This document shows, in pieces, positions 1 through 64,000 of a DNA stretch of 64,000 nt. Under the pieces are notes generated by a model. It saw only the letters and a list, made by a program, of their open reading frames with translations, did no database searches and had not been told where the DNA came from. This DNA comes from an uncultured Owenweeksia sp. (GTDB taxonomy: Bacteria > Bacteroidota > Bacteroidia > Flavobacteriales > Schleiferiaceae): contig CAZAJG010000006.1 in assembly GCA_964485405.1 (NCBI GenBank), forward strand, positions 41,466-105,465, read 5' to 3'. The translations under genes were made by a program, and so were the position numbers. Every line of letters starts with the position of its first letter. The first letter of the stretch is position 1.

Positions 1-2203
1 CTCCTTTCACAAAAGCCTCCATCATACTTTTATCCTGGCTGAGCTCTGCGATAAGCCTTAGCTCAATCTGCGAATAATCTGCTGCTAATAACAAGTGGTT
101 TTCATCTCTTGCTACAAAAGCTTTTCTTACTTCTTTTCCTTTTTCATTTCGGATAGGAATATTCTGAAGGTTAGGATTGTTAGAACTCAACCTTCCTGTA
201 GCCGCAACCGCTTGATTAAATGAAGTATGAATGCGATTTGTTGTTGGACTAACCATTAAGGGTAACGCATCTACGTAAGTAGATTTGAGTTTCACCATTT
301 GACGGTAATCCAATATTTTTTGAGCTATTTCATGTTCCTTCGCTAGCTCCACTAAAATATCCTCCGATGTAGCAAACTGACCACTCTTTGTTTTTTTAGG
401 TTTTTCAACGAGTTTCATTTTTCCAAACAAAACTTCGCCCAATTGTTTTGGTGACGAAATATTAAAATCTTCCCCAGAAAGCACCTTAATTTCCCCGTCT
501 AACGTTTCTATCAATGTCTCCAAATCAGATGAGAGCTTTTTCATAGACTCTACATTCAAACGAATCCCTTCTCTTTCCATATCCGACAAAACGCGCGCTA
601 AAGGCACTTCAATCTCCCTAAATATCTTTCTCGTTTCACCCACGTCTAACTTCTCTTCAAACACTTGTTTTAGTTGAAGCGTAATATCTGCATCTTCACC
701 AGCATACTCTTTTACCTTATCCGCATCTGCATCTCGCATACTCCCTTGGTTTTTTCCTTTTTTACCAATCAAGGTTTCAATACTAAGGGGTTGATAGTTT
801 AGATAAGTTTCCGCCAATACATCCATATTATGTCTCATATCCGGTTGAATGAGATAGTGCGCTAACATCGTATCAAACAGAGGACCTTTAACAGCTACAC
901 CATAGTTCTTTATAATAGTAATGTCGTATTTAAGATTCTGCCCTATCTTTTCAATACCCTCATGCTCAAAGAAAGGTCTAAACTCTTCTACAATTGCTTT
1001 TTCCTCTCCTTCTGGAACATTTACGTAGTAAGCCTTTCCGGCTTCGTAGCTAAAAGCAATACCCACTAAATCAACTTGAGTTATATCTAAACTTGTAGTC
1101 TCTGTATCAAAGCATACAGACTTTTGTTTCAATAAATTCCGCAAAAGCATTTTTCGCTCCATTGGGTGATTTATCAACTGATAAAAATGATCGTACTTGT
1201 CCAATGTTGTATAGCCTGTAAAAACATCTTCACTTTCCGTTGTTTCAGAAACAGCAGCGCTAAACAAGTCTGTTTGTCCGTTAGTATTAGCACTTACCGG
1301 AGCAGGTTTTGGCTTTTCCCCTTCTACGCCCACTACTCTTTTGAGCAACGTTCTAAACTCTAACTCAGCAAAAATGTCTTTTATCTTTTCTCCATCAGGC
1401 TCGCCCTTTTCTAATGCTTTCGCATCAAAATCAACGGGTACATCCAAAGCGATTCGCGCCAACCATTTGGATAGTATTCCTTGTTCTCTATTGTCTCGTA
1501 TTTTTTCACCCAGCTTACCTTTTATCTCATCCGCATGTTCCAGCATATTCTCCAATGTATCATACTGAGCAAGTAATTTGGTAGCTGTTTTAGGTCCTAC
1601 CCCAGGGAAACCCGGAATATTATCCACAGCATCTCCCATCATCCCCAAATAATCTATCACTTGATCTACGCGACTTAAGCCAAACTTTTCTTTTACCTGT
1701 TCCTCTCCCCAAATTTCTGGTGGGTTTCCAGATCTACCTGGACGATACATTTTAATATTTTCAGAAACTAGCTGACCATAATCCTTGTCTGGAGTCATCA
1801 TAAATACCTCAAAACCTTCTTTTTCTGCTTGCTTAGCCATGGTTCCAATCACATCATCGGCCTCATAACCATCCACACCAATAAATGGAATGTTAAAGGC
1901 TTCTAAAACTCTGGATATATATGGTATTGAGATTTTAATAGCCTCAGGTGTTTCGTCTCTATTTGCTTTGTAGGCTTCATATTCTACATGACGAAAAGTA
2001 GGCTTTGGCGTATCGTATACCACCCCAATATGAGTTGGGCTTTGCTTTTCTAAAACTTCTAGCATTGTGGTTACAAAACCAAATATGGCGGAGGTGTCTA
2101 AACCTTTTGACGTAACCCTTGGGTTGTTCACAAAAGCAAAATAGGCTCTGTAGATAAGAGCATAAGCATCTAATAGAAATAGTTTCTTGGGGTTTTCGGA
2201 CAT
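1..2203 (-). CDS. polA: DNA polymerase I, N-terminal ~734 codons; the C-terminus lies beyond position 1
   Basis: Missing from the ORF track because the frame is open at the window edge. Reverse-strand translation from ATG 2203..2201 reads MSENPKKLFLLDAYALIYRAYFAF...GVDGYEADDVIGT (5'-3' exonuclease signature). At the window edge it reads ...RLIAELSQDKSMMEAFVKG (Pol I motif A region). Plus-strand ORFs 1166..1363 and 1341..1568 are antisense artefacts. Confidence 0.93.
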   Translation of the reverse strand, partial: MSENPKKLFLLDAYALIYRAYFAFVNNPRVTSKGLDTSAIFGFVTTMLEVLEKQSPTHIGVVYDTPKPTFRHVEYEAYKANRDETPEAIKISIPYISRVLEAFNIPFIGVDGYEADDVIGTMAKQAEKEGFEVFMMTPDKDYGQLVSENIKMYRPGRSGNPPEIWGEEQVKEKFGLSRVDQVIDYLGMMGDAVDNIPGFPGVGPKTATKLLAQYDTLENMLEHADEIKGKLGEKIRDNREQGILSKWLARIALDVPVDFDAKALEKGEPDGEKIKDIFAELEFRTLLKRVVGVEGEKPKPAPVSANTNGQTDLFSAAVSETTESEDVFTGYTTLDKYDHFYQLINHPMERKMLLRNLLKQKSVCFDTETTSLDITQVDLVGIAFSYEAGKAYYVNVPEGEEKAIVEEFRPFFEHEGIEKIGQNLKYDITIIKNYGVAVKGPLFDTMLAHYLIQPDMRHNMDVLAETYLNYQPLSIETLIGKKGKNQGSMRDADADKVKEYAGEDADITLQLKQVFEEKLDVGETRKIFREIEVPLARVLSDMEREGIRLNVESMKKLSSDLETLIETLDGEIKVLSGEDFNISSPKQLGEVLFGKMKLVEKPKKTKSGQFATSEDILVELAKEHEIAQKILDYRQMVKLKSTYVDALPLMVSPTTNRIHTSFNQAVAATGRLSSNNPNLQNIPIRNEKGKEVRKAFVARDENHLLLAADYSQIELRLIAELSQDKSMMEAFVKG

Positions 2204-2272
2204 TTGTTCAGCATAATTTGTGCTAAAATTAGTATTAATATTACTGCCATAGAAACGATTTTCATTTAACGC

Positions 2273-3511
2273 ATGAGTTTAACCACCATCTTGATAAGAG
2301 TCCTTATCCTTACTGCTTTCCTTTTACTCATTGACATTTATGCTTTTCAAGCGATTAAAACTGTTTTTAAGGAAAGCAACATAGCTCGCTATATATATTG
2401 GGGCTTTTCCATAAGTGTATTAATAATTATCTGGTATACCTCTTTTAATTTAGACGCACGCTCTGGCCCTAACGCCTCTTTCAATTTAATGATGGCTTTG
2501 GCGATTCTCTCCCTAGTGCCAAAATTGATTGTTTCTGTTCTCATGTTTGGTGAAGATGCCTTTCGTATTATGGTTGGCGTTTGGCAAAAAATATCTGGTG
2601 AAACAGGGAGCGATTTTTTACCTGATAGAAGGAAATTTATCAGCCAAACGGGATTAATCCTAGCCGCCATCCCTTTTGCTGGTATTATTCATGGCGTATT
2701 AAAAGGAAAGTATAACTACAGGGTGGTCAATAAAACACTAGCCTTTAAAGATTTGCCAGAAGAATTTGAAAACTTCACCATCACTCAGATTTCAGATGTA
2801 CACTCCGGAAGCTTTGACAATGCAGAGAAGATTAAATATGGTATCGATTTAATCAACGAGCAAGAGTCAGATGTAATTCTATTTACTGGCGATTTGGTAA
2901 ACAACAGAGCAGATGAAATGGATCCTTGGAAAGGCATTTTTTCTGAACTCAAAGCCAAACACGGAAAATATTCTATTCTGGGAAACCATGATTACGGTGA
3001 CTACGTAAAATGGGATAGCCCGATAGAAAAGCAACGAAATATGGAGAAGCTCTATCAAACTCATGCTGATATGGGGTTCCAGTTGTTGAGAAATGAAAAT
3101 GTACAGATCAATAAATCATCTAGCTCTATTGATTTAATAGGTGTTGAAAACTGGGGAAAAGGATTTGCTCAGCATGGCGATTTAGATAAAGCTTCTGAAG
3201 GCCTGAAGAATGAATCTTTTAAAATCCTAATGTCTCATGATCCTTCACATTTTGATGAAGTGGTTAAAAAATTCAAACAGTTTATTCACCTTACCCTGAG
3301 TGGACATACACATGGTATGCAGTTTGGAATTGAAATACCCGGTTTTATTAAATGGAGCCCGGTTAAGTATAGGTACCCTAAGTGGGCTGGGCTTTACGAA
3401 GATCTTGGTAGACGTTTGTATGTAAACCGCGGTTTTGGGTTTTTAGCTTTTCCAGGAAGAGTGGGCATTTGGCCCGAAATAACTGTACTTAAACTGGTTA
3501 AAGAAGCCTAG
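2273..3511 (+). CDS. membrane-anchored metallophosphoesterase (calcineurin-like)
   Basis: 412-aa ORF with hydrophobic N-terminal helices. Motifs ISDVHSG, FTGDLVN, LGNHD and SGHTHG occur in canonical order. Divergent from polA across 69 bp. Confidence 0.85.
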   Translation: MSLTTILIRVLILTAFLLLIDIYAFQAIKTVFKESNIARYIYWGFSISVLIIIWYTSFNLDARSGPNASFNLMMALAILSLVPKLIVSVLMFGEDAFRIMVGVWQKISGETGSDFLPDRRKFISQTGLILAAIPFAGIIHGVLKGKYNYRVVNKTLAFKDLPEEFENFTITQISDVHSGSFDNAEKIKYGIDLINEQESDVILFTGDLVNNRADEMDPWKGIFSELKAKHGKYSILGNHDYGDYVKWDSPIEKQRNMEKLYQTHADMGFQLLRNENVQINKSSSSIDLIGVENWGKGFAQHGDLDKASEGLKNESFKILMSHDPSHFDEVVKKFKQFIHLTLSGHTHGMQFGIEIPGFIKWSPVKYRYPKWAGLYEDLGRRLYVNRGFGFLAFPGRVGIWPEITVLKLVKEA

Positions 3512-3578
3512 TCTTTCATATTTAAGGGTTAAAATCACACTGGCTTTTAAAAGTTAGCGGTTTTAGTATATTTGGGGG

Positions 3579-4100
3579 GTGCATAAAAGAATTTTCATGA
3601 AAATCTCATTCAACCTTTCCTTACTTGCCTTGGCCTTTGCCCTAATATTTACTTCTTGCAGCAAGCAAGACATTAGCTTACCTGAACAAGCTGCTTTAGA
3701 CGCCATCCTGATTGGAGAGTGGAAAGTGGAATCTGTAAAACAAAGAATTGAAACCGGTCCTAGCTTCGTTACCTTTACCAGCGATGTTGCGGTAGGCAGC
3801 TTTACTTTTACACCAGACTCCACTTATCACAGTGTGAATTTCGCATATAGTTTACCTAATGAAATCGATCCCGATGTACCTTTAATTTTCAACTTAAATG
3901 AGACGAGGTATGGTAATTATGTGATAAGTAATGCAGATCAACTTGCAGTAAACGAAAAATCTAGCAACCTCATTATAACCTATTCAACAATCAGTAGAAC
4001 GGAAACTTCGATGGTTTTATATTATGAATTCTTTACGGATATTCCTGGTACATCAGATAAACAAAAGGAACGATACACCTTTCAATTGACTAAACTTTAA
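3579..4100 (+). CDS. small secreted lipoprotein, function unknown
   Basis: 173-aa ORF. The likely true start is the second ATG (3597, MKISFNLSLLALAFALIFTSC), which gives a lipoprotein-type signal with Cys. No catalytic motif recognised. Confidence 0.7.
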   Translation: MHKRIFMKISFNLSLLALAFALIFTSCSKQDISLPEQAALDAILIGEWKVESVKQRIETGPSFVTFTSDVAVGSFTFTPDSTYHSVNFAYSLPNEIDPDVPLIFNLNETRYGNYVISNADQLAVNEKSSNLIITYSTISRTETSMVLYYEFFTDIPGTSDKQKERYTFQLTKL

Positions 4101-4116
4101 GCTTGATTAACCCAAT

Positions 4117-4152
4117 AAAAAAATCCCCTGCTGCAAACAGGGGATTTTTTTT
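4117..4152. terminator. bidirectional intrinsic terminator between convergent genes
   Basis: AAAAAAATCCCCTG-ctgcaaa-CAGGGGATTTTTTTT. An 8-bp GC-rich stem is flanked by an A-run and a T-run. The T-run overlaps the tdh stop codon. Confidence 0.8.
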
Positions 4153-5089
4153 AGCTTAAATTTTTCAGCATATCATCCACCATGTTTTCTAGACTAAAAT
4201 CTGGTTTCCATTGCCAATCTTCTCTGGCTCTTTGGTCGTTAATACTTTGAGGCCAACCCAAAGCAATTTCATTTCTAAAGTCGATGTTATAACTTAGGTG
4301 GAACTCTGGAATATGTTTTCTTATCTCATCACCTAAGGCTTCTGGTGTAAAGCTAAAAGCCGCTAAGTTATAGGATGTTCTAATCTTAATTTGTTCTTCA
4401 GGAGCTTCCATAATGCCTATAGTCGCCTTTATAGCGTCTGGCATATACATCATTGGCAGTTTGGTATCTTCTGCTACGTAACATTCATATTTCTGATCGG
4501 AAATCGCCTTATGAAAAATATCTACCGCATAATCCGTTGTTCCTCCACCGGGCTCTGTCTTGTAAGATATTAAACCCGGATAACGCAAACTACGCACATC
4601 TACTTTATACTTTTTATGGTAATAATCGCACCACAACTCTCCAGACAACTTACTAATCCCGTAAACCGTTGTGGGGTCCATTACCGTGAATTGTGCAGTA
4701 TCTGATTTGGGCGTAGTAGGTCCAAAAGCAGCAATACTACTCGGCCAATATACTTTGCTCAAGTAGCCGTCTTTAGCCAAATTTAACACATTGAATAAGC
4801 TCTCCATATTTAATTCCCACCCTTTGGCTGGAAATTTTTCTCCAGTAGCTGAAAGCATAGCCACCAAATGGTATACCTGATTGATTTTATGCTTTTTTAT
4901 AACCTCCAACAATCGTTCGCCATCCATCACATTGATTTCCTCAAAAGGACCTCCTTCTAAAACAAACGAAGCTGGTTCCTTAATGTCTGATGCGACCACG
5001 TTATCTGCACCATACATCTCTCGTAGTTTTACTACTAGGTCAGTACCTATTTGACCTGAAGCGCCAAGAATCAAAATTTTATCTATCAT
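4151..5089 (-). CDS. tdh: L-threonine 3-dehydrogenase, NAD-dependent epimerase/dehydratase (SDR) type
   Basis: 312-aa ORF with Rossmann motif GASGQIG. From memory it resembles flavobacterial SDR-type threonine dehydrogenases over its full length (SIAAFGPTTP, TVYGISK, YPGLIS, GGGTTDYAV, AREDWQWKP). Confidence 0.78.
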   Translation of the reverse strand: MIDKILILGASGQIGTDLVVKLREMYGADNVVASDIKEPASFVLEGGPFEEINVMDGERLLEVIKKHKINQVYHLVAMLSATGEKFPAKGWELNMESLFNVLNLAKDGYLSKVYWPSSIAAFGPTTPKSDTAQFTVMDPTTVYGISKLSGELWCDYYHKKYKVDVRSLRYPGLISYKTEPGGGTTDYAVDIFHKAISDQKYECYVAEDTKLPMMYMPDAIKATIGIMEAPEEQIKIRTSYNLAAFSFTPEALGDEIRKHIPEFHLSYNIDFRNEIALGWPQSINDQRAREDWQWKPDFSLENMVDDMLKNLS

Positions 5090-5257
5090 AAACCATTTTT
5101 AGCTTGCGGCAAATATAAGGTATCACGCCTCTTTCCTTTTAAACCTTTTCCCACTCTCAAATAAGAGGTTATTCACAAAACCTTAAGCTTTCCTTTCTGT
5201 AAAGCTGACATTTATCATAATGCATTTGAATTGAAGCTTGGTTCTTTGTAGGTATTG

Positions 5258-5265
5258 TAAATTTG
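5258..5265 (+). promoter_or_regulatory. candidate Bacteroidota -7 box (TAAATTTG = TAnnTTTG) for trhO
   Basis: Exact match to TAnnTTTG, 33 nt upstream of ATG 5298. A TTG lies at 5238-5240, 17 nt upstream. Motif match only. Confidence 0.3.
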
Positions 5266-5297
5266 CAGCATACCGAGAACTAACGATTTAGAAGAGG

Positions 5298-6332
5298 ATG
5301 GATCCGAATGCAGGAAAAAAAGGTCTTTACAATAAGCTAGGACCTAATGAATTAAAAAAAAGACTGGAAGCTGAAACCTTTAAAAGACGCACGGTTTCTT
5401 TTTATAAGTATGTCATACTTGAAGATCCACAGTCTATGCGGGATCAGCTTTATGCAGAATGGAAAGACTTGAATTGTTTGGGCCGAATCTATTTGGCGAA
5501 AGAGGGTATAAATGCTCAAATGAATGTTCCAGAACATCATTGGGATGAATTTGCAGAAAAGCTATACGCGCATCCTGAGTTTACCCATGTGCCCTTTAAA
5601 ATTGCTGTAGAAGATGAGGATGAATCTTTTTTAAAGCTTACGATAAAAATCAGAAAAAAGATTGTGGCAGATGGGTTAAAGGAGGATGATTTTGATGTAA
5701 CCAATGTTGGCCAACATTTAACCGCTGAACAATGGAATCAAGCTATCGAAAGCGGAAAAGCCGTGGTTGTAGATATCCGAAATCACTATGAAAGTGAAAT
5801 TGGTCACTTTGAGGGAGCTCTGCTTCCAGAAGCCGAAACTTTTAGGGAGGAGCTACCGGAAGTGTTGGATATGCTAAAAGGAAAAGAAGATGAAAAAGTA
5901 CTATTGTATTGCACCGGTGGAATACGTTGTGAAAAAACAAGTGCTTATCTAAAGCATCATGGTTTTAAGGATGTAAACCAACTTCATGGAGGTATTATTG
6001 ACTATGCCCGTCAGATAAAAAGTGAAAATTTAGATAATAAGTTTAAAGGGAAGAACTTTGTTTTTGATGATCGACTAGGAGAGCATATTGGCGATGAAGT
6101 TATTGCAGAGTGTCATCAATGTGGAAAAACTTGTGATACACATGTAAATTGTACCAATAAGGATTGTAATCTCCTTTTCATTCAATGCGAAGATTGTGCA
6201 AAGCAACATGAAGGAACTTGTTCCGAAAAATGTCAAACCATCATCCACCTTTCTACAGAAGAACAAAAAGAACTCCGAAAAGGAAATAAAAATCCAAAAC
6301 AGTTTCATCGACATAGAAAAGTGAATTTGTAA
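5298..6332 (+). CDS. trhO: rhodanese-domain tRNA uridine(34) hydroxylase (UPF0176/YceA family)
   Basis: 344-aa ORF. Rhodanese active-site loop [11 protein letters not shown], followed by a Cys-rich C-terminal tail typical of the family. Confidence 0.8.
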
Positions 6333-6372
6333 ATCAGGATTTCTACATTTAACCGATTAAAAGAAAACGAAT

Positions 6373-7530
6373 ATGCCTTTTTACCATCAATTGGGGAAAG
6401 TTCCTCATAAACGTCATACCACATTTAAAAAACCAGACGGCTCGCTTTACTATGAACAATTATTTGGCACCATAGGCTTTGCTGGAATGTCTTCCCTTCT
6501 ATATCATGCGCATCGCCCTACTATGGTTAAAGAAATTGGTGAGGCCATAGATGTTACCCCAAAAGTAGCTATAGACAACAATATTACCAGCCGTATGCTA
6601 AAAGGCTGGAGTCTTTCTCCACAAAACGATTTTTTAGAAGCCCGAAAAAGAGTTTTAGTAAATAGCGATGTACACATTAGTTTGGCCGCTCCGAAAGAGA
6701 GTATGACCGATTACTTTTATAAGAACACCGATGCTGACGAAGTTCTTTTTGTACATAAGGGAAAGGGGAAGCTGAGAACCTTAGTAGGCAACATCGATTT
6801 TGATTATGGTGATTATTTAGTCATTCCAAGAGGGATTATCTATCAAATAGAATTTGAAACCGAAGATAATCGCCTATTTATTGTGGAATCTTTTAGCCCC
6901 GTTTACACACCAAAACGATATCGGAATCATTTTGGTCAATTACTGGAGCATTCCCCCTTTTGTGAAAGGGACATTCGCAGACCTTCCGAATTAGAAACTC
7001 ATGATGAACAAGGTGATTTTTTGATTAAGATCAAGAAAGAGAATAAAATTCATAATCTGGTATATGGTTCTCATCCTTTTGATGTGATAGGTTGGGATGG
7101 TTACAACTATCCGTACGCCTTCAATATCAATGATTTTGAACCTATTACGGGTAGAGTGCATCAACCACCACCCGTTCATCAAACCTTTGAAACAGACACT
7201 TTTGTGATCTGCTCTTTCTGCCCTAGGTTATATGACTATCACCCAGAAGCTATTCCTGCCCCATACAATCATAGCAACATTGATAGTGATGAAGTACTCT
7301 ATTATGTAGATGGTGACTTTATGAGCCGAGCGCATGTAGATAAAGGTTTTATCAGTTTACATCCGGCAGGTATTCCACATGGGCCGCACCCTGGCTTATA
7401 CGAAAAGAGTGTAGGCCAAAAAGAAACTTTGGAATTAGCGGTTATGGTAGATACTTTTAAACCACTAAAAGTTACAGAAGAGGCACTTAAAATGGACGAT
7501 AATACGTATTGGAAAAGCTGGATGGAGTAA
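6373..7530 (+). CDS. hmgA: homogentisate 1,2-dioxygenase (short Bacteroidota type)
   Basis: 385-aa ORF beginning MPFYHQLGKVPHKRHTTF, with a cupin-like core. The pathway partner hppD lies nearby. Confidence 0.78.
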   Translation: MPFYHQLGKVPHKRHTTFKKPDGSLYYEQLFGTIGFAGMSSLLYHAHRPTMVKEIGEAIDVTPKVAIDNNITSRMLKGWSLSPQNDFLEARKRVLVNSDVHISLAAPKESMTDYFYKNTDADEVLFVHKGKGKLRTLVGNIDFDYGDYLVIPRGIIYQIEFETEDNRLFIVESFSPVYTPKRYRNHFGQLLEHSPFCERDIRRPSELETHDEQGDFLIKIKKENKIHNLVYGSHPFDVIGWDGYNYPYAFNINDFEPITGRVHQPPPVHQTFETDTFVICSFCPRLYDYHPEAIPAPYNHSNIDSDEVLYYVDGDFMSRAHVDKGFISLHPAGIPHGPHPGLYEKSVGQKETLELAVMVDTFKPLKVTEEALKMDDNTYWKSWME

Positions 7531-7564
7531 ACCAGCTGAATTGTAAAGAAGATGTTATTAAAAT

Positions 7565-7604
7565 AAAAAAGTTCAGAATGACTAGGTCAATCTGAACTTT
7601 TTTT
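7565..7604. terminator. bidirectional intrinsic terminator
   Basis: AAAAAA-GTTCAGA-atgactaggtcaa-TCTGAAC-TTTTTTT, between the hmgA stop (7530) and the minus-strand OMP stop (7625). Confidence 0.7.
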
Positions 7605-7624
7605 AAATTATCTGGAAATTTTTC

Positions 7625-8152
7625 TTAGTCGAATTTAATTGCAAGTCCTAAGTTAACTGCAGAAACACCATATCCAACTTCCAAGAATGCTCCTATATTG
7701 TCAGTAAAGTGGTATCTACCACCGATATAAATACCTGGAAGAACACCGCTTAAGTCAGTATCAAAAAACTCTTCAAAATCTTCGTCATCAATACTGAACC
7801 CTACTGAATTGTAAGCTACCATTAGGCCAGCGTACGTATCAAAATTGTCAATTAGCTCGAAGTGGTAAGAACCTCTAGCACCAGCGACAAAGTAAGTATA
7901 CTCAGCTTTAGCAAAGAGCAAATCCTGCTCAGAAGCCGTGTATCCAAGAAAAGCTCCTACACTGAATTTGTCATTTAGACCATACTCATACGAAGCACTT
8001 ATGGGGGGGATAGTAGCGTCTCCACTTAGTCCAAAAGAAGCAAATCCGATACCAACGTTGATGTTACTTTGGCCTTCTTCATGTTGCGCTTGAGACGAAA
8101 AGCTCAATAATAGAGCCCCTACAAAAAATAAGGAGTAAAAGTTCCTTTTCAT
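7625..8152 (-). CDS. small outer-membrane beta-barrel protein (OmpW/porin-like)
   Basis: 175-aa ORF. Signal peptide MKRNFYSLFFVGALLLSFSSQAQ, then alternating Gly/aromatic beta-strand pattern throughout. Confidence 0.7.
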   Translation of the reverse strand: MKRNFYSLFFVGALLLSFSSQAQHEEGQSNINVGIGFASFGLSGDATIPPISASYEYGLNDKFSVGAFLGYTASEQDLLFAKAEYTYFVAGARGSYHFELIDNFDTYAGLMVAYNSVGFSIDDEDFEEFFDTDLSGVLPGIYIGGRYHFTDNIGAFLEVGYGVSAVNLGLAIKFD

Positions 8153-8334
8153 ACCTATTAAATTTTAATTTGGTTGCCTACTCTAAAAGATTTTCGGCTT
8201 TCTCTGTGGCGGCAATTTATATAAAAAATTAACAAAATTGCTTAGGTTTAAAAAAAAATACGAATCCTAATATCACCAACATTTAGATTAGAAGAGCAGC
8301 ACTCTATCCTATTCTGGTTTGAATGTGCATTTCT

Positions 8335-8342
8335 TACATTTG
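8335..8342 (+). promoter_or_regulatory. candidate -7 box (TACATTTG) for hppD
   Basis: Exact TAnnTTTG match 21 nt upstream of ATG 8363. No well-spaced -33 element. Confidence 0.25.
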
Positions 8343-8362
8343 CCTAAAATACAATCAAATCT

Positions 8363-9508
8363 ATGGACACACTATACGATAACTCCTCATTAAAGCTAAA
8401 GAAAGAATTTCCGGAGGCGGAGGATTTCTTACCTCTTAACGGAACAGATCATGTGGAGCTTTATGTTGGAAACGCAAAGCAAGCTGCTCACTTTTACAAA
8501 ACAGCTTTTGGATTTCAATCGTTGGCTTATGCCGGATTAGAAACGGGTGTTACGGATAGAGTTTCTTATGTATTGGAACAGGATAAAATCCGCTTAGTTC
8601 TTACATCCCCTTTAGGATCTGGAGGTCCGATTAATGAGCACTTAGAAAAGCATGGTGATGGAGTGAAAAATGTAGCTATCTGGGTAGATGATGCCACAAA
8701 AAGTTGGAAAGAAACTACTTCTAGAGGCGCTGAGTCAGCAGGAGAACCGCACACCATTGAAGATAAAAATGGGAAAGTAACGCTATCGGCCATTAAAACT
8801 TATGGCGACACGCATCATGTTTTCGTAGAGCGCTCTGCCTACAGTGGAGTGTTTATGCCAGGTTATAAAGAATGGAAATCTCATTACAACCCAAAGTCTG
8901 CAGGCCTAAAGTTTATCGACCATATGGTAGGTAATGTAGGTTGGGGCGAAATGAATAAATGGGTTGATTTTTATGCCCGAGTAATGGGGTTTGCACAGCT
9001 AATTTCTTTTGATGATAAAGATATTTCTACCGATTACACCGCTCTAATGAGTAAAGTAATGACGAATGGAAATGGCCGAATTAAATTTCCAATTAACGAA
9101 CCTGCGGAGGGTAAAAAGAAATCTCAAATTGAAGAATATTTAGATTTTTACCAAGGTGCTGGTGTACAGCATATTGCCGTAGCTACTGATAATATTATAG
9201 AAACTGTAATACAATTAAAAGACAATGGTGTTGAGTTTTTATATGTTCCTACCAATTACTACGATGATCTTTTGGAGCGCGTAGGGCATATTGACGAAGA
9301 CCTTGAGTCGCTTAAAAAATTAGGAATTCTTATCGATCGAGATGACGAAGGTTATTTGCTTCAATTGTTTACAAAACCTGTAGCCGATAGACCCACTTTA
9401 TTCTTTGAAATTATACAACGTAAAGGTGCTAAATCCTTTGGCAAAGGGAATTTTAAGGCCCTCTTTGAAGCCATTGAGAGAGAGCAAGAAAATAGAGGTA
9501 CTCTATAG
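8363..9508 (+). CDS. hppD: 4-hydroxyphenylpyruvate dioxygenase
   Basis: 381-aa ORF with two VOC/glyoxalase-like halves. Motifs GVQHIAVATDNI and the C-terminal LFFEIIQRKG...GNFKALFEAIEREQ. Confidence 0.9.
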   Translation: MDTLYDNSSLKLKKEFPEAEDFLPLNGTDHVELYVGNAKQAAHFYKTAFGFQSLAYAGLETGVTDRVSYVLEQDKIRLVLTSPLGSGGPINEHLEKHGDGVKNVAIWVDDATKSWKETTSRGAESAGEPHTIEDKNGKVTLSAIKTYGDTHHVFVERSAYSGVFMPGYKEWKSHYNPKSAGLKFIDHMVGNVGWGEMNKWVDFYARVMGFAQLISFDDKDISTDYTALMSKVMTNGNGRIKFPINEPAEGKKKSQIEEYLDFYQGAGVQHIAVATDNIIETVIQLKDNGVEFLYVPTNYYDDLLERVGHIDEDLESLKKLGILIDRDDEGYLLQLFTKPVADRPTLFFEIIQRKGAKSFGKGNFKALFEAIEREQENRGTL

Positions 9509-9515
9509 ATTTCAC

Positions 9516-9547
9516 AAAAAAGCCGTTCCTTAGGAGCGGCTTTTTTA
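9516..9547 (+). terminator. intrinsic terminator after hppD
   Basis: AAAAAAGCCGTTCC-tta-GGAGCGGCTTTTTT, a 9-bp stem with one G-U pair followed by a T-run. Confidence 0.65.
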
Positions 9548-9568
9548 CTAACTAAATACATTTCTTCC

Positions 9569-10600
9569 ATGCCAAGCAAAATCGATTTCTTCAAAAAAAT
9601 CCTTATTGCCATCGCTCTTTTCTCCTTCTTAGATTTAGGCGCTCAAGTTCAAATGGGTAATTATGAGTATTACCATAGAGAAACGAAACCTTTTAACAAG
9701 AAATGGCTGGACGGACTTAAAAAAACCAAAACCATCTTCGTCTATCATCCATTTGAAGCAGAAATGGTTGAGAAGGTAAAGGAGAGGATCAGTAAATTTT
9801 GGACCGTTACGGAGCTAGAATTTATACCCTACGAGGATGCTAAACGACAATTAAAAAGTCGGAAAAAAGGACGTTACAGCTTCATTCAGTTTGATGCTTA
9901 CGCCATTATAAAATCAGATCCAAATAGCAGTCTTGGAGATCATATGACCAAACTTTACTCCTATCGTGACTTTTATTATTATGCAGGTGATAAAAAGAGA
10001 AGTATGGGTCAAATCCACTTTGATCCTACGTTAGAATCTTTTAGCGACATGAACCAGAAAGGCTTGCTCCGGTATAATTCTGACTTTGGCATGACTAAGG
10101 TTCTCAAAGAACTAGTGAGCGGAAATGTTACCTATTTTAATCATTCAGCTGGGCACCTTCTTATTTATATGAAGGACTTACACAATAGGCTGGTAAAAAA
10201 TAATCCTACTCATCTGAGCGAAGAGATTATACGCCCTGAAGAATTGGAAAAACTAAACACATCTACACTTTACTTAGATGAAATATTGCTTGAGAAAAGA
10301 AATGTTTTCAATAGAGCGAAACTAGAAATAGTTCCACCGGAAGAAATCCTTGGGAAATATGCTCATCCCACTAAAATAGTAGATATTAAATCCATTTCAG
10401 ACCTTATCCTGAACCCTCCTGAAGAGGATGCGTATTTTCTCGTTTGTCAAGGTGTAAACGCAAGAACCTCTTTTCAAGTGTATAATTTAAAGACGCAGAA
10501 AATCGTTTTCACATCCTTTGACAAAGGCTTATTTAAGATCAAATCGGTCAAAAACGGTTTCAAATCCTTGAATAAGGAAATAAAGAAAGCTAGCAAGTAA
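9569..10600 (+). CDS. secreted hypothetical protein
   Basis: 343-aa ORF. N-terminal hydrophobic signal (ILIAIALFSFLDLGAQ). No motif recognised. Confidence 0.65.
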   Translation: MPSKIDFFKKILIAIALFSFLDLGAQVQMGNYEYYHRETKPFNKKWLDGLKKTKTIFVYHPFEAEMVEKVKERISKFWTVTELEFIPYEDAKRQLKSRKKGRYSFIQFDAYAIIKSDPNSSLGDHMTKLYSYRDFYYYAGDKKRSMGQIHFDPTLESFSDMNQKGLLRYNSDFGMTKVLKELVSGNVTYFNHSAGHLLIYMKDLHNRLVKNNPTHLSEEIIRPEELEKLNTSTLYLDEILLEKRNVFNRAKLEIVPPEEILGKYAHPTKIVDIKSISDLILNPPEEDAYFLVCQGVNARTSFQVYNLKTQKIVFTSFDKGLFKIKSVKNGFKSLNKEIKKASK

Positions 10601-10716
10601 TAATCATGAGATGCATCCTTATCCTCTATTCGTGCATCTATATTAATTGATATTAAAAAGTCTTAAAGGCAACCTCTTGAATAGTAACAAGTGTCAATAA
10701 GTAAAATCCGATATAA

Positions 10717-13179
10717 ATGAAGAAGCTCCTCCTAGTTCTATTATCTCTATCGTTAACCGTAAGTTTCGCTCAAAACATTCAAGGTGTTGTAATAGACTCT
10801 GATGATGGCTCACCCCTTCCTTTTGTTAATATTACTATTAACGGCACCAAAGTAGGCGCAGCTACAGACATTGATGGAAAGTTCAGTTTTCCATATAAAG
10901 TAGAGCAAGTACAATTTTTGGACGTCAGCTACATAGGTTTTGAGAAAAAACGGGTCACAGAAATCTCTGAGACCATGACCATAAAGCTAAAGGAGCAAAC
11001 CTCGGAACTTGCGGAAGTAACCGTTCTCCCTGGTGAAAACCCAGCGCATAGGATTATCAAAAACGCAGTTAAGAACAAAAAGCTCAACGATCCTGAAAAA
11101 ATACCCTCTTTTACGTATAAGACCTATTCCAAGTTTGTGGCCTCTCTAAACGTTGATTCTTTAGACACATCCATAGACACCGTAAACATAGAAAAAGAAG
11201 ATACGGCTTATGCACGCCTAGACTCTAGCAACTACAACCTTTCCAGTTACTTGGATAAGCAGCACCTGTTTTTTATGGAATCCGTAACCAAAAGAACATA
11301 TTTAGCCCCCAGTAGAGATAACGAAACGGTGCTTGCGAGTAGAACATCTGGTTTTAAAAACCCCTTGTTTTCCTTGTTCATAACCCAAATGCAAACTTTC
11401 TCCTTTTATAATGATTATATAACCATTATGGGGAACGAATATTTAAACCCCATAACGCCAGGAAGCACATCGAGATACTTTTTCATTATTGAAGACACCA
11501 CCTATAACTCCACTAGCGATACCGTATTTATTATCTCTTTTAGACCGCGCCCTAATTATGGTTTTCAACCCTTGGAGGGTTTACTATACATCAACTCTAG
11601 TAACTGGGCTATCCAAAATGTTTTGGCTCATCCTCATGAAGCAGAAGGCTTACAGGTAACTATTGAGCAACAGTATAAAAAAGTAGGCGACCATACTTGG
11701 TTTCCTTCTCAACTCAATGCCGAACTGGAGTTCCGAACTATTCAAATAAATGATGTAAAACCTTATGGTAAAATGCGCACCTATATTAAAGACATTAACA
11801 TTGGTGAAAAGCTGAAGCGAAAGGAAATAAGCCGAGCAACCATGACGATAGACGATGATGCTGTAAAAAATGCAGACACCCTTTTAGCCCAATTCAGAGT
11901 AAACCCAATAACCGAACGGGAAGCGGCTACCTATAAAACCATGGATTCGATTAGTAAAGCTGAAAACCTAGAAACTAAACTCAAAATTTTAACCACCTTA
12001 TTTAGGGGTTATATCCCGTTTTACTTTGTAGACCTTGGCTTAGATAAAATTTTACGATACAACGAATATGAAGGCATTAGACTTGGCGGTAGTGCTTATA
12101 CCAATAGTAAGATTTCTGATTGGTTTAAAATAGGAGGTTACATTGGATACGGATTTGGCGATGAAGACTTTAAGTATGGGTGGGATACCGAAATGACTTT
12201 AGATAAATACTCTGATCTAAAGCTTATAGGCGGGTATCAATACGAGATTTTTGAAAGTGGTAGACCTGATTTTTTACAAGCGCCCCGTGCTAGTATTTTC
12301 AACGATAATTATAGAATCATTAAAATTCAACAATGGGATCAAACTACTCGATATTGGGCCGGTGTAACTTATGATGTTTTACCAAAAATCCATACCACAG
12401 TAAAATTTCAAAGAGAAAACAGGGTAATGGTGGGTGATTACTTTTACCAATTTGAGGGAGGAGAAAACCCGGTTTGGCAAAATGGATTTAACTTCAGTGA
12501 ATTAATCGCTTCGGTTAAATATACACCTACCGAAAAGTTTATTGAGGGACCCGATTTTGGAAAACTGACTTATGGCAAAAACTATCCTGAGTTTTATTTT
12601 CAATATACGAGAGGCATGGCCGATGTGCTCAACTCAGATTTTGAATATGATAAAATCGATCTCAAATTTCAGCATCAATTCAGAACCGTAAGAATAGGAA
12701 CAATTACCGTATCTGCTCAAGCCGGAGCCGTGTTAAGCGATGTACCTTATTCTAAACTTTTTGCGGGCAGATCCAACCGAAATCTCTTTAACGGAGATGC
12801 GATTCGTTATTTTGCAGTTGCCGATAGAAACAGCTTTGAAACTATGCTGATGAATGAGTTCGTTTCAGATCAATACATCCAACTTTTTTACAGACAAGAC
12901 CTAAAATCGCTTCTCTTCCGAAGAAATAATTTTGCCCCTCATATTGAACTTGTAACGAGGGCAGCATGGGGAAGCTTAAGACGCCCAGAGCTTCATCAAA
13001 ACATTTCAGTTCAGTCTTTTGACAATGGGTTTTACGAATCCGGTCTAGAACTAAACAAGTTGTATCAGCTTACTTTTACAGGTATCGGTCTCGGTGTATA
13101 TTATCGTTATGGCCCTTATCAGTTATCTGATTCAATAGACAATTTTGTGGTAAAACTCACTTCCAAATTTTCCTTCTAA
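10717..13179 (+). CDS. CarboxypepD_reg-like N-terminal domain plus large beta-rich C-terminal domain (DUF5686-like)
   Basis: 820-aa ORF. A signal peptide is followed by IQGVVIDSDDGSPLPFVNITINGTKVGAATDIDGKFSF (carboxypeptidase regulatory-like fold). The C-terminus ends in aromatic residues like a barrel protein. Family name is from memory. Confidence 0.6.
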   Translation: MKKLLLVLLSLSLTVSFAQNIQGVVIDSDDGSPLPFVNITINGTKVGAATDIDGKFSFPYKVEQVQFLDVSYIGFEKKRVTEISETMTIKLKEQTSELAEVTVLPGENPAHRIIKNAVKNKKLNDPEKIPSFTYKTYSKFVASLNVDSLDTSIDTVNIEKEDTAYARLDSSNYNLSSYLDKQHLFFMESVTKRTYLAPSRDNETVLASRTSGFKNPLFSLFITQMQTFSFYNDYITIMGNEYLNPITPGSTSRYFFIIEDTTYNSTSDTVFIISFRPRPNYGFQPLEGLLYINSSNWAIQNVLAHPHEAEGLQVTIEQQYKKVGDHTWFPSQLNAELEFRTIQINDVKPYGKMRTYIKDINIGEKLKRKEISRATMTIDDDAVKNADTLLAQFRVNPITEREAATYKTMDSISKAENLETKLKILTTLFRGYIPFYFVDLGLDKILRYNEYEGIRLGGSAYTNSKISDWFKIGGYIGYGFGDEDFKYGWDTEMTLDKYSDLKLIGGYQYEIFESGRPDFLQAPRASIFNDNYRIIKIQQWDQTTRYWAGVTYDVLPKIHTTVKFQRENRVMVGDYFYQFEGGENPVWQNGFNFSELIASVKYTPTEKFIEGPDFGKLTYGKNYPEFYFQYTRGMADVLNSDFEYDKIDLKFQHQFRTVRIGTITVSAQAGAVLSDVPYSKLFAGRSNRNLFNGDAIRYFAVADRNSFETMLMNEFVSDQYIQLFYRQDLKSLLFRRNNFAPHIELVTRAAWGSLRRPELHQNISVQSFDNGFYESGLELNKLYQLTFTGIGLGVYYRYGPYQLSDSIDNFVVKLTSKFSF

Positions 13180-13267
13180 AAGATTTCCTTCTGAATTCAG
13201 AATGCCTGTTTAGCGTAAAAGTCGTTATTTTGAGGGCCGCAAAATAGGCGGAAACAGCAGGGTATTT

Positions 13268-15625
13268 ATGTTTACAGTTATTGCTCGATTAATTCTAAGA
13301 AACCGAACCGCTTTTTTAGTAGCGTTGTTTCTTGGTACAAGTTTTATGGTATACCAGGCCACGAGTATACAGATGAGCTTTAAATTCTCTCGGCTTTTAC
13401 CCACTACGGATACAACTCAGATCGAGTACAATAATTTTCAAAAAACTTTCGACCAAGCTGGAAATACAATTGTTCTAGCCGTTGAAAACTACGATGTTTT
13501 TTCTAATGAAAATTTCAACAATTGGCATGCCTTTGAGGAACGATTGGCGGCTATTGAAGGGGTTCAAAATGTTATTTCACCTACACGATCGTACAACATC
13601 CAAAGAAACGATAGTACTCAAGAACTGGAATTAAGTCCAGTGGTTCCTGACTATCAAAATGCAAACCTTAAAAAGATAAAAGCCAACTTTTTCAACCTCC
13701 CTTTTTATCAAGAGCTTTTATACAGCAAAGATCAGCGGATTCCTATTCTCTTGGTTCAAATTGAAGAAAAATCACTTTATGTAAAGCGTATTGTTGACCT
13801 TGTAGAAGAAGTTAAAAAGGAAGTTGTTGCTTTTGAGAAGGACAACGAAGTGCGCATACACGCAAGTGGTTTACCCTACATTCGTATGGCGAACACCAAG
13901 CAAACATCAAAAGAGATTTTTATGTTTATTGGCTTATCGTTGGGCATCACCACCATACTCCTCCTCTTCTTTTTAAAGAGCTTTAAAGCCACGTTCGTCT
14001 CTCTTTTAGTAGTTGTGTTAGGCGTTTGTTGGAGCTTGGGTTTAATATCTTCTTTTGGCTTTACCGTTACCATGTTAACCTCGCTGGTACCTTCCCTAAT
14101 TATTGTAATTGGGGTGCCAAATTGTATTTTTCTGATCAACAAATATCACTCAGAATACAAGGGGCACGGAAACCAGGTATTATCTGTGCAACGAGTAATT
14201 AGAAGGATAGGCGCAGCTACTTTAATCACCAACACAACCACTGCTCTTGGCTTTGCTGCTTTAACGCTAACCGATAGTGTAATTTTAAGAGAATTTGGAA
14301 TCATTGCAGCCGTAAACATTCTAATGGTGTTTGTCATCTCAATCATCATTATTCCAATTTTTTACAGCTTTTCAAAACCACCTAAAAAAAGGCATTACAA
14401 GCATTTGGAAAAAGATTGGGTAAATGGCTTCATTGGTGGGCTTACTTGTATTGTAAATAAAAAACGAAAGCTGGTTTACTTGTTTCTTATTCTATTTATT
14501 GGTGTTGCTCTTTTTGGCACTACCAAAATGTATACAACGGGTAATCTTACAGAAGAGTTTCAGGAAAGTGATCCTCTAAAAAAAGATCTTAAATATTTTG
14601 AAAAGCATTTTGGCGGCATTGTTCCTTTAGAAATCATTGTGGATACAAAGAAGAAAAATGGTATTCAGAAGCTCTCGAACCTGAAACGTATCGATCGTCT
14701 TCAAAAATCTTTAGCCGAACTACCCGAACTCTCACGATCTATATCTATTGTTGATCCGATTAAGTTTATTAAACAAGCCTATTACAGAGGCGATAGTACT
14801 TTTTACAGCTTACCCAATAGTCAAGAAAAAAATTTCATCTTCTCCTTTCTTCCAAAAGGACAAGATGCTTCCATTGTCCGGTCATTGGTAGATACTACTG
14901 GAAGCAAGGCCCGAATTACAGTTCAAGTAGAAGACTTAGGCACTGAAGAAAGTAGAGTTCTTCACGCCAAAATCTGGGAAAAGATTAATGAGATATTCGA
15001 CCCAGAAAGATATGATGTAACCGTTACCGGAGCCTCAGTTGTTTTCTTAAAAGGAACGAGCTATCTCATCAAAAATCTCATTCTGAGTTTGGTTATTGCC
15101 ATATTCGTTATCGCCATTATTATGGCATTGCTTTTCCGATCTTTCGCTATGGTTTTTGTATCCCTTATACCTAACCTATTCCCCTTGTTGATCACTGCCG
15201 GTATTATGGGCTATTTTGGTATTCCCTTAAAACCATCCACTATTTTAGTATTTAGTATTGCCTTTGGTATTTCTGTTGATGATACGATACATTTTCTAGC
15301 CAAATATCGCCTTGAGCTGCGGCAATCTAATTGGAATATCCATCAATCCATCCTTTTAGCTTTAAAGGAAACAGGCGTTAGCATGCTCTATACATCCATC
15401 GTGTTATTCTTTGGATTTAGCATCTTTATCGTTTCTAGCTTTGGCGGTATTGTGTCTTTAGGTATATTGGTATCCCTCACTCTCATTATTGCTATGATTA
15501 GTAATTTAATATTACTGCCAAGCTTATTGATGAGTTTAGCACAACGTGTAGCGAACAAAGATTTTAACAAACCGTTTATTCGAATTTATAAAGACCGATC
15601 GGAAGATGAGGATGAGGAGGATTGA
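13268..15625 (+). CDS. MMPL/RND-superfamily transporter (two 6-TM bundles)
   Basis: 785-aa ORF with two hydrophobic blocks separated by a soluble loop. The second block has a sterol-sensing/RND-like pattern ([10 protein letters not shown]). Confidence 0.75.
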
Positions 15626-15648
15626 AAAACTCTATTAAAAGTAAAGCT

Positions 15649-16512
15649 ATGAAAGGAATTATTCTTGCCGGAGGATCCGGGACCCGCTTACACCCTCTTA
15701 CCTTGGCCATCAGCAAACAATTGATGCCCATATACGATAAACCCATGATCTATTATCCACTTAGCACCTTAATGCAAGCGGGCATAAAAGACATTCTTAT
15801 CATTTCCACCCCGCATGATATGCCTTTATTCAAAAAGCTACTTGGCGATGGAAGCAGAGTGGGTTGTAATTTCAGTTATACTGTTCAGGAAGTCCCAAAT
15901 GGACTTGCACAAGCTTTTGTTTTGGGAGAGGAATTTATTGGTGACGATTCTGTGGCTTTAGTTTTAGGAGATAATATTTTTTATGGAACAGAAATCGCTC
16001 AGCTTCTGCAAAACAGTAAAGATCCTAAAGGAGGCATTGTTTTCGCTTATCAAGTTTCTGATCCGGAGCGTTATGGTGTAGTGGAATTTGATGAAAACCT
16101 GAAAGCAATGTCGATAGAAGAAAAGCCGGAAAAGCCTAAATCAAGATACGCGGTTCCTGGGTTATACTTTTACGATAATGAGGTGGTGCAGATTGCAAAA
16201 AACCTAAAACCTTCCGCCAGAGGTGAATATGAAATAACAGACATCAATAAAGCTTATTTGAGCGCTGGCAAACTGCAAGTTGGTATTTTAGATAGAGGTA
16301 CAGCTTGGCTAGACACTGGTACTTTCCCTAGCCTTATGGCTGCAGGGCAGTTTGTTCAGGTTATAGAAGAGCGTCAAGGACTAAAAGTGGGTTGTATTGA
16401 AGAGATTGCCTACCGCCAAGGGTTTATTGACGATACTCAACTTAAAAGCATTGCTCAACCTCTTGTAAAAAGTGGGTATGGAAAGTACCTTTTAGGTCTT
16501 ATTGAAGATTAG
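15649..16512 (+). CDS. rfbA: glucose-1-phosphate thymidylyltransferase
   Basis: The track starts this ORF at TTG 15622. ATG 15649 gives the canonical [19 protein letters not shown]-terminus. The remainder matches RmlA throughout. Confidence 0.9.
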
Positions 16513-16520
16513 AATAATCC

Positions 16521-17477
16521 ATGAAGAAAATACAGGAGTATACTCAGCTGATTGAAAAAACCATTGCTGAGCAGTCGTTTAATGAAGCGCCCATTGAACT
16601 TTATCAACCCATTTCATACATTCTTTCCTTGGGTGGGAAAAGATTAAGACCAGCCTTAACCTTAGCTGCTGCCGAACTTTTTGGAAGTTCAAGAGAAAAG
16701 GCTTTACAGCCTTGCTTAGGCATTGAGGTGTTCCATAATTTTTCTTTAATCCACGATGACATTATGGATGCCGCTCCATTGAGAAGAGGCAAACCTACTG
16801 TGCATAAAAAGTGGGATGACAATATTGCCATCTTATCTGGAGATGCTATGCTGGTAAAGGCATATCAATACATTGCTCAAGTAGACAAGGAAATACTTCC
16901 CGAAGTTTTGGCCACCTTTTCTCAAACCGCCATTGAGGTATGCGAAGGGCAGCAATACGATTTGAATTTTGAGACCTTAGAAAGTGTTTCAGAAGAAGAT
17001 TATATCAACATGATCCGATTAAAAACTTCTGTTTTACTAGGCTGTGCTCTAAAAGTTGGCGCTTTGATTGGTGGTGCTTCCAAAAATGATGTGGATGCCA
17101 TTTACAATTTTGGGGTAAACATTGGCATCGCTTTTCAAATTCAAGATGACATACTAGACGCCTTTGGAGAAGCGGATAAATTTGGGAAACTTGTAGGTGG
17201 TGATATCTTAAACGATAAAAAAACCATCCTCATGATCCAAGCTTTGAAATCGTCTCCTGAATTGGTCAATTGGATAGGCGAAAAGGAAAACGCAGAAGAG
17301 AAAATAGAAACGGTTAAAAGAATATTTGAAGAAACCGGAACTAAGGCATATGCTGAAAAGCAGATGCACCGATACTACGAGCAAGCATTAAAAAATCTTG
17401 ATTCTGTAAAGGGTAAAAAAGATGTGCAAGACGAACTGAAACAGTTTGCTGAATATTTAATTCTCCGAGATGTATGA
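16521..17477 (+). CDS. polyprenyl (geranylgeranyl/farnesyl-type) diphosphate synthase
   Basis: 318-aa ORF. First and second Asp-rich motifs LIHDDIMD and FQIQDDILD. Confidence 0.85.
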   Translation: MKKIQEYTQLIEKTIAEQSFNEAPIELYQPISYILSLGGKRLRPALTLAAAELFGSSREKALQPCLGIEVFHNFSLIHDDIMDAAPLRRGKPTVHKKWDDNIAILSGDAMLVKAYQYIAQVDKEILPEVLATFSQTAIEVCEGQQYDLNFETLESVSEEDYINMIRLKTSVLLGCALKVGALIGGASKNDVDAIYNFGVNIGIAFQIQDDILDAFGEADKFGKLVGGDILNDKKTILMIQALKSSPELVNWIGEKENAEEKIETVKRIFEETGTKAYAEKQMHRYYEQALKNLDSVKGKKDVQDELKQFAEYLILRDV

Positions 17478-17787
17478 CCTCAGCAACCCAAATCTTGTAA
17501 GTGTTTTTGATCCGAGTAAGAATTTGGTAGCAGATCTAATTGTACAACTCAATAAAGATCTCGAAACAGATCACTTTTCAGAAACGGATCGAACCGTGGA
17601 TCAATTCCTCAAAAAAATTGAGTATTTGCTTAAAGCAGAAAGATCGTCCGTATCTAGCTTGCTATATCGAATAGATGTGCCCGAAGAAATAGCATTAGAA
17701 CAAGAAAACTATCAAACTTTAAGTTTAGCGGTTCTTATTCGAGAAGCTCAAAAAGTATCATTTAGAAAGATCTACAGCTCCTCTTGA
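17470..17787 (+). CDS. hypothetical protein
   Basis: 105-aa ORF overlapping the synthase stop by 8 nt, which suggests translational coupling. No motif recognised. Confidence 0.5.
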   Translation: MYDLSNPNLVSVFDPSKNLVADLIVQLNKDLETDHFSETDRTVDQFLKKIEYLLKAERSSVSSLLYRIDVPEEIALEQENYQTLSLAVLIREAQKVSFRKIYSSS

Positions 17788-17802
17788 TGCAGCAAATGTG
17801 TT

Positions 17803-18438
17803 CTAAAAGAAAAACCCAATAGTAGGGATAAAAGCAACTCCATACGGGGAATCAACATCATGCAGGAGGTTGTAACGCATCCCCAGTTGAACAAAACTCT
17901 TCTTTCCAATTTTTTGAATAATACCTCCTTCTAAAAAAAGAACGGTAGTCCATTGTCGATCTAAATCGTTGGTTGCAAAATTCGCCACATCATGATTTAA
18001 GTACTCTATTTGAGTTCCTACGTATAAAAAATCGTTGGGAATAAAAGTGAAGATCGCTTTTGGGCCATAAACAGATGTTTCAAACTCAAAAGGCTCAAAC
18101 TGGTTTGTAAATGGATTATAAGCTTCCGTAAATCGGGTATATTGATAAATAAACCCACCACCAACGATTATTTTTTCCGTAGCCTTATAACCTACGGTTG
18201 GAGCAATATATACAAAGGTGTTTCTGCCAAAAGTGAGGCTCATGTTTCCGCCAAACAGAAACTTATCCCATACACTTGGCTCTTTCGATGCAGGAGGAGT
18301 TTGTTTGAGTTGTGGCTCTTCTTTTTCTGAGCTTTCCGTTGTTTGAGAATCTTTCTTTTTAAATCTCTCGTTTATCTGAGCTTTTGAAATTACGGTCCCA
18401 ATACACAACACAAAAAGAGCGATATACTTTAGCTTCAT
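17803..18438 (-). CDS. outer-membrane beta-barrel protein, unknown function
   Basis: The preferred start ATG 18438 gives MKLKYIALFVLCIGTVISKAQ. The C-terminus ...IPTIGFFF ends in Phe, as in OMPs. The track start at 18474 adds 12 unlikely residues. Confidence 0.6.
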   Translation of the reverse strand: MKLKYIALFVLCIGTVISKAQINERFKKKDSQTTESSEKEEPQLKQTPPASKEPSVWDKFLFGGNMSLTFGRNTFVYIAPTVGYKATEKIIVGGGFIYQYTRFTEAYNPFTNQFEPFEFETSVYGPKAIFTFIPNDFLYVGTQIEYLNHDVANFATNDLDRQWTTVLFLEGGIIQKIGKKSFVQLGMRYNLLHDVDSPYGVAFIPTIGFFF

Positions 18439-18620
18439 ATCTATATTCTTTAAAATCAAGCCTATGGCTTTCAATATTTTCTAAAAACCAACCGTTTTCA
18501 GTCCTTCATCATCCTTTAGCTAACGGCTAATTTGACTGAATTGTATAGCAAAGGTATCAAAGCTTTAAATCAATTGATAAGCTTTTGAACTTCCTTGACC
18601 ATCAGCTGTTAAAATAATAT

Positions 18621-18628
18621 TAATTTTG
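18621..18628 (+). promoter_or_regulatory. candidate -7 box (TAATTTTG) for sucAB
   Basis: Exact TAnnTTTG match 36 nt upstream of ATG 18664. A TTG lies at 18595-18597. Confidence 0.3.
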
Positions 18629-18663
18629 TTTCACTTTTTTAGATATCTCACTTAACAAAACAT

Positions 18664-21447
18664 ATGGACAGGTTTTCCTTCCTTGGTAGTGTTCACACCT
18701 CCTTCATAGATGATCTTTATCAGAAGTATCTTCAATCTCCTGATTCGGTAGAGCCGAGTTGGCGTGCCTTTTTTCAAGGTTATGACTTTGCCATGGAAGA
18801 ATATGGCGATGACCTTGAAAGTGGCGATGTGGATAGTGAGCAGCTTGCCTTGTTTCACGATCAACTGGTAGAAAAAATTCAGAAAGAATTTCAGGTTATT
18901 CAATTGATCAATGCATACCGAACGCGTGGCCACTTATTCACTCAAACCAACCCAGTTAGAGCAAGAAGAACGTATCGCCCTACACTAGACATTGAAAACT
19001 TTGGACTAACCGAAGCAGATCTTGACCTAACTTTTGAAGCCGCTAAAGAGGTAGGTGCCCATAAGCCCGATACGCTAAGAAAGATTATTGCTCATCTTCA
19101 AAAAGCATATTGCGAATCCATTGGCGTGGAATATATGTACATCCGCGATCCAGAAAAGTTGGATTGGATTAAGGAGCAATTAAACATAAATGATAATCAA
19201 CCCAACTTCTCTACAGATGAGAAGAAAGAGATCCTAGAAAAACTCAACGAAGCGGTTGCTTTTGAAAATTTTCTAAACACCAAGTTTGTCGGACAAAAGA
19301 GATTCTCCATTGAAGGAGCTGAATCTTTAATTCCTGCTTTAGATATCAGTATTCAAAAGGCAGCTTCACTTGGGGTAAAAGAGTTTGTTGTGGGCATGGC
19401 TCACCGTGGACGCTTGAATGTACTCTCCAATATTTTTGGAAAAACACAGCGTGATATTTTCAGTGAGTTTGAAGGGAAGGAGTTTTTAAATGAAAATGAA
19501 GTAGAAGGAGAATTTGACGGAGATGTTAAATACCACTTGGGATACTCTACCGAAAAAACACTAGAGAATGGAGAGAAGATCAAACTAAATATCTCTCCTA
19601 ACCCTTCTCACTTAGAAGCTGTAGACGCTGTAGTAGAAGGTATAGCCCGAGCGGTAATCAATACAAATTACGACAAAGACGAATCTAAGGTAATGCCCAT
19701 TTTGATACACGGAGATGCAGCTGTTGCTGCTCAGGGTATCTTGTATGAGGTTATTCAAATGGAGCGTTTACCAGGGTACCGAACCGGTGGAACTGTGCAT
19801 GCCGTTATCAACAATCAAGTAGGGTTTACCACAAATTATACAGAAGCCCGCTCAAGTGTTTATTGTACGGATATAGCTAAAGTAATTTTAGCTCCTGTTT
19901 TACATGTTAATGGAGATGACGTAGAAGCAGTGGTCCATAGTTTTTTATTCGCTATGGAATACCGCCAACGTTACCACCGAGATATTTTCATCGACCTTTT
20001 GTGTTACCGTAAGTATGGCCACAATGAAGGGGATGAACCCCGTTTTACTCAGCCTAAATTGTATAAGGCAATAAGCAAACATCCTAACCCAAAGAAAATT
20101 TACAGCGACAAGCTGAAAGCTGAAGGGGTTATTGATGACCAATTCCTTAAAAATCTGGAAAAGAACTTTAAGGAAATGTTGGAAATGAAGTTTGATGAAT
20201 CAAAAAAGCTAGAAAAGAATAGGATCACACAATTCATGGAACATGAATGGAGCGGTTACCGAACAGGAACGGCTGAGGATTTTGATAGCTCTATGGATAC
20301 TTCTTTTGATATTGAAAGACTTAAGAGTATTGCTAAAACCATAACCACACTGCCAGAAGACAAAAAATTCTTTAACAAGGTTCAAAGGTTATTGAAGCAA
20401 CGTTGGGATATGGTAGATCAGAAAAATTCCTTAGACTGGGGAATGGCTGAACTATTGGCCTACGGCACTATCATTAGCGATGGATACAATGTAAGGTTCA
20501 GCGGAGAAGATACGGAGAGAGGAACTTTCTCACACCGCCATGCGGTAGTTAAAGTGGAAGATTCTGAAGAAAAAATTATTCTTCTAAACCATATTGAAGG
20601 TAGAGAAGGACGTTTTGCGATATATAACTCTCTACTTTCTGAGTATGGCGTTTTAGGTTTTGATTATGGGTATGCTATGGCCTCTCCTGAAACTTTGGTT
20701 ATTTGGGAAGCTCAATTTGGTGACTTCTTTAACGGAGCCCAAATTATGGTGGATCAATTCATTTCCGCTGCGGAAGACAAGTGGAACGTTCAAAATGGCT
20801 TAGTACTCTTCCTTCCTCATGGATATGAAGGTCAAGGTGCGGAACACTCCAGCGCGCGCTTGGAACGTTGGTTGCAACAATGTGCGCAGTACAATATGCA
20901 AGTAACCAACGCTACTACGCCTGCTAACTTCTTTCATATGCTCAGAAGGCAAATGAAGAGAGAGTTTAGAAAACCGCTTATCGTTATGACTCCTAAAAGT
21001 TTATTGAGACACTCTAAAGTGGTTTCTCCATTAGAGGATTTAGCGGTTGGAAAGTTTCAAGAGATATTGGATGACCCAAGGGTAGAAAACAAAGACACGG
21101 TTAAAAAGCTGGTCTTTGTTAGTGGCAAGTTCTATTACGATCTGGATAAAGAAAGAGACGATGAAGGAAGTCCAGAAGACATGGCTATTATCCGTTTGGA
21201 GCAGCTGTATCCTTTGGTAGATGACCAGATAAAAGAAGTGATAGCTAGCTACAAAAATGTTGAGAAAATCATTTGGGGGCAAGAAGAGCCAGCCAATATG
21301 GGAGCTGCCTATCACATGAAGATGAACTTCCCTGTGCAAATAGATGAAGTTATATCTCCTTCGGCAAGCGCAGCTACAGCTTCGGGTTCATCTCAAGCCC
21401 ATGCTATACGTCATAAAAAAATAATAAGAAATATATTTAACGCCTAA
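18664..21447 (+). CDS. sucA: 2-oxoglutarate dehydrogenase E1 component
   Basis: 927-aa ORF with motifs GMAHRGRLNVL, IHGDAAVAAQG and GYEGQGAEHSSARLERWLQ. Followed 12 nt later by the E2 gene. Confidence 0.95.
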   Translation: MDRFSFLGSVHTSFIDDLYQKYLQSPDSVEPSWRAFFQGYDFAMEEYGDDLESGDVDSEQLALFHDQLVEKIQKEFQVIQLINAYRTRGHLFTQTNPVRARRTYRPTLDIENFGLTEADLDLTFEAAKEVGAHKPDTLRKIIAHLQKAYCESIGVEYMYIRDPEKLDWIKEQLNINDNQPNFSTDEKKEILEKLNEAVAFENFLNTKFVGQKRFSIEGAESLIPALDISIQKAASLGVKEFVVGMAHRGRLNVLSNIFGKTQRDIFSEFEGKEFLNENEVEGEFDGDVKYHLGYSTEKTLENGEKIKLNISPNPSHLEAVDAVVEGIARAVINTNYDKDESKVMPILIHGDAAVAAQGILYEVIQMERLPGYRTGGTVHAVINNQVGFTTNYTEARSSVYCTDIAKVILAPVLHVNGDDVEAVVHSFLFAMEYRQRYHRDIFIDLLCYRKYGHNEGDEPRFTQPKLYKAISKHPNPKKIYSDKLKAEGVIDDQFLKNLEKNFKEMLEMKFDESKKLEKNRITQFMEHEWSGYRTGTAEDFDSSMDTSFDIERLKSIAKTITTLPEDKKFFNKVQRLLKQRWDMVDQKNSLDWGMAELLAYGTIISDGYNVRFSGEDTERGTFSHRHAVVKVEDSEEKIILLNHIEGREGRFAIYNSLLSEYGVLGFDYGYAMASPETLVIWEAQFGDFFNGAQIMVDQFISAAEDKWNVQNGLVLFLPHGYEGQGAEHSSARLERWLQQCAQYNMQVTNATTPANFFHMLRRQMKREFRKPLIVMTPKSLLRHSKVVSPLEDLAVGKFQEILDDPRVENKDTVKKLVFVSGKFYYDLDKERDDEGSPEDMAIIRLEQLYPLVDDQIKEVIASYKNVEKIIWGQEEPANMGAAYHMKMNFPVQIDEVISPSASAATASGSSQAHAIRHKKIIRNIFNA

Positions 21448-21459
21448 CAAATCATAAAA

Positions 21460-22689
21460 ATGAGCGTAGAAATTAAAGTCCCTTCTCCAGGAGAATCTGT
21501 ATCTGAAGTAGAAATTGCCTCCTGGCTGGTTGAAGATGGAGACTACGTAGAAAAAGATCAAGAGATTGTAGAGCTCGACTCAGACAAAGCTACCTTGGCT
21601 ATGCCAGCAGAGGAAAGTGGAGTCATCTCCATTTCTGTAGAAGAAGGGGAAGCGGTAGAAGTTGGTCAGGTTATTGGAACCATCGACACTTCAGCAGCTA
21701 AGCCAGAAGGATCTGGTGAGGAAGCTGCTGCAGTTAAAGAAAATGCTCCCGCTAAAGAGGAGCCAAAAAAGGAAGAACCCAAAGCTGAGCCTGCAAAAAC
21801 GTATGCCAGTGGATCGCCTTCCCCTGCAGCTAAAAAGATTTTAGACGAAAAAAATATTTCTGCTGATGCGGTAAAAGGTACAGGAAGAGACGGACGAATT
21901 ACGAAAGACGATGCGGTAAACGCAAAAGCTTCTATGGGTTCTCCTACAAGCGGTGGTAGCCGTGCCAGTGAAAACAAAAAGATGAGTTCTTTAAGAAGAA
22001 ACTTAGCCAAGCGTTTGGTTTCTGTAAAGAATGAAACGGCTATGCTTACTACTTTTAATGAAGTAGATATGAGCGGCATCTTTGCGCTTCGCAGTCAGTA
22101 CAAAGAAGAGTTTAAAGAGAAGCACGGAGCGAGTTTAGGTTTCATGTCTTTCTTTACAAAGGCGGTAACCCGTGCTTTAGGTTTATTCCCTCAGGTTAAC
22201 TCTATGATAGATGGTAACTTCTTAACCAGCTATGATTATTGTGATGTAAGTATTGCAGTAAGTGGCCCTAAAGGTTTGATGGTTCCCGTTATCCGCAATG
22301 CAGAAAACTTAAGCTTTGCAGGAGTAGAGAATGAAGTAAAGAGATTGGCTATTCGCGTACGTGAAGGGCAAATTACTTTGGATGAAATGACAGGCGGAAC
22401 CTTCACCATTACCAATGGTGGTGTGTTCGGATCCATGCTTTCTACACCTATTCTTAACCCTCCTCAAAGTGCCATTTTAGGAATGCACAATATTGTGGAG
22501 CGTCCGGTAGCTGTAAACGGAAAGGTAGAAATTAGACCTATTATGTATGTAGCCCTTTCTTACGACCACCGCGTTATTGATGGTAGAGAATCCGTAGGAT
22601 TTTTAGTAGCCGTTAAAGAAGCTTTAGAAAACCCAACAGAACACCTATTAGGTGGAGAATCTAGCGTAAAAAAGAACTTAGAACTCTAA
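21460..22689 (+). CDS. sucB: dihydrolipoyllysine-residue succinyltransferase (E2o)
   Basis: 409-aa ORF. Lipoyl domain ([12 protein letters not shown]), Ala/Pro/Glu linker, E3-binding segment, and a catalytic domain with DHRVIDG. Confidence 0.95.
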
Positions 22690-22712
22690 GTTTTTATTGA
22701 ATATATTTCTTT

Positions 22713-22746
22713 AAAACCCTTCCTTAGTGGAGGGTTTTGTTTTTTG
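22713..22746 (+). terminator. intrinsic terminator after sucB
   Basis: AAAACCCTTCC-ttagt-GGAGGGTTTT-GTTTTTT, a stem with a one-base bulge followed by a T-run. Confidence 0.6.
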
Positions 22747-22832
22747 GAAAAGCCCATTCTTTAAAGCGCATAGCTTTTGCTACTTTTGAAGCGGCTTCCA
22801 CATAAAGCCTATACTTTTTGGGTACCTTTTTT

Positions 22833-23597
22833 ATGATTGATACACACAGCCATATTTACTTAAAAGATTTTGCTGAAGACCGTTTAGAGATGTTGGAAAG
22901 AGCACAGCAAAATGGGGTGTCAAAAATTTACCTTCCCAATATAGATTCCAGTAGTATTGAGGACTTGAAGCAATTGGCTTTGGAGCAAAAAAACTGCTTG
23001 CCTATGATGGGCTTACATCCAGGCTCTGTAAAAGAAAACTTTGAGGAGGAGTTGAATGCTATTGTAGCGGAGATTGACGCCAATCCCAATTTATATGTTG
23101 CTATTGGTGAGATTGGGATTGACCTTTATTGGGATAAAACCTTTATTGAAGCTCAGAAACATTGTTTTAGTGTTCAAATTGAAAAAGCTAAAAGCATGAA
23201 TCTGCCTATTGTAATTCATTGTAGAGATGCTTTTGATGAAGTTTTTGAAGTGCTCGAAAAGCACCAAGATGATCGTCTTTTTGGCATTTTTCACTGTTTT
23301 ACGGGAAATGAAGAACAAGCTGCTCATGCCATAAAGCTAGGGTTAAAGCTAGGCATTGGTGGTGTAGTAACTTTTAAAAATGGTGGCTTAGATAAAACCG
23401 TTAAAAATCTTGATCCTAAAAATTTGGTTTTAGAAACGGATGCGCCTTACCTATCTCCCACTCCTTTTAGAGGGAAAAGAAATGAGCCTTCTTATTTACT
23501 AAACATTGCTCAAAAAATTGCGGATATCCACGAAATGCCTTTGGAACAATTGCAGGATATCACTACCCAAAACGCCAATCAAATATTTAACAGATGA
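22833..23597 (+). CDS. TatD-family metal-dependent hydrolase
   Basis: ATG 22833 gives MIDTHSHIY (the HxH metal motif). The track TTG start at 22818 is unlikely. Stop and start overlap ansA in an ATGA. Confidence 0.85.
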   Translation: MIDTHSHIYLKDFAEDRLEMLERAQQNGVSKIYLPNIDSSSIEDLKQLALEQKNCLPMMGLHPGSVKENFEEELNAIVAEIDANPNLYVAIGEIGIDLYWDKTFIEAQKHCFSVQIEKAKSMNLPIVIHCRDAFDEVFEVLEKHQDDRLFGIFHCFTGNEEQAAHAIKLGLKLGIGGVVTFKNGGLDKTVKNLDPKNLVLETDAPYLSPTPFRGKRNEPSYLLNIAQKIADIHEMPLEQLQDITTQNANQIFNR

Positions 23598-24637
23598 GTC
23601 CGGTTCGCCATAAAATATTGATTCTATACACTGGAGGAACCATTGGTATGGTGAAAGATCCGAAAAAGGATACATTCATTCCCTTCAATTTTCAGCATTT
23701 ATTGGATCAGATTCCAGAAATATCTGCCATGGAATGTGAAGTTGAATGCGATAGTTTAGACCACCCTATTGATTCTTCAGATATGAAGCCGGAGCACTGG
23801 GCTAGGTTGGCCAAGCGCATTCAAAAAGACTACGATCGCTATGATGGTTTTGTAATTCTTCATGGGTCAGATACGATGGCTTACACCGCTTCTGCTTTGA
23901 GTTTTATGATAAAAAATTTAAGCAAACCGGTTGTACTCACAGGCTCTCAACTACCTATTGGTGTTCCACGCTCTGACGCACGTGAAAACCTGTTAACCAG
24001 TATTGAAATCGCCATCGCAAAAAAGGCGGATGGTAGTGCAGTTGTACCCGAGGTGTGCGTTTATTTTGAATATGATTTGTACCGGGGCAATCGAACCCAT
24101 AAAATTTCGGCAGAAGATTTTGAGGCTTTCACTTCCATCAACTGCCCTCCTTTAGCCACTGTTGGTGTTAATATTAAATACAATCACAGTCGCATTCAAG
24201 CTTCTGGCTTAGATCCACTAAACGTACATACAGAATGGTGTAATGATGTAGGTATTTTAAGTGTTTTTCCTGGAATGACGCCTTCTTTTGTTTCCTCCGT
24301 TTTAAACAATCCTGAAATAAAAGGATTCATCATTCGGTCTTTTGGATCGGGAAATGCGCCTACAGATCCTTGGTTTTTAGAGAAAATAGAGAAGGTCGTG
24401 CAAAGAGGTATTCCTATTGCGAATATATCTCAATGTATTGGGGGCAATGTAGAACTGGGCAAATACGAAGCCAGCAAAGCTATGTTGGAAGCGGGTGTAA
24501 TTAGTGGCTCAGACATGACACTGGAAGCAGGGCTGACTAAAATGATGCATTTATTAGCTCAAGATTTGAGTCTTGAAGCGTTTAAAAAACAATACGAAAG
24601 CAATTTGAGGGGAGAGCTAACGGATTCTCCTTTCTGA
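23594..24637 (+). CDS. ansA: type I L-asparaginase
   Basis: 347-aa ORF with motifs LYTGGTIGM and HGSDTMAYTASAL. Confidence 0.85.
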   Translation: MSPVRHKILILYTGGTIGMVKDPKKDTFIPFNFQHLLDQIPEISAMECEVECDSLDHPIDSSDMKPEHWARLAKRIQKDYDRYDGFVILHGSDTMAYTASALSFMIKNLSKPVVLTGSQLPIGVPRSDARENLLTSIEIAIAKKADGSAVVPEVCVYFEYDLYRGNRTHKISAEDFEAFTSINCPPLATVGVNIKYNHSRIQASGLDPLNVHTEWCNDVGILSVFPGMTPSFVSSVLNNPEIKGFIIRSFGSGNAPTDPWFLEKIEKVVQRGIPIANISQCIGGNVELGKYEASKAMLEAGVISGSDMTLEAGLTKMMHLLAQDLSLEAFKKQYESNLRGELTDSPF

Positions 24638-24647
24638 TCTTTAAACC

Positions 24648-25130
24648 ATGAACCTATATGTTATGAGAAAAACGATTTTAAGCCTTTCTTTTATCCTCCT
24701 TAGCACACTTTCTTCCTTGGCTCAATACGAAGAAGAGGCCATTCAAGAGGTAATCTTAGAGGCCTATGTAAATGGTGTTTATAATGAAGGTGTACTGCGC
24801 AACATAGATTTGGGTTTTAGTGAACGCTTTCAAGCTTTTGAAATTGATGCAGACAAACAGGTTTCTGTGCGCAACTTAAGCGAATGGAAAGCGGATGTAC
24901 AACAAAAAATTGATGAAGGGAAGTATCCTGTTTCTCCTACAGAAAAGGTCTCTTTAAAGTATCACAAAGTTGAAATTTTTAAGAACATGGCTCATGTTAA
25001 GCTGTCCTTTAGAATCAACAATGAAACCTACGCACGAGAAGTACTTACATTGTATCGCTCACCTGGAGGCTGGTTAATTTTAACAAAAACCTTTCAGAAA
25101 GTTACGGTTAAAAATACATCCAAAGACTAG
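24648..25130 (+). CDS. secreted small protein, possibly NTF2/SnoaL-like fold
   Basis: 160-aa ORF. A signal peptide follows the internal Met (MRKTILSLSFILLSTLSSLAQ). The fold guess is from sequence pattern only. Its stop overlaps the stop of the convergent TonB-like gene in a palindromic CTAG. Confidence 0.55.
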   Translation: MNLYVMRKTILSLSFILLSTLSSLAQYEEEAIQEVILEAYVNGVYNEGVLRNIDLGFSERFQAFEIDADKQVSVRNLSEWKADVQQKIDEGKYPVSPTEKVSLKYHKVEIFKNMAHVKLSFRINNETYAREVLTLYRSPGGWLILTKTFQKVTVKNTSKD

Positions 25131-25633
25131 TCTCTCCTTTTAAAAAGATCCCAAAAGCTACCTCCTCTCCGTTGTAGTTTTAGATTGATGGGTAGTGTAA
25201 AAGACATACGAACGGGCTCCCCCTTTAAGTACGCAGGGCTATTAAATTGAAATGATTTAACTATACGGATGGCTTCTTCCTCAGCCAGTAGAGCAGCTTC
25301 TTTTCTTTTTCCTGATTTTTCTTGTAAACCTCTTACAACCTCTACATTCGAAACAGAAGCATCTTTCTCAATAATAAAGTTGACATAAATCCTTCCCTGA
25401 ACATCCAGTTGTCTTGCCATGTCCGGGTATTGATAGTGCTCACCCACATAATCCAATACGTACTGCTGAAAGCAAAGCTTATGTTCCTCTATAGATCCTT
25501 TGCTTACATCACAGCCTGGAGCTTCGGGAACTCTTCCTACTTCCTTGTAGTTAACAGATTCTTCGTCATTCGAAGATTGTGCAAAAATGGGGTTTATGCT
25601 GATGAGCAAAAAGAGCAAGAAAAGATGTTTCAT
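25127..25633 (-). CDS. TonB C-terminal-domain protein
   Basis: 168-aa ORF with a signal peptide. YQYPDMARQLDVQGRIYVNFIIEKDASVSNVEVV matches the TonB_C pattern YP..A...G.eG.V.v.F.i. Confidence 0.7.
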   Translation of the reverse strand: MKHLFLLFLLISINPIFAQSSNDEESVNYKEVGRVPEAPGCDVSKGSIEEHKLCFQQYVLDYVGEHYQYPDMARQLDVQGRIYVNFIIEKDASVSNVEVVRGLQEKSGKRKEAALLAEEEAIRIVKSFQFNSPAYLKGEPVRMSFTLPINLKLQRRGGSFWDLFKRRD

Positions 25634-25698
25634 TGGTCAAGTCTAAAACCCAAAGATAATCATAACTCATCCCAAACGGCTTGTAAGAACCAGAGATT

Positions 25699-26463
25699 TT
25701 ACAGACGCACTACAACACCTAATTTTAAGATCAGTGAATTGAAACGTGCTTCGGAAACCGTTAGTCTATCATTGTTAAAATCATAGTTTTCATATGATAT
25801 ACTATTAAAACCCATTTGAGCTTGAAAAAACACGCTTTTAAAAGGTTTATAGTTGATATGATAAGCTGGAGTAAATGAAAATATTCCAGAATTAAGTTCT
25901 TCGTTTGGAACAGTTACCGAATCAACTTTCCAATCCTGCACCTTAAGATATGCTAGTTTTAAGGAAAAGGCATGATCCCATTTTTCTCCAACTTTCACAA
26001 AGTTAACTTGTGTAAAATATTGATTCACCGTGGTTTGGTTTCGGATATCGTTAATTTCAATATTGTTAATAAATGATTTTTTTAATACGTTATTCTGCTG
26101 AAAATCATAACCTAAAAGCCATTCCGTACGAATGGAACTCTTAAAGAGTGAAGGGCCATGTATACCCAAACCGATATTAAAGCCAACATTGTCATTAAAC
26201 TGTTCTTCCTCATCTGCAAAAAGCAGGATTGAACCGCTACTGGTAGAGGCGCTATTGTCAAAATAAAAGCTACTAAAGCCAAATACTCGGTTATTTATAT
26301 TATAAATTAACTGAGCTTGAATATTGTTGAACTCATAAGCTGAGCCCAACTGGACTCTATTTGCGGTTGTGTCGGCTACAACAATATTGGAGCTAGCATT
26401 GAATTGACCCTGTGAATAAAAACCAAGAAGAGTAAAAACAAGGGAAATGCATATTCTTTTCAT
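25699..26463 (-). CDS. putative outer-membrane beta-barrel protein
   Basis: 254-aa ORF. Signal peptide MKRICISLVFTLLGFYSQGQ, Asn/Phe/Tyr-rich alternating strands. No family recognised. Confidence 0.55.
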   Translation of the reverse strand: MKRICISLVFTLLGFYSQGQFNASSNIVVADTTANRVQLGSAYEFNNIQAQLIYNINNRVFGFSSFYFDNSASTSSGSILLFADEEEQFNDNVGFNIGLGIHGPSLFKSSIRTEWLLGYDFQQNNVLKKSFINNIEINDIRNQTTVNQYFTQVNFVKVGEKWDHAFSLKLAYLKVQDWKVDSVTVPNEELNSGIFSFTPAYHINYKPFKSVFFQAQMGFNSISYENYDFNNDRLTVSEARFNSLILKLGVVVRL

Positions 26464-26745
26464 CGAGTAAGCTTTTAAAGTTTAGTTCTGCCAAACTAGA
26501 TGCCGATCCTATTTATCACAAATTGAAATTTGCAAGCCAATTATCAGAATCCTTATTAAATGCAAAAAACTTACTTAACGGATAAAATACTCCTTTGATA
26601 AAGCATTTTATGAATTCAAAATCTTACGTCTATACTTTATTTGGGGAAAATGCAAATAATAGATTGCTGTTTCATACCACACGCGAAAATAAACGCTCTT
26701 GTATTTCCTATTTATATCTAGCCGTTTGGCTTTTAACACAGCTTA

Positions 26746-26791
26746 TTAAAAAATGAGAAAGGCCTGCGAAACCACATCGCAGACCTTTCTA
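26746..26791 (-). terminator. intrinsic terminator after the OmpA-like gene
   Basis: On the minus strand: AGAAAGGTCTGCGA-tgtggtt-TCGCAGGCCTTTCT-CATTTTTT. A 14-bp stem with one mismatch and a T-run, about 30 nt after stop 26821. Confidence 0.75.
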
Positions 26792-26820
26792 CTATTTGAA
26801 CTCTCAAGTCTCAACGTTTT

Positions 26821-28032
26821 CTAAAACTTCACCTCCGCCTTTCTATTCAAAAACTGATTATCCTTCGTTTTCTTCTCCGTTGTGGACGTGTTCATGGTTA
26901 CATTGCCGGCTGCATAGCCTAACTCTACTAAAAATCGTTTTACGCTTTCTGCTCTCCTTTGCTTAAGTTGTTCATTGTAATTGCTATCCCCATTGTTATC
27001 CGCATAAGCAACTACTTCTAGCTTTTGGCTTTCCTTCTTGTCTTGTGCTTCTAGTTTTCTTGCTAATTCTTTCTTTGCCTCTCGGGTTAACACGCTAGAG
27101 TCGAAATTGAAGTATACTTGAACACTGGTTTCGGTTCTTATTTTTCGTTCCAACTGATCGATTTTGATCTGTTGATTTTGAAGCGTTTGATTGGTCTTAT
27201 TGATTTGCTTTTGTTGTGCTTCAATTACCTCCTCAATCTTTTCCAAATCCTCTTCTTTCACCTCCGGCTCAGGAAGCACTACATGCGGTTCGTCTTTAAC
27301 AGCAGCAAGGTTTAAGTAGTCTTGACCAAAGTAATTTACAGCGTATGTAGCTTTCTTATCCTTGTTTCCAAAAGTATAGGCAATTCCTATTCCGGTTGCC
27401 AAGTAGGTATCGCTACCAGAGGCATTATTAAAGCCGTCAAAACCATCTGTAAAGGCTACGGTGTAGTTGCTCTCCAACTCTAACCTCCATTGACTATTCA
27501 ACTCGTACTGAATGCCTACTCCAAGGTGTCCTTCCCAAAAATTATCATCCACCAAATCCTCCGGAGTATCGTCTGCAATAAGAAACTGTTCTGCTTTAAA
27601 GCTTCCCGTTCCTAGTCCTAACTTGGTGTAGTAGTTCCATTTACTATTGGTATGGAAGGCATCCAGATTGCTTAGAATTAGAATCATATCCATGTTAACC
27701 TGAGTAAAGGTGTTTTCGTAGTATTCTACCTCATTGGCTCCCGTTATTTGGCCATATCTAAAACCGAGTTGAAGCCCTAAAAGCGGTGTAAACTGCTTTT
27801 CTACATAGAGGTCAAAACCAAGATCGAAATTGGTTTTATCTCCATTAAGGCCTTTCATATCTCTACTCAAATCGGTGTCAAATCGGTAGGAAGGTAAATC
27901 GTACAGATGCACTACACGAATTCCTGCACTATAGCTCTTTAATGGATTTTTCTCTTTTTCCATATTGGTGTCCTGTGCGCTTACACCAAAACTCATGGCT
28001 AAACTCAAAAGGACGGTACTTACTATTTTCAT
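26821..28032 (-). CDS. OmpA-family protein: N-terminal beta-barrel, coiled-coil spacer, C-terminal OmpA/MotB peptidoglycan-binding domain
   Basis: Preferred start ATG 28032 (MKIVSTVLLSLAMSFGVSAQ); the track start at 28062 adds MRTHYISNHP. Heptad-like segment EEDLEKIEEVIEAQQKQINKTNQTLQNQQIKIDQLERKI. The C-terminal YFNFDSS...NEQLKQRRAESVKRFLV is the OmpA-like signature. Confidence 0.85.
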   Translation of the reverse strand: MKIVSTVLLSLAMSFGVSAQDTNMEKEKNPLKSYSAGIRVVHLYDLPSYRFDTDLSRDMKGLNGDKTNFDLGFDLYVEKQFTPLLGLQLGFRYGQITGANEVEYYENTFTQVNMDMILILSNLDAFHTNSKWNYYTKLGLGTGSFKAEQFLIADDTPEDLVDDNFWEGHLGVGIQYELNSQWRLELESNYTVAFTDGFDGFNNASGSDTYLATGIGIAYTFGNKDKKATYAVNYFGQDYLNLAAVKDEPHVVLPEPEVKEEDLEKIEEVIEAQQKQINKTNQTLQNQQIKIDQLERKIRTETSVQVYFNFDSSVLTREAKKELARKLEAQDKKESQKLEVVAYADNNGDSNYNEQLKQRRAESVKRFLVELGYAAGNVTMNTSTTEKKTKDNQFLNRKAEVKF

Positions 28033-28065
28033 AGGGTGGTTTGATATATAGTGGGTTCTCATGGC

Positions 28066-31000
28066 TTACTGGATTATGATTTTACGCACTACTACATGCT
28101 GTTGTCCATTAATCTGCATAAAATATGTAGCTCTTGGTAAGTGGCTCAAGTCAAGCTCTAACCTACCCTCTTCATTGCTTCTCAATTCTCTTTGAAGCAA
28201 TTCTTTCCCATCAATGCTATGCAGGCTTATCGTTATATCCTGTTCAATAAACTGATTCAAGTCGATGGTAACTCGTCCATTGGTTGGGTTTGGATAAATG
28301 CTAAGCTTGCTCAACAGATTCTCCTCTAGGCCAATTCCACCACCACTGTTTCCTACAACAAAGCCTTCGCCAAATACCTGACAACCGTTTACATTACCAA
28401 CTATTACTTGGTAATTTCCAGCAGTTGAGTAGTTTAAAGTTGGCCCGGTTTCTCCATTTAGAATCTGACCATCCTTATACCACTGGTAGCTTGCATATCC
28501 ACCTTGAGTAGATAAAGTAGTAGAAGCGATTTGTACAATTACTGGATCTATTGGCACTGGTAGTACGGTTACACTAATGCTTCCTGTAGCTACACAACCT
28601 TGATCATCTGTAAACTGGTAGCTTAGTGTATGACGACCAAAGCCTGCTTGAAAAGGATTGAAAACCGTTTGGTTTACTACGCCATTTCCACTCCATTGGA
28701 TGTTCTGACCCAAAGCAATGTCTACAGCAGGAGCATTTTCACAAATCTCCAATAGGTTTGGCAATTGCGGTTGACCTTGAGGTACAATCACTATGGTAAA
28801 GCTTACTACGGTATCGTTTCCAGAATCATCACTAATTCTAAAAGTATTCTGTGTAATTCCTATTGGGAATACGTTTCCACTCGGCAATCCATTTAACTGA
28901 GTTACGGTAATGTTACCACAGTTATCGCTTGCTGTAGGCAATGGATAAACGTAAGCCGCATTACAAGGGCCTACGGTATCGTTTGCTGGCACACTTAGTA
29001 CAATTGGTTTTTCATCGTCTGTAATGGTAATATCAAAACTCGTTTGAGTTGTGTTCCCAGCTCCATCTGTTGCTGTATAGCTAACTGTTGTAGTTCCCAC
29101 AGGGAAAACCGATCCGCTGGTATGGCTACTAGCAAGTGTTGCTCCTGTACAGTTATCTGTTACGGTTGGGGCCGTAAAGTTGATTAACGCACCGCACGTT
29201 CCAGCATCTGCTGTTTGTGTAATGTTTGCTGGTGTATTGTTGATGGTTGGGTCAATAACATCATTTACGGTTACTGTAAAGCTTGCTGTGCTGCTATTTC
29301 CATCTCCATCCGTTGCCGTGTAGGTTACCGTTGTTGTTCCTACTGGGAAGGTTGCACCCGGATTATGGGTACTCGTTAAAGTAGCTGTTCCGCAATTATC
29401 AAATGCTGTAGGAGCTGTCCAACTTACTTGTGCATCACAAGTATTGGCATTTGGCATAGTGTTAAAGGCAAAAGGCAATCCTGTAATAACTGGCGATACG
29501 GTATCTAATACAATTACATCAAAGTTTTGAGTAATCGTATTTCCACTCGCATCAAATGCATTTACCAATACAGTAGTTGTTCCTATATTAAACAAGCCAC
29601 CGTTAATCTGGCTGGTGTTTATAAAGGTGCTGTTGCAATTATCGCTAGCCGTGAGAGTTGGCCATTGAACGGTAGTAGCACATTGGTTTGCCGTGGCATA
29701 CGCGGTAATGGTAGATGGTAAATTATCAATAGTAGGTTTAACAGTATCCAATATGGTTATAAAGGCATTTGCTGTGCTGCTATTTCCACTGCTATCGGTA
29801 ACAGTTAAGATAATTAGGTTTTGACCTAAATCTGCACAATCAAATACACTAATGTCTAGGTTTAAACTATCAATAGCACAGTTGTCGTTGCTACCATTAT
29901 CTACCATTTGAGGCGTAATAGTGGCTGTTCCATTTGCTCCTAAATAAACTGTTAGGTTTTGCGATTGAGCTATTGGAGCTATTTGGTCCTCTACTGTAAT
30001 TTGAGCCGTTTGTGTTTGTACGTTTCCGCTATTGTCAGTTACAGTTAGAGTAACGGTTATTGGATTGTTTAAGTCACTACAGCTAAAACTCGTTTGATCT
30101 AAAGTCATGCTTTGGATGGTGCAGTTATCCGTACTTCCATTATCTACCATTTGAGGTGTGATGCTAGCTGAGCCATTTTGACCCAGTTGTACAGTAAGGT
30201 TTTGTGTTATCACTACTGGTTTGTTGGTGTCTAGCACAGTTATGATCGCTGTAGAAGTGTTGTTATTTCCACTTGAATCTACCACATTCAATGTGATGGT
30301 ATTGGCTCCAGCATCAGAACAAGTAAAGCTAGTTTGATCAATGCTAAGGGAGCTAATGCTGCAATTATCAGCACTTCCATTATCTACCATCTGAGCGGTT
30401 AAGCTAGCTGAGCCATTTGCATCTAAGTATAAGCTTACATTTTGAGTTACCACGGTAGGACGTGTGGTATCTTCAACAGTTATGGTGGCATTGGTAGTTG
30501 TTAAATTTCCACTTGGGTCTTCTACACTTAAGGTGATACCGTTTGTTCCAATATGGCTGCAATCAAACGCTGTCTGGCTAATCCAAAGACTATCAATGCT
30601 GCAGTTGTCAGAACTTCCATTGTTTACCATTTGAGGTGTAAGAGTAGCTGATCCATTTGCATCTAGGTAAACCGTTACGTTTTGCGCTTGGGCTATTGGA
30701 GCCATTTGATCTTCTAGGGTAATCTGCGCGGTTTGCGTTTGTACGTTTCCATTGTTATCCGTTACGGTTAATGTAATCATTACCGGGCCGTTTAAATCAT
30801 TACAGTTAAAGCTGGACTGATCTAAAGTCATGCTTTGAATGCCACAATTATCGGTGCTTCCATTATCTACCATTTGTGGGGTAATAGAGGCCGCTCCATT
30901 TTGATCTAGTTGTAGGGTAAGATTTTGCGTTATCACCATCGGTTTATTGGTGTCTAACACAGTTATGGTCGCTGTAGAAGTATTGCTATTTCCAGTTGGA

Positions 31001-33858
31001 TCTGATGCCGTTAATGTGATGGTATTCGCTCCAACATCTGAACATGAAAAGCTAGTTTGATCAATGCTAAGCGAGCTAATACTGCAATTATCAGCACTTC
31101 CATTGTCTACCATCTGAGCGGTAAGGCTTGCGGTACCGTTTTGATCTAGGTATAAGGTGATGTTTTGCGCTTGAGCAACAGGATTTATCTTGTCTTCAAT
31201 GGTAATAATCACATTGGTTGTGCTTACGTTTCCACTTGGATCTGTTGCACTAAATGTGATGCTATTTGTTCCAATGTGGCTACAATCAAATGCCATTTGA
31301 CTAATCCAAAGGCTATCGATACTACAGTTATCTGCACTACCATTGTTCACCATTTGTGGTGTTAGGGTAGCTTGACCATTTTGATCGATTTGCAATGTTA
31401 AATTTTGCGTTTGAACTGTTGGATTTAGGTTGTCTTCTACAAAAACGGTATCCGTTCCCGTAGTGCTGTTTCCTTCTGTATCCGTGATGGTAATGGTAAC
31501 GATGTTGGTACCAAGATTGCTGCAATCAAAACTGGTTTTACTTACTGTGTAGAAAAGTTGATTAGCGCAATTATCAAAACTACCATTATCCAACTGGCTT
31601 GCTGCAATACTGGCTTGACCTGTAGCGCCTAATTGAACCGTGATAGATTGAGACACTAAGGTAGGACGGATGGTATCTTTTACATCTACTAAGAAAGTAG
31701 TGCTATTCACATTACCACCAGCATCTGTAACCGTTAAGGTTTCCAAGTTTAGCCCTTCATCTCCACAGTTAAATGTGCTTTGACTTAAACTAAAAGTAAG
31801 TGGACTGTTATCTGTACTTCCATTGTCTGCCATTTGAGGCGTGATGCTCACACTTCCGTTCTGATCCAAATAAATGGTTAGGTTTTGAGCTCTGGCAATA
31901 GGTGTTAAAGTATCTAAAACAGTAACTGTAGCCGCGGCCGTAGCACTATTTCCATTTACATCAGTAACGGTTAAAGTAACTAAGTTGTTACCAATCTCAG
32001 AACTATTAAAATCTGTACTATCTAAACTTAAGCTTTGAATACCGCAAGCATCATTACTGCCATTTTCAATATTCATTACAGTAATCTGCGCTTCTCCGTT
32101 TCCATCTAAATAAATGGTATCGTTCTGTGTAAGCACAATTGGTTTAACCGTATCTACCACCATTACCGTAGTGGTGATGCTATCGTTGTTTCCATTTACA
32201 TCAGAAGCATAAAAGGTGATCGTATTTGAACCTATATGTGTACAATTAAAACTGCTTTGGCTTATACTAAGACTAGCTATCCCACAAGAGTCACTAGTTC
32301 CATTATCTACTTGAGCAGCGGTTAAAGCTCCTTGTCCACTGGCATCTAAATAAACTGTTGCGTTTTGTGTGTTTATAGTAGGTCTAATGGTATCTAAAAG
32401 AATAATGGTGCTGGTGCTCATGGCTGTACATCCATTCGCATCTGTAATCGTTACGGTATAGGTTCCACTATCTAAACTGCTGGTTGTAGCTAGTGTATCT
32501 CCATTATTCCATAGATAACTGTAAGGAGCGGTACCTCCACTACCCATAGCCATAATACTTCCATCATTTGCACCCGTACAACTGAGTTGTGTAAGTACGC
32601 TGCTAGATGCCGCTAAAGTTGTGGGCTCTGTTACCACAACGCTATCCATTGCCGTACATCCATTTGCATCCGTAATCGTAACTGTATAGGTTCCAATAGA
32701 GAGGTTGTTGCTGGTTGCTATCGTATCTCCATTACTCCAACTGTAAGAGAAAGGAGCAGTACCTCCTGTAACTTGAGTACTTATGCTCGCATCCGACAAA
32801 CCGTTGCAACTCACCTGATTGTTTACTAAAGCGTCTACCACAAGTGAATCAGGTTGTTGCACACTGAAGGTTCTGGTAATAGAGCAATTGAAATTGTCTG
32901 TAACGGTAACAGTGTAACTTCCAGCAGCTAGGTTTGTTGGATCTTGTATAGAATCTCCATCACTCCAGCTGTAACTGTAAGGTAAAGCTCCACCAGAGAT
33001 GCTCATATCAATAGCACCGCTTGCTGTTCCAAAGCAAGTGGCGTTTGAGATGGAAACAGAATCCAGTTGAAGGCTATCGGGTACATGAATTTCGATTACG
33101 TTACTGTAAGCGGAGTCACCACAAGTTTGATCTACTACTAATCTTCTAAAAAACAAGGTGTCGGTTAAGGTCAAACCGTAGTCGTAATCGATCGAATCAA
33201 ATTGTCCTACTGCATTAGCCCAAGTACTCCCCATATCGCTGGATTGCTCCCATATGTAGGTATAGGTTCCGGAGCCTCCCGTTGCCGAATCGGTGCTGTT
33301 AAATGCGGGCGGAGTATCTCCGTAGCAAATCCCAATTACCTCACTACCTGCTTCCAATACTAGATTATACTCTTCTACTTCACCATAGGTTTGTTGCCCA
33401 CATGGACTGCTAGGAATACTATTGTATGAACAACGAACCCTAATTCGATAGGTACCGCCAGCCTGAGTAGTTGGAATTTGAATGGTTCCCGTGTTTAACT
33501 GGGTGCTCCAGGAAGGAGAAGTCCAAACTTGTTCCCCGGTATCTTCAAAATCAAAATCTTGATTCCAGTCTATCCAGATTACAATTCCTTGACTAAAAGT
33601 AGGACCGGATTGTACTTGAAAATCAAAGCTTCCTCCAATTTCAGCGGTAACGGCTTGTATGCTATCATAGCTGTAATTACCCGTGCTACAGCCCGAGTTA
33701 AGGTTGCTGATGTTAGTTGAACCACCAGAAGTGGAAAAGTTAACAATTTGGTCTCCAAACGAGCAACCAAAACTAGTTTGAGGCACACAGTAAGTCTGTG
33801 CTCCTATCTGTAGGCTTGCTGTTAATAAAAGACTTAAGGTAGCTATAAGTTGTCTCAT
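28066..33858 (-). CDS. 1930-aa cell-surface protein: signal peptide, GEVED-like domain, SprB repeats, ~13 HYR-like 80-aa repeats, 5 HYR domains, T9SS type A C-terminal sorting domain
   Basis: Signal peptide MRQLIATLSLLLTASLQIGAQ and ...CGQQTYGEVEEYNLV (GEVED motif). SprB-type repeats (SCNG..DGSI...GGTAPYSYSW..G......L..GTYTVTITDANGC). Repeats with the DNGS-DNC core. HYR-like units (DT.SPVITG.P.......C.A.VSWTAPTA.DNC...). The C-terminal LSIYPNPTNGRVTIDL...ATYFMQINGQQHVVVRKIIIQ is a Por secretion tail. Confidence 0.88.
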   Translation of the reverse strand: MRQLIATLSLLLTASLQIGAQTYCVPQTSFGCSFGDQIVNFSTSGGSTNISNLNSGCSTGNYSYDSIQAVTAEIGGSFDFQVQSGPTFSQGIVIWIDWNQDFDFEDTGEQVWTSPSWSTQLNTGTIQIPTTQAGGTYRIRVRCSYNSIPSSPCGQQTYGEVEEYNLVLEAGSEVIGICYGDTPPAFNSTDSATGGSGTYTYIWEQSSDMGSTWANAVGQFDSIDYDYGLTLTDTLFFRRLVVDQTCGDSAYSNVIEIHVPDSLQLDSVSISNATCFGTASGAIDMSISGGALPYSYSWSDGDSIQDPTNLAAGSYTVTVTDNFNCSITRTFSVQQPDSLVVDALVNNQVSCNGLSDASISTQVTGGTAPFSYSWSNGDTIATSNNLSIGTYTVTITDANGCTAMDSVVVTEPTTLAASSSVLTQLSCTGANDGSIMAMGSGGTAPYSYLWNNGDTLATTSSLDSGTYTVTITDANGCTAMSTSTIILLDTIRPTINTQNATVYLDASGQGALTAAQVDNGTSDSCGIASLSISQSSFNCTHIGSNTITFYASDVNGNNDSITTTVMVVDTVKPIVLTQNDTIYLDGNGEAQITVMNIENGSNDACGIQSLSLDSTDFNSSEIGNNLVTLTVTDVNGNSATAAATVTVLDTLTPIARAQNLTIYLDQNGSVSITPQMADNGSTDNSPLTFSLSQSTFNCGDEGLNLETLTVTDAGGNVNSTTFLVDVKDTIRPTLVSQSITVQLGATGQASIAASQLDNGSFDNCANQLFYTVSKTSFDCSNLGTNIVTITITDTEGNSTTGTDTVFVEDNLNPTVQTQNLTLQIDQNGQATLTPQMVNNGSADNCSIDSLWISQMAFDCSHIGTNSITFSATDPSGNVSTTNVIITIEDKINPVAQAQNITLYLDQNGTASLTAQMVDNGSADNCSISSLSIDQTSFSCSDVGANTITLTASDPTGNSNTSTATITVLDTNKPMVITQNLTLQLDQNGAASITPQMVDNGSTDNCGIQSMTLDQSSFNCNDLNGPVMITLTVTDNNGNVQTQTAQITLEDQMAPIAQAQNVTVYLDANGSATLTPQMVNNGSSDNCSIDSLWISQTAFDCSHIGTNGITLSVEDPSGNLTTTNATITVEDTTRPTVVTQNVSLYLDANGSASLTAQMVDNGSADNCSISSLSIDQTSFTCSDAGANTITLNVVDSSGNNNTSTAIITVLDTNKPVVITQNLTVQLGQNGSASITPQMVDNGSTDNCTIQSMTLDQTSFSCSDLNNPITVTLTVTDNSGNVQTQTAQITVEDQIAPIAQSQNLTVYLGANGTATITPQMVDNGSNDNCAIDSLNLDISVFDCADLGQNLIILTVTDSSGNSSTANAFITILDTVKPTIDNLPSTITAYATANQCATTVQWPTLTASDNCNSTFINTSQINGGLFNIGTTTVLVNAFDASGNTITQNFDVIVLDTVSPVITGLPFAFNTMPNANTCDAQVSWTAPTAFDNCGTATLTSTHNPGATFPVGTTTVTYTATDGDGNSSTASFTVTVNDVIDPTINNTPANITQTADAGTCGALINFTAPTVTDNCTGATLASSHTSGSVFPVGTTTVSYTATDGAGNTTQTSFDITITDDEKPIVLSVPANDTVGPCNAAYVYPLPTASDNCGNITVTQLNGLPSGNVFPIGITQNTFRISDDSGNDTVVSFTIVIVPQGQPQLPNLLEICENAPAVDIALGQNIQWSGNGVVNQTVFNPFQAGFGRHTLSYQFTDDQGCVATGSISVTVLPVPIDPVIVQIASTTLSTQGGYASYQWYKDGQILNGETGPTLNYSTAGNYQVIVGNVNGCQVFGEGFVVGNSGGGIGLEENLLSKLSIYPNPTNGRVTIDLNQFIEQDITISLHSIDGKELLQRELRSNEEGRLELDLSHLPRATYFMQINGQQHVVVRKIIIQ
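29746..31431 (-). repeat. in-frame higher-order tandem repeat: 3-domain, 723-bp unit, x2 plus one extra 240-bp domain
   Basis: Domain order is C0 (31431-31192), A1-B1-C1 (31191-30469), A2-B2-C2 (30468-29746). Equivalent domains are roughly 80-90% identical at DNA level by eye. For example, ASLTAQMVDNGSADNCSISSLSIDQTSF is identical in A1 and A2. Confidence 0.85.
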
Positions 33859-33901
33859 CGTTGTTGATTTTGTGCTACAATATTGTGGTTAAGTAAATTG
33901 A

Positions 33902-36900
33902 CTAAGGTTTTTTTCCGCTAACGGTTCCTCCACTAAGCCCTACTGGCTCGGTGAGTATTACATTGCTCTGCTGAATGGTACAACCATTGGCATCTGTTAC
34001 CGTAAGGGTGTAGGTGCCTGCTGATAAACTTGTATTTCCATTTGTTGTGTTGCTTCCATCGTTCCAGCTATAAGTATATGGCGATTGACCTCCACTGACA
34101 TTTACAGTTGCAGAACCATCATTGCCTCCACTACAGCTTGGATTAACTGTACTTATAGAATCAATGCTTAAGGCAAGAGGTTGCGTAATAGTAGCACTGC
34201 TCGTTGCCGTACAACCGTTGGCATCGGTAATCGTTACATTGTAAGTTCCTGCGGCCACTCCCGTAATGCTGGCCGTTGTTGCCGTATTACTCCACAAATA
34301 GGTATATGGGGCTGTGCCGCCTGTGCCAGAGGCAGTTGCTCCGCCATCTAAAAATCCATTGCAACTTGCATTACTATCTACTATTGAAGCGGCATTTAAT
34401 ACTGCTGGCTCGGTAATAGTAGTACTGCTTGTTGCTGTACAACCGTTGGCATCTGTAATTGTTACATTGTAAGTTCCTGCGGCCACTCCCGTAATGCTGG
34501 CCGTTGTTGCCGTATTACTCCACAAATAGGTATATGGGGCTGTGCCGCCTGTGCCAGAGGCAGTTGCTCCGCCATCTAAAAATCCATTGCAACTTGCATT
34601 ACTATCTACTATTGAAGCGGCATTTAATACTGCTGGCTCCGTAATGGTAATACTATCTGTTGCTGTTGCCCCTAAATTGTCCGTAACGGTAACTGTGTAC
34701 GTTCCAGCTGTTACTCCTGTAATGCTAGCTGTTGTTGCGTTATTACTCCATGAATAAGTATATGGAGCTGTGCCTCCCGAACCTGAAGCCGTTGCGCCTC
34801 CATCCGAAAAACCATTGCAACTCACATTACTATCCACTACTGCTGATGCTGAAAATGAATTTATGGTTACCGAAGTTGAAGCCGTATCTGAACAGCCGGT
34901 AACGGTATCTGTAATGGTTAATTGAACCGTAAATGTTCCAAATGTGGTATAGCTATGAATGGGGTTTTGAAGTGTGGAACTATTTCCATCTCCAAAACTC
35001 CAAAGCCAAGTATCTGGCAATGTGCTTTGATCCATAAAGGTTACTAAGTGAGGTATACTTGAACCTGTATTTGGACTTGAGGTAAAGTCTGCAATAGGCT
35101 TAGTCTGACTGGTAATTGTGATCGAAGCTGTGTCAGAGCATCCATTGCCATCGGTAATCGTAACCGAATACATTCCAGCATCAACTCCAGTAATACTTGC
35201 CGTAGTATCCCCATTATCCCATAAATAAGCATAAGGAGCTGTGCCACCAGAAGCCGATGCAGTTGCTGCTCCTTTGCTTAAGCAGGTTTCGTTATTATCA
35301 ACCACAGCTGATGCTGCAAGCGCTGCTGGTTCTGTAATGGTAATGCTATCCGTATCTGTAAGGCCGCTGCTATCTGTAACCGTTACCGTATATGTTCCGG
35401 CTACCACTCCCGTAATGCTAGCTGTTGTTGCGCTATTACTCCATGCATAAGTATATGGAGCTGTTCCACCGCTTGTAGAAGCTGTTGCCCCACCATCTGA
35501 AAAACCATTGCAACTCACATTGGAGTCAACTACTAAACTAAGAACAGGCACATTCACACAACCGCTATCTGCTGACCCTGGTGAACCAAATACGCTCTTC
35601 CCATTTATAAGCAAACCACTAACCTGATTGCCAGAAAGACTCCAATTTGCACCATCCGTATTATCTGAAGTGTGATCACATAAAACTATGGTATACCCGT
35701 CACCATCTGCCTCAATAGGCCAAGGTGAATTATCATCGTATCTCAAAGAATCAATAAATTCACCAGAGCCACTTCTTAACGCTATAGGTTCTCCGCCATT
35801 ACTCAAACCGCCTGATTGCCATTGCAGAACGGATGATACTCCAAAACGATTTTGCATCGCTACCGAATCCCCCGCTACCACTAAATAAGATTCTGCAGCA
35901 ATGGAAACATTTGGAAAGGTGTAAACTACCCCACTGGTGAAAGAATATCCGGTTAAATCTATAGCTATATTTCCATAATTGTATAGTTCAATGAATTCCG
36001 TAGTGTCCGCGCCAGATTCAGGTGGATTGTATGAAATCTCCGTAATCACAATTGTGGGTGCTACTGGCTCTGTAATCGTAGTTGTTCCAGAAGTTGTGCA
36101 GCCGTTTCCATCCGTAACTGTTAATGAATAACTCCCTGGTGCGAGTCCTGTTAAAGTTGCTGTAGTGCCGCTGTTACTCCATGCATAAGTATAAGGCGTT
36201 GAACCTCCCGTTACGGTTGCTTCCACTGCTCCATCGCTTGCCACAGCTGAACTTGCATTGCTATTTACCGTTATCACTAGGTTTAAGCTCGCGGGCTGAC
36301 TCACAGTTGCGCTCGACATTCCGCTAACACTATCTACACTGGTTACGGTTACACTATATGTTCCTGCCGTTAGTCCGGTAATACTGGCTGTGGTTGCTCC
36401 ATTACTCCATAAATAGGTGTAAGGAGCTGTTCCACCACTTGGCGAAGCGGTTAAACCTCCGTCTAAAAAGCCATTACAACTTACATTGCTATCCACAACA
36501 ACAGAAACCGTTAGCGAAGGCGTACAAGATGAACCATCCGTTACATTAAAAGTGTCGACTACCGCAAAAAAGTCTTTACTCAAAGTAGCTACGTACGCTC
36601 CACTTGAAGCGTATGAAAAGGCGTATGGATTATCACTACCTACAGATGAACCATTGTGATTTACATTAAAACTAAAGTGGCCTGTAGCATCAAAAGAAGA
36701 AATAGCCACTAATGAATCTTTGTTTACAATAGAGGAAGTAGAAAGTGAACCGTGTAAATTGTTTCCACTGTAATCTCTCAGCATCTTAACACCATCGTTG
36801 CAAAGTGCATTCGCAGGATAATACGAGACTAAACTGCTGTACTTGTTGTGCGTATTATTTATTGCAGCATTCATAATCTGCTTAACATCATTAGTATCCA

Positions 36901-39595
36901 GTACTTCTTTCCAAATGGATACTTCGGTAATTTCTCCATCAAAAAAGTTACTTGGTGTAGAACTGTCAAACTCTTGCCCAATGGATACTCTGCTGGTAGC
37001 GGAGATGGATTGGCCATTGCTAAAAGTGTTAGCGGCAACCCCATCCACATAAAAGGTGGTTAAGTTGGAACCTTCATTATAGGTGTATCCCACAAAGTGC
37101 CATTTGCCATCCGTTACAACCACACCAGAGTTGCGATTATTACCTCCATCATTTATCCAAAGTTGCTCATTGGTAGCAATACCAAAATTGGTCACGGTAC
37201 CAGATCCGCTCGTGTTTATCCCTAGTAATACTTGCTGGCTTCCTGATATTTGGCCCGCTGCACGCATCCACATAAACACCGATCGATTGGTATTTATTAA
37301 GCTGTCTTCCACATTATCAAGTGCTACCCACTCGGAGTTGGATTTAACAAAGTTCATGCTTGAGGCTAGATTGGTGCTCATGCTTCCTTTCACTGTATCG
37401 CCTGTGCAAGCGGTTGTATCGGAAATATTGGATTGTGCATAAGCCTTGTAGTTTAAGGCTAAATCAATGTAAACAATACTGTCTCCGCCCGCACTCTTAC
37501 TTAGTGTATCAATGTACACTCCACTGCTGGTGTAGGTATTTCCTGCCGGAGAAGAATAGCTTGCTGCATCGCAAACCTGAACGCTGATCGAGTTACAGTT
37601 TACACCAACATTGGTTGCAGAGATAAAGTTTGAAGTGCTTCCTGTAAGCGCAAAACTGTTAAGTGTTCCATCAAAATCATTCCCAGATAAATCATTAAGG
37701 GTATTTATGGAGGTATTCGTTCCAGCTGCGGTTCCTTGATTGGCCGTATAATACCCAACCAGGTTGCTGTCTGATTCCGGATTCATCACCTCGCAATAGC
37801 GATTATCCGCAATTTGCTGGGCACTTTTTACGGTCTTCCAAATGCGAACCTCATTTAAAGCTCCTTTAAAAAATTCACTTCTAGAAGAACCATCAAACTC
37901 TTGGCCTAAGCTCCAGCGGTTGGTGGTTCCAAAGTTTATAGTTCCTGCAGCATGAGTTGCATAAAGCTGCCCATCGATGTACATCTTCAGTTCACCAGAT
38001 GCGTAACTTATGGCAACATGATGCCATTGGTCATCTCTTAAATCGATTCCGGTAGCCAAAGAGCTATTGCTTCCATCATATAGACTCAATACTCCATCAT
38101 CAACACGAAATAGCAGGATGGTACCAGTACCTGTTGTATTAACCGCTAAAATGTGATCGTTTCCAGATTGTGTATTATCCGCGTTAATCCATGATTCAAT
38201 AGTCCATCCACTAACGCCAGCCATTTCTGAGGCCACACCATTAATACTAACATAATCGTTGCTCCCATCAAAATGTAAAGCGTTTCTGGCCGCTCCCTCA
38301 CCTGTAATAGTGAAGGTGAATGGATTTTCATTGGCATCGTTGTTTGCTATAGAAACAGTCGCTGTATGAAATCCATCTGCCGTTGGAGTAAATGTAATAC
38401 TGAAGCTTGCCGTATCTCCCGGAAGTATGTTGGCATTCGGGCTACTTTGTAAAGAGAACTGACTACTCCCGGAAATACTCACCAATGGGCTGGCACTCAG
38501 CTCCAATGTATCTGTTCCTTCGTTTACAATAGAAAACGTTCGGGTAACTGAAAATGTATTACTTACAATGGCTCCAAAATCCGTTAAATCTGCAGTAGAA
38601 GGTGAGGCATCATTATTATTGATGGAATTACCGTTACCCAGCACCTTTATTTCTGGCTCTGTTCCAGCACCATTTAGAGTTATCGATGTGGTAGCGCTAC
38701 AAACGGTATCATTAAATGGAATATCTATACTAGCCGTTCTACTTCCTGCAGCTGCTGGAGAAGAAATAACTTTAATTAAGGCAGAATCTCCAACTGCTAG
38801 ATTAGAATCCGTTGGTACAGTTAATAGGCTAAACTCAGCTGCGTTTGTTCCTGAAATAGCAATAGCGCTTATATCAAGCACTACATCCTCTGATCGATTA
38901 TTTTTTACATAAAACTCTGCTGTGTCCGACTGTCCATTAAACTCAACCGCATCAAAATTGATGGAGGAAGGAGCAGTTAAAGGCGAGCAGGCCTCCGCAA
39001 ATTCAAATACTAAATCATGGACCCCTCCAACCCCTAAATTACCGGCTTGTTGATTTCCAGTAAAAACCAATAGGTAATAATCACCTGCGGGGAAATACCC
39101 CGCCTGCGTGGAAGGAGCGTTAAAATCATATACAGCCTCAAACGCTGTAGGCACTAGGTTTCTATTCCCTACACTTCCACTTTCCCAGCCCCTAAAACCT
39201 CTTCCCAACTGACAGGTATCTCTAAATCCACAAAAGTTCCCTATTGCAGCAGATACATACGTTAAATCACTAAAAGAGCTGGGGTTGCTCACAGTAGAAT
39301 AGTAAGCAATAAGACTATTGGCAAGTGGTGTGAAATTTTCCATAGTCACCCGGAGAGCGCCAGCGGATGGAAGCACAACTTTATACACATAGGTAGAACA
39401 ACAAGGTAGGTTTGGGCAAGCTCCTTGCATACCTGTTGCCGTAACCCCATCATCCGTATTCACATTGGTTTCAATGTGGGGGAAACTATTAATAACGATA
39501 GGATTATCTACTGAATATTGAGCATAAGCGCTGTGGCTGAGCAGCAAAGCGATAATCACAAAACAAAATGAAAAGCCCGTAGCTATTTTTTTCAT
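33902..39595 (-). CDS. 1897-aa secreted mosaic protein: Ig-like/ASH-type domains, 2 LamG (concanavalin-like) domains, lamin-tail domain, PKD domain, ~9 SprB repeats; no C-terminal sorting domain
   Basis: Signal peptide MKKIATGFSFCFVIIALLLSHSAYAQ. LamG-like blocks (LHFDGSNDYVSI...WHHVAISY...LNEVRIWK and MNFVKSNSEWVAL...WHFVGYTY...ITEVSIWK). LTD-like ITEISYNPPESGADTTEFIELYN. PKD-like WSFGDGNSS...HSYTTFGTFTVQLTITD. SprB repeats (VDSNVSCNGFSDGGATAS.SGGTAPYTY.WSN.ATTASITGV.AGTYTVTVTD). Ends ...LTEPVGLSGGTVSGKKP with neither a type A nor a type B CTD. Confidence 0.85.
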   Translation of the reverse strand: MKKIATGFSFCFVIIALLLSHSAYAQYSVDNPIVINSFPHIETNVNTDDGVTATGMQGACPNLPCCSTYVYKVVLPSAGALRVTMENFTPLANSLIAYYSTVSNPSSFSDLTYVSAAIGNFCGFRDTCQLGRGFRGWESGSVGNRNLVPTAFEAVYDFNAPSTQAGYFPAGDYYLLVFTGNQQAGNLGVGGVHDLVFEFAEACSPLTAPSSINFDAVEFNGQSDTAEFYVKNNRSEDVVLDISAIAISGTNAAEFSLLTVPTDSNLAVGDSALIKVISSPAAAGSRTASIDIPFNDTVCSATTSITLNGAGTEPEIKVLGNGNSINNNDASPSTADLTDFGAIVSNTFSVTRTFSIVNEGTDTLELSASPLVSISGSSQFSLQSSPNANILPGDTASFSITFTPTADGFHTATVSIANNDANENPFTFTITGEGAARNALHFDGSNDYVSINGVASEMAGVSGWTIESWINADNTQSGNDHILAVNTTGTGTILLFRVDDGVLSLYDGSNSSLATGIDLRDDQWHHVAISYASGELKMYIDGQLYATHAAGTINFGTTNRWSLGQEFDGSSRSEFFKGALNEVRIWKTVKSAQQIADNRYCEVMNPESDSNLVGYYTANQGTAAGTNTSINTLNDLSGNDFDGTLNSFALTGSTSNFISATNVGVNCNSISVQVCDAASYSSPAGNTYTSSGVYIDTLSKSAGGDSIVYIDLALNYKAYAQSNISDTTACTGDTVKGSMSTNLASSMNFVKSNSEWVALDNVEDSLINTNRSVFMWMRAAGQISGSQQVLLGINTSGSGTVTNFGIATNEQLWINDGGNNRNSGVVVTDGKWHFVGYTYNEGSNLTTFYVDGVAANTFSNGQSISATSRVSIGQEFDSSTPSNFFDGEITEVSIWKEVLDTNDVKQIMNAAINNTHNKYSSLVSYYPANALCNDGVKMLRDYSGNNLHGSLSTSSIVNKDSLVAISSFDATGHFSFNVNHNGSSVGSDNPYAFSYASSGAYVATLSKDFFAVVDTFNVTDGSSCTPSLTVSVVVDSNVSCNGFLDGGLTASPSGGTAPYTYLWSNGATTASITGLTAGTYSVTVTSVDSVSGMSSATVSQPASLNLVITVNSNASSAVASDGAVEATVTGGSTPYTYAWSNSGTTATLTGLAPGSYSLTVTDGNGCTTSGTTTITEPVAPTIVITEISYNPPESGADTTEFIELYNYGNIAIDLTGYSFTSGVVYTFPNVSIAAESYLVVAGDSVAMQNRFGVSSVLQWQSGGLSNGGEPIALRSGSGEFIDSLRYDDNSPWPIEADGDGYTIVLCDHTSDNTDGANWSLSGNQVSGLLINGKSVFGSPGSADSGCVNVPVLSLVVDSNVSCNGFSDGGATASTSGGTAPYTYAWSNSATTASITGVVAGTYTVTVTDSSGLTDTDSITITEPAALAASAVVDNNETCLSKGAATASASGGTAPYAYLWDNGDTTASITGVDAGMYSVTITDGNGCSDTASITITSQTKPIADFTSSPNTGSSIPHLVTFMDQSTLPDTWLWSFGDGNSSTLQNPIHSYTTFGTFTVQLTITDTVTGCSDTASTSVTINSFSASAVVDSNVSCNGFSDGGATASGSGGTAPYTYSWSNNATTASITGVTAGTYTVTVTDNLGATATDSITITEPAVLNAASIVDSNASCNGFLDGGATASGTGGTAPYTYLWSNTATTASITGVAAGTYNVTITDANGCTATSSTTITEPAVLNAASIVDSNASCNGFLDGGATASGTGGTAPYTYLWSNTATTASITGVAAGTYNVTITDANGCTATSSATITQPLALSIDSISTVNPSCSGGNDGSATVNVSGGQSPYTYSWNDGSNTTNGNTSLSAGTYTLTVTDANGCTIQQSNVILTEPVGLSGGTVSGKKP
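34185..34640 (-). repeat. near-identical 228-bp (76-codon) tandem duplication of one SprB repeat
   Basis: Copy 1 (34185-34412) and copy 2 (34413-34640) differ at about 6 positions. 34243-34411 matches 34471-34639 perfectly (169 bp). The next repeat upstream is only about 75% identical. Confidence 0.9.
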
Positions 39596-39858
39596 TTACA
39601 GTGGTTTTTGTTTCAAATTTGGTTTTAACATACCTATTCCAAAAACCACCGATTGCTCGGAAACCAGTTGTGATATAGGTATATTGATTCAACCTTCCTC
39701 AGAAAGCACAAACCCTATTGCAGGCTTGTCTTCTTAAAAAAGTATGCTTGTTTAAAAAGTTGTTTGGCAATTGTAAATGAAAGGCTAAGCGCGGATGTTT
39801 TCTCTCCCTTGAAACCCTGTTTAATCGTCTCTAGATTTACACAAAGCGTTGTTGTTCA

Positions 39859-39888
39859 ATCTTCCCTTCCCGGATCTTCCCTTTCCGG
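39859..39888. promoter_or_regulatory. tandem 15-bp direct repeat in the leader of the giant-protein operon
   Basis: ATCTTCCCTTCCCGG followed by ATCTTCCCTTTCCGG (14/15 identical), 265-295 nt upstream of ATG 39595. A regulatory function is only inferred. Confidence 0.3.
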
Positions 39889-40004
39889 TGCGAATATCGA
39901 AAGACAAGCTTGTTCCTTACCTTTTTACCGTATTAAAAGAATATGAATAGTTACGAACTAGCGATTTACGTATACGAATAGTTTAAAATATGATATTTCC
40001 GTTT

Positions 40005-40730
40005 TTACGGAATTTGAATGATTTGAAAAAGTTCATCCCTGAATCTTTTGCTTAATGGCACCTCCATATCTTGTATAGTTAAACTGTGAGATTTAATACT
40101 ATCCAAATGATTTAGATTGATCATAAAACTTCGGTGCACTCTAAAAAAGTGCTTGGGTAAATAGGTTGAAATGCTGTTAAAACTGCTTCTTAACAAATGG
40201 TTTCCTCCACTTTTTGTATGCACCTCCAGATATACATGGTGACTCTTAAAAAATAGGATTTCGTCTAACTTTACTTTTATAAAAGAACCTTTTTCTTTTA
40301 TAAAGAGTGCGTCATTTACTAAAACCCCTTCATCGTTAGCCGATGCCTTTTTTTGTTGATTGTAGTTGTGTAGAGCTATCTCTATAGAGGTAAACAAATC
40401 ATCCGTATTAAAAGGCTTTACCAAAAAGGAAGATGGATTAACGCTTTTTGCTTTTTCAACTGTTTCCTTGCCTGAGTTTGAGGTAAGAAAGATAAAAGGA
40501 ATGTCGTACTCTTCTCGTATAAATTGGGCGAGGTCTATTCCATTTTTTGATCCTTTGAGTTGAACATCCAAAATCGCAATATCCGGGTCTTCTGATTTTA
40601 AAAGCTTAACGGCCTCTTCATAACTAGAAGCTACCTCTAAAGTCTCATAGCCCAAATCTTCCAGAATATCCGTGATATTCATGGCAATAATTAACTCATC
40701 TTCTACAATGAGCACTTTTACCTTGTTCAT
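40005..40730 (-). CDS. LytTR-family response regulator (REC + LytTR DNA-binding domain)
   Basis: 241-aa ORF. The receiver has the VLIVEDE start and the phospho-acceptor context DIAILDVQL. The C-terminal LytTR pattern is ...FFRVHRSFMINLNHL.... It overlaps the kinase stop by 4 nt. Confidence 0.88.
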   Translation of the reverse strand: MNKVKVLIVEDELIIAMNITDILEDLGYETLEVASSYEEAVKLLKSEDPDIAILDVQLKGSKNGIDLAQFIREEYDIPFIFLTSNSGKETVEKAKSVNPSSFLVKPFNTDDLFTSIEIALHNYNQQKKASANDEGVLVNDALFIKEKGSFIKVKLDEILFFKSHHVYLEVHTKSGGNHLLRSSFNSISTYLPKHFFRVHRSFMINLNHLDSIKSHSLTIQDMEVPLSKRFRDELFQIIQIP

Positions 40731-42874
40731 ACTTCGTTCAGCTTAATCTCTTTTGGAAATGTAATGTGAAATAGAGCGCCTTCATTTCTTTTGTAACCCA
40801 TAGAGCCTTGAATTTGTTTGGTAAGGGTTTTTACCAACCGCAAACCCAAGCTTTTAACCTTACCAACGTCAAGGTCCTCCGGTAGCCCAATGCCATTATC
40901 CGAAACCTCCAATACATATTCACTCTCATTCTGTGGTTTTAGATCCACTCTTATTTCGCCCTTCTCCATTTTTTGAAAGGCATACTTAAAACTGTTGGTT
41001 AAAAGCTCGGTTAGAATTAAACCCAGCGGAATGGCGATATCTAAATTTAAGTGGATGTTTGAAGCTACATTGATTTTTGGGTTAATCTTTTGCCCTATAT
41101 GGTTATTTAATTGCAGGATTTGCTGGAAGAGTTTATGGATGTAATCGTGAATATTAATTTCAGCCATGTTCTCATTTTGATAAAGCATTTCATGAATTAA
41201 AGACATAGCTTGTACTCTATTCTGTCCCTCTTGAATGGCTGCTACCGCAGATTCATCCTGTTTTCCTCTAGATTGTAAATCCAACAAGCTGGAAATGATC
41301 TGCATGTTGTTCTTTACCCGGTGATGTATCTCTTTGAGTAGGGTTTCATTTTCTTCCTTTTGCTTTAAAATCACTTCATTCTGCGCAACGAGCTCTTTAT
41401 TCGTTTTTCTCTTTTGGTTGTAAAAACGATAGAGTATTAATCCTAAAAGAGCGATCAATACAGCTACACTCAAAAGCACATAGATGAGCCTTTGCTGTTT
41501 CTCTCTTTCCAATTCACCGTTAACAAGCTTAATCTCTTTTATCGCTTTATCCTTGCTTAATAGATCTATCTCTAAATCCTTCTTTTCGGCTTGGTATTTC
41601 TCCTCCATCTCCACCATGGCATTTTGCTTCTGCTCGGTAAGTAAAGAGTCGTTAAGCGCCATATATTTAATGGAATAGTCTAAAGCTTTTTCATATTGCC
41701 CTAATTCCTTATAGGCTTTATACAGTACTTCCGTACTTTTCTTTTGCATCAGTAAAAGCGAGTTTTCTTGACAGATCTCCTCCGTCTCTTTGCTTAATGC
41801 AGCGGCTTTTGTTAAATGCTCTACCCGATTGGTTTTTACATCGGTTCCCCAATTGAGGTATAAAACGGACAAATTGCTTTTCACAAAAACCAACATCCGG
41901 GGCGGACCCGTTTTCGGAAATTTTTCTTCTGCTGCCAAAAGCATTTTTTCTGCTTCTTCAAACTCATCCTTCTTAAGATGAATTAAACCCAATACTTGAT
42001 AGGCATTAACAATAGTGGGTATATGGTTATACTTTTCGGCAGTTTCTACAGCCTGTTCCAAATAGAGTCGAGCTTCTTCATACTTTCCTAAACCATAAAA
42101 GCCACCACCAATAGCATAACTTCTGCGAAGCATGTTTATGGTGTCTTTTAGTTCTTTGTAAATAGCCAAGCCTTGGTTGTAATGAAACATGGCTTTTTCG
42201 TAATCCTTAATCTCAAAATAGATGAGGCCCAGGTTATCATGCGTTCGTGCAATTCCACTTTGGTGCCCTAATCTCTCTTTAATTTTTAAGCTTTTCAGCT
42301 CATATTCCAATGCCTTGTCAAAGCTTCCGGTATATTGATAGGCTAATCCTAAATTGTTAAAGATTAAAGCTTGAATGCTGTCTTGGATTTCAACTTTGCT
42401 CTCGTATTTTAGTACGTCTACATAAGCTTCAATCGCCTCCTTATTTTTAGAGAGCATGGAGTAGGCATCCGCACGGTGAAGTTGAGTTGTAAATGTTTCT
42501 TGATCCTCTCCTAAGCTTGAGAAAATTTCTTTAGCCTCATTCAAATAGGCCATTCCGCTATCTAAATACTCTTTCGTACACAAGAGCCAACCAATTTGTC
42601 TTTTGGCTTGAGCCGATTGAAGTTTCCAGTTTTTTTTCTCCGCCAGAGTTTCTGCAGATAGGGCAAAATAAACTGCCGTATCCATGTTTTCTTCTTCCAA
42701 AGCCTCGCTTATTTCAAGCAGTGCTTCAAATCGATTTTTTTCGGATGTTGCGGATTCTATTTTGAGCAATAAAGAATCTAAGTCTTCATTCTGAATTACT
42801 TCAGACGAAAACCCATTAAAACCCATAAATAAAAAAAGCAGTAAGGATGTGATCGTCCGAACCATACTTATCAT
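40727..42874 (-). CDS. sensor histidine kinase: signal peptide, periplasmic TPR repeats, one TM helix, coiled coil, HisKA_2-type phosphoacceptor, HATPase
   Basis: 715-aa ORF. Repeated TPR-like A..Y...L.IkE.lGd units. TM helix LIYVLLSVAVLIALLGLILY. H-box EIHHRVKNNMQIISSLL (HisKA_2/HWE style). ATPase boxes ELLTNSFKYAF and DNGIGLP. Confidence 0.85.
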   Translation of the reverse strand: MISMVRTITSLLLFLFMGFNGFSSEVIQNEDLDSLLLKIESATSEKNRFEALLEISEALEEENMDTAVYFALSAETLAEKKNWKLQSAQAKRQIGWLLCTKEYLDSGMAYLNEAKEIFSSLGEDQETFTTQLHRADAYSMLSKNKEAIEAYVDVLKYESKVEIQDSIQALIFNNLGLAYQYTGSFDKALEYELKSLKIKERLGHQSGIARTHDNLGLIYFEIKDYEKAMFHYNQGLAIYKELKDTINMLRRSYAIGGGFYGLGKYEEARLYLEQAVETAEKYNHIPTIVNAYQVLGLIHLKKDEFEEAEKMLLAAEEKFPKTGPPRMLVFVKSNLSVLYLNWGTDVKTNRVEHLTKAAALSKETEEICQENSLLLMQKKSTEVLYKAYKELGQYEKALDYSIKYMALNDSLLTEQKQNAMVEMEEKYQAEKKDLEIDLLSKDKAIKEIKLVNGELEREKQQRLIYVLLSVAVLIALLGLILYRFYNQKRKTNKELVAQNEVILKQKEENETLLKEIHHRVKNNMQIISSLLDLQSRGKQDESAVAAIQEGQNRVQAMSLIHEMLYQNENMAEINIHDYIHKLFQQILQLNNHIGQKINPKINVASNIHLNLDIAIPLGLILTELLTNSFKYAFQKMEKGEIRVDLKPQNESEYVLEVSDNGIGLPEDLDVGKVKSLGLRLVKTLTKQIQGSMGYKRNEGALFHITFPKEIKLNEV

Positions 42875-43009
42875 TCCCTCTTTTTGCGATTGATTGTGTA
42901 AACCTTGTGATCAAAAATAAGGGATAAAAGCAAAGAGCCAACGATAGAGGTGGCTTAATTTATTTGGGAGCTAAGATATTCTTAGCCTAAACTTACACTA
43001 AATCAAACC

Positions 43010-43555
43010 CTAAAGACTTGAGCTAATAGCGTTTGCAGGCAAACCCCCTCCTGGAAAACCTAAAATCAAGTCATCCGGATAGTTTTCATCTGCCAAGGAT
43101 ACTCCCATCCGCCTTTCATTAGACTCTATCGTCTGTTTCATGGTTTGTATTTGGAAGTTGATTAACTCAGGACTGGGTTGCACTCCAGATGAAGAGCTAA
43201 TTGTTGCGCTTTCTGTTTCTTTAAAATCAAGAGTAGGCGTTTCTGATTTCCAAACCAATACCGCACCAATTAAGAGCACAAGAAAACCTATTGCAAAACG
43301 GTAGTAATTCAACTTATTCTGAATGCTTGCTGTTTGTAAATCCACCGCATTAAAATCAAATGCAGGTGTTTGTATTTCTGTATCTCTTTCTTCTTCTAAA
43401 TCTTTAAAATTGCTCAAAACCATTCTAAAATCTTCATATTCCGTCTCTGTGAGAAATTCAAGCACCTCTTTTCTTTTCGCTTCATTTAATTCAGAAAATG
43501 CATATTCATTGATCCAATCAAAAATATTTTCGGGTAAATCTTCCATATTTTTCAT
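43010..43555 (-). CDS. putative anti-sigma factor (single-pass membrane protein)
   Basis: Preferred start ATG 43555 (MKNMEDLPENIF...) overlaps the sigma-factor stop in an ATGA. One TM helix (FAIGFLVLLIGAVLVW). No HxxxCxxC zinc motif. The call rests on position and topology. Confidence 0.55.
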   Translation of the reverse strand: MKNMEDLPENIFDWINEYAFSELNEAKRKEVLEFLTETEYEDFRMVLSNFKDLEEERDTEIQTPAFDFNAVDLQTASIQNKLNYYRFAIGFLVLLIGAVLVWKSETPTLDFKETESATISSSSGVQPSPELINFQIQTMKQTIESNERRMGVSLADENYPDDLILGFPGGGLPANAISSSL

Positions 43556-44124
43556 AGCACTACTTTTCCTGATTTTATTGTTTCTTTTATTTGTTTCATA
43601 GCATAAAACAGTCGAGATTTTACCGTTCCTTCCCGGCAAGCGCAAATGGCGCTAATCTCTTTAACAGAAAGGTTGTTGGAATATTTTAAAACAAAGACCT
43701 CTCTATGGCTCTCACTTAAAGCATTGAGCGCTTTTTCAATCATCTGTCTTCGCATTGTATGCTCTTCGTTTTGGGTATCTGCTTCATCATTTTCCACAAC
43801 TACCAAACTCTTATATCTGCTTTTCACCTCCTCATGGCGGAGTTCGTTTTTCCACTGGTTTTTGGCTGCGCTAAAGAGCCAAACTTTAAAGTTCCTTGAT
43901 GGATCAAAAGCAGCAGGGTTTTCATAAAAGCGAAGCATGATGGTTTGTGCTATATCTTTTGCTAAATCTAAATCGTTGGCAAGCCAACCTAAGTACTTAC
44001 TCAACGGCTTAAAATAGCGTGCATACAGTTTCTCAAAGCTCTCCCTTTCTCCGCTTTTAATAAATAGCTCCGCGAGCTTTTCATCACTTAAAGTATCCGG
44101 TGTATGTAAAAAAATCTTCTTCAA
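43552..44124 (-). CDS. ECF-type RNA polymerase sigma-70 factor
   Basis: 190-aa ORF. Region 2 (...AKDIAQTIMLRFYEN...) and region 4 HTH (LSESHREVFVLKYSNNLSVKEISAICACREGTVKSRLFYAMKQIK). Confidence 0.88.
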   Translation of the reverse strand: MKKIFLHTPDTLSDEKLAELFIKSGERESFEKLYARYFKPLSKYLGWLANDLDLAKDIAQTIMLRFYENPAAFDPSRNFKVWLFSAAKNQWKNELRHEEVKSRYKSLVVVENDEADTQNEEHTMRRQMIEKALNALSESHREVFVLKYSNNLSVKEISAICACREGTVKSRLFYAMKQIKETIKSGKVVL

Positions 44125-44130
44125 ACTATT

Positions 44131-45294
44131 CTAGTACCAAGAACTTACCTCTTCACTCTTACCAATATCCTCTGCTATTTTACCTAGTAGCTTCTTGTAA
44201 TGATCGGCTTTTTTACTGTCTTGAATCAGTTCATAGTGCTTTATGAGCTTTACCAAACCGGGGATGTAGCTTAGGTTCAAATACTTTTTCACCATCACAT
44301 CATCCGGATGCGTTTGAAAGTTGTTAAAGAGGTATTGTAAATCGTATACCTGCTCAAAATTCCTAATGGTTATCCCTAGGTTGTCTATATCCGATTTGCA
44401 ATACTTAAACGCTGCACCAACCAGATACATGTCCTTATCCAAACCATATTTTTTCAAGAAACTCACTTGTGTTCCGCAACCTAAAAAGCTGATTCGTTTT
44501 GTGCTTTTTATGGTATGAGCAACCATAGCTTCAGTATATTCAGTTGCTGTGCTAAAATCTTCTCTCTTCTTATTCAAGTCTTGTATTTCGAGCTCTTTCA
44601 GCACCCTTTTACGATAATCAGCAATATCTGTTAATAGCCATTTGTTAATCACTAAAACATCCTTCCGCAATCCCTTACCGTATTGGAGCACCCATTTTGG
44701 CATAGCATCTAAATCACCATGGGTAATGAACAGTCCATTTTCATCAGCCGTTTGTAGTTCGTTATAATTCCAGATTAAATTAGAGTTTGAATAATAATTT
44801 CTCTCCAACATTTTTTTGGAAATGGCGGTTGCTTTTTCTTCTTGAAACGTAAGAACATAATGAATCAATAAGCCTTCGTAGGTTTCTGAGCGATTGGGGT
44901 TTACTTTATAGGCTTTTTCAGAGAAATCAGCGGATTTTTGACCCCTACAGTTAAAGCTTTCCATCAAATAGTATTCAAAGCTTTTATCAATATGCTTACG
45001 CGCTTCATCTATGGTGAGTTGGAGTTTTGCATAAACCTCCCCTTGTCTATTCATCCAGCTATCCATATCTATTTTCTGGAGGTATGCCCTTTCTGCTTTG
45101 TATAATTGATACCAAGCGTTGGCATCTTTGGGGTCTTTCTTTGTTTCTAGGCGCCACAATTTTTTTTGCTCCCCGTAGTAGGCTTGTGTTTTATTCTCTT
45201 TCGCAATGCCTAATATCTTTTGCGGTTTCTGAGCCCAAGCTACTGTGGAAAGAAGCATTAAGGCGAGAGAAAAAATAAGATTCCGGTTTTTCAT
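44131..45294 (-). CDS. secreted hypothetical protein, first gene of the ECF operon
   Basis: 387-aa ORF. Signal peptide MKNRNLIFSLALMLLSTVAWAQ. The stop lies 6 nt before the sigma-factor ATG. No motif recognised. Confidence 0.65.
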   Translation of the reverse strand: MKNRNLIFSLALMLLSTVAWAQKPQKILGIAKENKTQAYYGEQKKLWRLETKKDPKDANAWYQLYKAERAYLQKIDMDSWMNRQGEVYAKLQLTIDEARKHIDKSFEYYLMESFNCRGQKSADFSEKAYKVNPNRSETYEGLLIHYVLTFQEEKATAISKKMLERNYYSNSNLIWNYNELQTADENGLFITHGDLDAMPKWVLQYGKGLRKDVLVINKWLLTDIADYRKRVLKELEIQDLNKKREDFSTATEYTEAMVAHTIKSTKRISFLGCGTQVSFLKKYGLDKDMYLVGAAFKYCKSDIDNLGITIRNFEQVYDLQYLFNNFQTHPDDVMVKKYLNLSYIPGLVKLIKHYELIQDSKKADHYKKLLGKIAEDIGKSEEVSSWY

Positions 45295-45352
45295 AATCTG
45301 TTTTCTTGTTGTTTTCGTGGGTAGTACACGCCAAGAATCTAAAGGTTCAATT

Positions 45353-45390
45353 GAGGATAAAAAGAAAAGGTGCCTATAAAAGCACCTTCC
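45353..45390 (-). terminator. intrinsic terminator after the 247-aa gene
   Basis: On the minus strand: AAGGTGC-ttttatag-GCACCTT-TTCTTTTTAT, about 25 nt after stop 45415. Confidence 0.6.
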
Positions 45391-45414
45391 TATTCTTTGA
45401 TTTTTTCCAAAGCT

Positions 45415-46158
45415 CTAGAAACCTAGGAGCTTCTTCACGTCATTTTTCACTTTATCTACTTTGGAGTTTTTTCCCATCTTTTGAACCAACTGCTTTATTA
45501 GCTTTTGTTTTTCTTTTTCAATGGCGGCATTGATCTTATCGCGAGGGATTTCACGAGTAAGCTTCACAGGCACGGGCACTGTTATTTGTTTGTTCTTACT
45601 CATATTCAATTTGAGCCACACCTTACCGGAAACGGTAGCTTCCTTTGCCGTTAAAAGTGCGTTTACCGGAAGGGATAACGGCACTTGTGCAGTCATGGTA
45701 GTCGTTTTATTAGACTCTGCAGGTATAAGGCTATGTTGAAAATGACCGATCTTCATTAAGTACGCATCGTCCAGAAAAAAATCATAAAACATCGAATCCA
45801 ATTCTACCGACTTGGCGTTTGGATTTTGAATCTCCACAAGAGCATCAAAACTGAGCTCTTTTAATTCAAACTTAAACTGCCCTTTACGAATTTGATCCGC
45901 CATTTGAAGCAGGTCTTTAAGCGATGGCTGGTTTACATTGATCTTTTTATCCGAATTGCTAAAATAGATGATGGGAGCGGCCTCAAAAGTTCTGAGTCGC
46001 ACCTCTTTCAATTCATATTTGCACTTGCCCAAAAGCTCTCTCGCTTTAATGGATTCTCTAAGAGAAGAGCAAGAGTTAACCAAGAAAGCCAGCAACACTA
46101 AAACTACTATCCGAGAAACCGAGAAGAAAAGGTTTTGACCATTCAATTTACGAAGCAT
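45415..46158 (-). CDS. lipoprotein with LEA_2/WHy-like (LEA14-type) beta-sandwich repeats
   Basis: 247-aa ORF. Signal plus lipobox-like LVNSC. Two segments resemble the LEA_2 pattern (KYELKEVRLRTF...; FELKELSFDALVEIQNPN...). The family guess is weak. Confidence 0.5.
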   Translation of the reverse strand: MLRKLNGQNLFFSVSRIVVLVLLAFLVNSCSSLRESIKARELLGKCKYELKEVRLRTFEAAPIIYFSNSDKKINVNQPSLKDLLQMADQIRKGQFKFELKELSFDALVEIQNPNAKSVELDSMFYDFFLDDAYLMKIGHFQHSLIPAESNKTTTMTAQVPLSLPVNALLTAKEATVSGKVWLKLNMSKNKQITVPVPVKLTREIPRDKINAAIEKEKQKLIKQLVQKMGKNSKVDKVKNDVKKLLGF

Positions 46159-46398
46159 AATGAGGAAGATTAAAAACGTAAAGTTAATATTTGGCTGTAA
46201 ATGTGCTTCCCACCCCTAAACAGGACTTTACCAAAATCATGGCAGTTTCTACCAGATTCATAAAAAGAGTTACCAGAATCATACTCGCCCCTGCTCAAGC
46301 TTCCGCTTACCCGACCTTTAAACTCAAATAAAGCCATAGATCTTAATAACATATCCGAAACGGTAATATCTATAACACCTAGAGATAGATTGAGATTT

Positions 46399-46432
46399 GC
46401 ACTCAGCTCCAAAAGCTGAGTGCTTTTCTTTA
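46399..46432. terminator. 9-bp GC-containing hairpin next to the stop of the 63-aa gene; its U-tail is on the plus strand
   Basis: GCACTCAGC-tccaaaa-GCTGAGTGC-TTTTCTTT on the plus strand. On the minus strand it starts 6 nt after the TAA of the 63-aa ORF but is followed by AAATCTC. Confidence 0.45.
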
Positions 46433-46621
46433 GGCACCAAAAAAATGCAGAGCTTCATACACCAAAAATGCTGGCCATACAATGGCTTTTAAAAAGCCTA
46501 AAACTCCGGCCCAAAAGCCTAAAGAATTAGAAATAAAATAAATGGCTGCACCAATAAATCCTAAGCCATAAACGGCTCCTGTCGTATTCCCTGAGTTAAC
46601 TGTGATTCTGTTGTTTGTCAT
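46430..46621 (-). CDS. 63-aa two-TM small membrane protein
   Basis: MTNNRITVNSGNTTGAVYGLGFIGAAIYFISNSLGFWAGVLGFLKAIVWPAFLVYEALHFFGA has two clear hydrophobic helices. It lies 94 nt downstream of the ATP-grasp gene with no strong terminator between them. Confidence 0.6.
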   Translation of the reverse strand: MTNNRITVNSGNTTGAVYGLGFIGAAIYFISNSLGFWAGVLGFLKAIVWPAFLVYEALHFFGA

Positions 46622-46715
46622 TTCAAATGCGGATTTTGAGTTTAATGCAAGCTAAACTCAGCTGTGCTTTTTAACAATGACATTCATCAGCTAAAGAACT
46701 GATATCCGAACAGGT

Positions 46716-48002
46716 TTAAGCAACCGAAAAGGACAAGCTCTCCAGCGCTTCTTCATAAGCGTGAGAGAGATCGGATGGGGAATTTGCTCCCAGGTTAACA
46801 ATACCGCAACGGTATCCACCAACAGAGCGCATTTCTCCAGATAGATCTGTTCCTACTTTTCCGAAAATCTTTACGCTCGATTTTGGATAGCGTTCGCAAA
46901 AGGAATTCACCTCTTCCTCATCCGGAACTTCTGTTAGTTTATTTCCGGTAAATGTTCTTAAAACAAAGCTTGTAGAACAGTTAAAACTTCCATTTCCATG
47001 CCCAAAACTTGGTTTCTTGCCTAAAGCCAGGTCTATTAATATCTGGTAGGTACTGTTCCCTTCAACATTCTCATAAAGCTCCGAAAACTGGTACGACAAG
47101 CGCGGATTTACCTCAATAATATGCACACTGTCTTTTACAGGGTTGTAGAACAATTCTACATTAAACTGAGCTTGTTTAAAACCCATGGTTGTAATAAGAT
47201 CTTCCGTGAGCTTAACCATTCTATCTTGAACACTTTGACTCAATTTGGATGGGTATTCAAACCTTGAAAAAACATTGGTATTTGGATACATCACAGAATC
47301 CACTATACCACAACTGTAAAATTTTCCATCGTGCACAAAGCCGTCTAAGGTTACTTGGTCTCCTTCCAATAATTCTTCAGCTACAAAATAATTGGCGTGT
47401 AAATTCACTTCAGAATAAGCCTTTAACAATTGGTTGTAAGGCCGATTTATCATTCTGAAAATAAACCGCTCTAACCAATTAAAGGACATATGTGAACGCA
47501 GTTCTTTTTCGTTGTTTATTTTTTTAGCATATAGAGAAAATGTTCCTTTAACCGGCTTAACGAAAAAGGGGTATTTAAGCTTTGGTGCAAAGTTTTTTGA
47601 CAGTTTTAAAGGGATTAAATCGCAATTTACTGCTGCCTCTGGGAAACTTTCCTTTTGTTTGAGCCTACTCAAATACTTGTGTTGAGAAAGGATCATTGTA
47701 CTAGCATCATTTCCTGGAAGGCCTAGTTCCTGGCTAGCAACTGCAGCTATAATTGCTCCAATATATTCTTCTGAAGAAAGTATAGCGTCCACCTTTTCTC
47801 GCTTTGCTTTTCGCACCACTTTTTTTACAAATTTTTCTGCATTAAAAAATGGCAATTTTAAAGATTGTGAAAGCGTTAGCGGATGCGGGAAATCAAATAG
47901 TTTAGGCCCAAAAAACAAGAACTGATACTGTTGGTTGTACTTACTTTTTGCGAATTCAGCCCGATCCCAGTCGTTAGGAAATAGAACTAATACTTTTTTC
48001 AT
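46716..48002 (-). CDS. ATP-grasp domain enzyme (carboxylate-amine/thiol ligase type), substrate unknown
   Basis: 428-aa ORF with a pre-ATP-grasp N-domain. Central YPFFVKPVKG lysine loop and IIEVNPRLS Mg/ATP motif. Confidence 0.75.
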   Translation of the reverse strand: MKKVLVLFPNDWDRAEFAKSKYNQQYQFLFFGPKLFDFPHPLTLSQSLKLPFFNAEKFVKKVVRKAKREKVDAILSSEEYIGAIIAAVASQELGLPGNDASTMILSQHKYLSRLKQKESFPEAAVNCDLIPLKLSKNFAPKLKYPFFVKPVKGTFSLYAKKINNEKELRSHMSFNWLERFIFRMINRPYNQLLKAYSEVNLHANYFVAEELLEGDQVTLDGFVHDGKFYSCGIVDSVMYPNTNVFSRFEYPSKLSQSVQDRMVKLTEDLITTMGFKQAQFNVELFYNPVKDSVHIIEVNPRLSYQFSELYENVEGNSTYQILIDLALGKKPSFGHGNGSFNCSTSFVLRTFTGNKLTEVPDEEEVNSFCERYPKSSVKIFGKVGTDLSGEMRSVGGYRCGIVNLGANSPSDLSHAYEEALESLSFSVA

Positions 48003-48454
48003 GATATGGTAGAGTTGTTCAAGGTTTCTGTCTTTTTATTTCAAGTATTAGTTGCACGCGAACAAGAGTTGAAATAAATAGTTTCTACGAGTTTTAAATT
48101 TTGACTCCTCAACCTTCTTCTAAGGCGTCAAAACTCCTAATGGGAAAATAATTTAGTGAAATAATCAGCCTATTCATCCGATTAGAAAAAACGCTTCATT
48201 ACTATTCTTGATTTTATACTTATTTAAAAGCTTAAAGATTAGAGCATTGTGTAGTACGCTATTTTATTATTTATATGTAATTAATTGATAATCAAAAAGG
48301 GGTTCTTTTTTAAAAAGCTGATGCGTTCATAACTTTTACGCATTGACAACTCCAAATGCTACAATCTTTTAGTACCTTTTTCCATACCAAAAACCACCTT
48401 TCAGGCAACTTTCTTAGCTTTTGATAGTCAGATTGTTAATGTTATTTCGAGAAA

Positions 48455-48483
48455 AAAGTGAAATTTTAATTATTTCACTTTTA
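48455..48483. promoter_or_regulatory. perfect 11-bp inverted repeat (AAAAGTGAAAT-n7-ATTTCACTTTT) in a 584-bp AT-rich divergent intergenic region
   Basis: Arms at 48455-48465 and 48473-48483, about 105 nt upstream of the response-regulator ATG 48587. The half-site AGTGAAAT recurs at 48155-48162. It could be an operator or an orphan terminator-like hairpin. Confidence 0.35.
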
Positions 48484-48586
48484 CACTTTTGATGTAGTTT
48501 TTGTTATGTCTATTTTTAAGAAATAACGTTATTGATAACCGTAACGGATTACATGCAGCTATGTAAAACTCTAACCCTGTCTTATT

Positions 48587-49360
48587 ATGTCTATTAACCC
48601 AGTAAAAGTGCTCATTGTAGATGATGAAAGTCGTTCTCGAGAAAATCTCAAACAGCTCATTGAAGGATTTAGCGAGGGAATTCAAGTGTGTGGCGAAGCC
48701 GGTTCTGCTCAATCTGCTTTTAAGCAAATCAATACACTAAACCCGGATGCTCTTTTTCTAGACATTAATATGCCGGATGTAGATGGGATGAGTTTTGCCA
48801 AAATCCTTAGAGAAAAAGGCCTTACTCTCCCTGTAGTTTTTGTTACCGCCTACGATCAATATGCTATCCAAGCTTTTAGAGCAAGTGCTTTAGATTATTT
48901 ATTAAAACCCATCAACTTAAAAGAGTTAGCTCGTGTATCGAATAAGCTAGTAGATTCTTTTAAAAACAAGAGTACACATCCCAATTCTGAACTCTCTTTT
49001 CTATTAGAAAACCTCGAATCTCGTAACACGCCTAAAAAAGTAAAGCTCCCCTGGCAAGGCGGTTTTAAAGTGGTAAATACTGAGGAGATTGTAAGTGTTC
49101 AATCGGATAACTGTTATTCTGAAATATTTCTTGATGATAAAAAACTTACGGCTACTATTACCATTGGTGAGTTGGAACAAATGCTTTCTAACTTCTCCTT
49201 TTTTAGGGTACACAACCGGTTTTTAATAAACCTAAACTATGTGGATAGCTTTAGCAATACTGGGGGAGAACATGTAACTATGACAAATGGCTCTTCTTTT
49301 CCCGTTGCCAGGCGAAGAGTAAAAGAGTTTAAGGAGGCTTTTTCTTCAATTTCCAGTTAA
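48587..49360 (+). CDS. LytTR-family response regulator
   Basis: 257-aa ORF. Receiver (VLIVDDE..., DALFLDINMPD) plus LytTR C-terminal domain (FFRVHNRFLINLNYV). Confidence 0.88.
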   Translation: MSINPVKVLIVDDESRSRENLKQLIEGFSEGIQVCGEAGSAQSAFKQINTLNPDALFLDINMPDVDGMSFAKILREKGLTLPVVFVTAYDQYAIQAFRASALDYLLKPINLKELARVSNKLVDSFKNKSTHPNSELSFLLENLESRNTPKKVKLPWQGGFKVVNTEEIVSVQSDNCYSEIFLDDKKLTATITIGELEQMLSNFSFFRVHNRFLINLNYVDSFSNTGGEHVTMTNGSSFPVARRRVKEFKEAFSSISS

Positions 49361-49366
49361 ATCTTC

Positions 49367-52312
49367 ATGTCTGGACAGCTCTTTTTCCGTTTCTTTTTTT
49401 TGCTTCTTCTGGTACCATCTTATTACAATGGTCAGCCCAAAATAGATCGGGTAAACTATAATTTTTACAATCAGAAAGGATTACGAGGTGATGAGTTTTT
49501 TGGAATTGCTCAAGACTTTAATGGCGTATTATGGGTGGGTAGTACTAAAGGCATCTATCGCTTTGATGGACAAAACAGTCGCTTATATAGCCGTGCAGAA
49601 GGCATTATATCTCGAGTAGTAACTCGAATTTTTCTGTTAAAGGATAGTTCGCTGATCGCTCTTGGCGAAAAGCCATACGCCTTGTACCGGATTAAGAACG
49701 ATAAGCTGCATGTTTTACATCCAGAGCTTGAACATAGACTTAACGGAAATTATGTTTGCTTAAACCGTGATAAAACAGGAATCTATGCGTATTCCTCCAA
49801 TGGATCCAAAATTTTACGTATTGATAAAGATTCAATTCACACCGTTCAAGACTCTATCCGAAGGATATCCTCCTTGTTTCATTCACCCAGCGGTAAGCTG
49901 ATTGTTTGTACCGTGAAGAAAAATAAGGGAGACAAATTAAACCCAAAAAGTGACACCAGTGTAACCCGAGTACTTGAATACCCAACTCGGATAAAGTATA
50001 TAGTTGGTAATAATGGCAATAACTACGCCTTAAGTCAAGAGTATTTAATAGAAGAAAAAGCTTATTCTCAAGTTGATACTTTAGCTCGTTTTACACCAGA
50101 AGATAATATTCTAAAACCGCATTTTCTTGTGCAAGATGACGCGGGAGGGTTTTGGTTTTCTGGCGAAACATCTGGATTACACTATTTTGATCCAAACACA
50201 AAAAAAGTATCCCAACTAGACGCATATTTTGGTTTAAGTGGGGTACAGATTACCTCTCTGTTTAAAGATAATGACGACAACATTTGGCTATCAACCATGG
50301 GTAGGGGCCTTCAATGTATTAGGCGCAGTATTTTTAAAAACTACACTAAATCTGAAGGGCTTCCCAACAACTACATTACACAACTCCAACAAACGAAAAA
50401 CGGGGTAGTTTGGGTAGGAACGTATTCCGGTCTTAGTCTTTTGAAAAAATCCCCTTTCTCTTCAGGCTATCAGATAAAAACATACCCTCAGCTTGGCTTT
50501 ATCCAGAGACTTTCCAAAGATTGGTCTGAACGAATATTTATAGCTAATGAAAGAGGGTTCCCATCAGAACCTCTCAATGCACCAAAAGGAGCGTATTTCA
50601 TTCCAGAAATCGGTCTTTCAGTTGATCAACTGTCTGATAATCAATATGTTTATTCGTCTTGGAGAGGCTTAAGATATTTTAAAAATTATACAGACATCCA
50701 ACAGTGGCATGAGAAAATCACTCTGCAGGTACTAGCTGAAGAGCCGATCAAAAAACTGATTCAGGTAAATGCTCAAGAGTTGGTTCTCACTGAAAAAGGG
50801 CTTTATAAAAGAGAGGTAAACGATTTATGCGCTATCCATATCCCATTGCTCCAAGAAGATCAGCAAAATAATACGCTGGCCTTTTATGATATAGTTGAAG
50901 GTACGAATCAGGAAATATGGATTGGAAGCTCAGAAGGTTTGCTTCATAAAAAAGGGGAAAACTGGACACTGTACAATGCTGAAGATGGCTTGCATGATGA
51001 AGTTTGTAAAACCTTAGAATATGAACCCGGTGAGAATAGATTATGGATAGGTGCCAGCAATGGCTTAATCTCTTTTTGGAAAGGGAATTTTAATGCTTAC
51101 ACCAAAAGTGATGGGCTTCTTTCTAACGAGGTTAATGCGATTCTTAACGACTCTATAAACGACTGCATATGGGTGGCCACAGGAAACGGCCTGAGTCAAC
51201 TTCAAAAATCCCGAGTGGACCATATCCCAGATAGCAAAAAAAAAGTAGCCATTTATCAAGCGGAGATCATGAATGATACTTCTATTGCTTACCCACATGA
51301 TATGCACTTAGAGGCTTTTCAAGACCATTTAACTATTTACTTTTCCGCCCCATACCTCTTCTTTCCTGAAGAGGCCGAATATCAATTTAAGCTCGAAGGC
51401 GTTCACAATAAATGGCAAAAGGCCAATCAAAATAGCCCTAGAGCAGAATTTATGTCCTTATCGCCAGGTGATTATACTTTTAAAGCTCGAAGCAGAAAGT
51501 TGGGTTCTGAATGGGGTGAAGTCTCCAATCTGCGCTTCATCATAGCCACTCCTTTTTGGAAGAGAACTTCCTTTCGGGTAGCAGTGATTATCCTCTTTGT
51601 TTTTATCACCATTTCTATTGCACAGCTCCGTATAAAAAGCATTAAAAAGAAAGAGCGAAACAAACGCCAAATGCTGACCACAATGAATGACTTGGAACTA
51701 CAAGCCTTTCATTATAGCATGAATCCCCACTTCTTGTTTAACTCTTTAAATTCTATACAGCAGTTCATCACCAAGTATAGAGATGCTGTAGCGGTTAACT
51801 TTATATCAGAATTCTCTTTGTTAGTTCGTAATAACTTGGAAGCGCTTCGCTCGGGTTGGATTAGCCTGGATAACGAGATAGAGCAGCTCGAACGATACTT
51901 GAGTCTAGAATCGCATAGACTAAATCATGCTCTTTCCTATAAAATTGAAGTAGATCCCTCCATTCCTCTTTCTCAAGTGGAAGTCCCTCCCCTTTTTATT
52001 CAACCTTTTATTGAAAATTCCATTTGGCATGGTATTGCTCCAAAAGAGAATAAAGAAGGAAGCTTTATACGCCTACAAATTGAAGCTGAGAATGAGGAAT
52101 GTTTGCGGATTACCATACAAGATAACGGAGTAGGCTTAAACGCTCAAAAAAATAACAAAAAGCCAGGGCATGTGTCGAGAGGTATTGAGCTGATTCGAAA
52201 ACGATTGGAATTGCTCTCAGAGAAAAATCAATTTGAAATATTGGAAACCAAAGATCGTGAAGGAAATCCAACCGGTACTTTGGTTAGCATCATATTTCAT
52301 ATAGTAGACTAG
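49367..52312 (+). CDS. sensor histidine kinase with periplasmic two-component-regulator propeller + Y_Y_Y domain and LytS/YehU-type kinase core
   Basis: 981-aa ORF. Repeated propeller blades (VLWVGSTKGIYRFD, NIWLSTMGRGL, VVWVGTYSGLSLL, RLWIGASNGLISF, CIWVATGNGLSQL). Y_Y_Y-like YQFKLEGVHNKW...PGDYTFKARS. A TM helix, then FHYSMNPHFLFNSLNSI (His_kinase PF06580 type) and DNGVGL. Confidence 0.85.
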   Translation: MSGQLFFRFFFLLLLVPSYYNGQPKIDRVNYNFYNQKGLRGDEFFGIAQDFNGVLWVGSTKGIYRFDGQNSRLYSRAEGIISRVVTRIFLLKDSSLIALGEKPYALYRIKNDKLHVLHPELEHRLNGNYVCLNRDKTGIYAYSSNGSKILRIDKDSIHTVQDSIRRISSLFHSPSGKLIVCTVKKNKGDKLNPKSDTSVTRVLEYPTRIKYIVGNNGNNYALSQEYLIEEKAYSQVDTLARFTPEDNILKPHFLVQDDAGGFWFSGETSGLHYFDPNTKKVSQLDAYFGLSGVQITSLFKDNDDNIWLSTMGRGLQCIRRSIFKNYTKSEGLPNNYITQLQQTKNGVVWVGTYSGLSLLKKSPFSSGYQIKTYPQLGFIQRLSKDWSERIFIANERGFPSEPLNAPKGAYFIPEIGLSVDQLSDNQYVYSSWRGLRYFKNYTDIQQWHEKITLQVLAEEPIKKLIQVNAQELVLTEKGLYKREVNDLCAIHIPLLQEDQQNNTLAFYDIVEGTNQEIWIGSSEGLLHKKGENWTLYNAEDGLHDEVCKTLEYEPGENRLWIGASNGLISFWKGNFNAYTKSDGLLSNEVNAILNDSINDCIWVATGNGLSQLQKSRVDHIPDSKKKVAIYQAEIMNDTSIAYPHDMHLEAFQDHLTIYFSAPYLFFPEEAEYQFKLEGVHNKWQKANQNSPRAEFMSLSPGDYTFKARSRKLGSEWGEVSNLRFIIATPFWKRTSFRVAVIILFVFITISIAQLRIKSIKKKERNKRQMLTTMNDLELQAFHYSMNPHFLFNSLNSIQQFITKYRDAVAVNFISEFSLLVRNNLEALRSGWISLDNEIEQLERYLSLESHRLNHALSYKIEVDPSIPLSQVEVPPLFIQPFIENSIWHGIAPKENKEGSFIRLQIEAENEECLRITIQDNGVGLNAQKNNKKPGHVSRGIELIRKRLELLSEKNQFEILETKDREGNPTGTLVSIIFHIVD

Positions 52313-52316
52313 AGTT

Positions 52317-53894
52317 CTATCTGAATAGGGTTAAACAATCGCTAGCATGCTTTTCATTTCCTCTCTCATCTCTATATAAGATTGTCCAGAAATACACCCC
52401 TTCGGTTACATTTTCTGCTTTCCAGTTTATTTTTGGATCTGTTGTTTCGTACACTTTAATTCCCCATCTATTAAAAATTGTGGTGTGCATAGAAATGATG
52501 CCTTTACTTACTGTTGGAGCAAATAAATCATTCACCTGATCATTGTTTGGTGTAAAAACATTGGGCATTTGTAATACAATCTTACAGTCTCCTTGCTTTA
52601 CTAGAATCGAATCCGTAAACCAACAGTTTTCTGTAATTACCTCTACCCAATATATTCCAGGTTCTGTAAGCTTGAAGGTTGAATCGGTGGAATTATCTTG
52701 CCATATATATTCAGCATTTCTAGCTGCTGCATCAAGGAGTATACTTTCTCCGCGACAGATTGTAGTATCCTCTCCAAGATCTTTAAATCTAGAACGAACT
52801 GTACTTACTTGAATGGAGTCCGCAAATACACAACCGCCCACAGTTACCTCTACCCAATATACCCCTTCTCCTTGAGCCATAAAAGTAGGATTCTTTGAAT
52901 CGTCTTGCCATAAATAAGTGGCATTGGATGTTGTTGCATCAAAAAATACGCTTTCTCCTTCACATAAAATGGTATCATTTCCTAATCCTGGGAAATCCGA
53001 ATCGACAATAGTAACTGTAACGGAAGCGGTATCATTCTGTGATCCATAACAAAAATAGGTAGTGGTGCTATCCGGTTTTACTCTAATTATGGAATCTGTG
53101 GAGATAACCATATTTGGCATAACACTATCTACCCAAGTATATGAAGTACTATTAAAAGCCACTAGGCTAATCGAGTCATTTGAGCAAAGGGTGGTGTCGC
53201 CACTCAACCAAATATTAGGGGAAAGTGTAACGCTTACATCATCAATAAAATATGAGGCTACAGAACCTGGTGTGCCAAAGTCGTGAACCAGGAAATTATT
53301 ATAATCCTTAAAGTTACCGATGGAGATATATTGCTCACCTCCTTTTGCCAAGTATTCTCCTGAAATCGGAACCCATTGTGCTGTATCTAAAAGCATATTT
53401 CCTGAAGGATTACTAATTTGAGGTAAAACAGGAGGGTTAATCGGAAAAGCCTTGCGATGAGCCCAAGCCGTATCAGAAATATAAGCACCTATAGCATCAA
53501 TACCATACCTATTATGACTGCGAGATACGTAAAAAACAACATCGTACATCCTATTTTTTACTAAAGGACTTGAAAATTTAACCTGTATATGTTCGCAATA
53601 ATTATCTAAAGCAATTGCTGGATAATAACATATAACATGCGCATAAGCATTACCTGTTCTGGCAGGCTGATACCCCCATTGGTTATTCGGGACACCAGCG
53701 GATGCTGAATTGCATTGATGACAATAATCCGTTGTACCCTTGGTGGGGGAGTACCAAGACAAACAACTATCTATTTGTCCTGTATTGCTGGGACAAGAAG
53801 TATAATTTTCAAAACTCGGATTGGGTATCAAGTTTTGCCCTTTTAACTGATAAAGGGTTAAAACACCTAATACGACTGCTATTAGATTCTTCAT
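52317..53894 (-). CDS. T9SS type B (gliding motility-associated, CHU_C) C-terminal-domain cargo protein
   Basis: 525-aa ORF with a signal peptide and N-terminal NLIPNPSFE... jelly-roll-like domain. Two Ig-like repeats (LG.DT.iC.GES...DA....A.Y.WQD.S....F....GiYWVEV). C-terminal NVFTPNNDQVNDLF...IFNRWGIKVYE...GVYFW signature. Confidence 0.8.
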   Translation of the reverse strand: MKNLIAVVLGVLTLYQLKGQNLIPNPSFENYTSCPSNTGQIDSCLSWYSPTKGTTDYCHQCNSASAGVPNNQWGYQPARTGNAYAHVICYYPAIALDNYCEHIQVKFSSPLVKNRMYDVVFYVSRSHNRYGIDAIGAYISDTAWAHRKAFPINPPVLPQISNPSGNMLLDTAQWVPISGEYLAKGGEQYISIGNFKDYNNFLVHDFGTPGSVASYFIDDVSVTLSPNIWLSGDTTLCSNDSISLVAFNSTSYTWVDSVMPNMVISTDSIIRVKPDSTTTYFCYGSQNDTASVTVTIVDSDFPGLGNDTILCEGESVFFDATTSNATYLWQDDSKNPTFMAQGEGVYWVEVTVGGCVFADSIQVSTVRSRFKDLGEDTTICRGESILLDAAARNAEYIWQDNSTDSTFKLTEPGIYWVEVITENCWFTDSILVKQGDCKIVLQMPNVFTPNNDQVNDLFAPTVSKGIISMHTTIFNRWGIKVYETTDPKINWKAENVTEGVYFWTILYRDERGNEKHASDCLTLFR

Positions 53895-54054
53895 TTAAAT
53901 GGTTCTAGGGTTTAAAAAGGTAAAAAACTTATAACCCTTACTATTGAAGAGATGAGTGAAAGGAAAGGGAAGGTTTTATAAACACTCACTCATTTTGGGA
54001 AAAAAGAATATGGCTGGGGTTGGCCTTCGGAACGAACGCCAACCTCAACCGTAT

Positions 54055-55206
54055 CTATTCGTGTTTTATGAACTTAGTGGTGCTTACTTTATCCCCTTGT
54101 ATTAGTCTTAAAAAGTAAACCCCAGAATTTAGATGTTGAATATTTACCGTTTTAGAAACACCATTTATGGGTTGCTTTAAAAGTAGCTTACCACTCATAT
54201 CTAAAACTTCCAATTGAAGATGAACCTCTTCTTCTAGCTGAACTTTGATAAAATCGCTGGCTGGATTGGGGAAAAGATCAAAGGCGATGGCTTGCTCTTC
54301 CTCTAGGCTAATACCTGTGTTTGAAGAGTAGTTATATAAAAAGCGGTAGTTATTGACCCATTCTTGAAGGGATGGGTCCCAAGATTGACGTGTTTTCTCA
54401 CTCAACAAACCTGCACTACTATTTAAATACAAAACTTTATCAAAGTTGCTCCAGTTTGTGGAATCAGGATGTCTAGACTTGGTTTCTTTCAAAATGAGAT
54501 ATCCATTTTGATCGTAGAGCCAATCGTCTCTTAAAGTGGGGATTTGCCAAATACCATTCTCATTACTCTGATAGAGAATACCTTCAATTTGATTGGACGA
54601 ATTATAGGTATAATCGCCTCTATCTGGTCCCTGCCACATGGCGTCAACACTATTCCACCTCCAAGAGAAAGACTGATGGATACTTCCATTGGTATTTGGA
54701 ACAAGACTATCTCGAATTTGATTTTGCCAGGCTCCCGCTCCCGTGTTCCATGCTTGAGTTATACGACCTGTTTTAAAGCCATTAGTATCGTAAGTATAAA
54801 TGTTTTTGCTCCTGTTCTCCCAAGAATTATTAATCCAATCCATTCTTAGTTCTTCCAGAGTATTCCCATCACCATCTACCGTATATACCAATTGACTCCC
54901 GTTTATCCAGTTATTACTAGCCGCATCCCATCGTTCATCCAAATGATTCAATAACAACCCGTTAGAATCATTGATGTACAAAGACCTGCGATTAAGCTCC
55001 CAGTTGTTTTGCGAAGCATCCCAAAAACGGGTTGTATCTCTAACTAAATAATCTTGATTATCGTAGGTAAATTGTGTTTCCCATGTATCGGATTCCGACC
55101 AAGCTGTTCCATCCCATATTTGAAAAATGTAGGACTCTGCTTGTTGGGCCAATAACAGCCCGGAACATAAAAAGATGGATAGGAATAGAATAGTTCTTTT
55201 CTTCAT
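54055..55206 (-). CDS. T9SS type A CTD protein built from about nine 31-aa Trp/YD-like repeats
   Basis: 383-aa ORF with a signal peptide. The repeat pattern is W(D/N).....W.......Y.YD.NG......., for example WDASQNNWELNRRSLYINDSNGLLL and WINNSWENRSKNIYTYDTNGFKT. C-terminal FDLFPNPASDFIKVQL...GVYFLRLIQGDKVSTTKFIKHE is a Por secretion tail. Confidence 0.8.
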   Translation of the reverse strand: MKKRTILFLSIFLCSGLLLAQQAESYIFQIWDGTAWSESDTWETQFTYDNQDYLVRDTTRFWDASQNNWELNRRSLYINDSNGLLLNHLDERWDAASNNWINGSQLVYTVDGDGNTLEELRMDWINNSWENRSKNIYTYDTNGFKTGRITQAWNTGAGAWQNQIRDSLVPNTNGSIHQSFSWRWNSVDAMWQGPDRGDYTYNSSNQIEGILYQSNENGIWQIPTLRDDWLYDQNGYLILKETKSRHPDSTNWSNFDKVLYLNSSAGLLSEKTRQSWDPSLQEWVNNYRFLYNYSSNTGISLEEEQAIAFDLFPNPASDFIKVQLEEEVHLQLEVLDMSGKLLLKQPINGVSKTVNIQHLNSGVYFLRLIQGDKVSTTKFIKHE

Positions 55207-55335
55207 TGTGTTTGTTTTTAGTTAGTTATTCTTCTATTTCTGTCCTATTTCCTTACTCCTGTTTCAATAACTCTCTGTTAAAAAAGAGTGCTTTTTAATT
55301 TTGACTTTTTGTTTTTTGATCCGTTGCCTTAGCCC

Positions 55336-55470
55336 AAAAAGAATATGGTGGAACTCCTATTCAGAATCAATATCAATTCCAACCGTATCTAATCCAATGG
55401 TGTTAGTGTTTTATAAATCTTGCAGCACTTGTTTTATCCGTTGCTGATGCCTTGGTAGGTTTGGTGTCAT
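55336..55470 (-). pseudogene. remnant of the 3' end (last ~20 codons plus 3' flank) of a paralogue of the 383-aa T9SS gene
   Basis: 55336-55440 aligns with 54001-54105. Shared blocks are AAAAAGAATATGG, AACCGTATCTA, GTGTTTTAT and TTTATCC, with one 12-nt indel. The remnant translates to ...TDKTSAARFIKH*, against ...GDKVSTTKFIKHE* in the intact gene. An in-frame TGA lies 22 codons upstream. Confidence 0.45.
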
Positions 55471-55651
55471 GAAGTCAAGGATTAAAGCATTTACCAATCA
55501 TTAATTCTACCGCAACAAAGTTCTCCGTAGTTTTTCCAAACTTTGTATGAATTTTTTATTTCGATTTAATCATCTAAGAAATGAGCTATAAAGTGTTTAT
55601 CCTACTTTTACTTTCATTAACAAAATGATCTATCACCTTAGTAATTACATA

Positions 55652-58600
55652 CTAAGGAGTTTTAATGACCTTTTTCTTCGCGTGCCCGTGCCTTTTACCA
55701 CTTCTTTCTGTTAATCCAAGTATTTTCCGAACTTTATTCTCTGTTTGGACAGAAGTATCTTTATTCGAATTTGTAAATATGTCAAAAACATGACCCAAAA
55801 GCTCATGTGCCGTTGTAGCGTTGATTTCTGTTGCCAACGGATTGCCATTATTGTCCTCGTTTGTTTTATTTCCCTGAGTAGAAGGATCAACGAGCACCAA
55901 TCCATTTTCTAAATTCTTCCCGGTTGATAAACTTTGGAAAGCAAATGTCCCTCCACCTCCAGCGATTGTACCTTCAAACTCTTTTATTATTGGAACCTCC
56001 GTTTTTACCTTAGGGTTAAGTGGATCTATCTTCCTTGTAACCGTTCCATCTTTGGGGTTAATCTTATCGACATAGTTATCTACCACTTCAATAGTGCTTC
56101 CCACTTGGTTTTTCACAGATCCAACTGTTCCAAGCTTAAACAAGATAGTATAAGAATCATTGCTTGCAACTTCATTTAACCTGTTAGCCAAATCCTTTTG
56201 ATCATTCGAAAATGTCTCCATCGCTTTTTTTAGTTTTCTTCTGTTTACCTTGATTCCTTTTTTGGTTACCTTAAAGCCTGACTTCTTTCCAAAAACAGAA
56301 CCAACAAAAGCGTTAAGATGTTTAACTTCCTCTTTCCCAGCTGGTATAACTTTGCGCCCATCAGGGTCTAAAAAAGTGATTGGAGAGTTTGCGGCAAAAT
56401 TATAAGGAGACAAATGAGGGTATTTGGACATAAGAGGATCCAAACTCATCCACCTCCCAATCCTCGAATCATAAATCCTTGCTCCAAAATCCAAAGAATT
56501 TCCGGCACCTTTCACCTCATCATCCTTCTCCATCCCATTAAACCCATACCGATAATCCTCCCCACTAGCAAAGCGCCCGGGCATTTGCATTCCAAAAGGA
56601 TAATAATCCTGATACGCCACCACATCTGCCTCTCTTAAGATTCCAGGGCTTTGCTTGGTGATTTCAGCATTGTCTACCGTAAAATGCCAAGGCTGCGTTC
56701 TGTTGGTGCTGGTTACTAAAACGTAGAGCCAAATATTTCGAGTTCCACTGACTCCAGGCACGGTAAAGCTTACACCTTTAGTGCCTTGCCCACCTGTATA
56801 GTTACTTCCAATATTCGTAGAGCCTACGGTGCGGTCTTGTACCAAAAGCCTAACAGAAGGTGGATAAGGATAAGCTCCTAACCCGGTGTAAGTGCCTAAA
56901 TCTACACGAAACGTATAGGTTTGTCCGGCTTCCAGATCTATTTTTAAAATGGGAGCTCCATAGGATGTACTGGTTTCCACCAGCATTTTTTGACCTATAT
57001 TGGTAAGGATAGTGGGAGGATTACCTCCTGTATTATTGGCTCCATGCGGATACCATCCCATGAGGGTTCCATCATCAAAGTCATGATTTACCGTAAAACC
57101 GCCATCGCTCTCAAAAAGTGGGGCATCACTTACCGTGGCTAAAACATTGCCTAAATGGTTTTTCAGCTCATAACTTTTGTGGGAGAGTTTTCTCGTATAA
57201 TCTGTTGCTACTCCATCTACCGTTACGGCAGAGGTATAAGGGTTGAGCACTCCTAACCTGTCTGAGCCAAACACATTGAGTTCGGCTAAAGAAGCACTAC
57301 TTTGCCCGGCTTCCTGAGTGTAAGTGGCCATGGCGTTACCGCTGGCATCTCGTACATAAAAGGTCTTTTTAGCACCACCACTTCCGGGAACTTCTTTCTC
57401 TATCCGATTGCCCAGGGCATCGTATTTAAAATCAATTTGATCGCCTCCCGTTTTTTGTACAGATTTCACCTTTCCGGATACTGTCCAGTCAATGTTGTCA
57501 ATATCCTGCCCGTCATCTGAGGTAAGATTCCCTATGGCATCATAAGTGTAGTTCCCTCCAGTGGTGATGTCGTTTCCTGTGGTATTTAATTCTGCTTCCC
57601 CTAAATGTACCAAACGGTTCCGTTTGTAATCTACACTTGGATCAAAATAGCTGTAAGTGAAATTATCAATCTGAGTTCCCGTTTCGCGTTTGCGTGTTAA
57701 ATGGGTGAGGTTCCCATTTTTATCATAGGCATAGGTGGCTCCATATCCTCCATCTGTGGTGTTGGCGGTTAATGCATCGTTAGAAGAGCTTAAATCAGCA
57801 TCGGCATAGGTATTAAAAGAAGTAATTCGATTTAACTGATCATAGCGATAACTGTTTAAGTTGGCCTCAATGGCTTGCTGCGTATTGTCTCGCATTTGAT
57901 TGCTCATAGCCGAGATGTTCCCGTTGTATAAATCGTTTGCCGTAATAGCTGCTGGTATATTACGCACTATGGGTTGATTGGAAAGCGTTCCGATAGCGCT
58001 ATAATCTCCGCTGTAGTAGGATAAAGAATAGGCAAAAGCATCACGTCCTACATAAGGGTTAGTTCCTCCTATACTTTTCCCATCTTGTCCTAAATCAAAA
58101 GATTGATTGGGGTTATTGGTTCCTAAGGTGGAGCTGTTTACGGTTTTTAACCATCCTTGTAAGGTATAAGCAAAATCTTGCCCCTGAATTAGGTGTTCTC
58201 CTAATTCAATTCGGGCTAAAGGCCCGTGTGGGTAATAGTAGTAAGCCGCTTCTCTATCCCATATTTCATCGTTTAAGCTGGTTTCTACATATTGAATCCG
58301 GTTGTCTGCATCATAGGTGTAACGGTGGTAAAAGGCGTTGGTTTTACCGGGTTCGTAGGATACTTTTTTTACGTTTCCATTTAACAGATCGTAATCGTAA
58401 GCTATGGTGATGAAGTTATGGCCGGCAGCACTTAAATCCTCGCTGTAGGAGTAGAGGGTTTTTACATTGCCCAACACATCGTAATCATACAAATACGCAT
58501 GATCTGGCAAAGCGTAGCTGAAATCCCCTAAAGCATCTGCTGCTGGATTGTGTATATCCAAAATGGCGTTACTTAAACTCGGGTAATAAAAAGTGGCCGA

Positions 58601-61600
58601 TACTCGGTTTTGCAAATACTCTTGATCCATATTTACGCTGATGGCCGTATACGCTTGATCGTATAGTGTATGTGTAACTTCCGTTCTACTGTGGAGGTTG
58701 GTGAGCATAAAATCTTCTTCTACCAATTGCCCAAAAGGGGGTGGGGTGGATAGGGAGCATTCCCCGGCTTCTACTACTCTTCCCAATTCATCATACAGAC
58801 TATAGCTGTAGGTAGAAACACTTGCTTGTTTGGCATTTTGCGATAATACAATACGCCCTAAACGATCGTACCAAAATTTAGATTCTCCACCATCGGGTGT
58901 AAACTGCTGGATGATTTGGTTGAGGGTGTTGTAGCGGTAATGGGTTTGAAAATCATGCTCTGGACGGATAAAAGGTCGCTGGCTGTCTTTGCGATGATCT
59001 TCTACATCACTCAGTTTTACTCCACCTTGTATAGCGGCCTCTGCCGGGATTATTTTCACCCCTTCTGGTGGAACCGTTTTTATCAAGTTTCCGGATTGAT
59101 CGTAGTAGTAGAGGGTAAATTGGTATTCATCAATTTCATAACCCAGGGTAAAATTTTCTGTAGTTAATACTTGCTGGCGACAGCTTTCAAGATAGGCTGC
59201 TCGTATTTGGTCTAAAAGATCTTCTACCTCCAATAGGTATTGGGCTAAAGCGGATTGTTCTGCTTCATGTTGAGCTGCTGCAAGGCAATCTGCTAAAGGA
59301 TCGTAATCCGGGGCCATAGAAGCTGGGCCATCAAAATCGTTTCCATATACACAGCTGTTGAAGTAGGGGTTAGCAAAAATAAATTTGAGCGAAGTATATT
59401 CTTGAGATTGGCAATCGGTGTAAATGGTTTGTAATTGAGCAACGGTAGGAGAAGAACCTACTTGCGCTGTAATTTCATTTTCTACATCACTCCAGTTGGG
59501 GCCAAAATCATTGTACAGATTATCTAAATTGTTGCATAGGCAATCTCTTAACTCTTGATCATCAGGAACATCTTGAAGATTTTCATTAAAAAATTCAGTT
59601 AATGCCGCTAAATCTCCAAACTCTCCTATGTTGTCAAAAAGCATATTAGGTGGAAATACGAGTTGCCATCCGTTTAAGGCAGAAGTGAGTCCATCGTAAT
59701 CATCTCTATCGTCATCTTGCGGATTGGGCACACATAGTTCACTGTATTTAACCATATTGTATATGGCCATTTCTCGATAAAAAAGATAAATGCTTCTAAA
59801 AAACTCATACTTATTCATGCTATCAAACATGGGGTTTTCCACTCCACCACCACCATGCAGCTGGTTGTAAAAGTTGATGATATCCGCAGGCAGGTTTGCC
59901 GTATTCCCTTGGGCAATATCGTCCGGATCATTTAACACATACCAAATACTATGTGATACTGGATCAGAGGAGTTTGTGGGTGTAAAAGTGATGAAGTTCA
60001 TTAAGCGGTTCATGATATCACCTCTCATTAAATCTGCTCCATGGGGTTGATGCGATTCATTGGATAAAAGCTCACAACTGGCAACGGTAAGATCGAAAGC
60101 ATCGGAACCATCTACTATAAGTTCATCGGAACCTAAAACATCGTAATTGATGTACCCGCTATTATCCATATCCTGCCCGTATGTATTGAGGTTGATCCCC
60201 ATAGCCAATGGATTGAAAAAATTATGATTGGGGTGGGTAGTGGCATATTCCATTGTATTACCCCGGTTCATCAGGTTGATATAGCCCCAATTCAAATCGT
60301 TAGTGCTCAGACATTCGCAGTAAAGCTCGTAGGTGCAATATTCTGGATGTAGATGCATAATAGCTGCGGACATGCTTTCATCCCAATTGTCTCGTGCCTC
60401 TTGCCAGCTGGTAAAGCTTATGCTTGAATTAACAGCAGTAGCTAAAGCTCCAGGTGTGGCAAAATGAGAAGCCAACCAGTCAAACCAATTCTGATTGGGA
60501 TCGTAGTCTCTCGATCCATCTGGGTTTAAAAGGATGGCTTTGGTATCTGTATCATATTGCAAGCGAGGAGCAATGTTGTCAAAATATTGCCCTCCCGGAC
60601 TTAAAGAGTTAATGATTTGCTTGTACTTAATTCCGCAGAAGTCAATATCCGTAATTTTCTCATCGGCCTCTTCGCATAGGTTTTGGCAATTGGTAATGGC
60701 CATTGTTACTGGATCGTTGGGATCATTGGGATCGTAGGAGGTGTAGGTATTGCCACTGGCATCTAAATATTGCGAAACGCCATTTACTACCATAACGTAA
60801 GCCTGTAAGCAGGAGATGCTACAGTTTGGAGTGCTGCAATCTACATCAGAAGGAAGAACTTGATAATTTGCACATGGAGCCAACTCATTGTCTAAGTAAA
60901 CTGAGGAAAAAGAATAACCAAATCTCAATCCATCAATAGCCGTTTCTAAGGCTGTGAAATTTGGTTTAATAGTACGCTTCAGCATGTATTGGCCCGGTAA
61001 AAGTGTAACTTCTTTGGAGCCGCTTAAAGGTTCGTTGCTGCTGGTATAACTCCCAATTCTTTCCAGCATCAAATCTCCGGTACGTATGTTTATCAGTTTT
61101 ATTTCAATCTCAAAAAGGCCTGAGTTTTCTGGAAATCCCATTCCAATAAGATCGCCCAGTGCAGTTGTACAAACGGGGTTAAATGGCACTTCTCCCAGAC
61201 TGTAGGTAAAAGTATAATTCCCAACTACCGGTGCGGTTACAATAGTAAAATCCTCAAAAACAGCTTGAGATGTTTCGGTTTTGGTTTTAAAAAGATTGGA
61301 AACAATTTCCTCCGGATTTCTGGGTAAAGCATCCATACCGGATGGAGTGTTGCCACTTAAGCAAGTGGCCACCACCCGGTTAGAGCCATCCTTATAGGTA
61401 ATACTTATTTGGCTATTTTCATCAATTTGGTAGTCTTTGCTGTAGTTAATACTCAAGCCTGCCTCGTTTCCAAAAAGCCGATCTAGCTCTTCTTGCTTAG
61501 GACGACCGTAAATAAAGGTTTTGTTTTTCCCTTCTTTCATGGCATAGGTATCCCCTGGAGCACTTTGTTGAATTACCCGGCCTGTACCATTGTTATCGTA

Positions 61601-63085
61601 TAACATTTGGCTATAAGGGTAGCCCTTAGCATCGGGAATAAAATCCCTAAAATCCGATTGTATGGAATTGGACGGGGAATAGTATTGTGTGGCTAAAGCG
61701 GCAGCATCTAGCTCAGCTGGAGTTTCACCTGTTCCGGAGGTTACTTGATCTAAACGGGTATCGCTAAAATAATTTGCAGGAGTAAAGTTGGGGTTAGCCG
61801 CATAGTATTGTAATCCTTGAGAGGTAACTGGTGCCGGCATAAGCTGTATGGAAGGACGACCTGCATAGTCGTATTCACTTTCAGATACAACGGCATTGCC
61901 ATCAGAACTTAACAGGCTTACGCTTTGCTTGTTTCGCCCTAACCCATCAAAAAATTGAAGCTGATCTTTACGAAGACCATTTTCCGCAAAAACAGAGGTG
62001 TATTCCCAGTTTAAATTCTCATTTAAAATCTCTGTTCCATCAATGTAGTGGTAAAAGAAGTTTCCTACCGTGTTGCTTTGCTCCGTTTGTATAGCGCTAA
62101 TGGTTGACGTGGATGGCGTGTAACTCCATGCACTGTATTGATATTCTCCACTCGCATCTTGAGATACTAATCTGTATCTATGGATAAGAGATCCTCTAGA
62201 AAACTCCATCGGTAAAGCATAGTAATTCTCACGGATACGGATGCGATTTGCGTCCTTAAAATTTACCGGGATACTTAAGTTTTTATGGTCACCATTTTTT
62301 ATTCCATCCGAGATAAAGAGCCATTCTATTTCATAATAATCTGCACCCGGAGAAAAAGGATATTCGAGATTAAAGTAACGGTTGGTTACATCGGATGTAA
62401 GCACGGCTCCGCTAGGGTTAGAACTGCTTACATCTACATAGCGTTTTGATGCTATCTCTATTTCGATAAAGGTGTTTTTTGGAGCAACATTGGCGTTGTA
62501 CGTGGTTCCATCAAACTTCTTTACCGTTATGGATGTACCTGTAATTTTAGCCTTTATCACATCATGTATTCCTATTAGGCCTCCTCCCGCATCATAATAA
62601 CTGTAGTTGCGTTCTACGTAATCTATAATTTCACCTCCTTCGGTTACATCATATCTAACTTTTAAAGCTTGATTATTTAAGGTTACTGTATCGCGCGTTT
62701 TAGCTCCAACCGGTCCAATTAACTGGATATATTCTAAACTATATTTTACCTCAACTTCAAAGGATGTTCCTGCCAAATAGAGGTCTGGATCACTCTCATA
62801 ATCTCTATCAAAATAAAGTTTCACTTTTAGCTGATCCTTTTCAGCAGTGGAAAGGTAGTTGTTGCTCAGGTTAAGCTCATCTCGGTTAGACACGTCTAAC
62901 CAATAAGAAAGCCCGCCTGTTGGAACAAATTGATTTACAGATACAGAAGAGGCTATTTTTTCTTCTCCTCCAGCTTGAAGCGATATACAAGCCAGACTCA
63001 ACAAAAAACTAAGACCTATCTGCTTTAAAAGGCGTACACCATTTTTGGTCTGAACTGCCATAGGGTTATTCAAAGTATTTTTCAT
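55652..63085 (-). CDS. 2477-aa Rhs/YD-repeat polymorphic-toxin-type protein with Sec signal, DUF6443-like module, Cys-containing unknown region, YD shell, RHS core and 234-aa C-terminal tip
   Basis: N-terminal hydrophobic signal (LLKQIGLSFLLSLACISLQAG). FFDGLGRNKQSV...SEYDYAGRPSIQLMPAPV resembles DUF6443 (from memory). At least 10 YD repeats, e.g. YYYDQSGNLIKTV, YDYDVLGNVKTLY, YTYDADNRIQYVE, YAYDKNGNLTHLT, YTYDAIGNLTSDD, FKYDALGNRIEKE. Core motif YDSRIGRWMSLDPLMSKYPHLSPYNFAANSPITFLDPDG. Confidence 0.9.
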   Translation of the reverse strand: MKNTLNNPMAVQTKNGVRLLKQIGLSFLLSLACISLQAGGEEKIASSVSVNQFVPTGGLSYWLDVSNRDELNLSNNYLSTAEKDQLKVKLYFDRDYESDPDLYLAGTSFEVEVKYSLEYIQLIGPVGAKTRDTVTLNNQALKVRYDVTEGGEIIDYVERNYSYYDAGGGLIGIHDVIKAKITGTSITVKKFDGTTYNANVAPKNTFIEIEIASKRYVDVSSSNPSGAVLTSDVTNRYFNLEYPFSPGADYYEIEWLFISDGIKNGDHKNLSIPVNFKDANRIRIRENYYALPMEFSRGSLIHRYRLVSQDASGEYQYSAWSYTPSTSTISAIQTEQSNTVGNFFYHYIDGTEILNENLNWEYTSVFAENGLRKDQLQFFDGLGRNKQSVSLLSSDGNAVVSESEYDYAGRPSIQLMPAPVTSQGLQYYAANPNFTPANYFSDTRLDQVTSGTGETPAELDAAALATQYYSPSNSIQSDFRDFIPDAKGYPYSQMLYDNNGTGRVIQQSAPGDTYAMKEGKNKTFIYGRPKQEELDRLFGNEAGLSINYSKDYQIDENSQISITYKDGSNRVVATCLSGNTPSGMDALPRNPEEIVSNLFKTKTETSQAVFEDFTIVTAPVVGNYTFTYSLGEVPFNPVCTTALGDLIGMGFPENSGLFEIEIKLINIRTGDLMLERIGSYTSSNEPLSGSKEVTLLPGQYMLKRTIKPNFTALETAIDGLRFGYSFSSVYLDNELAPCANYQVLPSDVDCSTPNCSISCLQAYVMVVNGVSQYLDASGNTYTSYDPNDPNDPVTMAITNCQNLCEEADEKITDIDFCGIKYKQIINSLSPGGQYFDNIAPRLQYDTDTKAILLNPDGSRDYDPNQNWFDWLASHFATPGALATAVNSSISFTSWQEARDNWDESMSAAIMHLHPEYCTYELYCECLSTNDLNWGYINLMNRGNTMEYATTHPNHNFFNPLAMGINLNTYGQDMDNSGYINYDVLGSDELIVDGSDAFDLTVASCELLSNESHQPHGADLMRGDIMNRLMNFITFTPTNSSDPVSHSIWYVLNDPDDIAQGNTANLPADIINFYNQLHGGGGVENPMFDSMNKYEFFRSIYLFYREMAIYNMVKYSELCVPNPQDDDRDDYDGLTSALNGWQLVFPPNMLFDNIGEFGDLAALTEFFNENLQDVPDDQELRDCLCNNLDNLYNDFGPNWSDVENEITAQVGSSPTVAQLQTIYTDCQSQEYTSLKFIFANPYFNSCVYGNDFDGPASMAPDYDPLADCLAAAQHEAEQSALAQYLLEVEDLLDQIRAAYLESCRQQVLTTENFTLGYEIDEYQFTLYYYDQSGNLIKTVPPEGVKIIPAEAAIQGGVKLSDVEDHRKDSQRPFIRPEHDFQTHYRYNTLNQIIQQFTPDGGESKFWYDRLGRIVLSQNAKQASVSTYSYSLYDELGRVVEAGECSLSTPPPFGQLVEEDFMLTNLHSRTEVTHTLYDQAYTAISVNMDQEYLQNRVSATFYYPSLSNAILDIHNPAADALGDFSYALPDHAYLYDYDVLGNVKTLYSYSEDLSAAGHNFITIAYDYDLLNGNVKKVSYEPGKTNAFYHRYTYDADNRIQYVETSLNDEIWDREAAYYYYPHGPLARIELGEHLIQGQDFAYTLQGWLKTVNSSTLGTNNPNQSFDLGQDGKSIGGTNPYVGRDAFAYSLSYYSGDYSAIGTLSNQPIVRNIPAAITANDLYNGNISAMSNQMRDNTQQAIEANLNSYRYDQLNRITSFNTYADADLSSSNDALTANTTDGGYGATYAYDKNGNLTHLTRKRETGTQIDNFTYSYFDPSVDYKRNRLVHLGEAELNTTGNDITTGGNYTYDAIGNLTSDDGQDIDNIDWTVSGKVKSVQKTGGDQIDFKYDALGNRIEKEVPGSGGAKKTFYVRDASGNAMATYTQEAGQSSASLAELNVFGSDRLGVLNPYTSAVTVDGVATDYTRKLSHKSYELKNHLGNVLATVSDAPLFESDGGFTVNHDFDDGTLMGWYPHGANNTGGNPPTILTNIGQKMLVETSTSYGAPILKIDLEAGQTYTFRVDLGTYTGLGAYPYPPSVRLLVQDRTVGSTNIGSNYTGGQGTKGVSFTVPGVSGTRNIWLYVLVTSTNRTQPWHFTVDNAEITKQSPGILREADVVAYQDYYPFGMQMPGRFASGEDYRYGFNGMEKDDEVKGAGNSLDFGARIYDSRIGRWMSLDPLMSKYPHLSPYNFAANSPITFLDPDGRKVIPAGKEEVKHLNAFVGSVFGKKSGFKVTKKGIKVNRRKLKKAMETFSNDQKDLANRLNEVASNDSYTILFKLGTVGSVKNQVGSTIEVVDNYVDKINPKDGTVTRKIDPLNPKVKTEVPIIKEFEGTIAGGGGTFAFQSLSTGKNLENGLVLVDPSTQGNKTNEDNNGNPLATEINATTAHELLGHVFDIFTNSNKDTSVQTENKVRKILGLTERSGKRHGHAKKKVIKTP
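55655..56356 (-). other. Rhs C-terminal variable (toxin) domain, 234 aa, containing HELLGH at 55790-55807
   Basis: This is the sequence after DPDG. It has no YD repeats, is Lys-rich, and has a GGGG loop. AHELLGHV has HEx3H spacing. No family recognised. Confidence 0.55.
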
Positions 63086-63095
63086 GATGTTTTGG

Positions 63096-64000
63096 TTATT
63101 TTTTGAGGTGCACTATGTTGTTAGATACAGTATGGATTCCTCTATCGGTTTCCTTTTTCACATAAGCTAGTTTTCCTTCTTCGTTGTACCCATAAAAGGT
63201 GGTAAAGTTGTTGGCATCCATTTGAGCGATCAATCTGTAGGTATCTAAATCATACACATAAGTTGTAATGGCTGCATCAGCAGGGTAAAAACGGATATCG
63301 TCTATAACTCCATTGCCATTAAAGCTGATGGACCTACTCGTGGAGGATTTATCTGTTTTAAAGGTGTAGGTAATTAAATCCCAGCCATCTATATTGGAGG
63401 CGTCTTTGGTTACATATTCGTCTGCGACAGAGGTTGTAACCAGAGGGGTTCCCGACTGTTGCCAAAAGCTAAGTCTATACAATTTATCTTTTAGCAGATC
63501 CGTTAAGTTTAAGTTACTGGAAGAGTTTACATTAAGCGATTGGTCACCCGTATGGCTTAGAGAAGAGTTAATACTTGCCCCAGAGGAAAAGTTAATATGT
63601 CCTCTAAGTCCTGGCCAAGCACCGCTAAAACCTTCAAAATTTTGGTATCCTATTTCATCGTAAGCCGCATTGATTGCATTGGCAGTAACCAAGGTTCTAT
63701 CTTCATTAAAAAGCTCACACGAGTAAATTCCCAAAGCATCACGGTTTTCCAATTGATTTCCGAAAGGGTCGTACTTGGTTATTTCACCGGTATTTAACCA
63801 TTGCTTATTCTTATCCACCGAAGCCGTAAAGTTGTAATCTACATAGGCTGTATAGCTTCCATCCTCCTGCATTTTGGTTTCATAAAAACCATCGGTAGCG
63901 ATCTCATCTGTATAAGTTCTGGTACTTATACTTTTTAAACTTTGCACAGGTCTGTACAGGTGCTTATGCTTATACCGTACAGGCTTTTGTGTAGTAACTT
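63096..64000 (-). CDS. C-terminal ~300 codons of a larger YD-repeat-like protein; the N-terminus lies beyond the window
   Basis: The track starts this ORF at GTG 63947, but I checked that the frame stays open to position 64000. YD-like strands (ITKYDPFGNQLENRDALG, YVYDLDTYRLIAQMD, FYGYNEEGKLAYVKKE) flank a ~150-aa inserted module ending IDDIRFYPADAAITTY. The stop lies 10 nt before the Rhs ATG. Confidence 0.75.
   Translation of the reverse strand, partial: VTTQKPVRYKHKHLYRPVQSLKSISTRTYTDEIATDGFYETKMQEDGSYTAYVDYNFTASVDKNKQWLNTGEITKYDPFGNQLENRDALGIYSCELFNEDRTLVTANAINAAYDEIGYQNFEGFSGAWPGLRGHINFSSGASINSSLSHTGDQSLNVNSSSNLNLTDLLKDKLYRLSFWQQSGTPLVTTSVADEYVTKDASNIDGWDLITYTFKTDKSSTSRSISFNGNGVIDDIRFYPADAAITTYVYDLDTYRLIAQMDANNFTTFYGYNEEGKLAYVKKETDRGIHTVSNNIVHLKK

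Follow-up and report, generated by a model that had tools for sequence, protein, structure and literature searches.

An Rhs toxin tip with a HELLGH motif and without an adjacent immunity gene in an uncultured Owenweeksia sp.

What kind of toxin is carried by an Rhs protein whose C-terminal tip matches no curated family, and why does no immunity gene follow it? The question is raised by a locus in a 64,000-nucleotide stretch of DNA from an uncultured Owenweeksia sp. (hereafter the window), in which a first-pass annotation had described an Rhs toxin tip with the hexapeptide HELLGH and nothing in the position expected for an immunity gene. The reading that we favour, at a probability of roughly 60%, is that the tip is a zincin-type toxin of a rare family, most likely antibacterial and acting outside the cytoplasm, and that its immunity gene has most likely been lost from this locus or lies at another place in the genome.

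The Rhs gene and the family of its tip

The gene (55652–63085, reverse strand) was delimited by ORF translation and domain searches. Its product of 2477 amino acids is laid out, from N to C terminus, as a signal-peptide-like segment, DUF6443, a long non-repeat region, a YD-repeat shell, the Rhs core and the toxin tip. Judged by eye from the translation, the approximately 38 N-terminal residues (…LSFLLSLACISLQAGG…; 62972–63085, reverse strand) form a putative hydrophobic signal-peptide or lipoprotein-like segment. DUF6443 occupies residues 372–442 (61760–61972, reverse strand; Pfam PF20041, E 7.5e-13) and, among the proteins examined, was otherwise seen only in L027, a near-identical copy of the same Rhs protein. 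Many YxYDxxGN-type repeats can be recognised by eye in the translation; the repeat models score low (RHS_repeat E 4.8e-4 and 20.9 bits, below its cutoff of 22; YD_repeat_2x E 0.26), and the Rhs effector Tse5 is a weak sequence match in the PDB (E 1.1e-5). The Rhs-associated core lies at residues 2161–2243 (56357–56605, reverse strand; TIGR03696, E 3.3e-14) and ends in …SPITFLDPDG at 56357. Its DPxG end stands directly before a variable C-terminal domain, the arrangement by which Rhs/YD polymorphic toxins are recognised. The locus was therefore rightly described as encoding an Rhs toxin tip, as the core runs to residue 2243 and is followed by 234 residues (2244–2477; 55655–56356, reverse strand) in which no YD or RHS repeats were matched in Pfam or NCBIfam. 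The GC content is lower in the tip (about 0.38) than in the Rhs body (about 0.43). Upstream of the Rhs gene there is an uncharacterised partner gene of about 2000 amino acids, and the context is not that of a T6SS.

Release of the tip by autoproteolysis at the end of the Rhs core is presumed by analogy with Rhs/Tc proteins, in which such cleavage is established. The YD-repeat shell would surround the tip, which would be released by a cut after the …DPDG motif and delivered to a neighbouring cell, where it would cleave a protein or peptide target.

Searches with the tip against Pfam, NCBIfam, PADLOC and the PDB sequences gave only noise, as did the family profile against the PDB sequences, and a word-indexed search of proteins with the tip alone as query returned no relatives. 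HMMER, run exhaustively with the tip over 1.84 billion representatives, yielded nine relatives (E<=1e-3), and a follow-up profile search ten further ones. As to other scaffolds for the tip, all relatives found were Rhs-core-plus-tip proteins, with Rhs-core fragments upstream of the tip in every case. No match to the tip clade was obtained in a profile search of the contigs of 185,579 species genomes, and a metagenome scan gave the relative P0003 again and nothing further. With about 20 sequences among billions, and Flavobacterium and Weeksella as the only named hosts, the tip represents a toxin domain family that is very rare and lies outside all curated models.

Partner genes of the relatives and the gap at this locus

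At the position that partner ORFs take in the relatives, the window has an AT-rich gap of 445 bp (55207–55651; 31% GC). An ORF scan found no immunity-sized ORF in it, in agreement with the first-pass annotation, which had also noted stops in every frame; these number 11–15 per frame on the gene strand. The accompanying statement that ORFs are at most 15 codons long was too low, as the gene strand has ORFs of up to 28 amino acids (TTG, 55411–55497) and stop-free runs of up to 30 codons, and the opposite strand carries a TTG ORF of 48 amino acids. No similarity was found between the gap ORFs and the partner ORFs of the relatives, the gap holds no Rfam family, and the one signal from a promoter and terminator scan was a weak terminator-like hairpin on the opposite strand. 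Faulty assembly does not account for the missing ORF, since a second sample, assembled independently, shows the locus with the same gap, differing by one SNP in 14.8 kb and by none in the tip. We also considered the downstream gene of 383 amino acids as an immunity candidate and rejected it, because it encodes a T9SS cargo protein with a Por_Secre_tail domain, is separated from the toxin gene by 445 bp and does not resemble the partner ORFs.

These partner ORFs are a constant feature of the relatives. All of the distinct homologous tips examined (11/11) are directly followed by a small ORF of 131–175 amino acids (the ORF of L026, at 76 amino acids, is cut by the contig end), which starts between −32 and +42 bp from the toxin stop. 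By eye, most of them have a signal peptide or a lipobox, the called start of L002 being one without, and the homologous tips stand in arrays of tip-plus-lipoprotein cassettes. In Flavobacterium sp. ST-119 a frameshifted tip is accompanied by an intact partner, which matches the partner of L003 at 2e-25. Because they come directly after all 11 tips and one has been kept beside a frameshifted toxin, the partners probably have an immunity-type role, and small exported or lipoprotein ORFs in this place bear the signature of immunity genes. A single immunity family for all of them was considered and dropped: for the partners of the four closest relatives, homology could not be demonstrated either among themselves or with the partner family of the clade that carries HELLDH in its motif, and the comparison of close-clade with HELLDH-clade partners gave an hhalign probability of 0.2% and marginal blastp matches (E 0.003–0.02). 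The tip family is most likely a toxin/immunity family, with the immunity gene missing at this locus and not from the family. A conserved immunity ORF in homologous loci that had simply been deleted here was named in advance as the finding that would speak against a tip in need of no immunity, and this is largely what was observed, with a partner after each of the 11 tips and none here.

Antibacterial, extracytoplasmic action appears most likely for the tip because a small exported or lipoprotein ORF directly follows it in every related locus, and the family would then have the periplasm or envelope as its site of action. In the same arrays, lipoprotein partners are also found beside unrelated tips, which weakens the extracytoplasmic part of the argument. 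We consider it unlikely that the tip is instead directed at a non-bacterial target (a eukaryotic host or grazer, for example) or works extracellularly, so that an immunity protein would not be needed. The empty 445 bp in both samples would fit such a target, and so would the Sec-type N-terminus and the large upstream partner gene outside any T6SS context. Furthermore, all characterised enzymes of the M91 family (NleD and HopH1) and, beyond it, of the M27 family (the clostridial light chains) cleave eukaryotic proteins (PMC6166728, PMC6367388), and Zhang et al. 2012 assigned no immunity protein to the Tox-HopH1 or Tox-MPTase1-5 tips (PMC3482391). However, the small exported ORFs after 11/11 tips are arranged in arrays of cassettes such as typify interbacterial toxin/immunity systems, a partner persists beside a broken toxin in one case, and the 64-kb window shows no sign of eukaryotic host association. 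Between the options left by the first-pass annotation (a non-self target, no need of immunity, or loss of the gene), the 11 partners thus favour loss and make the first two less likely.

Less probable again is that this copy is decaying, the immunity gene having been deleted and the toxin being unused, or in use only thanks to the clonality of the population. Such a history is suggested by the absence here of a partner ORF that is present in all relatives examined, and by the AT-rich, stop-dense region after the toxin stop. The state of the toxin gene itself speaks against it: the 2477-codon ORF is intact, every near-invariant residue of the family is present, and the two samples agree throughout the tip. 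In addition, neither a remnant of a partner gene nor a relocated one was found within the 64-kb window.

The HELLGH motif and its nearest described relatives

HELLGH is encoded at 55790–55807 on the reverse strand and lies in a predicted helix at residues 178–194 of the tip (tip numbering, in which H184 is H2427). H2427 and H2432 are the predicted zinc histidines and E2428 the predicted catalytic glutamate, and 45 residues follow H2432. The octapeptide AHELLGHV, which had been assigned to these coordinates, is present, although the coordinates cover the HELLGH hexapeptide and not eight residues. In an alignment of 19 family sequences, G23, H184, E185, H189, N207 and R218 (tip numbering) are near-invariant, that is, found in at least 90% of the rows; H223 (H2466) is near-invariant in a 10-sequence alignment only. 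As H, E and H of the motif are near-invariant across the 19 sequences, the alignment indicates that HELLGH is no chance match. The description of the domain as an unclassified small metallo-hydrolase is in turn supported, as to a metallo-hydrolase-type domain, by the conserved H/E/H and the lack of any match in the curated libraries. Among the relatives the motif takes the forms HELLGH, HELLDH and HEMLDH, and three members have the canonical HEFTH, HELGH and HEIGH at the same aligned position. For this reason HExxxH is best read as the zincin HExxH with one inserted residue and not as an M49-like signature. The original view of it as a DPP III-type signature distinct from HExxH did not hold up, since both forms occur within one family.

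In the mechanism that we propose, H2427 and H2432 would hold the zinc and E2428 would activate the water, and an otherwise ordinary HExxH helix would have gained the extra residue between the histidines by an insertion specific to the lineage. The alignments offer E2449, D2435 and H2466 as candidates for a third ligand. E2449 belongs to QTEN (E2449–N2450, 55736–55741, reverse strand), which according to the alignments and the AF2 model lies in the helix after the active-site helix and aligns with SEN of NleD. Across the family the Asn of QTEN is near-invariant and the position of the Glu is taken by E, Q or H, with Gln in most of the HELLDH clade. Of the two glutamates that had been suggested as third ligands, that of QTEN is the best candidate, either as ligand or as a residue that shapes the active site; that of LTER is not conserved, whereas the adjacent R2461 and H2466 are. 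The element R2461-S-G-K-R-H2466 (55688–55705, reverse strand) resembles the RxxY motif common to M91 and M27 (PMC6367388), and its R2461 and H2466 would be the counterpart of Arg-x-x-Tyr in the NleD/botulinum-light-chain group. R2461 follows E2449 at a distance of 12 residues, as R203 follows E191 in NleD.

The AF2 model of the tip is confident (pLDDT 92.2, pTM 0.83). A beta-strand (148–156, LVLVDPS) is followed by the helix 178–194 with HELLGH (H184/E185/H189) and by a helix 202–212 with E206/N207, and this modelled order of elements is that of zincins. Foldseek with the tip model found no match at E<=1e-3 in the PDB or BFVD, the top PDB match being the zincin effector GtgA (E 0.07, TM about 0.3, not significant). 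A model of the shorter relative P0003, chosen because it is without the beta-hairpin insertion, gave matches that were no better, with GtgA at rank 2 and the tetanus light chain, ADAM17 and anthrax lethal factor in the top 15 of a list that is not significant. TM-scores of the fold neighbours were 0.27–0.40.

Profile comparisons suggest M91 NleD/HopH1/XopG (PF14891) as the nearest described family, and it is the only Pfam family matched by more than one member of the tip family. The three natural HExxH members match it at E 0.004–0.05, and two more members do so after one residue is deleted from HExxxH; the scores of the relatives (14–18 bits, E 0.004–0.06) are below the gathering cutoff of 25 bits. 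The window tip itself gave no match to PF14891, even with the one-residue deletion. A plasmid tblastn search meant to widen the M91 alignment returned close NleD relatives only. Aligned by hhalign with an NleD alignment, the tip alignment reached E 5.3e-4 (score 32.6, probability 31%, 55 columns), against a score of 20.1 for the best of 60 column shuffles and 14.1 for the reversed alignment. The match weakens to E 0.037–0.039 where the HELLDH clade dominates the alignment. In the hhalign columns HExxH, EN, R and H are paired, the spacing from E to R is equal, and Lys or His stands at the Tyr of RxxY. NleD profiles also reach the M27 light chains, and LLEEARTVG of NleD aligns with the segment SAEELFTFG of the tetanus light chain, presumably the site of the third zinc ligand. 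The corresponding EE[AL]RT[VF]G segment is absent from the tip family, where it falls in an alignment gap. In the botulinum light chain, the third ligand is E261 (BoNT numbering; PMC6367388).

That the tip is not a zincin-type enzyme at all, and that its His/Glu/His serve another role in a new fold, as in a nuclease or some other metal-dependent hydrolase, or bind a structural metal, seems improbable to us. The missing third-ligand segment, canonical in M91 and M27, would be explained by it, as would a confident model with no significant structural match and with much of its structure in a long beta-hairpin sheet atypical of small zincins. On the other hand, H-E-x-x-(x)-H lies in a helix that comes after a beta-strand and before a helix with a conserved E/Q-N, independent members of the family have M91 repeatedly as their top match with hhalign well above the shuffles, and both Foldseek lists have zincin toxins among their first entries. 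What counts against our preferred zincin-type reading is that no fold or sequence match is significant on its own.

M49 enzymes have both hexapeptide and pentapeptide forms of their motif, and HELLGH, which we take to be the exact hexapeptide of mammalian DPP III, fits the HEXXGH pattern, HEXXXH being the form cited for DPP III. A divergent DPP III-type enzyme is nevertheless practically out of the question, as had been concluded at first sight: DPP III has about 700 residues against 234 in the tip, the second motif EEXR(K)AE(D) is absent from the tip translation, M49 was not matched at E<=1 by the tip (Pfam, NCBIfam) or by any relative (Pfam), family members carry HExxH or HELLDH instead, and the sole profile similarity of the family is to M91.

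Comparison with known systems

Metallopeptidase tips on Rhs toxins are known already, and the kind of system is not new: Tox-HopH1 and other such tips, including those of Bacteroidetes, were described by Zhang et al. 2012 (PMC3482391). The missing partner at this locus is likewise an oddity and not evidence of a new principle. The presence of HExxH and HExxxH in one family provides a natural experiment on a zincin tolerating an extra residue between its zinc ligands. An M91-like protease with adjacent lipoprotein partners would, for the first time in this protease lineage, hint at immunity proteins and at a target in the envelope. It is also conceivable, if doubtful, that the tip is a minimal relative of NleD and the botulinum light chain that has lost the third-ligand helix and gained a residue in the zinc motif, and that it is delivered by a Sec-dependent, non-T6SS Rhs system together with the upstream protein of about 2000 amino acids; in most lineages the family would act on bacteria in the envelope and be neutralised by a lipoprotein, and this full-length copy without immunity gene would have been retargeted, for example to a eukaryotic grazer. 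If this were true, the family would form a natural series between interbacterial zincin toxins and the eukaryote-directed M91/M27 effectors.

Among the described systems, M49 shares with the tip four residues between the zinc histidines in place of three, and is unrelated to it in size, fold and second motif. GtgA/NleC (M85) and the clostridial neurotoxin light chains (M27) are the best structural neighbours of both models, at non-significant scores; in M85 an Asp at +7 serves as the third ligand (PMC6166728), and M27 domains have about 430 residues in comparison with the 234 of the tip. HEXXXH variants of zincins in conflict proteins were described in polyvalent proteins of phages and plasmids by Iyer et al. 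2017 (PMC5512222). Like the tip, these MPTases and TldD are zincin-like and have the extra motif residue, with a predicted bend in the helix, and some of the HEXXXH MPTases carry an Asp at the third position behind the motif, like HELLGHVFD of the tip (PMC5512222). Their context is that of polyvalent proteins and that of the tip is Rhs, and the two are likened by description, not by sequence. Closer in setting are Tox-MPTase1-5, which also consist of an RHS shell and a small C-terminal zincin-like toxin, several of them in Bacteroidetes (PMC3482391). These families all have HExxH, in contrast to HExxxH in the window tip, and the Tox-MPTase models in Pfam gave no match at E<=1 with the tip or with the nine relatives of alignment A1. 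M91/Tox-HopH1 seems to come nearest, being like the tip a small zincin toxin domain with the motif order H-E-x-x-H, E-N-K and G…R-x-x-x-x-H and with 12 residues from E to R. The tip differs from it in one more residue between the histidines, a large beta-hairpin insertion and the absence of the EEARTVG segment, and, in contrast to the M91 effectors, for which no immunity is known, the tip family has lipoprotein partner genes adjacent to its toxins.

The Rhs protein and its surroundings

The Rhs gene (55652-63085, minus strand) encodes 2477 residues, in which a signal-peptide-like hydrophobic segment at the N-terminus (by eye from the translation) is followed by DUF6443 (residues 372-442, E 7.5e-13), a body of YD-type repeats and the Rhs-associated core TIGR03696 (residues 2161-2243, E 3.3e-14), which ends in …SPITFLDPDG at 56357. 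The C-terminal tip, 234 residues at 55655-56356 on the same strand, has no repeat or core signal. HELLGH (55790-55807, minus strand), read in the sequence inside AHELLGHV, has 45 residues C-terminal to its second histidine, and no EEXRAE-like motif occurs in the tip; on these points the sequence check agreed with the first-pass annotation. GC content is about 0.43 in the Rhs body, lower in the tip (about 0.38) and lower still in the gap behind it (0.32), and a fall of this kind is common for exchanged Rhs tips.

The gap to the next gene (start 55206) is 445 bp long and has 31% GC. Each frame of the gene strand holds 11-15 stops there; on that strand the longest ORF has 28 aa and the longest run without a stop 30 codons. 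The earlier claim that it holds no immunity-sized ORF stands, while its limit of at most 15 codons was too low. An ENA metagenome scaffold is identical to the window sequence. A second sample from the study behind this scaffold yielded another, 1 base apart in 14.8 kb, with the identical gap, and the Rhs-gap arrangement is therefore real. Within the Rhs protein, about 150 residues between the last repeats and the core (about 1985-2140, about 56660-57130; …FTVNHDFDDGTLMGWYPHG…TYTFRVDLGTYTG…) lack YD repeats and resemble an inserted beta-rich domain; Pfam has no family that covers them, and the only match in the late repeat region, a weak and sub-threshold Phage_tail_3 (residues 1866-1952), lies before this stretch.

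The window comes from the chromosome of a Bacteroidota bacterium. It contains housekeeping genes (including sucA/sucB and asparaginase) and two-component systems, along with several cargo proteins of type IX secretion that have Por_Secre_tail or CHU_C domains, two of these proteins being SprB/HYR giants; no T6SS genes were seen in it. The first two genes 3' of the Rhs gene (54055-55206 and 52317-53894, minus strand) encode such cargo, with C-terminal Por_Secre_tail and CHU_C domains. The cargo protein next to the Rhs gene (383 aa) has YxYDxxG-like repeats and a weak DUF3836 match. Two adjoining giant genes at 28066-39595 (minus strand; 1930 and 1897 aa) encode SprB-repeat/HYR/PKD/LamG surface proteins. 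A T9SS sorting domain is present in the first, and the pair is followed by an OmpA-family gene. A few kb away from the Rhs gene are LytTR-type response regulators with histidine kinases (48587-52312 and 40005-42874), and a LytTR regulator and kinase are also found directly 5' of the orphan cassette of the closest tip relative, P0001 (L014/L015); this proximity may be fortuitous or may point to a regulatory link. Upstream, a co-directional gene for a protein of about 2000 aa (called 2051 aa) stops 10 bp before the Rhs start, occupying 63096-64000 and running past the window end (L001:120-5990 on a longer scaffold). No Pfam family or PDB sequence match was found for this protein, which has faint YD-repeat matches in its last 283 residues only. 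Possibly it serves the Rhs protein as a partner in delivery or in the shell.

Relatives, partner genes and the missing immunity-type gene

The tip had no match in Pfam, NCBIfam, PADLOC or PDB sequences, and a word-indexed search of 5.8 billion proteins returned nothing. An exhaustive HMMER scan of 1.84 billion cluster representatives gave nine proteins at E<=1e-3, the best being P0001 (48% identity, E 2.9e-45), and a profile built from these nine added ten further relatives. Since nearly all members continue from an Rhs core tail (…GRW..DP…DPDG) into the tip, the family is a dedicated Rhs toxin tip. Among 185,579 species representatives, the family occurs in named genomes of Flavobacterium and Weeksella only, and the window's own clade has no representative.

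Neighbourhoods were covered for all relatives that could be assigned to a contig, giving 11 distinct tips. All of them (11/11) are followed by a small ORF, 131-175 aa long and in the same orientation, whose start lies from 32 bp upstream to 42 bp downstream of the toxin stop. These partners measure 163 aa for P0001 (L014), 162 aa for P0002 (L020), 175 aa for P0003 (L018/L025), 141 aa for P0013 (L003), 139 aa for P0015 (L009), 151 aa for P0017 (L008), 131 aa for both P0018 (L012) and P0019 (L002), 143 aa for Flavobacterium sp. ST-119 (L021) and 153 aa for Weeksella sp. FF8 (L022); the exception in length is the lipoprotein that overlaps the toxin stop of P0004 (L026), 76 aa and cut by the contig end. 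Most partners have a signal peptide or lipobox by eye, the called start of the L002 ORF being without one. The relatives' loci are arrays of cassettes, each an Rhs-core fragment with its tip and a small lipoprotein, and in ST-119 the tip is frameshifted and the partner intact. Because of their presence at every tip, the survival of the ST-119 partner beside a broken toxin and the cassette arrays, the partner ORFs bear the classical marks of immunity genes. Six of them (L002, L003, L008, L009, L012, L021) are clearly homologous, with E down to 2e-25; that of L022 is only marginally similar to these six, and the four closest relatives have partners with only marginal similarity to each other and to the six. 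What is conserved is thus the position and type of the partner, with no single demonstrable immunity family. In the Flavobacteriia-type orphan Rhs arrays L003, L009, L012, L020 and L025, most small ORFs after a tip of any type start with a lipoprotein signal (…SC/GC…), and these Bacteroidota Rhs systems may generally rely on lipoproteins for immunity.

Neither the gap nor the rest of the window has a counterpart of the relatives' partners, and the 383-aa cargo protein has no similarity to them. To account for the gap, the first-pass annotation had offered a non-self (eukaryotic or extracellular) target, no need of immunity, or a lost immunity gene. It had named as refuting its view homologous loci with a conserved immunity ORF that is merely missing here, and in substance such loci were found. 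It is most likely that the partner was lost at this locus or is encoded elsewhere in the genome. That the window copy is instead aimed at a non-bacterial target and needs no immunity would agree with the stable lack of the gene in two samples and with the characterised M91 (NleD/HopH1) and M27 (clostridial neurotoxin light chain) enzymes, which all act on eukaryotic proteins; weighed against partners at all 11 related tips, we regard it as unlikely.

The putative zinc motif and the predicted fold

In most family members the motif is H-E-x-x-x-H: the clade of the window tip has HELLGH, a larger clade HELLDH or HEMLDH. Three members have the canonical HExxH (P0002 HEFTH, P0004 HELGH, P0009 HEIGH). 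Because these three keep the pentapeptide and the conserved flanking residues (T-x-x-HE … H-x-x-D) pin a one-residue gap between the glutamate and the second histidine, the hexapeptide is an insertion variant of the ordinary zincin motif. Membership in M49 (dipeptidyl-peptidase III, DPP III) was rejected on size, the missing second motif and the lack of a profile match, and the identity of HELLGH with the DPP III sequence is convergent. The earlier reading was right to deny DPP III homology and wrong to set the motif apart from HExxH.

In tip numbering (add 2243 for the protein), G23, H184, E185, H189, N207 and R218 are nearly invariant in a 19-sequence alignment, as is H223 in a 10-sequence alignment. 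Of the two proposed third ligands, the QTEN glutamate (E2449) lies within a conserved [E/Q/H]-N motif and remains a candidate, while the LTER glutamate is not conserved, the adjacent R2461 being so.

A confident AlphaFold2 model with the family alignment as input (pLDDT 92.2, pTM 0.83) predicts N-terminal helices (tip 8-22, 39-46, 51-64), a beta-sheet including two long hairpins (78-130, a region variable or absent in some relatives), the strand LVLVDPS (148-156), a helix with H184, E185 and H189 (178-194), a seven-residue loop, a helix with E206 and N207 (202-212) and a C-terminal tail with R218 and H223. The predicted order of backing helices, sheet with edge strand, active-site helix and a next ligand-supplying helix is like that of a zincin. 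E206 (E2449) is preferred as the putative third zinc ligand because in a helical hairpin with this geometry it would be expected level with H189. Foldseek gave no significant neighbour in PDB and BFVD; the top PDB match was the zincin effector GtgA (E 0.07, probability 0.47, TM 0.27-0.31), which also ranked second for a model of the shorter relative P0003 (TM 0.40 on target), whose top 15 include tetanus light chain, ADAM17 and anthrax lethal factor. Taken together, the structural signal is coherent though weak.

Proposed action and comparison with known toxins

Enclosure in a shell and cleavage after the core are established for Rhs and Tc proteins. Here the YD shell would enclose the tip and the cut would fall after the DPDG core motif. 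The released tip would act as a zinc endopeptidase: H2427 and H2432 would bind the metal and E2428 would be the catalytic base, E2449 may complete or shape the active site, and R2461/H2466 may stabilise the transition state. The exported partners suggest that the tip attacks competitor bacteria in their periplasm or envelope, a suggestion weakened by lipoprotein partners beside unrelated tips in the same arrays. The first-pass observations were borne out with small corrections, and their interpretation in part. The modest interest of the family lies in a natural HExxH/HExxxH polymorphism inside a single family and in the pairing of an M91-like protease lineage with lipoprotein partners.

Peptidase_M91 (PF14891) was the single recurrent Pfam family across the scanned members. 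The HExxH members P0002, P0004 and P0009 match it at E 0.004-0.05 (14-18 bits, under the 25-bit threshold), and P0001 and P0008 gain a match when one HExxxH residue is removed in silico; the window tip has none even after such a deletion. Profile-profile comparison by hhalign with an M91 alignment seeded from nleD of E. coli O157:H7 Sakai gave E 5.3e-4 (probability 31%, score 32.6, 55 columns), compared with a maximum of 20.1 over 60 column shuffles and 14.1 for the reversed alignment. The similarity is remote but above noise. With a HELLDH-dominated tip alignment the signal drops to E 0.04. P0020, representative of the largest NleD cluster, has HELLY where the Sakai copy has HELLH (second zinc histidine), either a natural inactive variant or an error in its sequence.

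The aligned pairs of tip and NleD are HExx(x)H/HELLH, V-x-x-E-N-K/VLSENK and G-x-x-x-R-x-x-x-x-H/GMPRRTSYPH, with 12 residues from Glu to Arg in both. HExxH and RxxY occur in both M91 and clostridial light chains, as do a third-ligand Glu and another, "active-site refining" Glu (PMC6367388). E2449 and R2461 fit the refining Glu and RxxY, with Lys in place of Tyr (His in the HELLDH clade). The M91/M27 third-ligand segment, in NleD LLEEARTVG (aligned with tetanus toxin SAEELFTFG), is absent from the tip family. Because of this missing segment, the sub-threshold matches and the weaker signal of the HELLDH-rich alignment, the tip is, by sequence criteria, M91-like and not an M91 member. Tox-HopH1 ("HExxH, [DE]N") and Tox-MPTase1-5 have been described on RHS toxins, some from Bacteroidetes, with no immunity protein assigned (Zhang et al. 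2012, PMC3482391), and zincin HEXXXH variants have precedent in conflict proteins (PMC5512222). A metallopeptidase Rhs toxin tip is a known kind, of which this family is a new and very rare one.
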